DNA from: Mizuhopecten yessoensis
Lineage: Eukaryota
Assembly: GCF_002113885.1 (NCBI RefSeq)
Contig: NW_018408726.1
Span: forward strand, 1,154,613-1,218,612
Direction of reading: 5' to 3'
DNA length: 64,000 nt
Positions 1 through 64,000 of the stretch are shown here, in pieces. The position numbers and the translations under genes are program-made. The notes beneath the pieces were generated by a model, which did no database searches, had not been told where the DNA came from, and saw only the letters and a program-made list of their open reading frames with translations. The stretch's first letter is position 1. Each line of letters starts with the position of its first letter.

Positions 1-215
1 AGAACGTCAACAACTATCTCTGCTGTAACTGATCCTTTGTAATTTATCATAAAGCACGTCAACAACTATCTCTGCTATAACTGATCCTTTGTAATTTTTC
101 ATTTAGCACGTCAACAACTATCTCTGCTGTAACTGATCCTTTGTAATTTATCATTAAGCACGTCAACAACTATCTCTGCTGTAACTGATCCTTTGTAATT
201 TATCATTAAGCACGT
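1..215. repeat. 52-bp tandem repeat, ~4 copies, truncated by window start
   Basis: ACGTCAACAACTATCTCTGCT recurs at 4, 56, 108 and 160. Confidence 0.95.
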
Positions 216-1778
216 ATAGCTATCATTGCTTTGTTTTTGTGCCAAATAAACAATAGCAATAAGGAATTAAAAGTGTCAAAATATAATGATGAATTTTCTC
301 ACTTTAGCATTTTGAATTTTGGTTGTTGTTATTTAACATGAGACTCATGAGACAATTTGTCTTTCAATCGAAAATATTTGGATCTCATTAGATTACACTA
401 TTTGGTATGTGATTGACCTCATATTTTAGCTCACCACTATAAAATTTATCATTGATCACTATATATACTGTACATTTTATACCTGGCGATATTAAAGATA
501 CTCTAATAATACATGAGTCCAATGATAAGAACATAAACAATGGTAGAAATCAGAAATATTAAGCAAACACATGTCAAAATGTAATATCAGGTTTTCGATT
601 TTAACCTTATTCGATACAATATAACATTATAGACTATCATAATTACATTCAAACTATGTGTCATGTTAACAACAATATCTTGTACTGCTTAACAAAATGT
701 ATAGTTACCTGCAATGAGAATTGCAAAGCATGCTGAAGATTTGCCTTTAAGAGACATGCTGCAAGCTTTCATTTCAAATAGATTCATTCTTTTGAAATTT
801 AAAGCACACAAGATGCATCTTCCACCGGACGATTCGACAATGTGCTGTATCGTCTTTGAACAGCCATTAATGCATTACAGTGCTAAAGATTTAATCCACT
901 ATTAGAGCGCAAGAGTTTCGCTGACTACAGAAACCTGAAGCATATTGATTAAAATGTGGTTAAAATGAAAACTAGAATAAACGCTACATGTGACTATATA
1001 TAGTGTCATTATATTGCTTCGCTGAGAATATTTCCTTTTTCTATCTACTTAAAAACACACATATTTTGCAATTTTATATATCTTTATGACCCTATTCAAC
1101 AGTTTTAAGAATGGGAAATATTCTTTATATATAATTCTTAAAGATGGACGTACAGTGTAACACACCCACATGATTGACCTTTAAAAGTTCGTTTTATTAA
1201 TCATAAACTTTTTTTTTGTTTAGACTATAAAGAAATAAACAGACATATATCATTTGTGATTTATTATACTTTAGTTCTGCTTGAAGTAATAGCAGTTTCA
1301 ATAGTGACTGCTGCATTTGTCCTGTAAAATGACGAATGACTTTTCGAATGTTCTGCACGGAAACTATTCACACAACCTAGAAACGTTCCTTTACCATGTC
1401 AATTATTTATAGAATGTATCATTGGTTTTGAAATCATGTGTTCTGCTTATAATGAACGTCAGTCGACACGGTGTTCTCCTTTGGTAGAGCCGTTCTCAAT
1501 TGATACTGCGTTCAAGGCTAATTCAAATCTGAATTATTCAAAAAAATATTGGATATGATGCAGTGGGTAAGTATAAATTACGTTTTCGTTTACTATTGTG
1601 AATATTTCAAGGTAAGCGTTCATGATGAACTGCACTCGCACTTGATTTATTAACAGTAAAAAGGATCTTTTCAATACTGCGGTCTTATTTTCAAGTAATC
1701 AAATACTTGAAATACAAAAGCATTTTTTTCGCAACTAAAGGTTGATGCAAAATGGGTCACAAAATAATGATTATTGCT

Positions 1779-2124
1779 GGGGGGTTTAAATTGCATTTTA
1801 TATAAGGCGACGTATGTTGGTCCACCTGCAGAATCGGAGGTTTACCTCTGCTTTTAGCCAAAATGCTGGACGTTCGCCAAAGTAAGGAAGGCAGTTGGTT
1901 TCGCCCGTTGTCAGTAAAATATAATGAGTGAAGTGGGGTACTGTACATCATTCAAATACCTACTGTATTTAAGTTAGGTAGTACTCGAAAGTTGGCATAA
2001 AGTCTGCGCTATCGCAAAGATGCAAATACATCATACCTCATCCAGCACGCATGCATTCATTACTCACATGGAGGCTCGGCCTAACATGACCATAGCTATT
2101 CATAGGACGCTAACACAAATAAAC
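1779..2124 (+). mobile_element. Degenerate composite SINE copy
   Basis: TAAGGCGAC...CCACCTGCAGAAT head, GCCCGTTGTCAGTA core, ATAGGACGCTAACACAAATAAAC tail; aligns by eye to 54297-54906. Confidence 0.7.
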
Positions 2125-2395
2125 GAAATTGTAACAAATGCAATGTAGTTACACGGATGTATAATCACATAACAGCACTAGTCTTCCTGCATTTATTGCT
2201 TTTTTTGTTTGTTTTTATGTTCGATTTTTTGTCAGATGAATTAGTTTGGAAGAAAAGAATATAATGTTTATAGAATCATTATTTTTTTTTACTATAGATG
2301 TGACGTTTTAGCAGCGACTGATACCTTTGACGAATTATTTACCGATCCTTCAACACTATTCCTACTCACACAACAAGAGTTTCTCTATGTAAGAA

Positions 2396-2800
2396 ACCCG
2401 TGTAGGTTCGGGGAAAGAATAGACCTGTTGTATCCCACGCATGATCGTGAGTGACGACTAGAGTGGGAGCCCTGCAGAATTGGGAGTTTTCATCGGTGTC
2501 TTCTACTAAGAGGACGTTGAAGTAATCAAAATTGACCTGCTGCCCCGTCCCCTGGCTGGGACATACATGTAACAAAGTCATTTAAAATGGTAATTGTTAT
2601 ACCCTGCTTAACGTTCAGCTTTTATGGTAATTGCACAACTGCTTAACCCGTTGTCAGTATACGATGACCGGTTGGAATGTTGTGGTGGATGCCTTCGGCT
2701 TGGTATTTCAGTGAGATTTCACTACAAAGTCGGCATCAGATCCGCACTATAACAAGGAGGCAAATACATCAACATGCACAGTCTCCAGCACACATACACA
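2396..2800 (+). mobile_element. Composite SINE copy (structured head + Meta/Deu-like body), internally deleted, 3' end missing
   Basis: CCCGTGTAGGTTCGGGGAAAGAATAGACCTG head; CTGCAGAATTGGG; TAAAATGGTAATTGTTATACCCTGCTTAACGTTCAGC; TTTCAGTGAGATTTCACTACAAAGTCGGCATC. Confidence 0.85.
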
Positions 2801-3049
2801 AAAGCAGGCATACTTTTTGTTCTTTTTCTCTTGGTACCATCATCATATGTCCCTAGCAGTGACAAACTAATTACCTATGCAAGCAGAACAATTACGCCAA
2901 ATCGCCAACGAGCTGATAAACCTGACTGCTACGATAACGGACCTCCCTACTATGGCTGTCAAGTCGGCTCCCAGCTACCAAGGCCATCGTTCTGTAATTG
3001 TGTGGGATAAGGCTAAATAATAAGGATTACGTAATCAGACGTCATATTT

Positions 3050-3330
3050 TAGGGGTTTAAAGTCTATATGAACAACTAAGGTTATAGGAACATGTTGTCC
3101 TCATATAATTGGTCCACTCAAATGTCATCTCCAGGGCACATTACACTGACAATGGGCTAAGCCATCCTTACTACCACTCCTTTAAAGCTGCATTTCACGT
3201 ACAGATTGGGGAAAACAATACGTATGTTGCATCTCACTGGAAGAGGCGACTTTCCTGGGATCACTGCAGAATTGTGGTTTTGCCTCTATGTTTTCTAATT
3301 AGAGAGCCTTGCAAAAACAAAACTGACCTG
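3050..3330. mobile_element. Two SINE fragments: minus-strand body (~3050-3190) and plus-strand head (~3207-3330)
   Basis: CACATTACACTGACAATGGG is the reverse complement of the core; GGGGAAAACAATAC...AAGAGGCGAC...CTGCAGAATTG is the head. Confidence 0.6.
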
Positions 3331-4479
3331 CTGATAATAATTACAATATACATTGTTATTAAGCACAAATAGTTTCTACTTCAATTAACATAATTCGCCA
3401 AAATCTCTCAAATAATCACAAATTAACTCCCAAGATGTGATCGCGTTGATTCATTGAATATATATCCGTTTGTTTTTAAAATAATTTGACTCTTGTACAA
3501 ACTGTTTTCATTATTGTGAAAGGCAGTTAATAATGATATGCACGTTAAAATCCAGTTTATACTACGAAGAATAATATACGGTAAAATTCGTCAACTTTAA
3601 AGTATGTGTGCATATGATGTTATTTCCCAAAAAGGTGATAATGAGATACACTTGTATTTACTAAGCAGTATCAATAGTGTCTAGTGTGACAGTCACTTAA
3701 CCTACAAAGTACCCGAACACTGGTGCACACAGTCGATCGATAATGTTTAAAAATACCGGACCAGGCAATCCACTTGTAAAACTAACCCCAACATAATCAT
3801 AGGAAAAACTTGGTAGTTATCTTTCTGTTCAAACACACAGGGATTCTGGTGCAATCTAAGGTTGTTTTAAGGCATTGACTCCATTGGAATATTAAGCTGA
3901 GTATTGATTACAACCAATTGTTATTCTATGAAATAATGACTGTCTAATCTGACGATGTATTCTTTTTCAAAATGTTATCACATGTAATGGTGTCTACCGG
4001 GGAAACATGCGTGATTGTTGTTTACTCATGACCAATGTAATCCATTAGTAGACTGGTTACACTCAGTGTATCAAACTTCGGGTGTTTGATTAGAGAGGGA
4101 TTATACGAATTATTTGATGCATTGCAGATGCGGATAATGGCAAATCAATTAATAGAGCATGTTGATTTGATCCTAGTTGTGTTTAAGATAAAACGTACTA
4201 TGACAATAAAGTTCAAAGGAAATGTATTTCTTGCGTGGACTTCCTGATGCATAAGGTTGTTAATTTACTCTTGGATAAGAAACTAACCATGAGACTCTAT
4301 ATAATTCGGTGCCTTTGGGTCTAAAATAACCAACGAAAATACAAAAGAGGAATTGATGCATTAGTATGCATGTTCAACCACGTTAGCTCTTTCCGAGCCA
4401 CGATTCCCATGACTTAAAACAACCGATAGTCAAACGATATTTCTCTTTATGTATAACGCCAGTTTTAATTGAGTTATAC

Positions 4480-5058
4480 GTTTGGTTTGGTTTGGTTTGG
4501 TTTTATTTTGTTTTACGTCCTATTAACAACTAAGGTCATTTAAGAACGTGCCTCCATGTGTGTTGTGTAAGTGTGCAAGTCTGTATGTATGCTGGAGACA
4601 GGGTATGTTGGTGTTCTTGCCTTCTTGTAATAGCGCGGATCTGATCCCGACTTTGTAGTGCTTTCTCACTGAAACACCATGCCGAAGGCACCCAGCACAG
4701 CATCCCGCCCGGTCACATTATACTGACAACGGGTGAACCAGTTAAGCAGGGAATAACCACTACTTTGTTTAAGGACTTTGTTATGTCCCGGCCTGTGGAC
4801 AGAATCCATTGACTTCCTCATCGTGGCGAACGTTCAACATTAAGCCAGAAGTGAGGTATTGCCAAGCTAGGCCCTAGGAAATTTAAGGTTGTTAGAAGAA
4901 GAAAGAAAGATAAAGATCACAAAAGTTGCAATAGTTGCAACAGATTTATTTTGGTCGCTTTTGTGTCCCAAATTAGAGGGCGCAAAAGCAAATCCCAAAT
5001 ACTGCAGGAGGTTCGAACATTAGTCTCCTCTTATGTTACATGACGTGGGTAACAGCAG
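4480..5058 (-). mobile_element. Near full-length composite SINE
   Basis: (GGTTT)n tail at 4480; reverse complement aligns along 54336-54906, including the head TTACCCA...TAAGAGGAGACTAATGTT...CCTGCAG; possible 7-bp TSD AGTTATA (4472/5057). Confidence 0.9.
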
Positions 5059-5799
5059 TTATAAACAACGGCACTTAACGGGACTATTAGGTCAAACAAC
5101 ACAATTAAGATCAATTATATACTAGATCTCCTTAAAAAAAGTCTATGTAGTTGATAATGACATGACCTGAAACCAACGTGCGCTGAGGTCAGTTTTATCT
5201 TTGGGAAGGCCGGTGATAAAAAAAAAGCTACCACCGAAATATCGCAATAGCCGTGCCTTTCAGCGAGATGTAAACATTGTACAGCACCACGCTGTCTACC
5301 GACAGTGAATCTGATTTCCCACATAGCAAATACATCACAAGCAAGAATTATAAGTATCATAATATGTAAATCTAATGAGATATTTCTATTCACAGTTGTA
5401 TTTCATTAAACAGAAACAGGTTTGAATGCAGTATACATGCATGAACAATGGTATCAGATGAACAATGGTATCAAAGTACGATATGAAAAGGTTAAATTTA
5501 AAGTATATCACTCGTTTATAACGACTGTTGAAATGCTGTTTGGATAATGTTATTGATTCTGAACAAATGTCGGTACTTGTATTCTGAAGAAATTCGGTGA
5601 ACAAAGCGAGAAGTTACCTTCTTTCCACGACTGGAAAGACACATTCCATCGACAGTTACCACTTAAACGTAGGATTGCACAGTTACGGATTTCTTCATTA
5701 ATGAACAGGAACGCCAAGGAAACATTGTCTCTCGTCAATTTCTCGACATGTATTGTTCAAAAGGAGTATCAAACTACATTTTTATGAAGAATCTTGTAA

Positions 5800-5968
5800 C
5801 TAGATTATTTTGAAGTTTAACGTCCTTTAACAGCTATGGTTATTTAAGGACATACATCCAAGTGTGTATGTGTGCTGGTATGTTTTCGTATTTGCTTTCT
5901 TGTGTAGGCGTAGATCCTATGTCGACTGTTGGGTGCCACCTAAATGAAATACCTTGCCGAAGGCACCC
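5800..5968 (-). mobile_element. SINE 3' fragment
   Basis: TTTAACGTCCTTTAACAGCTATGGTTATTTAAGGAC tail and TGCCGAAGGCACCCA core. Confidence 0.75.
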
Positions 5969-6295
5969 ATAATAGAATTCCACATTGTCTCTTTAATTTA
6001 TAATTTTTCACGAAATGTAATTTCTTGCATTGATTTAAAGATACAATTACACACAATCCTTCTCATCAAACTACAATGTCATGTGACACAATGGCACATC
6101 GGCAAATCCCTGGTATCAAAGCTGTTGGTGCTGAATTTATATTCGTATGGTCCCTTCCTATGTAATGCGGTTGTACTAATTAAGTAAAGCTATTAGACTA
6201 ATCGAAGAGCAGTAAATATTTATGTTTATGGCTTATGCATCAGGAGATTAAATTTGAAAAATCTGACCCTTTACTTCGTATTCATAGTTACTATT

Positions 6296-6578
6296 TGAAA
6301 AATGGTAGTTTCTACTCCTGCTTAACGCTCAGCAAATTAGGAGTGGGACGACCGGGTGGGATGTCCTGCTGGGTGTCTTCGGCAGTATGTTTCAGTGAGG
6401 TAGCACTATAAAGTCGGCATCAGTTCCGCGCTATCACAAGGAGACAAACACGAACATATCGCAGCCTCCCAAAATTCACACACATACACTACACGCATGT
6501 ATCTTGCACACAGGGGAGGCCGTCCTTAAACGACCTTACTTGTTAATAGGACGTTAAACAAAATAACACCAAACCAAA
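6296..6578 (+). mobile_element. 5'-truncated Meta/Deu-like SINE
   Basis: AAAAATGGTAGTTTCTACTCCTGCTTAACGCTCAGCA, GACCGGGTGGGATGTC...TTCAGTGAGGTAGCACTATAAAGTCGGCATC, tail ...TAATAGGACGTTAAACAAAATAACACCAAACCAAA. Confidence 0.9.
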
Positions 6579-6634
6579 GCATTGCGTTGCATAACTCGAC
6601 TAATAAAGTTGCAATATTTTACTTTAATGTAATG

Positions 6635-6830
6635 TGACAGAGTAGAATGATATGGCAGGCGCCTTCAGCTTGGTATTTCAGAAAGGGAGCATCTAAATTC
6701 GGCATTAGTTCTGCGATATCACGAGTAAGCAAATACACAAACTTTACACCTCCTTGAAAATCATATAAATGACTAACATGTACTTAAATGACCTTGGCTG
6801 TTAATAGACGCTTATCTCATCCAATCAAAC
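6635..6830 (+). mobile_element. Older degenerate SINE fragment
   Basis: GGTATTTCAG...TCGGCATTAGTTCTGCGATATCAC...CTTAAATGACCTTGGCTGTTAATAGACG. Confidence 0.7.
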
Positions 6831-9800
6831 GGTTTAATATTAGAACAACAGTTCTCCCACAGCATATTTAAAACCGCTCGAAATACACCAACGCAGCATA
6901 TTTAAATTCTCCAGAAACATTGTAGCACAGACTATCTCAAACCGTCAAACATATACCAAAGCAAATCCAGATTCCTAAAAATCGATGAGGTAAAAGCACA
7001 GGAAATGGGAAAATAACAACTGAAACATACAATGAATACTTTGAACGAGAATGTGTTTTTTTCACAATTCCTAGCTCCCTGTATGATATTTCCCGTCAGA
7101 TCAAATGTAAGTCACCCAGTATCCAGGAAATAACGAACTAGCCTTTTGTTATATTAGAGACATATATCGCATAGTCGGAAAGCACGACATGACAAGGTCT
7201 TTAAAATCTCTTTAACTTGAATCATCATTTGTCGTTCTAGAGAACCCGTCTGTTAAGAATAAACATACATAAAACATAATCTGGATACAAAATCCTTTGT
7301 GACATGTTGTCCCCATGTGTAAGAAGGTTTTTTTTATATTTGGGATGAGCATCAATAGATTAAAATGTGAAATTGAATCTCTATTCATCACCCCTGGTAG
7401 AAGCACGCTCCATAAAAATATAGTCTGTTGAAAATATTTTTCAATAAAATTCAACAAACATGTTGTTAAGCAAAAATTAATCGTGCAGACAATTTCATTT
7501 TCTTTGGGAGTTTGTTCTTGCTAGCTGTGTGCCGCTTTTTACAGGGTCTCATCTATATCAGTAATAATATATTTGCAATGTATGTTTACGACTATTAACA
7601 TTTCTGCAGCTCGCAGGCGTAATTTGTTGTAACCATAAGGAATGTTTCAATGCAATACTGTATGGGGAAGTTGAAGTTTTAACAGAAATTATATTTGACA
7701 TCGATTGAAATTGCAAACTTTCCAGCAGTCCTTGTCGTTTTTTAAACATCGACAGGTGAATAATGCCTCTATATGTACAATCAATATCCTCATGCATAGG
7801 AAGTCCTACTTTTACTTTGCATGTTCGAACAATCCTGCAATAAACCTGTTTTTGCGAAGTCTCTCATTAAATCTAAGGTTTCCAACTCCATGAATGAAAC
7901 GTGGGCAGATCATTGGTTAATATGTCGATAAGGTATCAGAAATGTCCATTATATTGAAAAAAACTAATAGTTAACAAATATTAATTGGCAAAAGGTCCAA
8001 AAGACTGAAATAGTTGTCCCGATGTACTGGATACAACTAAGAGTACTATTACACAATATCGTTCTGGTCGACGGACAAATAGGTTAGCCTTTTGTACAAA
8101 TATCCAGTAAATAACCGTTTTATTAAGAAAACAAATAAATAAGAAGACAACTAATTGTTAGAACTGAAGATGTATAAAGAAGAAAACAAATCATGATAAT
8201 GGTTATTTACGACAGACGTGTCTGGAGATACAATGTTGAGACTTGACGTTGCAATAGAACGTGGTGTGGCCTCTACTGGGATATGTTATCGGTCTTTTAC
8301 CTGATAAAACCCTCTTAACCAGACGCAAAGGTAGTAATTGTGTTACAAAGCCAACAGCTAAATAAAGAGACATTACAATTAATACATCTGCTTTGAAATG
8401 ATATCCACTGTAATTAATCAGTGTTTACTCAAAATTTATATAATTAATTTCTGAAACAGCATAACTAATTGGCACGTGTCATTGTAAGTTATTCCATGCA
8501 ACTGAACTTCACACTTCGTAGTAATTAGTGGGGTTTTTTTCTTCTTAATTATACACTGTTAGATATTGTTTTAAAGCATTCCCCTGATGCCGGAATGCTT
8601 TGATACATCCTTCATAACTGAAAAAATCAATGGCTTCATCGTATTTTATGAACTGATTAGCAGTTGTTTTATATTTTCTCTTAAACATAAGGGTTTAAGT
8701 ATATATATCAGGATATGGAGTTCTTTCAGTTCAGTGATTAGTTTAGTTGTTTTCCTTGTACGCTCTTTTCATGCTCTTTAAAAAAAATAATTCAAGAGCA
8801 ACACACTTATCAGTTAATACTCCAAGGATGTGTCACCAAGGTGTTGCGTAAAATCCAGTACTCCTTCCTGCGAACAACTTCCTTTGATTTAGTCTCAACC
8901 ATTGTTCCATACTTTGACGAATTTTCTAAAAAGGAAACGATCAGCGTTATTCTTAATGATATTTTGAGTCATCTTCGAATGAAAATGCTTCGTATTTCAA
9001 GGTATCTGGTAAGTCAATTATGTAGATGACCAATAATCTGTCGCCTATAAAAGACCCATGATACACTTTGGAGAAGTTGCCTTTGACAACGACGCTCTGT
9101 GTCCTATTTTTAAAAGTCCTCTTCCCATTTAGTAGTTGTATGGTGTAATTCAAGTCTTTCAATCTTATATTTTTTATCTTAAATAGAACTATGGTTAATG
9201 AGCAAGCAACATCTAGTCTTAAACATGCTGAATTAATTTCATCTATAATTTCATTTGAACCCGGTGCAATTAATATATATGGTCAATTCTGTATGTATAT
9301 CAATCAAAAGTGTAACGCCTGATATTCTCGCTTCTTTTCACGTTCACTTTATGGTCAACGGTATCATCCATAAGATTTTGACTTTCAAATTGAAGGACAG
9401 TGCTTCTTGACATTTGTGGCCTTTTTCAAGAAATCTTGAAGTGTGTAGGTATAAGCATTAATGAGGTCAGCGATATTGACTTGATCGATATAACTATAAC
9501 AGCAAATAGGTCGACGCCATAATACTCCATCAGTGCATGTAGTGGCCTTAAAATACTTTGACAACGTTATCTACTAAAACCACAACTTCAATCAGACATG
9601 TTTGTTTGTTTGTGAGTAGTTAATGTTCATGCAATAGGAAAGGTAACCATCAACTAACTGGTCTGAAGGAATTGATACTGAATGTCAACATCAACATAAC
9701 GGAAGTGCTTGTCATTGGATTCATCTGTTTGAAATGGCGGAAAAAATGCATTGCCTTTCGGTTACTAGTATAGTTTATATATCTATAGCTGACTTGCCCA

Positions 9801-10376
9801 GTTGAAAAGATTATCCTTTAGTTTCACTTTAATCTAAATGTTTGTTTTAAACTTAAAATCTCGATATAACAAGGTCATGTTTTTGGTGTAGTTTTTTTTG
9901 TCTTGCCAGCAGAATTATTTTATTTAATCATACGTACCGTGCAATATTTTCACTGAATAACATTACGGTATTCTAGAAAGAATCAGTTGTATCCAACGTT
10001 TAGTTGATGACGTCATTATAATGATGACGTAAGCCGAACTGAATGTGCATATGGCTTTCCATATAAGTCAATATTGTCGCTTCATTTTTAGAAATTCTGC
10101 TATGTTAATGATTATTTGTCGAAAATAATGGCGAGTTATTTCCCTTTTAAATGAATACTCTTATAAAACTACTTGAATATAATGTCTAAATGTGCGTGTT
10201 TATCTTAATTTATTTCTAAATGTGCAAGAAAATACATAATTTTTTGGACAGATGTTTTAGTCCAGGACTCGGTTGAATTCAACCAGGTTTTATGATCCAA
10301 CAATGTCTCTTCGGAATGACACATAGACATTTTGAAAACAATCTTTAGGGCTCGACAAACAAATAATCCTGATATA

Positions 10377-10502
10377 CGGTCAGGCGTCATTAGATTTAGT
10401 TAGTAGTTAAGATTAAAAATTACTGCATATAAAGTACACAAAGTAGTATGTCTTTCAGTATGTTATTGTATTTTTTCTAATTATTTCATTTTTAGTATTG
10501 TA
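10377..10502 (+). repeat. Dispersed direct repeat, copy 1 (copy 2 at 15547-15724)
   Basis: CAGGCGTCATTAGATTTAGTT is identical at 10381 and 15551, followed by collinear gapped similarity. Confidence 0.85.
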
Positions 10503-11605
10503 TATTTCAAAAAGAAAAGATGGTATGCGCCAAAGTATGGTATCCTTCTTTAAGACCGACATTGTAAAATACGATACATACTAGCACTACGCTGGTATTG
10601 GTTTTTATTCGCTTTTTTACATTCAGGAAACGTGGCTTTAAACTTTAAAATGTCTTGCAATCACATTTTCACTATATTTTGATATTCATACGGATTGGTC
10701 ATATTTCCAGAAAACTGCTCTTAAATTTTACAGGTGTAATTATCGAAAACATTCATATAAAACGGAATATTTCAAGCAACACCAGATACATATCCTTTTA
10801 ATAAAGTTATAGTAAGTCCAAAACTGTAAATTTCTTGAATTTACCTTAAATTATTTCTTTATTCATTATTGCACATTAATAAGTGTTAAAGGTATACAAC
10901 CGTTTCAGCACTTAAGATGTCTATCAATTCTTCCTCCAACTTTGCTACTTTTTAGAAAGATCTCTAGGCACCTGTCTCCATGACGCTTAACCCGGGACAA
11001 CAAAATCGATTACACTGCAACAGTATTATCGATGAAATGATAAGATTATATGGGAGAATTAAGATAACACATGTTTGTTTAATATACAATTTCAAATTTG
11101 TGGCAATTTAAAGTGGATTCATTTTTCTCCGGAAGTATAGCCTCATAATGATCAAACTTTTTGTGTCATTTCCCGGAAAATATGTCATAACGGTTATCAT
11201 TTCCTCATTGCAAAATGACAAAGACATTTGTGTTTAGCTATTTATTTTTTATACATTCTAACTACGTCTAAAACACAGATCAAATATATAAAGTTTGTTC
11301 TAAACAGGTTTTTTTAAGATTGATATAATCTTCATAACTTAAGTGTTCACCACCACAGAATGTACATAACTGTATCAGGTACATCATTAACTCATTGACT
11401 AATCTCATCTTGCTGCTCCAGTCGTATATGGCACTCAAATATTCTATCCAGAAACACATACACACCGTTATGTCTTCCATTAATATTCTAATCCAAATCA
11501 CCAGTTTAAGTGAGGAACACCAGAGATAAAAAGTCTTCACGTTGAAATTGTATCGGATTTCCAGGCTAAAAGAGTGATTGTTTTTATTGTCGTTCTTGAC
11601 TGGCT

Positions 11606-11908
11606 TCAAACCGGAGAAGGGGTATGTATTTGACACCATACCTCACACTCCGTGAACTCGGCACGGCATTCCATTTCACAGGGTAGTAAAAGCAGCCTCT
11701 CTTGCACTTCTTTCCGACATTTAGTCATACAGGAAGTAAGTTCAACCCTGCAGTCAACACAACACGCCACGATGCGTACATTACGATTCAGTACGTTGTC
11801 ATCATTCACGTCGTCACATTGCGGTTTATTGCTCGCTAGAACGCCTGCATTACACCACACACAGATGAGAAGCACGGCCAGAACGTAGTTCTTATTCGTT
11901 CTTGAAAC
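11606..11908 (-). CDS. Coding exon of a secreted cysteine-rich prepro-peptide (helical-hairpin toxin/defence-peptide-like)
   Basis: Acceptor TTTTGTTTCAG at 11909; hydrophobic signal NKNYVLAVLLICVWCNAGVLA; acidic pro-region ending RNVR; 55-aa mature part with CCX2CX6CX3C-X12-CX3CX6CX3C; TGA at 11606-11608; AATAAA ~18 nt downstream. The ORF-track start at 11941 is in the intron. Confidence 0.85.
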   Translation of the reverse strand, partial: VSRTNKNYVLAVLLICVWCNAGVLASNKPQCDDVNDDNVLNRNVRIVACCVDCRVELTSCMTKCRKEVQERLLLLPCEMECRAEFTECEVWCQIHTPSPV

Positions 11909-12082
11909 CTGAAACAAAAATATAATATTTACTATAGACATATACTATAATAGACACTCTTTATTGAGGATAAACACATGTTTAGCCATGTACCAATCTT
12001 CCGCATGATCCTCAAATAAATATATGTCCTACATATACCAGAAAAACACAACATACCACCACAGCTAGAACAAGCTTCTTGT

Positions 12083-12540
12083 TCAATTTCAATTTCAATA
12101 AATTTTATTGTCAAAGGACAAATGGATTGGGTAGCAGGCACAGCCTATTTAAGCCCTTTCCAAACATAGTAACAGACAGTGGTACAAGCATAGACATAGA
12201 ACACATACAAACACATATAAACAAGTTGGTATTATCAAATTAATAATCAAATTAGGGGAAACAACTACTAATACTCATTTTTATTATAATTGAATCTAAT
12301 GGTTTGAATTCTAACCTTTTATTTTGATATTGAAAAGACATAAAAAATATATACCGGTATATACATATTATGAAGAGAAAAGAAAAATANTAAAATAATA
12401 TAAAAAGCTTCTTGTTCATCACTGTAACAAGAAATAAACGTTCGTTTTGTACTATATTAGACAATAAATTAATATCTGATGTGAAAGACTCTATATCAAT
12501 ATGAATACAGGTATTCTGGAGATGGCTCAGAGGTTCATTA
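12083..12540 (-). mobile_element. LINE 3' end (CR1-group-like) with (TTGAAA)n tail, interrupted by N at 12390
   Basis: Reverse complement ends GGGCTTAAATAGGCTGTGCCTGCTACCCAATCC...AATAAAATTTATTGAAATTGAAATTGAA. Confidence 0.55.
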
Positions 12541-12739
12541 AAGATACTAGACGCTTTTACTAGATTACACGTTTATATATATATCAATTAATTTGCACAT
12601 GACTTTGCTGTTTGGAATGATACCAGCACAGTGTGATCTAGTTTCTGTATCAAAAATCGTCAAAAAAGAAAATAACATGCAATTAGCTATTTATATATAA
12701 TACATACACATGTTTTGGCTTTGATACAATATGATGTGT

Positions 12740-12840
12740 GTAACGGTTTATTACTGTAAGGAGAGGGCGCTCATAGGCTTTGTTTGTTGCCCAACTCCTT
12801 TGTATCTAAGATCTGAACAATAAATATTCCAAAATGAAAG
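12740..12840 (+). mobile_element. LINE 3'-UTR tip (CR1-group-like)
   Basis: TAAGGAGAGGGCGCTCATAGGC...GCCCAACTCCTTTG...AATAAA resembles the LINE tails at 12083 and 29190. Confidence 0.45.
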
Positions 12841-13070
12841 GAAACAATATAGCGAAGAGTAACACAGGATGCATAACAAAATAAAGACAAACAATGCAAT
12901 GCCATAGATTCAGAATTCAGAATTATATAGATTTGTATGTATTAAAGGATTCCCTTGTATTGTCGTTTCGGGAAGACGTATTGAAATATTGTTTTGAAAA
13001 ATGATATTCAATTGAACATCTGACTAGTTTATGTGAGGGAAGCATTGAAATTGCAAACGAACCAACAAAC

Positions 13071-13190
13071 CTCGCACCCAATGAACTAATTATAATTCTA
13101 AATATCTTCTCTCAATGAGGCCTGATGATAATCCGTTGACAATGACTTGCCGTATTCATATCACCATGAAAATAATCCAGCTTATTTATA
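13071..13190 (-). promoter_or_regulatory. Candidate TATA box and non-coding first exon for the peptide gene
   Basis: TATAAATA at 13190-13183; possible donor GAG|GTTTGT at 13071/13070; linkage crosses the N at 12390. Confidence 0.25.
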
Positions 13191-14809
13191 TTGAATAAGT
13201 CAACAATCACTGGAAGATTCTGAGCACAAATCTTGTGTCACGTTAATTATTCAAATTGATTTTAGAATTATTTCTGCTATTGATGCTAGACACTATCGAG
13301 CAATAGGAATAAATGCTAAATTAAAAATCGTGTGGATCTTTATTATGTACAACATCAACTTTGATTAATCTAATCATCCAAATGATAATTTGTGCTGACA
13401 TCGATCAGATTAAGTGATGGAATATATGGTTATTAATATAGATCAGACTGCTGAGTGTTAAGGACAGAAAATAGAAAGCTATGCACGTGCAATTCCCGTA
13501 AACATACCATTAAAACAGAGACAAGTATAATAAATAGCTAAGGAGAGTTAACCTCAATTTCATGTCGTATTCACATTAAGTGTGTCAGCCAAACATGCAA
13601 TAAATGTATGTAGATAGATATTTAATGTACCGGCAGTGTCTAATGAATTGAATCTAGACACAGATTCATGTTGAATTTGATGATTATTTTCTGTTGGATA
13701 ATGTTAAAACTCCTGTATAACTAGCGAGCTTCGACAAAGATTAACTTATGAGAACTAACGACAAGTTATAACTACATGTATGACCGTTATATTTCATTTA
13801 ATGGCGGAATTGTCGGGACTTTGAGTGAAATGATATGCGTGTATTTTTTTGTTCACTCTGACACACATTTATGTGTATGACAAGAGTCCATATACATTAT
13901 ACAGCTTCCTAGCATGACAGGTGAGGCGGACAAGTATAAATATTCAACAGGCTTAAATGTGTATTATGATGCATGCTTAACTGCTGTGGGTCTTGATTGG
14001 GTGTGCCCGGGAGTACTAAAACTTGGTGGTGCTGGAGGAGTACAGCAGTAGCACAATTGAAATTTTATACGGTAACAATTGATCAAATACCCCGGTTTTT
14101 TTTGGTTCTGCGACACCTTAAGAGCTACGCATAAATCAGACGTTTTTGTTTCCAATTTTTTAGAAGCTAGCCATACTCTTGCCTCAGTGTAAGATATTCA
14201 GCTTTTGGACATTAGTTGACTTGGGTCACAGGTATCTTCCAAAACGAGGACTGGATTGCTGTTTAGGTATTAACGATACACCAGAGGTTACGTTGTCTGT
14301 ACCTCTGTGATATTTAATGACAAAACTGGTGGCACGCTGCTGATATTTGATAAGTATCGGTTAAACAAAAAAAAAAACAGTCGCTTTCTAAGCCAAATTT
14401 CATTTAGAAAAAAAAACATATTCGTGTTGTGCTGATTTCTCGCCTAACGACATGATAAAGGACACTAACCTAGATCATAATATTTTCGGCCACAAACCTG
14501 TGTTTATCGACAATTCTGAATATATATTAATTACATCAGTCCTTTTAATTATTCATTAACTGTATATTCGCTCTATTAAATATACCTCAGTTTTAAAGTT
14601 GTAAAACGTGTAACTTATGAATGTTGTCAAGTCTTTCAATAACAAAAACTTGATTTCTTGCTGCATTTAAGTGTACTTGTGAATAAGAAGATTTAGGACG
14701 TGAATAAGTATCAAGCATGTTTGTACTTTCATTTGTTTTTCAAGACCTCATATAGACCTAGTATGCACTGCCCTTATGTAAATTGACAGGGAAACGCTTC
14801 TATATATTA

Positions 14810-15047
14810 AAAATGTATGACGTTTCGGTCAAGTGGCACCATTGGTTAGCCCGATTTTAGAATAATGTAACCGGATTGAGTGTCGTGTGACTTTGTCAAG
14901 TTCATGATTCTGGTAAATTGACTGTGAAAGGTTTATTATAATTAAAACGTGTGATGTTTCCGTTCAAGTGGCTCCTTTGGTTAGCCCGATTTCAGAGTAA
15001 TGTGACCGGATTAAGTGTCGTGTGACCTTGTCAAATTTCTGATTCTG
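14810..15047 (+). repeat. Two-copy direct duplication (~100 bp, ~134-bp offset) containing a decayed SINE-core-like motif
   Basis: TCAAGTGGC...TTGGTTAGCCCGATTT.AGA.TAATGT.ACCGGATT.AGTGTCGTGTGAC.TTGTCAA occurs twice. Confidence 0.85.
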
Positions 15048-15546
15048 TGTAATGGCATTTTAAAAGAGGTCCTTAAATTGGCCTTTTATCTATAGACCCA
15101 TTATGTGTATTACCTAAGCTATAGCGACGAAACAAATCCCCTTTTAAAGAAATAATGTTCAGATCGTTTGTAACGAGGAACTGAAACTCTAATAAATAAA
15201 CATATAAGTGGTTGTTCGTGGCTATACGTGGTTATGTATATATTATTTATTATTTTACAAAATTCTTGTTTATTTTTGCATCACTGTCCATTTATTGTAG
15301 GCTGTACGTTTCTCCTAATCATAGGCTTTAAGACTCGTGTCGCCTTTGCTTAAATATTAATCAGTGTGAAAGCAATCAGTCTTATTCAACCGTTACATTT
15401 AAATAAAACCACACAAAACCGCGAACTGTAGAGCAGATTAAACTGAATATATTCTGTTTAATGCTGTACGAGTGTGCTAATAGGCTTTTCGAAAACGAAA
15501 AGGGCCGACGTGATTTTCTGTGGAAATTACAATAGAGAGAAATTAG

Positions 15547-15724
15547 CGGCCAGGCGTCATTAGATTTAGTTCGTAGTCAGGATTAAAAATAACTGGATAT
15601 ATGATTAAGTAATATATAAGGTTCAGAATTAAACATAATCTGCATAATGTAGTGTGTCTTACAGTATCTTATTGTAATATTTTTTATAATAAAGTCAATT
15701 ACATATTTCATTTTTAATATTGTA
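15547..15724 (+). repeat. Dispersed direct repeat, copy 2
   Basis: See 10377-10502. Confidence 0.85.
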
Positions 15725-15874
15725 GATTAGAAAGAAACCTTCTTAGTAAAACATACCAAGATTGATTGGTGTTTGCAATACAGTTCATGATATACCTTTG
15801 TTAACATTGACTGAAACAGTAAATAGCGAGTACATTTGCGCAAGATGATCTGAATAATTGAATAAAAGTCAAAA

Positions 15875-16092
15875 GCCAATTTGTTCAAAAGGTGATAAGC
15901 TTAATCAGGGATTAACGCATTTTTTGTGTGTATTTTTTTACACAACCATTGAATTAGTTACAACTTTCCAGATATCTTATATTTAGTAGAGTAAGTTTAC
16001 ATACAAAATTGTTTAATTTTCCCCTTGTATATTGACGAAATGATTAAAGGTTGAAACAGAGATTAAGATAACCACCTTTTGAACAACTGGGC
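15875..16092. mobile_element. MITE, PIF/Harbinger-like TIRs
   Basis: 32-bp TIRs at 15875-15906 and 16061-16092, 27/32 match (GCC.A.TTGTTCAAAAGGTG...CTTAATC). Confidence 0.75.
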
Positions 16093-16808
16093 TCATGTGT
16101 TTAAAAGTAATGGTTTTATCTTGCTTTTGTATCATTAAACAGTTAATTAAAATGTCTTAGAACACAAAACGATCAAGGATTAATACTGAAAAGATATGTT
16201 ATTGTCACAGATATACTATAAACTCACAAATAGACAGTGTTTTTTAAGAATTCCACAGGATAGAACACACTGCAGAGGAGGTGATTTTGCATAGGTTAAA
16301 AAACAAACCGTTGTGATTTTTTTTTAAATCCATGCTTGCTGAAAAGCAAACAAAGCATTCATGAGGTTTCTCCTTTCATAATGTTAAATTGGATATTATT
16401 TTTCCGTGAATGAAATTAAAAACAAATCTTGTATTTCCATTTTTAGACAAACAAATGGGGAATAACTTTTTTAACCGTTTAAAAAATCACATTCATTAAA
16501 AAAAATACTTTATCTAGTTAAACTATGTTAATTGTCTACGTTGTTCTGATATAATTTATATACAAGATTATGAAACACAAACATTGAGAGTTTTCTTCTG
16601 TCAAAAATGAATAGTAGGCACATTTCCAGTTAGAAACACCCTTGTAAATCCAGGATCGACTCGATAACATACATATAAATAGACACATGCGAATATAAGC
16701 ATTCAAGTGGACTATCATACGTAGCTTACACATAGAACTAGTTGTTTGTGGCTTTTTCACTAATATTATCTAAATACTATCTTGTAGTTAGTAATTAGTA
16801 ATTAGTAG

Positions 16809-16990
16809 TACAGACCCGTTCACGTTCGCTGTTCCACTTTCAGCGTACCGTTTGCGTAGCATTTCCGTACCGTTTGCGTAGCACTTGCGTACCATTTCCG
16901 TACCATTTGCATAGCACTTCCGTACCGTTTGCGTAGCACTTCCGTACCGTTTGCGTCCAAGGTGGAACAGCGAACGTGTACGGGTCTGTA
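16809..16990. mobile_element. MITE with TA TSD (Tc1/mariner-like) and internal 22-bp tandem repeats
   Basis: TA-CAGACCCGTTCACGTTCGCTGTTCCAC vs GTGGAACAGCGAACGTGTACGGGTCTG-TA (28/29); interior (CGTACCGTTTGCGTAGCACTTC)n. Confidence 0.9.
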
Positions 16991-18096
16991 GCACTATACA
17001 TGAATGTATATGTCTTTGTGTGCTTTATCACATACTTTATACGAATGTGTTATACCTAAATGACGTCTGAAATGTTCATTGCTATTCTTTAACTACCATT
17101 ACAGTGGGCAAAAAGAACCAAATGAAAATAGAACATCTGAATATGGTAAGGAACTAAAACAAAAGAGCGTACCGTAGTATCAACAACAAAATAATTCGAA
17201 CTGATAGTCAATAAAACTAGGGCAAAATGTGATAAAGGCAAGATTTACACGAAGACCTATGAAAAGTACTAGGAGAATAAGAATAGGTGGTCCGGAAATT
17301 TGAAGTTGTATAAGACTGTTGCATCATACAAAGCAGAGAAACTGTCAAATATGTAGGTGTTGTAACATTTGTACGGTATTTTCCCACACAGAATCAGTCA
17401 CTCTGAGTAATCGCTAAGAATAGCAGGGTGGCTGCAAGCAACCGTGCACCAGTCAACCATTTTACACTGCCACTCATTGTTTGGGTGTTAATACATGTAC
17501 TTTATACAGTGTTTTGGTTTTGTCAACGTCTCACTTACAGTTAAGGTCACATAAGGAAAGGTGCATGAGTCGCACTGCCAGAAATATACTGCAGTTAGAA
17601 GAATAAAGGCAAAGCTACATGTCTCAAGAGTTACAATAGAGAAAGCGGATCAGCGGAGCAATGTAGGTTTCTTCAATTGATCTCTTACTAGGCGTACTTT
17701 AATTATGATACCTTAAGACCTATATCTTAAGGTATGTCCGTCAAGACAAGAGGACCTTCGAAAAAGCTTTTTTCACAGCATTGTAAACTTGATATCAGGA
17801 AAATGTTGTTTTTTTGTCTGCGCGTAGTCAAAATAAAGAGCAATCTTCCAGAACAAGTAATCTCGGCACCAACAGTAAAATTCCGAAATTCTATAAAAAT
17901 TGGAACTGTTTTCACAGTTTATTTATTTGAGTCCGATGTAGAGGATCTTAAATAATTCTGTACCGTTAATAAATTTAACGTAATTAAACTTTAGACAAAC
18001 GCGTATAAATACCGTTTAATTAATGCACCAAATAGTACGTTTTATACCTAAATGCTACCATCAGGTTGTTATCATCAACGTTAACACGTACTTTGT

Positions 18097-18160
18097 CTCC
18101 ACCACACGTCCTTAAACTACCTTAGCTGTTGTTATGACGATTATCAAATACAACCAAACC
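18097..18160 (+). mobile_element. V-SINE-like 3' remnant
   Basis: CTCCACCACACGTCCTTAAACTACCTTAGCTGTT...CAACCAAACC. Confidence 0.55.
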
Positions 18161-19399
18161 AGACTAATCAAAGTTAACAGAATCAATTATAATAAAGAAC
18201 CGTATATCATATTGAGTATTTTTACTGGAAAATATTGTTTGTTTTGCCGATTAAGTAAATTTGGTCCTGAATACTAGGCCTATTCCTGCATAAAAAGTCG
18301 TTTCAGATTCAATCAGGAAGGAACAGCCATTGATTGGTTTCAAGAGATAGACAACTTTATTTGGATATGATAATGTATTTACCTGAATTTTTGCGAAACA
18401 TTTTAGTTAATAAATATAATTTGGTCGTTTACGTCATTCTTGCATGCGATGCTTACACCTCTTCTAGAGGTTTACATGAATGATGTAAAAGAGTGTTCTC
18501 AAGATAACGTAACGCATTGGACGTCCAATTGGTAATAGCGAGTTGTTCCTTACAAAAATGGCAAATCAAGCCCCCTTTAAAGGATCATGGCTTTAGATTG
18601 CGCTGGCGGTTTTTGTTTTACAAACACTACCAATTCAGACCTTGCACTATTTCATTTTCTGTATCTCTAAGTGTCCACCTGTTAATAGATAGAAAATAAG
18701 TAGGCCTTAGGGCTCCCTGTTGGGTTATTATGTGGTTTATTAATTTTAAAAGCATGACCGAGTAAGCAGTAAATTGGCTATCTGTTGGCAATCTTAGTAT
18801 ATATATGAATATCTATTTTATATCTAATGTTCTCATTTGTTATCATGTGTAAATTATAATATTATATATATATATATAATATACATCCGGCATATAAAAG
18901 ATGTCTTATTAATAGTCATATATTCAATTTAAAATTTATTTTTGTCATCAGACATGACTCAACTTCGCAAATATAATGTTGACCTAATGAAACTTTTTGA
19001 TTGATGGTTGTGGTCAAAATAGTTAGTGTATGATACTGAGTCTATAAAAAGCATGTTAATGTAATCTTAACAAGCCTTCAAGTGAACTTGATGCTGATCG
19101 TGTGTTTGTTAATTAAATTTGAATTTAAATTTGTATGTTTTATTGTCAAGCACATAACCTGCTTACTCCGGCACTGGATAACAATTATCTAGCAGTTGGT
19201 ATTAAAACGTGTAATATATAATTAAAGTTAATGCAAAATGTGTTTATAGTGTATACCAGATATGCAAATCGAATATGTGAAGAAGAAAAAACAGTCCCAT
19301 TCATTTTAGGCTGAAGATGCACTACTAGTGGGGTATGGTGTTTCCTGCTTATTGGACACCGAACACACCAAAATTGATTTACTTGTTAAACGTTCAGCA

Positions 19400-19465
19400 T
19401 TTCCGGTTCGGTTCGGTTTGGTTTTATTTAAACGTCCTATTAACAACTTCAGTGATTTAAGGTAG
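19400..19465 (-). mobile_element. SINE tail fragment
   Basis: GGTTCGGTTTGGTTTTATTTAAACGTCCTATTAACAAC. Confidence 0.65.
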
Positions 19466-19619
19466 TCAACAACCAGGGTTATAAGAGGACAGGTGCCAAG
19501 GGAGACACCGCCTGAAACAGAAAGTAGACAGAAAAGAAAGAAGACAGGGAAGGTAGAAAACGTAAAGTGTTGCAGAGGAGAAACATATCAATTTTGATCT
19601 CTTGTTTTGTCCAGTAATG

Positions 19620-19860
19620 ACGACAAATGGTTGAACCGTTGTCTGCGTATGCGACCGGTTAAAATATTACTTCGGCATGGTATTTCAGTGAGATAGCATT
19701 ATAAAGTCGGCATCGTATCCGCGCTATTTCAAGGAGGCAAATAAACCAACATACCAGCTCCGGCACACATACACAACAGCATGCGTACATAACATTCACA
19801 AAAAACACGTCCTGAACGATCCCATCTACCAATAGGGTGTTTAACAGAATAAAACTAAAT
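19620..19860 (+). mobile_element. SINE Deu-like body and tail
   Basis: TTCGGCATGGTATTTCAGTGAGATAGCATTATAAAGTCGGCATC...CACGTCCT. Confidence 0.8.
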
Positions 19861-22393
19861 CCCATTGCAACACTTTTGACCTCCATCCATCCTTTTTCCT
19901 CCTTCATTATCTTCCGCTCGGCGACTGTGTGTGTCTCTCTCTCTCTGGACTCCCGCCGTGATCTTAGCTGAAAATCCATGAACAAATACACCACAGTGTA
20001 CAGCTAATACGATTAGTGTGTTACAGTGTTTCCACGCTGTCTGTGGTTTTGTACAGTTGAAGGAAAAATTAATTATAAAACATTAAGGTAAAGGAAAATC
20101 AGAACCATACAAAGTAACAAAATAAACGAGAAACTTAAAACCTATATCATAAACAACATTTAATCGGATTATTAAATTATTCTGCAGGAAAATATTATTT
20201 AAAGGTGTATCGAGGCACTAACTATTATGTGACTTTCGAGGATCATTTTATCAAGGTTTAGAAACCATTCTTAGAGCTTTCAGTTGAACAGGCCTATGTG
20301 TGCACACATTTAAGATTTGTTTTATTTTGGTATACATTGGAGTCATTCCCATCATTTTGTCAATAAACATACATGTAAACAAAAATTGACCTGTCAAACA
20401 AAAACGAAGAATAACTATTCTTAAATGTCACTATTATGACAAGACAGCGAAAACAAAATCACATCTGGTAGCTATTTATCGAAATGGCGAGAAGTGTCAA
20501 TATTATTAAGTAACAATTAAAACATTGTACAAAAACAAACAATGTTGCTATTTTATATCACGTGACTTATGATACATTGATAGTTTATCACGTAGACATA
20601 CAAGCCTTATTAAAATAGGAAATGCAAATAGTTGTTCGTGACGAAGGAAGACAGTTTTTGTCTTAATTAATTCTAAATTGATTATCTGAGTCGTAATACA
20701 AAAATAAAATATTGTTTTATTGCCTTCTTAGAAGGTTCTTAATCTGTAAGTTTCCAATTTTCAGATCAACATACTCTATGACGTTTTGATGAACTATAGA
20801 ACAATAAATTTCCTTAGTGACGTTGACACATGATTACATTTATAACAATTTCGACATGGGTTCCTACATTTCCTGACAAGTAAAACTCATTATGTACTTC
20901 ATTGTCCCTCATACGTCGAGCTCGCTAGCTTATCTACATGACTTCGTATCGTAATGGCCATTTATGCAATGCTTTATACTTCAACTTATGCCCGGACAGT
21001 CATAATTTCATGAAAACTTACATAAATACATGCATTAGAATAATGACAACTTAGCATTCGTCTCACTTAAAACCACTCTATATGCAAAATGCAACTTCCA
21101 ATTTAGAGAAAATGATAAAACTCATATCCAATAAAAAAAGGGATGTTAATGCATGAATAATGTTTTTGAACCATTATTTTCATGCATTTGAAGGGATCAA
21201 TCGGTAAGTAACGATAGCTGGGGAAACAAGTATATGGTTCTTCTCAACCAATGTTAAAATGGATTATATGTTACACATCTTACTCTAAATGGAATGATTA
21301 GAATATTTCTTCATCAACTCAACCTTTGACGTGTTAGCAGTGTTAATGGAACATTATTGTGGTTATGTTGGATTTGAGAATCACAGAAGACGTCCTATAC
21401 TCTTGGTGATAAAATGTAATTATCAATCTTCTATTACGTCGTTACATAAGACATTTTTCCGCTGATGAATCTCTAAAGAGGAGAAAGCGATAGTAAAGTC
21501 GAAGAAACTCTTGTCTTTTGTTTCTTTTATATTTAACCATCATAAGAACTTTGAAATGTTTTTTCTGATAATATTTATATTTTTATATTCAATAACTTCG
21601 ATAAACTGGTGCCCTGACATTAATCTTTTTCTGAATGAACTGATACAAAATAATATTGATCGATTTGTTTTATTGATGCACAGTCATCTATTAAAGTAGA
21701 CAGGGAATAAACTAAAACAAACTCGGTGACAAAATGAAAGAAAAATAATCCAGTGTCTTTGGACAATATGTAGTCACAGTGTGATGGTAAGCCTGTACAA
21801 ACATGCTTGTATGTAATTGACATGATAAACAATCTCGAAATGTTTGTTAATAATGAGTAGTACTAACACACGTCCGCTTTATAGAAATTATGCATAGTAG
21901 AAAAAATATAAATGCTAAAATGTATTTTTATTCAACAAATGGTTGACAAATTGTATAAAAGGTGGTTCATATAATCAAAAAGACTCAAATAATATTTTTA
22001 ACAAATTGTTAGTGTAAAGTTGTAAACAAATTACATAATTTGATGATTCAATGACCGTATGATAAACACGCCTTAGTAACGTCATGGAAACACATTATAG
22101 GTTACAAACCCTGAAATAAAACTCATTATTTGCTTTGAACTTCATACAATTAGATTATAAGTGGATAGGGTCTAGTTACTTACCATGTTCATCTGTGAGT
22201 GGTAGGTCTGTTAATGCCCGTCTGCTGCTTTCTGTGTGTGCATATATATATATTCATTCACACAGACACACATGAAATATGTATGGTATATTAACTAACA
22301 ATGATTCATTACGTACATGTAATGTAACAAGACAGGCGTCAAACATTTCAGATATACACTTATAGAAAAAAAATCAGAAGTTTCTCTTTACAG

Positions 22394-22495
22394 TGTCTTC
22401 ACGCTGTGACAGTGACTGAAGCTTTACCTGAACTAGACGATTTGGCGGTGACTGAAGCGTTACCTGAACTGGACGATGAAGAGGATTATTCGTGA
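22394..22495 (+). CDS. Probable terminal exon: CLHAVTVTEALPELDDLAVTEALPELDDEEDYS*
   Basis: Acceptor TTTCTCTTTACAG; 36-nt-period repeat whose only two differences (GCT/GCG, CTA/CTG) are synonymous; in-frame TGA; upstream exons not identified. Confidence 0.5.
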   Translation, partial: CLHAVTVTEALPELDDLAVTEALPELDDEEDYS

Positions 22496-23504
22496 CCTAA
22501 ATTTGCATTTGTATATGGTTATCACATTGGGATAGAACGACTTCGTAATTAATCTAAAAACATAAAGAAGATAAAGATTAATAGCATTCTAAAGTAAATT
22601 GAATTAAAAGAAATCATTAATGAAGTGAATGTGCCGTTTACTCAACAATAATTACGAAATTTATTTGGGTTTTTCTGCCGTTAGGTTTGTTCGTGTGCTA
22701 GTTTACTGGTATGTTATTTATTAGAAAGGAGACATTGTACATACATATATCATCGCGTGAGCCGTCTATTGGGGTCACATATTATCATACACTGCCATGA
22801 TAATTGTTAAGTTAATATACTAAATAGTACTGTTTTATTGGAAATAAATTTAAAGACAGTAAATAATATCATTTGACGTGGTAAAATAATTTCAAGGATA
22901 AGTTGTTTTCGAATCCAATACATCACATACATTTATCGACTAGGGTTATCGCTTATAACAGGATACATACATTTATTACTGATGACATCACAATTGTTAA
23001 TTATCGAATTATATATTCGATGCATGAGCTACAAACAAGTTATTCTTTGGTACTTGGAATTATCTAGACTGTTTTTAATTTATAGACGACCATCGGAGTA
23101 CTGTCCAGATAAAGGAAAACCAAGAGAATATTAATAAGTGGCAACAAAACCCCAGCTTGAACTCTAGTTTTATAACCTAAAGCAAAATATGAACAAAAGA
23201 ATATTTACACCAAGACCATTGAAAAAGTATATGGCTAGATGTTGCGGAAGGAAGATTTATCATAAATTGTACATTTGATTGAACGCATACCCAACCCACA
23301 AACTTTACCAAATTAATCTCTTCCTCGTGTGTTTCATGCCCGATCTCGGGTTTTGCTTCTACGACAATCTCATGCTTTTTGATACACCCTTGAACAACAA
23401 GAACACCAAGAAAACCTATCGCCGTTGAAAAAGTGTGTCACAAAATCTAAGGCATAGTGAGTAATATGTATTCAACGTGATTGACAATATGATTTGTTTC
23501 ATGA

Positions 23505-23655
23505 AATATGTATCGATTATGGACGTCCATGAGGTGAACATGTTATTTCATGGACCTGAAAATGAGATAGTAACCGAAACGAAACTGAGGTCTTGTCCAT
23601 AAAACGACATCCTCACCGAAAGAAAAGTCCTTAATCGTTATAACAGATACTGAAC
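23505..23655. mobile_element. Possible non-autonomous Crypton-like remnant
   Basis: ACCGAAACGAAACTGAGGT resembles the CCGAGGCGAAGCCGAGG core of such elements; loose inverted flanks (ATGGAC/GTCCAT). Confidence 0.3.
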
Positions 23656-24477
23656 TATCCTGGTTATATCATTGGGTATATTTATATCTATTTATGTAAA
23701 ATCTCATGGATGAAGAAATGTGTTAAATATTTAATATTGTAAATCAGAGTGAGGCATTTGCCACTTATGATTTTGTTTTTCTATATAAACAGTTTACAAA
23801 TGCCAAACATGCATTTTATCGTTTATTTTGATAACAATAGAATGTTCATGCACAATGGACCAATTCGCTAATGTATGCAGTTCTGGAACGTTTTGTTTCG
23901 ACAATACTTGTGCCAATAAAACCGTATATGGTATGACGGACAGCTGTCATACCATATTAGAAAGTCTCCATTTATCACAACTACAATGAGTCGTAGATAA
24001 ATACAGCAGTATCTCCATGATACAACTGCAGGCAATTACCTTAACATAATCAAATGTGTCGTGTTACAAAGTCATTGGAGTAGATAGCAAGTCCGTCCAT
24101 TACAATATAACCAGTCATAGGACGCATAATAGGGACATCAGTCTGAATGACATATCCATATCAAACAAATTGAGTCGGTTAAATAATCAAATTCATTAGA
24201 TCACTATTCCAAATTAAAAATATAAATGACAGTAACATAATCAAATGTACTTGATCGCTATTGCAGTTTAAATCACAATTTCAACAACAAATGTTACTGC
24301 ATTGCTATTATTTTGTTCTTATTTCTTCATTGATTCACTGTTTTTTGGTTTTTTGTTTGTTAGTTATATCTGTAAACATGATGACCTCATAATGACATTT
24401 TACGAAACTGGTTTAGTCTGAACGCGGCATTGCTTTGATAAAACCCTCATGTTCATAGCATACCTAACGATGTTGAT

Positions 24478-24850
24478 TTTCAGTCACCCCTGGGGGAACT
24501 CCAATGGGGACTATTAATTTCGGTTTCAGTCCCAGATTTTGACCTCTGTTGTTTTGGGCTGGTAAGTGTATGCTTCTGTCGGAATATGCCAGGCGCTAAT
24601 TACAAGCTCTTGGATAACTCATGTATCAATTTTCCTTTTAAACAGGAATAGTATAAAACCTAAAGGCGTTCCAAATTTCCCACGGGAATTACATATAACC
24701 TTAAGATGTTCCGAGTATGAATCAGGCACCTTTGAGGTTCCCGAAGGGTTAAACTGTCGTATTATAAATTGTTATTGACTGATTTAGAAATATTATGTCT
24801 GACCAACGCCTACCCTTGATATTTGCATATAGTCGCGACCATTTCTCGTA
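24478..24850 (+). mobile_element. Possible Helentron-associated (HINE/DINE-like) fragment
   Basis: T-rich start, AGTCACCCC...GGGGACT sub-terminal inverted repeat, then TTTCGGTTTCAGTCC. Confidence 0.35.
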
Positions 24851-25169
24851 ATATTTTCGAGGATTTTCAGAAATGTTTTAAAATATGCTCGCACCTATAA
24901 AACTGCTAAATTTCGTTGAATAATCCTTTTTTCATTGCCAATCTAACAATTACAAAAAGTTGCAAGTTTAAGACATATTATACGATAGAATCGGACAAAT
25001 AAACTCGAGTAAAGTAGGCCCAACTTTTCAGGACGTTACGTTGTGTATTGATAAATACCACGTATCGGGAAACATAACGAAGAATTTGCATCGCATTTAT
25101 CACTCTGTGCTTAAAATGTCGTTCTTGGGTAAAATCATGCTGAACTCTTCAATCTTGACAGTAGGATTG

Positions 25170-25740
25170 TGTCAAAACTACATCGGTAAAGTGGTGAAGT
25201 TAGCAAGTTGGTGAACCGCAAAGAGTCAAGGTCGTGTGCTACTATTAACCGGCAGGAATTTAAAAGGTGACATCCATGCGAATTGAACCGATAATGATAA
25301 GAGTTTGAGTTTGAAACTAGATATTAACGGGTTCAAAACAGACAAACACATTCCGATCTTTTCTTTTCGAAGGAGAATTGCTGAAACCACAATTGTTTGG
25401 TGTTTTTCAAATCTCGCGAATTCGGCTGTTGGCGGTCCTCGTCGGACCTGTTTGAGTGACTGCCTTTAGCGTACACATTCTGCCGATATCGATGACCGAT
25501 TCAGTCGGATTTGCAGACGACCAGAAAACTACTTGGAAAAGTGTATTTCATAACCAAAAAAAAAAAACCGATTTATCCGTAAATAAGATTGAATCTTTTC
25601 TGAAACTTCTTGTCGTGGAAAAAAGGCTTCGTTAAATTCCAATTACCTGTTCTGCCCATACCAGTTGACCGTGTCAGCGCTCAGATCTCCCCATATTCGA
25701 GGTGTCAGTCAACGCTAACGTTATATTTGCGTCATGCTTT
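25170..25740 (-). pseudogene. Degraded Crypton-type (DUF3504-like) tyrosine recombinase
   Basis: Frameshifted motifs in the expected order and spacing: LTPR...NWYG-QVIGI (25663-25636), FTDKS (NHS-like), TLFQ, IGHR (25500-25489), AECVR. Confidence 0.55.
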
Positions 25741-26701
25741 CTTATCAGTTCCATGTGTTGGCACGGCTACCTGAACAGCATGTATGTATTTACACCTGGT
25801 ATTAGTTTACCATTTTGATTGACAGGTGTAAATATATCCGTTGTAGCTTGGTCAATGATATATCGGGAAATGATCATACAGAATAAAGGGATGACTTTCA
25901 TGTCATTCTGACATATTTCTACTTTTAAATATAACGTATATTACAGTAATACTTACAGTGTTACGATAATTAAAACTACAGCCATCTCGTAAATGCCTCG
26001 TAAAAACGTCTATGTGGATCGCGGTTTTTTCCTTTCAATATTCTTTCTCGGTCTGAATCGATATCTCAACTGTTTACCTCGCTTATACATAATAAGGAAA
26101 TGGATAACTGATAAAAGTATTATCGCGACAAACTTGTGACGGAATAAAAACTAATCTCACCTGTCATGTTCACATAAACGCCACACCTGTATTTTGGGCA
26201 CAAATATGAATAGTTTTTCGCTTCAATGGAAGGATGTGAATGGGTCTAGTCCGCCATTGTTTCAAATCAATCTAATGACGTCAAAATAAGTTTTTTTTTA
26301 TATTATGTTATACGTAAATCACTTACGTATGTCTTAAAATGATTTAATAGTTTGATTGGGTTCAGATAGATGACGATTGCGTGCATAAATACTGACAGTA
26401 ATGAATAAAGGAACGTCAATTAATTTACACGTATTAAAGGATATTAAGTGCAATGGTTGAATCGCTCGAAGCATTGTGCACTTATTGTCAAATGACACTG
26501 ACTTTGTACATTTCAAATATTAATCAATATTGAAAACAATTAAATGACTTGCTTCTGTACTTGTCTAGATTTGTCGTGAAAACATAAAGAATTTCGCAGA
26601 TACGAAGAATATAATCTTGATGCAGCGTTATTCATTTTTTGGCATACAAGCTTTAGCTGTTTCTCTTACAACATTTTAAATGTGCAATCACCTTATCTAC
26701 A

Positions 26702-26850
26702 TCCTGCAGGTTCGGGGGATAGAAAAGGCCTGCTGCTTTGCGTAAGAGACGGCTAATGGGGGACCCCCTGCAGAATCATGTCTTCTGCAGAGGGAACATT
26801 GAAAAACAAAAAAAAATTGAACGGTTGCCCCATCTCAACACTTGATATCA
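26702..26850 (+). mobile_element. Isolated composite-SINE head
   Basis: CCTGCAGGTTCGGGGGATAGAAAAGGCCTGC...CGTAAGAGACGGCTAATGGGGGA...CCTGCAGAAT. Confidence 0.7.
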
Positions 26851-27059
26851 ATCTCCCTGTTTTGCACTCCCTCACTCTTTCGTTTTGCCGGTGTTTCGCT
26901 AGTCATCCGTCTTCATATTACCTTACCTGTCGCGAGTCCGTTAATTCTGAACGAGCAAACAAAGTAGCTTTTGTCGTGAAAATGCAATCGGTTTCGCAGA
27001 CACAAAGAATATAATCTTCCCATTCTCGAGGAATTAACAATACAATTAGTAAATTGAAA

Positions 27060-27770
27060 TTAAAAGTGTTGATAAACACAATACCAAACATACGTCTTCA
27101 GGGATTATATAATACTTTCTCACGATGTATTTTGACAAATGATAACACTAAGCAAATTAAAATATCTGCGGTCATTTAAGGATTAACTTTCTGTTTAGTT
27201 CGATCAACTAAACTAAAAAGAAAGTTTCCTCAAAACGCGTTTTTTTAACCGGACTATATTCCGCGGAAAGATTACAAATATTCTATTCAAGCCCGATGTG
27301 TGATACGGTTATGCTTCGCGACACGCTTCTATTTAAGTTGAAGGAGCAGCTTGTGAACGATGAATTTGTCAACATACCGGACTGAATTGAAGACAAAGCC
27401 GACGCATTTGAGATGGGAGTTTGTGTGGGAGCCCTGTCAATGCCGGAACTACTTTTTGTGGGACGCGTGATTGTGCTAGAGTTGGCGATAACGTCAAAGT
27501 TCCCACGATGAGCAATCGCCATGTTGCCGTCACCCGCGTCAGCCTCGGGTGAACGCACAAAACAATTTACGTACTTTCTATTTTATTACATGAGAAATGG
27601 CATCGTTTCCAAATTTATATGAGGTTTTTGTTCGGAGATTTAGAATTTGTTTACAAATCGTATACCCGGTACTTCTGCTTACGTCCGAAAATAGCAATGG
27701 ATATGTACACGGTGTAGGTATCACTACGCGCACGAGAAAGACTGTCATTATCGAGTGATAATGACAATGG
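27060..27770 (-). mobile_element. Possible Crypton-like remnant (C-terminal tail and terminus)
   Basis: S/T-rich ORF 27283-27558 containing GMLTNSSFTSCSFN; palindromic GTCATTATCGAGTGATAATGAC at ~27744-27765. Confidence 0.35.
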
Positions 27771-27812
27771 CTTCAACAAAGGTTATTGAGCCAATTACAC
27801 TTAAAACTGTAA

Positions 27813-29297
27813 GCATCTGGTCCCGACCTTATAAGTCCTCGTTTGATTAAGGAAGCTGCCGATATTCTTAGCTATCCACTACAATTCCTATTTAACCTTT
27901 TGCTCACTGAATGTATTTTTCCGTCATCTTGGAAAACTGCTCATGTGAAACCAGTATTTAAAAAAGACGATCCATCTACTTTAAGTAATTATCGTCCTAT
28001 CTCTCTATTATCAATTGTTGGGAAAATGTTGGAACGCTGTGTATATAAATATGTTTACAACTATCTTATCGATAAATCTGTATTAACACCCTTCCAGTCT
28101 GGTTTCAGATCCGGTGATTCCACTATAAATCAACTTCTATCTATTTCTAATGATATCTTCTCTGCTCTGGATAAAGGTAAAGAAGTCCGAATGGTCTTCT
28201 GTGATATCAGCAAAGCGTTTGACCGAGTATGGCATCGAGGCCTTCTTTCTAAACTAAAATCTTTCGGCATCACAGGAAATGTTTTACTTGGTTCTCAGAG
28301 TACTAACATAATCGCTGTCAACGTGTTGTTATAAATGGTAAACAATCTTATTTAGCATATATCACAGCAGGTGTTCCACAGGGATCAATTTTAGGTCCAC
28401 TGCTCTTTTTATTCTTTATAAATGATATTGTCAAAGACATCGATTGTACTATAAAGCTATTTGCTGACGATACGTCTCTATATGTCAAAGTGGAGTCACC
28501 GGATCCGAACGCAAACCTGTTTAATAATAATCTAATGAAAATTCACGATTGGTCTAAAACTTGGCTTGTAAATTTTAATCCTAACAAAACTGTAACAATG
28601 ACTGTTGGTAAGAAACTCGAAAAAAATCCTCCTCCAATGTCCTAACTACCAGCAGCTGAGAATCCAATGTTTTAGTCTCCTAACTATAGTGTATGCTTTT
28701 TACTTTATGGTAGACCCGAACTACGAATTCACTTAAATGAAACTATTTTTGACTGTGTTCAAAATCATTCAGTCTAGACGTTTTTGAAGAAATTTTAACT
28801 TCATTCATATCAGTTATCTTGTTTGTTGTGGTGATACTTGCAATTACTTGAATATCGCATTGGTCTGCGTAGAGTGTTACAGATCATTAGTGCCAGTTAA
28901 GAATTGCATTTGTAGTTTTAATTTGTTTTCATAACATACTACATAAACTTTCCACAACATGTACAGACACAGTGCTCTTTCGTCAAATATCGTTTGTATT
29001 CATGCAATCAGCGCTTGTTCTCTCAATGCAGTTTTGATGCCCATCGCTTCCCCATCAAACATCATCCCCATTCCACTTTAAATCCTTGCATCTTGTCTCT
29101 CTCTTTTCCCTGTACATGTTATACTTTATATATATATATTTATATGAATTATAATATTGTCAGTACTGATCCATAGCTGCTGTTATGTCTATAAGGAGAC
29201 GGATTTACATAAGTACTATGTACTTGCTTCTGGATCCTTTTCTATATTTATAACCATGTACTATTGTAATTTAACATCAATAAAATAAAGTTTAAAC
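27813..29297 (+). mobile_element. 5'-truncated, internally deleted CR1/L2-group LINE with pseudogenised reverse transcriptase
   Basis: ASGPD, NYRPISLLS, QSGFR, DISKAFDRVWH; frameshift and stop near 28290-28305, then GVPQGSILGPLLF, LFADD; tail AATAAAATAAAGTTTAAAC; TAAAACTGTAA on both sides (27802-27812, 29298-29308) as TSD. Confidence 0.95.
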
Positions 29298-29669
29298 TAA
29301 AACTGTAAATATTTCATGGTACATGTAATAATGACAGTGCCAGTTCTTCTATAAAAAAAATCTTTTAAAACGGTGTTCGCATAATGAGTTAGACAACACA
29401 TAAAAATATCGATGCCGATTAATAGTAAGCTGTCCTCAAAATGAACTCGCAGTTTGTTAATATGCTTTGAAAATACCGATCCTCTTTTCAAATTTACGGG
29501 CGATTATCTTATCAAGTCATATCAATTTACCAAGATCTTACTTGTTTAAGGATGCACACGGCGTCAACACTCAATGACAGAATTAAACTCAACGCCTTGA
29601 AAAAAACACGGCACCGGAAGTCAAACGGATGTCATATAAAAATATCAAATATGATGAAACCAAACGAAN

Positions 29670-30517
29670 TCTCAACTACTAACCTCAAAAATTTCTAAAT
29701 GCCGACACTCTCTCTGTTCCTCAGCACTATTACTACTGCAGAAGCAGACAAGGTCAGATCCATCATGCAAGACTTAGGATGAACTGCAGCTCCTTAAACA
29801 CTCACCTGTTTGCACGAAACTTAGTTGATAGTCCCATGTGCTCATGTAATCGGTCTACTGAAACTACAGAACATTTCCTCACCCAATGTCCTAACTACCA
29901 GCTGCTGAGAACCCAATGTTTTAGTCTCCTAACTATAATGTAAGCTTTAAATGAAACTATTTTTGACTATGTTCAAAATCATTCAGTCTAGACGTTTTTG
30001 AAGAAAATTTAACTTCATTCATACCAGTTATCTTGTTTGTTGTGGTAATACTTGCAATTACTTGAATATCGCATTGGTCTGCGTAGAGTGTTACAGATCA
30101 TTAGTTCCAGTTAAGAATTGCATTTGTAGTTTTAATTTGTTTTCATATCATACATGTACTACATAAACTTTCCACAACATGAACAGACACAGTGCTCTTT
30201 CATCAAATATCGTTTGCATTCATGCAATCAGCGTTTGTTCTCTCAATGCAGTTTTGATGCCCATCGCTTCCCCATTAAACATCATCCCCATCCCTCTTTA
30301 AATCCTTGCACCCTTTCTCTCTCTTTTCCCTGCACATGTTATACTTTATATATATATATTTATATGAATTATGATATTGTCAGTACGGATCCATAGCTGC
30401 TGTTATGTCTATAAGGAGACGGATTTACATAAGTACTATGTACTTGCTTCTGGATCCTTTTCTGTATTTATAACCATGTACTATTGTAATTTAACATCAA
30501 TAAAATAAAGTTTAGAC
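29670..30517 (+). mobile_element. Second copy of the same LINE 3' end, retaining the C-terminal zinc-knuckle-like region
   Basis: HARLRMNCSSLNTHLFARNLVDSPMCSCNRSTETTEHFLTQCPNY; same tail and same 3' flank as the first copy. Confidence 0.9.
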
Positions 30518-33016
30518 TAAAACTGTAAATATTTCATGGTAATAATGACAGTGCCATTTCTTCTATAAAAATATATTTTAAAACGGTGTTCGCATAATGA
30601 GTTAGACAACACATAAAAATATCGATGCCGATTAATAGTAAGCTGTCCTCAAAATGAACTCGCAGTTTGTTAATATGCTTTGAAAATACCGATCCTCTTT
30701 TCAAATTTACGGGCGATTATCTTATCAAGTCATATCAATTTACCAAGATCTTACTTGTTTAAGGATGCACACGGCGTCAACACTCAATGACAGAATTAAA
30801 CTCAACGCCTAAATAACACGGCACCGGAAGTAAAACGGATGTCATATAAAAATATCAAATATGATGAAACCAAACGAAAAACCCTAGAGATGTGTAGGCG
30901 TGACCTGTACAACACGTGGCATCAAGGGAAAAATATAGGTTACCTGGGGTCAAGGACACGGCGAGAAACTGGAACCCGGATTGAAATATAAATTAGATCA
31001 CTAATGATGTCCTTGATAGATTGTCAGCGTACATAAACGTATCGCCGCCAGGAAAACGCGTCTAATTAACTAATTGTTAGGAAATCCTGACCACTTGAAA
31101 GGCTTAAGAATCACCTTTGATAGATTAACTACCTTAGCCGTGGTGTTTGGCACGTTAATAAGGAGGAAAAAAAGGTTAACGATCGTCAAGATAAATCTTG
31201 GTAGTGCGTTGACCATAATTGTCATACTGTATATCCAAATTTGAGTCTGGCGTAGAAGAGTCTGTGATATCTTTAAGGTCCAGTTCAGTTCTAAATGTGA
31301 GGCAAATATTTAAAAAATATCAATATTTCAATAGTCCACAGGGGTTCATTCATTGATAGCGGTCACACAGAATATCTGGATAAAGTAAATAAGACCCCAA
31401 CCCAAGTCAGATACCTTTATCACAAATCATAAATAAAATGTGTAACGTCATATAGAGTGTTGATCAGAGGACGGGGCTAGCTCCGATATAGTACTATTTA
31501 TTAAATAGAAATAATTGAATAGATATATATTTTCAAACATTATGAAAGCGATTATTTTTTGCATCGCTGAAAGTTTATCTCAACAATTCTACAATGCATC
31601 ATCATTCCACAGTAATTGGCCTTTCAGTGTTCCTTGTGATATTTAAATCATTCACACACCCTACAGTTCAGTCATGGATGACTGATTAATTCAATTTAAC
31701 ATTTGTTGAACCGTTTAATTATTTCTAATCAGCTAAATGCCACATACTTAAAATGTTATCCTTGTGATATTCAATACAATATCAGAATATAAAAGCGAAT
31801 TATTAATATGAAATGATATTTTATCATATCTATAAACTTTGATCTCTATCTGCAAAGCATATGGTTGGTTTCAAATTTCCAATTATTTATTTTTCTATAA
31901 ATGTTCATTTGGTCATCAATCAATTTTGAACAGGTGATATTTTGGATAGTATAATAGTATACCTTTATAGATTTTTTTATAGATGCTAGGATTTAGAAAT
32001 AACCTAATCGTACGAAATTAAGATGATATGTACGTATACCCTTATATAGATAGAAAAACGGAAAAAGAATCCGACATCAATTAGACATGTTATTACAAGT
32101 ACTGACATTTTCTGAGTTTAAACACATGTCACTTAGGATAGGGGCGTGTCGTCGAGCGTGGTTGTACTTTTTATAGAATTAATCTTATTATAAATTAAAA
32201 TATTATCTGTTTCCATGTTTCTGTAGGTTCCATGTTGTCTTCCCTTCTCTTTGGTGTATTGCTTGTTCCTATTCCTTTCCCTTCTTGCAGACTTTAAGGT
32301 TTTAATTGTCAACAGTGTATTGTAAACGCAGACAATCCTACGCTTAATTATGGAAACAGATAATGAGTAATTGGTCTACCGAGTTTTAAATTTGCCACAC
32401 GAATATTCATTCTTAGAACGTCAAAACAGTTGTCGTATTTCATTCTGATTTGTTTTTTCCATGTTCAATGAAACCGTATGAACAGGTTTTTTTACCATGT
32501 TGATTTAGTACAATTACAATGTTTTCATTGATGTAAAAATCATTGATTCGAAGACGATGTTCAACGCTTTTTTCACAAACACCTCTTTACTGCTTTGTTT
32601 TAATTGATAAAAAAACAAGAGAACGCCTAAGTATCAACAACACTGCATTTTGAACTAACAGTTCGGTAAAGCAAGAAAAAACAAACAAAGGATGGTTTAT
32701 ATCGAGACCCGTGAAAAACGACAAGGACAGTAAGACACCACTCCCCACGTAAATCTGAGTCAGTTCAAAGTCACCAAAACCAAATCAAGGTAACGTCTTC
32801 AAAACCTCTTCTGAAAATGAAGAGATAACTTTTAAAATAATAGCTTTCTATGTCATTGTTTTATAACAAAACATATTGCAATATTCCCAAGTTTATGAAC
32901 GTTTATGTTTTTTTACTAGAAGGCAACATATCCACAAAGTATGGTAAGTCGAAACGTCTAAATGTGAATAACACAGGGATCTCAATGATGTTGCTCCATG
33001 TTTTCAAATATTCAAG

Positions 33017-33432
33017 TATACCTTCCTACTACAACCCACTTACTACTCAAGTCGAGTGTACCTTCCTACTACAATCCACTTACTACTTAAGTCTAGTGTA
33101 CCTTCCTACTACAACCCACTTACTGCTCAAGTCAAGTGTACCTTTCTACTACAATCGACTTACTACTCAAGTCGAATGTACCTTCCTACTACAACCCACT
33201 TACTACTCAAGTCGAGTGTACCTTCCTACTACAATCCACTTACTACTCAAGTCGAGTGTACCTTCCTACTACAATCCACTTACTACTCAAGTCAAGTGTA
33301 CCTTCCTACTACAATCCACTTACTACTCAAGTCAAGTGTACCTTCCTACTACAATCCACTTACTACTCAAGTCAAGTGTACCTTCCTACTACAATCCACT
33401 TACTCCTCAAGTCGTGTGTACCTTCCTACTTC
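33017..33432. repeat. 40-bp tandem repeat, ~10 copies
   Basis: Unit GTACCTTCCTACTACAATCCACTTACTACTCAAGTCGAGT. Confidence 0.97.
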
Positions 33433-36400
33433 TTCCATGCTCCATTTCGGGACCCGATTTTCATATAAGATTGACAATATTACCATTCAGGTCAATGGCA
33501 GTGATTTACAGATATGATTCGTTTCTGAAAAAAATGTATAAAGTTTAGAAGCATATGAAATGTTTACATCCTTAAATGTGCCTTACGTTGGATTTAACAT
33601 AATTTATGCATGGATGCATCTTTAGGATAATTTTGTTGTGTCTTTTGTTGGAATCATAGTTCAATTACATAGCATATTTTGTCAAATTCTTTCAAAGGAC
33701 ATTCCCCATATAACGGCATATAATGGCCATGTTTTCTATAAATATACCCTTTAAACACAATAACTAGACTTATTGATAAAACTATCAACAAAGAGCAATG
33801 CTATTAGATCGACCGATGGTTACATTTCACCATAAACACTCAGCATTGCATCACGTGGATGACCTAAAATAATATTGAACATATTTTGTTTTTATGTCTC
33901 AAAAATAAAGCGGTTTTAAAACAAAATGTGAAATTCATAAAATTTTCTGACTTGTTAAGAAAAGTAAATCAAGCAAAGGTAAAGGAAAATATATTTTTGG
34001 GGTTTTCAAGTATTGTACTCGACCCAAGCACAGTTAAGAACATTATATATATACTACTTATATGAAGTAAAACAAATGACAATGATTTCTGGAGCTTTGA
34101 CTGGACTAAGAAAGCCGAATTTCCTTTAGTCACTTATAATTAACTGTGTATCACTTACATTTGCTTCACGTCAACATATCAGAGTCAGCTGTGAGTTATA
34201 AGTCAAAACTCTGTTAGACTGATTTGTGGCGTCATTTCAATCTTGACGTCAAAACAAAAGCATTGGAGACTGCTGGTCGATACTGTGTGTTTGTAGTGAT
34301 GGACATTCCACCTCAGATTTAAAGGACAAATACAAATTCAAATTCAATAGCCATAGCGCACTATTTAGTTTGTCTGAAATCCTGATAAACTTGTTTATAA
34401 TATGTTACAACTTAATGATAAATTGTATACATCTAGGCGCGTGCACCCACACGGGTCGTCTGGTAGTATATTATGACCTGCTACAAACACGAGGTTTTAT
34501 GTTAATGAATGCTTGTCGTATTAGACCTCCGTGACAATCTTTACACTCCGTGCCATGTACTAACTGATACAGGTAGCGTGTGCCTAACGCTAGATGTCAC
34601 ATTGTTTACATGTGTATTGCAATGTGCTCCCATACATAACAATGGTAATAGACACACACACCGTCCCTGTAAGAACATTTAACACATACGTTAGATAGTG
34701 AAAGCATAACAATAAAAAACATAACAATACCAGCAATGCTGCTACTTTATCTAATTTATATATCATAACTGTTGCAGCTAATTATTTCTGCCATTGGTAG
34801 CAAATACATGAACAATAAGAGAGTCAAATTGTATACTGCTTTGTATTAAATTCGAAAGATACGTATTTTTGTAAACTGTATGAATTCTTGATATACTTAT
34901 TCTGCGAATATTGACACTGATGACATTTAATCTGTTAAACGTCTTAATTATTCCCCATAAGGCATAAAACTATTTCATCCAGTGGCTACATTTTTAGATT
35001 AAACATGTGTCTTTTCTGTATACCGGTAAATATCTATAACAATCCGACTTCTTTAGATATTAGAAAAGAAAACCCCTTTCTCTGTGAAACAGTTTTAAAA
35101 AACAGAGATCCACGACATACACAGATCACTATAAAATTTGTCAATAAATCTTTAAATTGTGACCTATCAACTGTTTAAGGGTATTGAAATACGTTGACTA
35201 TGACCGCAAATTGTTTAAATTTACAATCACGAAACAGAAGGCTGTGTCACATACTGCGTATCTAAAATCGCATTTCTGTAGTCACACGAGAATAATGTTA
35301 ACAACACTGATTCACTTTATGGCATTTTATGCCGAAAAGTGTCATCCGGGTTCTTGCCAATAGTGAAAATAAAGTACATCATTGTATATGCGTAAAGTTT
35401 ATTGTCATTATTGTATATTTTTGAATGATTTGCCTATTGGTCGGGATAAGGCATTTGTTTTTGTATCAAAAAATATAGAAGTGTGACGTATGCTTATTAT
35501 TTTATAACGAAACTCTCTTAAACATTACATTATGAATATAAATTAATACCAATAAAACCTTTAAGCAGAAAGCACGCTCATAGCTTTACTGCTATTCATA
35601 TTGGTACTGTACGTTTTGCACTCACTTAACTTACAATTAACATACAAATCATCAAAATGGCAAACAGTTGGCATATTTGCATATTATAATGCATGTACAC
35701 CAAACTATTTTGAACCACACAACATAAAATAAACATAGCGTTTTAAAATTACGACATATAACATACTAATATCATCAACCAAGTTTGGTTAGAAAATGTT
35801 TAATCATAAACTTCACTTGAACGAGTTAAATATTAAGTATACAAGGAAACAAGCATGACTTAAACATGCAGCAGACAATATTTTGTCATGTATCACGATT
35901 AAAGGAAGAACCTGGGACATGTACAATAATGTACCTATTATTTGATACCTCGTGACATTGACAAATCGATATCCTATTGTATATTTTTAATGTTTAATTA
36001 AATATCATATTTCTCTGCGCGTTTTACGATTTTGCTATCCGTTTCTAAATATAGTTTATGTGTATAAGAGGGCGATGTAGGCTGTTAAATACTGAGTGCA
36101 AGTTTTATGGTCGAATATATTATCTCACTGCAAAATAGTTTATTTCCCTGTGTTCAAATGTGTGCTCTGTGGTTTCAATATCACTAACCCGGTTCTTATT
36201 TTGAAGACGTTAGTTTGCCTAACGTCAACTTTTAATTATATGGTAGGTTTCGTCAATGAATCACAAAACGCTTCCCATTCTAAAAACCTGGACTCATTCT
36301 GCTTGTACTTTTCCAGCGGTCTTTATGTAAATCGTTTTTACTTTTTTTCCCACTGATACAATATCTACTTACAAAACCAGATTATTGTCATCACAGCATA

Positions 36401-36724
36401 TACCAACTTATGAGTTTTAACATATGGAGTTTATATAAATAACATAAAATTGACGAATTTCAACTATTTATCTATACCAAGTGTTGCAACGAGTGTAGCA
36501 AACCAATTTTGGTTTCTTTTATACCCTCTACACAGTATACAAAGAGGAACAGACACCTCACAATACATCTCCAACACACACGTTAGTATAAACACATAGC
36601 GATAAATTAGCTAGGTGACATAGGACCAGTAGTTAGCGCCTGATAAAGCAGCTCCTGCAAATTCCTCAAAATTGTATTGATTAATGTATATGTTAATTGC
36701 ATCGATTGTATAAATTATCAATAT

Positions 36725-36800
36725 CTATGTACTGTAAGGCGCTTTAGAACGACTTATTTTAGCTAGATAGGGTGCTATATCAAATGTATATATTTTTATT
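36725..36800 (+). mobile_element. L2-like 3' tail remnant
   Basis: TGTAAGGCGCTTTAGAAC...GGTGCTATATCAAAT. Confidence 0.45.
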
Positions 36801-36981
36801 CTGCAACATTATTCTTACGCTTACACGAGTGGGGTACAGTAGGACTAGTACTGCCCCGCACTTGCGCGGTGGGGGGTTATTGGGGTTTGGGTACAATTGT
36901 AACACTCTTTCTGCAGCGTCAGACGAAGGCAAGTGTATGGCATGATTTTAATAGATACCTTACTATTCTGTATTTACAATT

Positions 36982-37009
36982 TCATCATCATCATCATCAT
37001 CATCATCAT
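36982..37009. repeat. (ATC)n microsatellite
   Basis: ~9 perfect TCA units. Confidence 0.95.
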
Positions 37010-38089
37010 GCAGTATCAAAAAAATAACTTGCTTCAAGAAAACTTGAACCTAACACCAATGGCTGATAAAACGACTTCGATAAGTATAATACATACTATA
37101 GATAAAAAATCAGTGAGTTCCAGACAATGTATGATAATAAAACATATCCTACAAATGTACATGTGAAAAACGAACAAAAAAAACTAGCAGAAAAAACCGC
37201 TGGAACCGCAGTACATGAACAATATGATGAACATATGTAATGTAAACATAGCAATGTTCGCGGTGTTATTTTTGTTGTGTTTAGCAATGCTGTTTCAGTT
37301 TTTAATTGCGTTGGTACGGTCCGTTTTAGATCATTTTAAATCACATATATTTACAGCTATTGGCGTCATGTTAATGTATTTTGATGTCTGTTTTGATAAA
37401 AAAAAAAAAAAGGTCTGGCACCATAGATACAGATGTATTTAGACCCGCCCAGTGTATCCATCTTACTAATTTGCTGACCATTCATATATTAAACAACGCT
37501 CGATCATACGTTTAATTATACGTAAGTATGGGGTGTCATTACATAGCAACATTTACACAGTTGTCTAGGTATATGATACTGAGATGGCACGTCAGTCCGT
37601 CTGATGTATGTATTGACCTTAAGTAACCTATCTTCAATCAATGTAATATACATCGCTCTAATTATCAGTCCTATGGACAATACAATGAAGTGACGTCATG
37701 AACGTGATGTTACAAGTACATGCTACCCACTACTTGTATACCGTACAAGTTCCTACTCTTATACTTCCAATACCTATTTACATAATCTATACTACTTTCA
37801 TGCAAAGTTTCGTCCCTCTAAAAAATGTAACCGTAAAAACCAACTAAGGATAGGTACGTATAGGCTGCGTCTATTTTCATACAATTACTCGGTTAATATT
37901 GCCGTCTGACAATGTGCGTCATTTCTCTATGACCAATGACGCAATGCCAAGAGTGAGTGATATAGGGAGGAAGTGTATCAACCGGCAGCAACGTAGTAAC
38001 GGGAGAAACAGCGAGGAGGGATTGAATAGCTAGCGAGTTCCTGGTTAGGACTAATCACCTCCGAGAAGTGCCGAAATGTGTGGAGATTT

Positions 38090-38425
38090 TCAACGTCCCA
38101 CCATCAGCCAAGGTCATTTAAGGACGTGCCTCCGTAAATAAAAAAAAAAACTTGCATGTGTGATGAAGGCAGAGTATGTTGGTGGAATAACCTCCTCGCA
38201 ATAGCTCAGATTTGATGCCGACTTTATAGTGCTATCTCACTGAAATACCACATCGAAGGCCCCAGCCTAGCGTTCCGCCCGGTCAAATTATACTGGCAAC
38301 GGGTTAACCAGTTGAAGCCGTTACCCTATATGCTGACCGTTAAGCAGGGACTATCGACTACCACTTTGAAGACCTTTGAGTGTCCTGGCCTGTTGATAGA
38401 ACCGATTGCCTTCCTCACCTCAGTG
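38090..38425 (-). mobile_element. Meta/Deu-like SINE
   Basis: CAGCCAAGGTCATTTAAGGACGTG; GATGCCGACTTTATAGTGCTATCTCACTGAAATACC; TTAAGCAGGGA; GCCTTCCTCAC. Confidence 0.9.
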
Positions 38426-40183
38426 AACTTACAAAGATCCCAAATATGAATCATCGTGTGAGGGAACTAGTTTGCGTTTTTATTGTGAAAGTTTACTGGT
38501 ACATGTACCCGAACCTATCGATCAACGGTAAAGGAATTTCGTTCCACAATAATATCTTTTTGTTTCAACATGACTTCATAAAAGCCATTAAATCATCGCT
38601 TAACCTGTGTCCCAATAGTAATTTATATATTTAATTTAATTTGGTAATGTCATATGCATGTGTCAATATTGGACTGTTAGCGGAGAACCAGCTGTGCGGA
38701 TAACCACTACAGAGTTATCGCCATCGTTGATATCATTTTATAACCTTCAACATGACATTTTTATTGCGAACAATGATGTAGATTGACATGGCTGTCTGGT
38801 CGATATCATTACTAATTTAAGCTTTCCCCTTCTTGGTGCAAATTTATACAGAGCAGTCTTATTCTTCAATGATTCAGCGATTGTTAAACGCGTTGCCAGT
38901 CATAAGCATGTGGTTTTGACTTTCAACAGCGTTTCAAATTCGTCTTGCCATACAAACAATATATACGACTCACCATACAAAAATAAGCCAAACATACACC
39001 GTTATAATTCATGAATGACAGTACATCTATTGAGAATATATTGATGCAAATTTCAAAATATGATCACATTTTATAGTGAAACTCTACCCAGACCAAACGC
39101 CACCTATCATTATATAAACAAAAAGTACATTTTATAGAGAAATAGACGTTTGAACAAAAACAAGTCCGTATGACAACCAAAACAGCAAAACGCAAATCGG
39201 TTCTTTAATGTTCCAATATCTTCTATTTAATATCGCTTTCCTGTAAGCTGATGTCGGAATGGAATATCTACAACCTGTCTGTAGGATTATATATTCAAAT
39301 TCAGCTGTGACAAATGTTCGCTTTAAAAACAGTAGTAACTTGAATTCATATTCATTTCTTCTTTCATTGTTGAAAGTTGTTGGATATTTTATGTAGAACT
39401 TCAACAAAAAAATTCTCTATATTTTATAAATAATTATAATATAATCTGGCAAAAGATCAAAATATGGAAAAAAAAACTTATATAAACCTGGCACGATTTA
39501 TTGTCAAATATCGACAATGGTTAAGAATATTAATTAGGAAAGCAAAGATGTTCTGTTATGATAGTTTCGTTACTCATTTAAATAAAATATGAAATATTGA
39601 ACAATTCTGAGAATATTTGTATTGCAAAAATATTCTTATTGTATTAATGTGTTTTTTTGGTGCACTTGTAAATAACTCGTAAACTTGTAAATAGTCTTTC
39701 AGCGTCTGACAGGTGATACATGTTTACACTGTTAACCTCTGTCTCACTCTGATTAACATTTGCAATAATACATACTGTTACATACATTATTGTCAAATAT
39801 TTAAAATCTGTTTTAATTCTTATTTCGTTAATGTAACGATGATATTTAACACACTTATTTTGTTCCTTATTTTCAGGCGTTGAAAGGCTGTGTGTTTGCT
39901 GGGCGAATAGTTCATAAATGTGCTACCGTCGTACTTAAGGTTTGGGGACTGCGTTTCGCTTTAATACTTTTTATTTAACAGTTGACATATGAACATGGTT
40001 TCCAACTGTGTTGTCTGAATATCTGCCATGCTAAAGTCTCATTCAAAATGTCTTATAACGTGGAGGATCTACATATGTTCCTTGATTTAAAGTAAGATAT
40101 TATGACTGGTTCCACATGTTTACCTTTTTATGGTATAGGTAACTGTTTTTTTCTCTGGTTTTCTATGGCGTTTGTGATGTCTT

Positions 40184-40270
40184 TCCGCGCTATCACAAGG
40201 AGACAAACACGAAAATATCGCAGAACTGTTGGTAGGACATTAATCAGTACTAAACCAAACATAACCAAAC
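40184..40270 (+). mobile_element. SINE 3' fragment
   Basis: TCCGCGCTATCACAAGGAGACAAACACGAA...TAAACCAAACATAACCAAACC. Confidence 0.75.
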
Positions 40271-40314
40271 CTTTTACTTTTGGTGTGTTCTCGGTTTCCA
40301 TTTGACACCCCGAC

Positions 40315-40916
40315 CCCTTGTAGAACCGTTCCTTTCCCTCCTCTTGCAGAACCGTTCCTTTTCTCCCCCTTGCAGAACCGTTCCTTTCCACCTCTTTGTA
40401 GAATCGTTCCTTTCCTCCCCCTTGCAGAACCGTTCCTTTCCTCCCCCTTGCAGAACTGTTCCTTTCCTTCCCCTTGCGGAACCGTTCCTTTCCTTCCCCT
40501 TGCGGAACCGTTCCTTTACTCCCCCTTGCAGAACCGTTCCTTTACTCCCCCTTGCAGAACCGTTCCTTTCCACCCCTTTGTAGAACTGTTCCTTTCCTCC
40601 CCCTTGCAGAACCGTTCCTTTCTTCCTCCTTGCAGAACCGTTCCTTTCCTCCCCCTTGTAGAACCGTTCCTTAACTCCCCCTTGTAGAACTGTTCCTGGT
40701 CCCCTGTTTACAGAACCGTTCCTTTCCTCCCCCTTGCAGAACCGTTCCTTTACTCCCCCTTGTAGAACCGTTCCTTTCCTCCCCCTTGCAGAACCGTTCC
40801 TTTCTTCCCCCTTGTAGAACCGTTCCTTTCCTCCCCCTTGTAGAACCGTTCCTTTACTCCCCCTTGTAGAACTGTTCCTGGTCCCCTGTTTACAGGACCG
40901 TTCCTTTCCTCCCCCT
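40315..40916. repeat. 26-bp strand-asymmetric (C/T-rich) minisatellite, ~23 copies
   Basis: Unit CAGAACCGTTCCTTTCCTCCCCCTTG. Confidence 0.97.
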
Positions 40917-41373
40917 GTTTTTTTCAAATTTACTATATAAATGCGTATGATATAAACATGTATCACTGTGATTTTTTATAGTATATGGTTCATGTATATA
41001 TAGGACATGATATAGACAATTTCAAATGAAATGCAGGAATAATTGACTGGACGTTATGGACCGGATGTGACCTGAGGTCATATTAGAATCAATTCACGTG
41101 ACGACTGTGGCAGGTCTTAACTGTACATGTGAGATCATGTTCACCTCCTAGTTTGACACTAGAGGGAAGTAGTTTGACTTCGTTCTTGGTTAAGTGTGTG
41201 TCCTGCCATATTGTATGTCCTCTTTAAAAAAAAAGGTCCATCTTAAATAACCACTTTGGATTGAATAAACAAAATAATTTTACCGGTGAAATATACGGTA
41301 ATTTCAGCTTTGATAAATTCGCTAATGTTTTATTTGAACGGTATCCCATAACACGAACATGGATATTTTTTCG

Positions 41374-41545
41374 CTGTATGCCTGACAGTGTATCTCCCGT
41401 ACTGTATGTCTCACAGTGTATCTCCCGTACAGTATGTCTCACAGTGTATCTCCCGTACAGTATGCCTGACAGTGTATCTCCCGTACTGTATGTCTCACAG
41501 TGTATCTCCCGTACAGTATGCCTGACAGTGTATCTCCCGTACTGT
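41374..41545. repeat. 28-bp tandem repeat, ~6 copies
   Basis: Unit TATGCCTGACAGTGTATCTCCCGTACTG and variant TATGTCTCACAG... Confidence 0.95.
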
Positions 41546-42374
41546 GGCATCTATCCTTAACTCTACATAAATCACTGACGTAACAAGAAAAGTATCATAT
41601 ATCTTTAAGCAATAAAGGTTTACCCGAAGTTGATAGATGCTGTATGACATTCTTAAAGCTTGTCGTGTGTCCGCAGGTCAGATTGCACACCACGTGCTTA
41701 TCTTAATTTCTTTTCATCATAATGAAGATGAGAAAAGTAATTGAAAACCAGATGATATATCAAATAAATATACCCAATTAATTAACGTTTGACCTCTAAT
41801 CACAGAAATAGGTCTTTGTTTTTTATGCAGTTACACATTGCATGCTTTCCACGAGTGGAGTGAATGATATTATTTTATTCATTAGTTCATAGCACGAGTG
41901 TAAAACATGAAATAATAGTCAACCCACAAGTGAATCATCAAAAAGTCAAAATGATTTTGCTGTAGATCGTCTATCATCATTAACTTTAACATCATAAATT
42001 ATTTCCAATAAAAATTTAACGTCTATATTTCAGAATATCCTTCTGTAATTTTACATTGAATGTGGTGTTGTATGCTAGGAAATGTTGACGATGAGTCTCG
42101 CCTTATTAATGACGTAGTCATTAGCAGAGACGTGTGTAAATTGACAAGTATAAAACAGGTTTGTTCAAAAAGAACACGCCTACAAACCGAACGGTTGTTT
42201 CAGCGTGTCACTCACTGTATCTGGCTCGTCGATTGGTTGATAGAACGTTTGAGGTCGATGTCGTCCTTGATATCTTTTTCGGAGACTTATTGTTTGCGCG
42301 CATTGTCAACTTAAGATTACGCATACACGTATTTGGAAATGTGAAATTTACATTGCATGTACATGTTTCAAACC

Positions 42375-42865
42375 ATGTCTCACGCATAGGAAAACACCTT
42401 AACAGATTAGGCAAACTTACAATATACCATTCATTTATTCTCTCAAAATTTAATTTCTGTCCATTTACATGGCACTTTTGCGGTGAGACAAACATACAAA
42501 AAATGGAAAAAAATCCAAGAAAGGGCTCTAAAATTTATTTACGATGAACACCAAAATACATATGAAAATTTACAAGCCCGTTCAAAAATACCATCACTCA
42601 AAATCAGACGACTCAGAAATTTTGCAATAGAAATATTTAAGATCACAAATAAACAGACGCCAACATACCTACACGACCTTATCAACATCACAGAAAAATC
42701 ACACACATTCAGATATCACAACACAGCAGATATACCACATGTTAGGTCTACAAAGTATGATAAACACTCATTTCGATCTGAAGCACCTAAATTAGAGCTA
42801 ATGTTGTATTGTTTTTAACCATACCGACGTTAAATAAAACTTTTGATTTGATTTGATTTGATTTG
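42375..42865 (+). mobile_element. 5'-truncated LINE (CR1/L2 group) ORF2 C-terminus with (GATTT)n tail
   Basis: LTIYHSFILSKFNFCPFTWHFCG, then frameshifted KIQERALKFIY...LKIRRLRNFAIEIFK...SFRSEAPKL; AATAAA followed by (TTTGA)n. Confidence 0.9.
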
Positions 42866-44056
42866 AGCTCAACTCATATAACAGTACAATACAATACAAC
42901 AATAAAGATATTTGATTGTATATCGGATATCAATTTTCTTTTCGAAACAGCAAACACCTCTAAAATTGTAACCAACATAAAAACTGTTGGTCTGATAGAA
43001 AAGATATAACTACCCATAGTGTCTTTTACATTCAAGTTTACGTTTGTCTTTAACCATTTCGTTCGTTTGATGTATTTTCCTTTTATATTACTTATCTACT
43101 TTGTATTGGCCCTAGTTACCTCTTTTGTGTTGATGGCCCGTTCAGAATCTGATAATAATAGCAATAATAATATAATGTGTTATGTGTCCCTTTTTATTAA
43201 AAGCTCAAGGTGAAGTTTAGAGATAATGAAATTCAATTTAATTTAATATCTATATACAGTTATATATGCCAGTGGTAACCATGTCACCCCTTCTGGGTAA
43301 AGTTATTAATTTTCTACGAACTCATTATAAGGCAACTTCGTTACTTGTTCATACCTTTTTATGAAAATATTTAAGTATTGTAATTCTATTTTTTCTTCGG
43401 GTTTGATAATTTGTATTCATTAAATTAACTTAATTAATGCCATTACGTTTTACATATTTTTTTTGGGTTGTCTTTAAGCTTTTAGATACTTATTATTTTT
43501 AATGTGTAATATAGCGAACGTCTGCTCGGGTTTCGGCCCTGGGCCTAGCATTTCATTCAAAATATGCCATCAAGCAGAAGGGGCATTGTCGTTCATCGTT
43601 CTCATAACAAAACATTTAAGATAATAATGATTAAAGGAATTTAGATATTATAGTTTCATCTGATGAACTATTTAAATTTTATAAATCATTCAAATATGTT
43701 AATTCTTTTTTTCTTGACACTGAACTCACTTGACAGTGTCATATATATATATGTTATATAGGATCTACGGGCATAGTTTTAATAACATATCAAACATGGA
43801 AGATAAATTATTTGTGTTAGGGGCATTATTAAAACACCTGTTTGAGGGTTCGTCTTTCATGCCACGTTAACAAAATGATATTTTTGAATTACTTTCGCTT
43901 TATCAACATCCTCGTACACGACATTCTGCAGTCGGATAGTTATAGACTATACTGTATTGTATTTTTATGATATGTTAATTAAGGGGTTTTATGCGTCTGT
44001 CCATCTGTTTCAACAGTAGTTTAAACTATTTAAATTTACAACGTTTAGGCCCATAT

Positions 44057-44098
44057 CATCACTGATGAGTCCTAAAAGGACGAAACAGCTGTATGGTG
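44057..44098 (+). ncRNA. Minimal type I hammerhead ribozyme
   Basis: CATCA-CTGATGA-GTCCT AAA AGGAC-GAAA-CAGCT-GTA^-TGGTG: complete core, 5-bp stems I and II, palindromic stem III (ACAGCTGT), predicted cut after A44093. Confidence 0.85.
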
Positions 44099-44108
44099 CG
44101 GTGTACAT

Positions 44109-44304
44109 AATATGGCGTGTCAAACGTTCGAATATTCAATAATTTTATATTTATGTTCGAAATTTTATATTTGTATTCAATAATTGTAAATATTTGTATT
44201 CAATAATTGTAAATATTTGTATTCATATTCAATAATTGTAAATATTTGTATTCAATAATTGTAAATATTTGTATTCAATAATTGTAAATATTTGACACGC
44301 CATA
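44109..44304. mobile_element. MITE with TA TSD and internal 23-bp tandem repeats
   Basis: TATGGCGTGTCAAA / TTTGACACGCCATA perfect inverted repeat; interior (TTGTATTCAATAATTGTAAATAT)n. Confidence 0.85.
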
Positions 44305-45150
44305 TGTGAAATGTATTTCCGGCTTAATTTATTAGAAAATTTTAAAGGTTCAAACACATTTTGAAAGAAACGACATCCTTTTGAAGCTTAAAAAGAGATG
44401 TTGAATTCCGTGTGTTGTTTTCAAAGAGCTGCGTTCAGTCAAGATAATATAAATGTTCACATTTGTCGTATATTTATCCTTGTGTTCTGAGAGTATTATT
44501 CCCATTGTCCATACTAGTATCAGTGTGTTGTATACAACGTTATATTAGACTGTATCAGGGGATAGAACGGTTTGTCCTAGCTAGTTCTATTTAGGGAAAT
44601 ACTGTATAATTATTCCCACATTATACAAAGGATAAAATTTGCTATGGAATTGGGACAATGGATAAGACATGAAGAAACAATGCTATGACATTTATCACTT
44701 GAGTTCGCCCAAGCCCTACAGTTACATAGACAAATAAGGACAACACACACTGCTCCAGCATCACACCCAACAGAACAATCTGCTCATCTAAATAATATTA
44801 ACATAGTCCGCGCGCTAGCACGCGTTTTATATCAGGAATGTTGGATCAGAAATATAGATTATGGCCATGTATGTTAAGGTTTACCTGGACTCTAAAAGCA
44901 CTAACGTATTCAGATATGTGTAACGTGATGAAATGTCAGGTAAACCATCATCATTCAAATAGTTTGCCCCAGTTTTATCGATTTTGTGTTCGTGTTATGA
45001 TTTTGTTGACATTTTTTTGTTTTTATGTACATGATTTGTATATAAAGAAATCATTTCGTATTGTATTTTTTGATTGTGCTTATAATTATGTTGGTCTTTA
45101 GTATCTCCGAAACATTTTTGTTTAAACCCTCGGAAGTTAGAGAAATGATA

Positions 45151-45216
45151 GTTTGTGAACCGCTTTGAGACGACCTACGAACTAGGTCTATGTAAGAACC
45201 TCGAATTATTATTATT
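45151..45216 (+). mobile_element. Retroelement 3' tip with (ATT)n tail
   Basis: GTTTGTGAACCGCTTTGAGACGACCTACGAACTAGGT...AAGAACCTCGAATTATTATTATT; inverted copy at 45838-45920. Confidence 0.7.
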
Positions 45217-45466
45217 TTTATTATAGTCGAAATATGGATAAGAAAAATGAAAAAGGGACTCCACTGTACTTCCGTAAATGTATATGTATACGTAGGTATG
45301 TGCCTGTTTCTACTGTAGGACTACATTGCTTTATTCATGGTTCAGTGTATAAATTGCAACCAATTAGATAGTAATGAAGCTTTAAAGTTCATTATATGCA
45401 GAGTTGTAGTCGAATAATTCTTAACCGGATTCCAAACAAATCGGTAACACGCGTTTCCTTGTCCAG

Positions 45467-45674
45467 TTTGTTTGGTTTTGTTTGTTTGTGTTTTAAGGAC
45501 GTGCCAGGTTGTGGTGGTGGATGAAAGCCGGAGTTCCCGGAGAACAAACCATCGAACGACGGCTAGTACCTGGCGCCTACTCCACGGAGGTCTCGAACCC
45601 ACGACCAAGTGGTGGAGGGTTAGTGGTAGCAGAATGTCAGACGCTTTAACCAATTGGCCACCGTACTGGGCCCT
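45467..45674 (-). mobile_element. tRNA-derived V-SINE-like element with 8-bp TSD
   Basis: A box GGTGGCCAATTGGTTAAAG, B box GGTTCGAGACC, V-like TTCTCCGGGAACTCCGGCTTTCATCCACCA, (AAAC)n tail; TSD TTGTCCAG at 45459 and 45675. Confidence 0.85.
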
Positions 45675-45837
45675 TTGTCCAGACGTATAGAACTGTAACT
45701 CCTGAGCAGAATGCAATCAATGATAAGATTATATTTTTCAGTAATTTTGACAAATAATTCATATATATAGAGAGAGATTTCATGTTTCTTCTTCGATTTT
45801 GACGGGTATATTTTCAATAAATGGAATTGCCAAAAAT

Positions 45838-45920
45838 TAATAATAATAATAATTGGAGGTTCTTATATACCGCTTTATCACAACCTAGTTCGTAGGTCGG
45901 CTCAAAGCGGTTCACAAACC
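45838..45920 (-). mobile_element. Retroelement 3' tip, inverted relative to 45151-45216
   Basis: AATAATAATTGGAGGTTCTTAT...ACCTAGTTCGTAGGTCGGCTCAAAGCGGTTCACAAAC. Confidence 0.7.
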
Positions 45921-46544
45921 GGTTTCGACCGACTATTTCCAACATAATGACTATGACGTCACACTTGTAATAACGTCAAGTCTAATTATCACACCAGCAT
46001 AAATCACAGCTGGTTTTTGTACAGCTTATATAGTGACAATGCAGAACAATATTAAACATTATGTAATGTTTAACATTTAATCAATTTTATACGTGTGTTT
46101 GTTTCATTGTGATATATTTATGTTGGCTTCCATATTTCTGGCAATACATGACGAAATGTCAAATTCGTTGATTCACATTAATTGTGATGTCTACCTGATA
46201 ACAGTGAGTGAAAGTGTATCGCCACATCATACATTGGATGTTAGATATGCCTGCTGTCATTTTACACCCACTCATTTACATCTTATATATGAACGAGATT
46301 GACGGTGCTTGACAAATATGACAATTTAAAACATTAACAGAAAGCAAATTTTTAACTTTGTATTCTTACTAGGAAGAAAAAGGAAATGGTTATTTGTAAA
46401 AGTGCTTTATCAATAGGCTTGAATTGTGATAGAGTTGATCCCAGTCAGGCTTATCTTTGTTTGCCAAGTTTCTGAGAATATGAAAGAAAAACAATCGACC
46501 AGTCTTTCATCCATCGTCAAATATCACTATTCTCGGTGGTTGTC

Positions 46545-46656
46545 GGAGTGTCCAGGGCAGGTAGCGCCGGAGGAGAGGGAGGGTAGGGGAGAAACGAAAG
46601 CTAGAAAACAAATTCTACAAAGCCATACAAGCAATCTCCCGTGTTCTGGACACTCC
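46545..46656. mobile_element. Small MITE-like element
   Basis: Perfect 11-bp inverted repeat GGAGTGTCCAG / CTGGACACTCC around a purine-rich interior; no clear TSD. Confidence 0.4.
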
Positions 46657-46999
46657 TTTTAGATTGATTTTAACAGGTAAAATACTATTTTTATATGAAT
46701 AATATTAAATTATGTGTTTAATTAAATTGTTCTTGATTTACGACAATACTTGAGATTGGTGAATGTGTATAGACAAAACATAACAACACTATCTTATCAG
46801 AATAAACTTTTCAAGATTGGTTTTATTTATTTATTTTATGATTGATACGGACAGTCCATATTAATCATAAAAATGGAAATAAATAAAAAGATATGATGAA
46901 AACAAAATTTGAAAATTTGTGTATGTGCTTGAGCATACATGTGAGGTATCCCACTGTATAAGATACGATGGTTGTCTAGTAACCTATAGACTTAAGTAT

Positions 47000-49900
47000 C
47001 TTCTAACCCGTACATTTTAATGTCAGGTTGATTTATTCTAGTACCTTATAAATTTTAGTGTAATGTAGATGTATTCTAGTAACTCGTACATTTTAGTGTA
47101 AGTTTGATATTTTCTAGTAACTCATACATTTTAGTGTAAAGTGGATGTGTTCTATTAACTCGTACATTTTAGTGAAAGTTTGCTTTTTTCTAGTAACTCA
47201 TACATTTTAGTGTAAAGTGGATGTGTTCCAGTAACTCGTACATTTTAGTGTAAGTTTGATATTTTCTAGTAAATCATACATTTTAGTGTAAGGCGCATGT
47301 ATTCTAGTTACTCGTACAGTTTAGTGTAAAGTGGATGGATTCTAGTAACTCGCACACTTTAGTGTAAGGTGGATGTTTTCTAATAAGTCGTACATTTTAG
47401 TGTAAGTTGGATATTTTCTAGTAACTCATTCATTTTAGTGTAAGTTGGATGTTTTCTAGTAACTCATACATTTTAGTGTAAAGTGGATGTGTTCTAGTAA
47501 CTCGTACATTTTAGTGTAAGGTGGATGTATTCTAGTTACTCGTACAGTTTAGTGTAAAGTGGATGTATTCTAGTAACTCGCACACTTTAGTGTAAGGTGG
47601 ATGTTTTCTAATAAGTCGTACATTTTAGTGTAAGTTGGATATTTTCTAGTAACTTGTACATTTTAGTGTAAGGTGGATGTATTCTGGTAAATTGTACATT
47701 TTAATGTAAGTTGGATATTTTCTAGTAACTTGTACATTTTAATGTAAGTTGGATGTGTTCTAGTAACTCGCACACTTTAGTGTAAGGTGGGTGTATTCTG
47801 GTAAGTCGTACATTTTAGTGTAAGTTGGATATTTTCTAGTAACTCATACATTTTAATGTCAGGTGGATGTGTTCTAGTAGCTCATATATTTTAGTGGAAG
47901 TTGGATGTGTTCTAGTAACTCGTACATTTTAGTATAAAGTGGATGTGTTCTTGTAACTCATACATTTTAGTGTAAGGTTGATGTTTTCTAGTAACTTGTA
48001 AATTTTAGTGTAAGGTAGATGGATTTTAGTAACTCGTACATTTTAATGTAAGTTGGATGTTTTCTAGCAACTTGATAATTTTTGTGTAATGTTGTTGTAT
48101 TCTAGTAACTTGTAAATTTTAGTGTAATGTAGATGTATTGTAGTAACTAGTACATGTTAGTGTAAGGTGGATGTATTCTAGTAACTAGTACATATTAGTG
48201 TAAGGTGGATGTGTTCTAGTAACTCGCACATATTAGTGTAAGGTGGATGTATTATTGTAACTCGCACATATTAGTGTAAGGTGGATGTATTCTTGTAACT
48301 AGTACATGTTAGTGTAAGGTGAGTGTATTCTAGTACCTCGTACATTTTAGCGTCAGGTGGATGTATTCTTGTAACTCATACATTTTAGTGTAAAATGGAT
48401 GTTTTCTAGTAATTCGTACATTTTAGTGTCAAGTGGATATATTCTAGTAACTCATACATTTTAGTGTAAAGTGGATGCATTCTAGTAACTCGTACATTTT
48501 AGTGTAAGGTGGATGTATTCTAGTAACTCATACATTTTAGTGTTAAGTGTATATATATTCTAGTTACTCGTACATTTTAATGTAAGTTGGATGTTTTCTA
48601 GCAACTTGTAAATTTTAATGTAAGGTTGATGTATTCTAGTGACTCGTACATGTTAGTGCAAGGTGGATGTTTTCTAGTAACTCGTACATTTTAATGTAAG
48701 TTGGATGTTTTCTAGCAACTTGTAGTACAGTTTAGTGTAAAGTGGATGTATTCTAGTAACTTGTAAAATTTAGTGTAAGGTAGATATTTTCTAGTAACTC
48801 GTACATTATTTTAATGTAAGGTTGATGTATTCTAGTGACTCGTACATGTTAGTGCAAGGTGGATGTTTTCTAGTAACTCGTACAGTTTAGTGTAAAGTGG
48901 ATGTATTCTTGTAACTCATTCATTTTAGTGTAAAATGGATGTTTTCTAGTAGTTCGTACATTTTAGTGTCAAGTGGATATATTCTAGTAACTCATACATT
49001 TTAGTGTAAAATGGATGTTGTCTAGTAACTCGTACATTTTATTGTAAGGTGGATGCATTCTAGTAACCCGTCCATTTTATTGTAAAGTGGATACATTCTA
49101 GGAACTCGTACATTTTAGCGTAAGTTGGATGTGTTCTAGTAACTAGCACATTTGAGTGTAAGTTGGATGTTTTCTAGTAACTTGTAAATTTTAGTGTCAG
49201 GTGGATGTATTCTGATAACTCGTACATTTTAGTGTAAAGTGGATGTGTTCTAGTAACTCGCAGACTTTAGTGTAAGGTGGGTGTATTCTGGTAAGTCGTA
49301 CATTTTAGTGTAAAATGGATGTTGTCTAGTAACTCGTACATTTTATTGTAAGGTGGATGCATTCTAGTAACCCGTCCATTTTATTGTAAAGTGGATACAT
49401 TCTAGTAACTCGTACATTTTAATGTAAGGTGGATGTTTTCTAGCAACTCGTATATTTTAGTGTAAGGTGGACGTATTCTAGTAACTCGTACATTTGAGTG
49501 TAAGTTGGATATTTTCTAGTAGCTCGTACATATTAGTGTAAGTTAGATGTGTTCTAGTAACTCGCAGACTTTAGTGTAAGGTGGGTGTATTCTGGTAAGT
49601 CGTACATTTTAGTGTATAATGGATGTTTTCTAGTGACTCGTACATTTTAGTGTAAGTTGGGTGTGTTCTAGTAACTCGCACATTTGAGTGTAAGTTGGAT
49701 ATTTTCTAGTAGCTCGTACATATTAGTGTAAGTTGGATGTGTTCTAGTTACTCGCACATTTGAGTGTAAGTTGGATATTTTCTAGTAGCTCGTACATATT
49801 AGTGTAAGTTGGATGTGTTCTAGTAACTAGCACATTTGAGTGTAAGTTGGATGTGTTCTGTAACTCGCACATTTTAGTGTAAGTTGGGTGTGTTCTAGTA

Positions 49901-51310
49901 ACTCGCACATTTTAGTGTAAGTCGGATGTTTTCTAGTAACTCGTAGATTTTAGTGTAAGTTGGATGCATTCTAGTAACCCGTACGTTTTATTGTAAAGTG
50001 GATACATTCTAGTAACTCGTACATTTAAGTGTAAAGTGGATGTATTCTAGTAATTCGTACATTTTAGTGTAAGGTGGATGTTTTCTAGCAACTTGTAAAT
50101 TTTAATGTAAGGTGGATGTTTTCTAGTAACTCGTAGATTTTAGTGTAAGTTGGATGCATTCTAGTAACCCGTACATCTTATTGTAAAGTGGATACATTCT
50201 AGGAACTCGTACATTTTAGCGTAAGTTGGATGTGTTCTAGTAACTAGCACATTTGAGTGTAAGTTGGATATTTTCTAGTAACTCGTACATTTTAGTGTAA
50301 GGGGGATGTATTCTAGTAACTCGTACAGTTTAGTGTAAGGTGGATGTATTCTTGTAACTCATTCATTTTAGTGTAAAATGGATGTTGTCTAGTAACTCGT
50401 ACATTTTATTGTAAGGTGGATGCATTCTAGTAACCCGTACGTTTTATTGTAAAGTGGATACATTCTAGGAACTCGTACATTTTAGCGTAAGTTGGATGTG
50501 TTCTAGTTACTCGCACATTTGAGTGTAAGTTGGATATTTTCTAGTAGCTCGTACATATTAGTGTAAGTTAGATGTGTTCTAATAACTCGTGTAAGGTGGA
50601 TGTATTCTAGTAACTTGTAAATTTTAGTGTAAGGTAGATATTTTCTAGTAACTCGTACATTTTATTGTAAGGTGGATGCATTCTAGTAACCCGTACATTT
50701 TATTGTAAAGTGGATACATTCTAGGAACTCGTACATTTTAGCGTAAGTTGGATGTGTTCTAGTTACTCGCACATTTGAGTGTAAGTTGGATGTGTTCTGT
50801 AACTCGCACATTTTAGTGTAAGTTAGATGTATTCTAGTAACTCGTTCATTTTAGTGTAAGTTGGATGCATTCTAGTAACCCGTACATCTTATTGTAAAGT
50901 GGATACATTCTAGGAACTCGTACATTTTAGCGTAAGTTGGATGTGTTCTAGTAACTCGTACATTTTAGTATAAAGTGGATGTGTTCTTGTAACTCATACA
51001 TTTTAGAGTAAAATGGATGTTTTCTAGTGACTCGTACATTTTAGTGTAAGTTAGATGTATTCTAGTAACTCGTTCATTTTAGTGTAAGTTGGATGTGTTC
51101 TAGTAACTCGCACATTTTAGTGTAAGTTGGATGTGTTCTAGTAACTCGCACATTTGAGTGTAAGTTGGATGTGTTCTAGTAACTCGCACATTTTAGTGTA
51201 AGTTGGATGTTTTCTAGTAACTCGTACATTTTAGTGTAAGGTGGATGTTTTCTAGTAACTCGTAGATTTTAGTGTAAGTTGGATGCATTCTAGTAACTTG
51301 TAAATTTTAG
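47000..51310. repeat. 38-bp satellite array, ~110 copies
   Basis: Consensus TCTAGTAACTCGTACATTTTAGTGTAAGGTGGATGTAT. Confidence 0.98.
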
Positions 51311-51699
51311 TAATCAATGTGTTAGATTGATGATTTCTTCTGTAACAGCGTGGATGCTATCTATTAACCAATAGCCTATAGCATTATACATGTCTGTAGA
51401 TATGACCCACCGACTTGTTATATAGCCTAGCGATTCTCATAATGTGTTGTTTATATGTGATATCTATGTAGTAACATTAAGATTATCATATTCAATGTGT
51501 TGTGTATCAAATAGACGCTATCTGGTACGTCAAACACAGGTTTTCCTCATGTAACATATGGTTGTAGTCCAGGAACCAACAGACTTCAGTATCAACTGTG
51601 TAACATAAAGTCTTAATTAATTAATGTGTCAGACAATGATGTTAGCTAGAAACTAATTGACTAAGAGTTTATTTTGCTATCCATTGTACATGGACACAA

Positions 51700-53445
51700 T
51701 GATATTATGTAGTAACCCAGTAACTTACGTGTTCTATTTAATACATTTATATTATATAGTAGCCCAGCGACTTACGTGTTCTATTTAACACATTTGTATC
51801 ATGAAGTAGCCCAGTGACTTACGTGTTCTTTATTTAACACATTTGTATCATATAGAAGCCCGGTGACTTAAGTGTTTTATATTTAACACATTTATATCAT
51901 GTAGTAGCCAAGTGACTTACGTGTTTTATATTTAACACATTTATATCATGTAGTATCCAAGTGACCTACGTGTTCAATGTTAATCTCATTGATATTTTCA
52001 AGTAGCCAAGTGACTTACGTGTTCAATTTTTAATACATTTATATTATCTAGTAGCCAAGTAACTTACGTATCTTATATATTTAACTCATTTATAGTATCT
52101 AGTAGCCCAGTGACTTACGTGTTTTATATTTAACACATTTATATTATGTAGTAACCCAGTGACTTACGTGTCCAATATTTAACACATTTATATCATGTAG
52201 AAGCCAAGTGACATGTGTTTTATATTTAACACATGTATATCATGTAGTAGCCCAGTGACTTATGTGTTTAATATTTAACACATTTATAGTATCTAGTAGT
52301 CAAGTGACTTACGTGTTCAATGTTAATCTCATAGATATTTTCAAGTTACAAGTGACTTACGTGTTCAATTTTTAATAATGTATATCATGTAGTAACCCAG
52401 TGACTTAAGTGTTCAATATTTAACACATTTATATTATCTAGTAGCCCAGTGACTTACGTGTCCAATATTTAACACATTTATATTATGTAGAAGTTCAATG
52501 ATTTATGTGTATTATATTAAACACATTTATATTATGTAGTAACCCAGTGACTTACGCGTTCAATTTTTAATACATGTATATCATGTAGTAATCCAGTGAC
52601 TTAAGTGTTCAATATTCAACACATTTATATCATGTAGAAGCCCAGTGACTTACGTGTTCAATTTTTAATACATGTATATCATGTAGTAATCCAGTGACTT
52701 AAGTGTTCAACATTCAACACATTTATATCATGTAGAGGCCCAGTGACTTACGTGTTCAATTTTTAATACATGTATAACATGTAGTAATCCAGTGACTTAC
52801 GTGTTCTTTATTTAACACATTTGTATCATATAGAAGCCCAGTGACGTATGTGTTTAATATTTAACACATTTATATTATATAGTAGTCAAGTGACTTACGT
52901 GTTCAATATTTAACACATTTATATTAATTAGTAACCCAGTGACTTATGTGTTTAATATTTAACACATTTATATCATGTAGAAGCCAAGTGACTTAAGTGT
53001 TTTATATTTAACACATATATATCATGTAGTAGCCAAGTGACTTACGTGTCCAATATTTAACACATTTATATCAACATTTATGGGAATGGCATCAACTGGT
53101 TCAACCGTTGTTAGTATAATCATATAGAAGCCCAGTGACGTATGTGTTTAATATTTAACACATTTATATTATATAGTAGTCAAGTGACTTACGTGTTCAA
53201 TATTTAACACATTTATATTAATTAGTAACCCAGTGACTTATGTGTTTAATATTTAACACATTTATATCATGTAGAAGCCAAGTGACTTAAGTGTTTTATA
53301 TTTAACACATGTATATCATGTAGTAACCCAGTGACTTATGTGTTTAATATTTAACACATTTATAGTATCTAGTAGTCAAGTGACTTACGTGTTCAATATT
53401 TAGCACATTTATATTATGTAGTAACCCAGTGACTTATGTGTTTTA
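51700..53445. repeat. 49-bp satellite array, ~35 copies
   Basis: Consensus GTAGTAACCCAGTGACTTACGTGTTCAATATTTAACACATTTATATCAT. Confidence 0.97.

Positions 53446-64000: not shown

Follow-up and report, generated by a model that had tools for sequence, protein, structure and literature searches.

The minus strand of the scallop Mizuhopecten yessoensis at positions 11606 to 11908 of the window (the whole stretch of DNA that was analyzed, 64,000 nucleotides of contig NW_018408726.1 in assembly GCF_002113885.1, positions 1,154,613 to 1,218,612 of the forward strand) carries the principal coding exon of an intact gene, read from the reverse complement. The locus appears to be a single-copy gene with two coding exons that encodes the 103-residue precursor of a small secreted protein. 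We are highly confident that the gene is real and secretory, and structure prediction indicates that its product is probably a disulfide-stapled hairpin. The sequence family is new, while the structural class to which it belongs, that of disulfide-stabilized helical hairpins, is already known. The explanation that we favor as a whole, by a small degree, is a secreted hairpin precursor, known only from scallops (Pectinidae), whose product acts as an extracellular ligand.

The main exon consists of 100 codons and a TGA stop codon in the translation of the reverse complement, and the protein that a first-pass annotation had quoted for this interval agrees with that translation exactly, with the strand corrected to minus. 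Position 11908 is a splice acceptor (the intron ending in tttttgtttcag) and not a start. The initiator is found in an upstream exon, where ATGAACATG at 22192 to 22184 on the minus strand is followed directly by GTAAGT. This start-codon exon supplies 9 coding bases, lies 10.3 kb upstream of the main exon, and agrees with the gene model of Pecten maximus. The pattern used to locate it was taken from the first residues of the P. maximus ortholog (XP_033760623) and matches the window exactly at only one place, which is upstream of exon 2 on the correct strand and outside every repeat of the window, against a chance expectation of 0.05 even with one mismatch allowed and both strands counted. An in-frame ATG at 11941, which yields a mechanical open reading frame (ORF) of 111 amino acids, is intronic. 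The consensus at donor and acceptor, together with the 103-amino-acid ortholog model, is our basis for inferring the splice from 22184 to 11908. The features of the locus, in the order of transcription, are as follows.

22241 to 22256, minus strand: TATA-like run TGAATATATATATATG, read from the sequence as a candidate core promoter, about 50 to 65 nt before the start codon.
22184 to 22192, minus strand: coding part of exon 1, ATG AAC ATG (M-N-M), with the donor GTAAGT at 22183 to 22178.
11909 to 22183, minus strand: putative GT...AG intron, 10,275 nt long, whose acceptor is preceded by a polypyrimidine tract.
11606 to 11908, minus strand: coding sequence of exon 2, 100 codons and TGA, with 84 of 99 residues identical to the P. 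maximus ortholog.
11834 to 11908, minus strand: exon 2 part of the predicted signal peptide, in which a hydrophobic core lies between a basic n-region (R, K) and a c-region whose last residues are V-L-A.
11774 to 11833, minus strand: acidic N-terminal extension ("pro-piece"), 20 residues long and including one conserved Cys, which ends in RNVR at 11774 to 11785.
11705 to 11770, minus strand: predicted helix 1, residues 2 to 23 of the C-terminal 55 residues (the 55-mer), with Cys 4, 5, 8, 15, and 19, from DSSP of AlphaFold models.
11684 to 11704, minus strand: predicted loop, residues 24 to 30, ending at the tip of the hairpin in four consecutive, invariant Leu (pLDDT 67 to 69).
11624 to 11683, minus strand: predicted helix 2, residues 31 to 50, with Cys 32, 36, 43, and 47; invariant, Glu-rich, and aromatic.
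11609 to 11623, minus strand: C-terminal tail TPSPV, invariant in the alignment and non-helical in the AlphaFold models.
11583 to 11588, minus strand: AATAAA, a candidate polyadenylation signal 18 nt past the stop codon, with several further such hexamers downstream in AT-rich sequence.

The GC content of exon 2 is 0.469, against 0.33 and 0.32 in the 5 kb on either side. The exon lies in no repeat of the window; the intron contains two short tandem arrays and a single N at 12390. An overlapping ORF on the same strand (11280 to 11639) and the antisense ORFs were rejected as chance, having no family match and background GC content. The surrounding window holds few genes and many repeats, and a second conserved gene was not found in it. 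The protein collection that we searched does not contain the product of the window itself, so the gene seems to be uncalled in the source genome and was probably missed in its annotation. That absence, together with the gene-poor and repeat-rich setting, would also be expected if there were no functional gene here, only a chance ORF or a decaying pseudogene. We regard this as extremely improbable, given an intact frame of 100 codons that is ~85% identical to RefSeq models in two genera, with the structural Cys kept, and that stands in a GC island with canonical splice sites and with an exon 1 agreeing with the Pecten model.

Two orthologs were recovered, both labeled "uncharacterized" in RefSeq: XP_033760623 from Pecten maximus (103 amino acids, LOC117342551) and XP_060072179 from Ylistrum balloti (114 amino acids, LOC132552056). 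They share 84 to 86% identity with the M. yessoensis protein and keep all 10 post-signal Cys; the first-pass annotation had proposed a peptide family, and Cys-conserving homologs are indeed present in these two other scallop genera. Relatives are limited to one cluster at 90% identity and one representative at 50% (among 5.8 and 1.84 billion proteins), and an exhaustive phmmer search, a profile word search, and a scan of metagenome contigs returned nothing beyond this one scallop cluster. No paralog was found within the window, and, judged from annotated proteins, the gene appears to be single copy. Searches of the literature by RefSeq and LOC identifiers returned no papers on the two orthologs, and searches for scallop helical peptides with eight Cys returned nothing relevant.

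Conservation is unevenly distributed along the protein. Among the three genera, 4 of the 20 columns of the pro-piece vary, compared with 10 of 55 in the 55-residue part. Within the latter, none of the 23 columns at residues 25 to 47 is variable, against 8 of 24 at residues 1 to 24 (Fisher P = 0.004). The invariant stretch of 23 residues corresponds to the loop and helix 2, the latter with five invariant Glu as well as Phe and Trp, while helix 1 is the variable helix and accounts for 7 of the variable columns. A helical-wheel test of whether the helix 1 substitutions avoid the Cys face gave P values of 0.08 to 0.28 and was without power. The three sequences compared are closely related, and a short divergence may account for part of the ~85% identity.

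The N terminus has the canonical n-, h-, and c-regions of a signal peptide, as the first-pass annotation had suggested from a signal-like segment, with a hydrophobic core whose hydropathy peaks at 2.4 to 2.55 and with V-L-A before the predicted cut. By the -3/-1 rule, cleavage would fall directly after V-L-A. One of the two signal-peptide Cys is replaced by Tyr in Ylistrum, so at least that Cys is not structural. The post-signal part contains an even number of Cys, 10, in all three species. Nine of them lie in the 55-mer at positions 4, 5, 8, 15, 19, 32, 36, 43, and 47, which gives the framework CC-X2-C-X6-C-X3-C-X12-C-X3-C-X6-C-X3-C. The position count thus bears out the mirror-image CX3CX6CX3C halves, 12 residues apart, that had been described earlier, with one extra Cys, and the acidic DDVNDD, the KPQC, and the RNVR motifs are each present in the translation. 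The description of the product as net acidic also holds: the 55-mer carries a charge of -3 and the 75 residues after the signal a charge of -4, and across the three scallop species the post-signal values are -4, -4, and -5.

The spacing of the Cys is that of a ladder. On a helix, the four Cys of either half span no more than 60 degrees, at wheel angles of 0, 40, 20, and 60 degrees, and the helical-wheel computation places the paired CX3C motifs, two per helix, on facing sides. The pairs 4-47, 8-43, 15-36, and 19-32 have a constant register sum of 51. Internal duplication was considered as the origin of the two halves and rejected, since only 3, 1, and 1 of the 11 non-Cys positions are identical between halves in the three species.

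A helical hairpin had also been proposed from the sequence, and two independent AlphaFold runs return a helix-loop-helix. For the 75-residue part, the prediction has a pLDDT of 82.9 and a pTM of 0.68, with helices at 14 to 46 and 51 to 70, and four of five models score at least 79; for the 55-residue part, the pLDDT is 77.3, with helices at 2 to 23 and 31 to 50. The alignment underlying these models consists of three sequences. Two antiparallel alpha-helices joined by a short loop, as in the CS-alpha/alpha class, are present in the prediction. Foldseek comparison of both models with the PDB returned nothing below an E value of 5, and the best rows were generic hairpins (CnrX, the cytochrome bc1 "hinge" subunit, and NuA4). 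Since Foldseek gave no significant match, the assignment to a fold class draws on secondary structure and Cys geometry. Nemertean neurotoxin B-IV and anemone acrorhagin I, to which the first-pass annotation had likened the peptide, were not returned by Foldseek.

We asked whether the protein belongs to a characterized family, and in particular whether it is related to the nemertean B neurotoxins. Toxin_13 (PF07822) was the only Pfam family to appear at an E value of 10 or below. The 55-mer scores 12.3 bits (E = 0.19) and other cuts score 11.7 to 11.9 bits, with E values ranging from 0.19 to 0.31, while the curated gathering cutoff is 21 bits. Neither the 100-residue exon nor either full-length ortholog gave a Toxin_13 match. 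The alignment places residues 4 to 22, which form helix 1, on profile positions 37 to 55, the last 19 of 55, and the second half alone has no match, so that a collinear match of the two helices was not obtained. The Cys spacing is repeated in the second half, which does not match, so the Toxin_13 score does not come from Cys spacing alone. Searches of PDB sequences with the 100-mer, the 55-mer, and a three-sequence profile never returned the B-IV structure (1VIB) or anything else of relevance; the sole row was a chance match to a GPCR fusion (E = 3.3). A literature search for Toxin_13/PF07822 likewise found nothing relevant. No characterized family was matched, nor was any defensin, mytilin, or macin model, in keeping with the earlier claim on those three frameworks.

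A true if distant relationship to the B neurotoxins, with the scallop peptide serving as a defensive toxin against predators such as crustaceans, is improbable. B-IV is a 55-residue helical hairpin with four disulfides (PMC6410017), and the central loop of B toxins and beta-nemertides is 10 to 16 residues long (PMC11126048). The scallop spacing and its 12-residue loop fit the eight-Cys hairpin of Toxin_13, a hairpin is predicted for the peptide, and its four disulfides would follow the ladder read from that spacing. Molluscs and nemerteans are both lophotrochozoans, and Toxin_13 is the one Pfam family to surface, at ~12 bits. However, that score is well below 21 and pairs helix 1 with the C-terminal helix of the profile, in the wrong order; the full-length orthologs lack the match, 1VIB is absent from both the PDB-sequence and Foldseek results, the net acidic scallop peptide contrasts with the basic residues of B toxins, and an apparently single-copy, conserved gene is unlike typical toxin families. 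The likeness to B-IV was thus a fair lead, in that Toxin_13 surfaced and the loop length fits, but the match is subthreshold and involves the wrong helices. Altogether, this Toxin_13 result and the lack of significant Pfam, PDB-sequence, or Foldseek matches suggest a new family and do not amount to a demonstration of kinship with B-IV.

R-X-X-R is the minimal furin-type motif, and the first-pass annotation had read RNVR as a convertase site. As a motif it is present, and all three species keep it as either RNVR or RNIR, although it is a weak site because P2 is not basic. A convertase cut there would release a 55-residue peptide whose ninth Cys is free, forms dimers, or is bonded to the severed pro-piece. 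We consider this somewhat short of an even prospect. The piece preceding the site is acidic and resembles a typical pro-region, the 55-mer by itself is still predicted to be a hairpin, and its length is the same as that of B-IV (PMC6410017). Conversely, AlphaFold places RNVR within helix 1 with high confidence: the helix begins at residue 14 of the 20-residue extension and continues through the motif at a pLDDT of about 88 to 92, with an average of 88 over residues 11 to 20. The extension is conserved as much as the hairpin, and cleavage leaves an odd nine Cys unless the pro-piece stays bonded, whereas the uncut product has an even 10. Given an extension that is conserved and helical through RNVR, and an even number of Cys, convertase cleavage is only a possible step. 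An uncut, 75-residue product with five disulfides is equally possible, and folding may include the N-terminal piece, which would be either tethered after a cut, as the first-pass annotation had suggested, or never cut.

In the mechanism that we propose for the secreted hairpin, the signal peptide would be removed after V-L-A, and in the endoplasmic reticulum (ER) the C-terminal 55 residues would fold as an antiparallel hairpin closed by four ladder disulfides (4-47, 8-43, 15-36, and 19-32 in the numbering of the 55-mer). The tenth Cys, in the N-terminal extension, would bond the odd Cys 5, and such a bond would hold the extension in place even after cleavage at RNVR. Outside the cell the product would work as a very stable ligand. 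Its working surface would consist of the four-Leu tip and the outer side of helix 2, which is invariant, acidic, and aromatic; the outer face of helix 1 would be free to vary. As the gene is apparently single copy, net acidic in its product, and ~85% conserved, including the pro-piece, the product most likely binds a conserved partner in the scallop. The function as an endogenous ligand is nonetheless a tentative proposal that may well prove wrong. Among such functions, a hormone-, pheromone-, or recognition-type signal is the most likely, and an antimicrobial peptide or an arms-race toxin is less likely. The invariant stretch of 23 residues also suits an endogenous ligand better than it does a rapidly evolving toxin or antimicrobial peptide, and the acidity and conservation of the peptide make either of the latter roles less probable without removing it.

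Two other roles were weighed against that of a ligand. The pairs of CX3C motifs (CX3C-Xn-CX3C) and the predicted helix-loop-helix are hallmarks of alpha-hairpinins (PMC11591084; PMC11722136), and bivalves have many Cys-rich antimicrobial peptide families, which together could point to an antimicrobial or antifungal defense peptide of the alpha-hairpinin type. Yet the net charge of -3 to -5 is not cationic, the gene is apparently single copy and highly conserved between genera, Pfam gave no sequence match to antimicrobial families, and alpha-hairpinins themselves are four-Cys plant peptides, so that we consider such a role very unlikely. Almost as doubtful is a role in the extracellular matrix (that of the shell or mantle, for instance) or in cation binding, which such an acidic protein would perform through the Glu-rich face of helix 2. 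A net charge of merely -4, the lack of the Asp-rich or low-complexity repeats typical of matrix proteins, the lack of a matrix-family match, and the lack of a shell-proteome link in the literature on the orthologs all weigh against it, despite the five invariant Glu with Phe and Trp in helix 2 and despite a secreted, acidic, Cys-rich product confined to a shelled lineage.

Disulfide-stapled helical hairpins have been described in venoms (nemertean B-IV, acrorhagin I, kappa-KTx, and one conotoxin) and among plant defense peptides. A version in a non-venomous filter feeder that is acidic, conserved, and apparently single copy, with four rungs and a fifth bond, would extend the range of uses known for this scaffold and would offer a compact, very stable natural framework whose conserved face is clearly marked. 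Scallops are broadcast spawners of commercial importance whose peptide signals are largely unknown, and the peptide would be a further candidate for one of them. It is possible, but unlikely, that the gene represents a new animal signaling family (an acidic helical-hairpin ligand with five disulfides, specific to scallops and used, for instance, as a water-borne spawning or recognition cue) or the first molluscan descendant of the B-neurotoxin scaffold; in the latter case, a lophotrochozoan origin of the fold would predate its use in toxins. Should expression prove ordinary or absent, the gene would be one more lineage-specific Cys-rich orphan, of which mollusc genomes hold many.

Comparison with known systems places the scallop peptide beside several hairpins. 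The bc1 hinge subunit (1bgy_H), which gave the best Foldseek rows for the 55-residue model (TM 0.45 to 0.50, 21 to 24% identity, E = 6 to 9), is likewise a small acidic helical hairpin, but the match is not significant and the likeness is one of fold analogy only. The hinge subunit is disulfide stapled; it is a protein of the mitochondrial intermembrane space and lacks an ER signal peptide, unlike the scallop precursor. Membership in the mitochondrial twin-CX3C/CHCH proteins is likewise contradicted by the signal peptide and by the absence of a Pfam match. Attractin of Aplysia is acidic, with two antiparallel helices, and Pfam includes an attractin model. [quoted passage not shown] It resembles the scallop peptide in being molluscan, in its length of about 58 residues, and in having intrachain disulfides, which are predicted in the scallop, as a functional analogy only: attractin has six Cys in three disulfides with other Cys spacing, and no sequence similarity was detected, either in Pfam (where only Toxin_13 appeared at an E value of 10 or below) or among PDB sequences.

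Acrorhagin I, with two helices and four disulfides, falls in the same class as the scallop hairpin. PMC11722136 and PMC13608440, citing Krishnarjuna et al. 2021, present this class as a motif that is emerging among peptide toxins, and they describe acrorhagin I as having one disulfide from helix to loop and as binding Zn and Ni through several His. In contrast, the scallop spacing predicts a pure ladder, and its single His is not conserved; neither sequence nor Foldseek searches matched the two. Plant alpha-hairpinins, scorpion kappa-KTx, and conotoxin vil14a carry CX3C...CX3C pairs on two antiparallel helices (PMC11722136; PMC11591084), and the scallop peptide has similarly paired CX3C motifs on predicted helices. 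However, those peptides have four Cys, two disulfides, and 20 to 40 residues and are mostly cationic, whereas the scallop peptide has four predicted rungs, with the motif doubled, plus a proposed fifth pair, and is acidic. As an acidic animal peptide with 9 or 10 Cys and without a sequence match, it falls outside the plant alpha-hairpinins proper.

With B-IV and B-II and the beta-nemertides (1VIB), the scallop peptide shares a length of ~55 residues, eight Cys of ladder type, and a predicted hairpin, the loop being 12 residues long here and 10 or 16 there. B toxins require Arg-17, Arg-25, and Trp-30 (PMC6410017). They are basic, with these essential Arg and Trp, while the scallop peptide is acidic, carries an extra Cys in the CC pair and another in the N-terminal extension (10 in all), and is the product of an apparently single-copy gene in a non-venomous filter feeder.

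The reverse complement of positions 11606 to 11908 translates into 100 residues without an internal stop, followed by TGA. The residues match those of the first-pass annotation, to which we add the strand (minus), and the signal-like segment, acidic piece, RNVR site and paired CX3CX6CX3C halves that it described are all present.

Segments of the peptide encoded at 11606-11908, minus strand
Signal-peptide-like segment: 25 residues with a basic start (R, K), a hydrophobic core and a c-region ending V-L-A, from hydropathy and sequence
N-terminal piece: 20 residues, acidic, with one Cys and with RNVR at its end
C-terminal part: 55 residues, with Cys at 4, 5, 8, 15, 19, 32, 36, 43 and 47 (numbered from the residue after RNVR)

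Hydropathy over 11 residues reaches 2.4 to 2.55 in the signal core. The two CX3CX6CX3C blocks of the 55-mer lie 12 residues apart, a CC doublet supplies one extra Cys, and TPSPV forms the C-terminal tail. The 55-mer has a computed net charge of -3, in agreement with the net acidic mature peptide proposed earlier, and the 75 residues after the signal have one of -4.

Position 11908 is the acceptor side of a splice junction, not a start, and is preceded by a textbook acceptor (a polypyrimidine run, then cag). The 103-residue protein of Pecten maximus, XP_033760623, opens M-N-M-A ahead of the shared S-R-T-N-K-N. A 15-letter degenerate pattern, built from its first three residues and the standard donor consensus, had one exact match in the window, ATGAACATG directly followed by GTAAGT, at 22192-22178 (-), upstream of exon 2; chance matches averaged 0.05 (dinucleotide shuffles, one mismatch allowed, both strands). 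A TATA-like run lies ~50 to 65 nt further upstream. Given the acceptor, the Pecten N terminus and the single exact exon 1/donor match, we propose a two-exon gene, whose spliced product would be a 103-residue precursor, equal in length to the Pecten model.

Proposed gene model
Exon 1, minus strand: short leader and 9 coding bases, from the Pecten-derived pattern and donor
Intron, minus strand: 10,275 nt, GT-AG, from splice consensus
Exon 2, 11606-11908, minus strand: 303 coding bases, from translation

The coding status of exon 2 is supported by its GC content (0.469 versus 0.33 and 0.32 in the 5-kb flanks), by the lack of overlap between either exon and repeats within the window, and by the absence of a second gene copy within the 64 kb. 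An alternative, unspliced start is the in-frame ATG at 11941 in the intron, which adds 11 codons to give a 111-residue ORF (-). The Ylistrum balloti protein, XP_060072179 (114 aa), has a longer, different N terminus in which the V-S-R-T-N motif is repeated, and on these sequences either the Pecten spliced start or the Ylistrum long start may be an annotation artefact. Homology queries used the exon 2 product; exon 1 contributes three residues only. One among several candidate polyadenylation signals, AATAAA, lies 18 nt past the stop. A same-strand 119-codon ORF, 11280-11639 (-), overlaps the stop codon in another frame. Its GC is at background level (0.35) and Pfam gave no match; we take it to be a chance ORF or part of the 3' UTR. 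The intron carries two short tandem arrays, 135 bp x 2 (14777-15052) and 55 bp x 2 (16843-16956), and a GC-rich ORF (19662-20003) whose translation is akin to that of an interspersed repeat copy at 4489-5058.

That repeat, ~250 to 550 bp long, looks SINE-like and occurs in both orientations at 75 to 85% identity (2570-2813, 4489-5058, 6350-6578, 38153-38429 and 54333-54907). Elsewhere, an ORF at 27843-28331 (+) matches Pfam RVT_1 (reverse transcriptase; E 1.7e-16); since the match is limited to profile positions 3 to 98 of 205, the ORF is presumably a remnant of a host-genome retrotransposon. Single Ns occur at 12390, 29669 and 58374. Tandem arrays give rise to the majority of the long mechanical ORFs across the window and to its strong GC-skew swings.

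Tandem arrays
33015-33430: smaller array, 40 bp x 10
40314-40916: smaller array, 26 bp x 23
47004-51311: satellite-like, 38 bp x 113
51694-53442: satellite-like, 49 bp x 36
60031-61225: satellite-like, 29 bp x 41
61665-63993: satellite-like, 34 bp x 68

A word-indexed search of 5.8 billion proteins matched one cluster, with two members, the Pecten and Ylistrum proteins, both labelled "uncharacterized protein." No relative beyond that scallop cluster was found by exhaustive phmmer over 1.84 billion 50%-identity representatives, by a three-sequence profile search of the protein collection, or by a metagenome contig scan, and a literature search by both RefSeq accessions returned no mention. Con-ikot-ikot, a molluscan helical disulfide-rich peptide from cone snails, was not returned by any search, and we claim no resemblance to it. 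The window protein is 84 to 86% identical to the two relatives, which puts its scallop at about the same distance from Pecten maximus as from Ylistrum balloti; all 10 post-signal Cys are conserved in the three species, and one of the two signal-peptide Cys is not. Because the window's own protein had no self-match in the 5.8-billion-protein collection, the gene is probably uncalled in its source genome. For Pecten and Ylistrum, the lack of a second cluster in the searches suggests a single copy. Lineage-specific Cys-rich orphans are numerous in mollusc genomes, and such a family is therefore of specialist interest rather than astonishing.

Structure prediction, which the first-pass annotation had suggested, returned a helix-loop-helix for both the 75-residue part and the 55-mer. 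AlphaFold2 modeled the former, from a three-sequence alignment, with mean pLDDT 82.9 and pTM 0.68 (four of five models at 79 or above), placing helices at 14-46 and 51-70 around a four-residue turn; the 55-mer alone (pLDDT 77.3) has helices at 2-23 and 31-50. In wheel projection, the four Cys of each block fall in a 60-degree arc, and the pairs 4-47, 8-43, 15-36 and 19-32 have a register sum of 51 throughout, as an antiparallel ladder requires; we infer a disulfide ladder of these pairs. Cys 5 sits 70 degrees off the Cys face, and the lone N-terminal Cys would be its natural partner. Foldseek against the PDB, which has low power on 50-residue hairpins, gave no significant match for either model and returned neither 1VIB nor 6UX5. 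For the 55-mer it ranked highest the cytochrome bc1 "hinge" subunit, itself acidic and disulfide-stapled, at non-significant E values of 6 to 9 and TM 0.45 to 0.50.

Variable columns were counted in the alignment of the three scallop genera.

Variable columns by segment
Signal part: 6 of 25
N-terminal piece: 4 of 20
Helix 1: 7 of 23
Loop: 1 of 7
Helix 2: 2 of 20
Tail: 0 of 5

Residues 25-47, which run from the end of helix 1 through a tip of four Leu into the core of helix 2 that bears its Cys, are invariant (0/23), versus 8/24 variable columns in residues 1-24 (Fisher p = 0.004). Each of the seven helix-1 substitutions is at least 70 degrees from the Cys face, as are most non-Cys positions, which leaves this test without power. 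The halves bear no convincing sign of internal duplication (non-Cys identities of 3/11, 1/11 and 1/11 in the three species).

Conservation also bears on maturation. The minimal furin-type motif is R-X-X-R, which RNVR satisfies, and the site is conserved as RNVR or RNIR. Cleavage there, as the first-pass annotation proposed, is a real possibility; we nevertheless lean somewhat against it. The N-terminal piece is conserved as much as the hairpin, AlphaFold continues helix 1 through it (pLDDT ~88 to 92 in those blocks), and the post-signal Cys count is even (ten) in every species, which together argue that the piece is part of the folded product. That product would be either one uncut chain of 75 residues, closed by five disulfides, or two chains tethered through the N-terminal Cys and Cys 5.

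Altogether, the gene at this locus is intact, of secretory type and conserved across three genera of scallops, and its product is predicted to form a helix-loop-helix. The precursor would enter the ER co-translationally, fold oxidatively to a hairpin of four rungs that a fifth bond tethers, and be secreted as a very stable mini-protein. For recognition it would present the outer face of helix 2, which is invariant, rich in Glu and carries Phe and Trp, together with the hydrophobic tip. The apparent single copy, acidic protein and uniform conservation fit a ligand whose conserved partner belongs to the scallop itself. The same features match a diversifying toxin or a cationic antimicrobial peptide less well; we regard a defence toxin as improbable and an antimicrobial peptide as very improbable, with a matrix or cation-binding protein hardly better placed than the latter. 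For an endogenous ligand, Aplysia attractin offers a molluscan precedent by analogy, as a small disulfide-bonded water-borne signal whose precursor consists of a signal peptide and one product (PMC3484142).

The Cys spacing had been likened to that of the nemertean neurotoxin B-IV. Pfam gave no match for the 100-residue exon or either full-length orthologue; the 55-mer alone had one sub-threshold match, to PF07822 Toxin_13 ("Neurotoxin B-IV-like"), which scores 12.3 bits (E 0.19) where the gathering cut-off is 21 bits. This match is confined to residues 4-22 (helix 1), aligned to profile positions 37-55 (the C-terminal B-IV helix). Since the second half, with identical Cys spacing, had no Toxin_13 match, the resemblance goes beyond Cys spacing, yet it is weak and pairs the wrong helices. 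B-IV is a helical hairpin of 55 residues with four disulfides and helices at 13-26 and 33-49, is toxic to crustaceans, and needs Arg-17, Arg-25 and Trp-30 (PMC6410017); B-II and B-IV have a central loop of 10 residues, beta-nemertides one of 16 (PMC11126048). The same fold class also holds acrorhagin I, kappa-KTx, conotoxin vil14a and plant alpha-hairpinins (PMC11722136, PMC13608440). The fold class is known, then, and the sequence family, three unnamed scallop sequences, is new; within the hairpin class, its combination of a doubled CX3C ladder, a putative fifth pair and an acidic peptide makes a new variant. The likeness to B-IV holds at the level of structural class, which the scallop peptide is predicted to share, and not of family, since profile score and helix alignment do not support placing it among the B-toxins.
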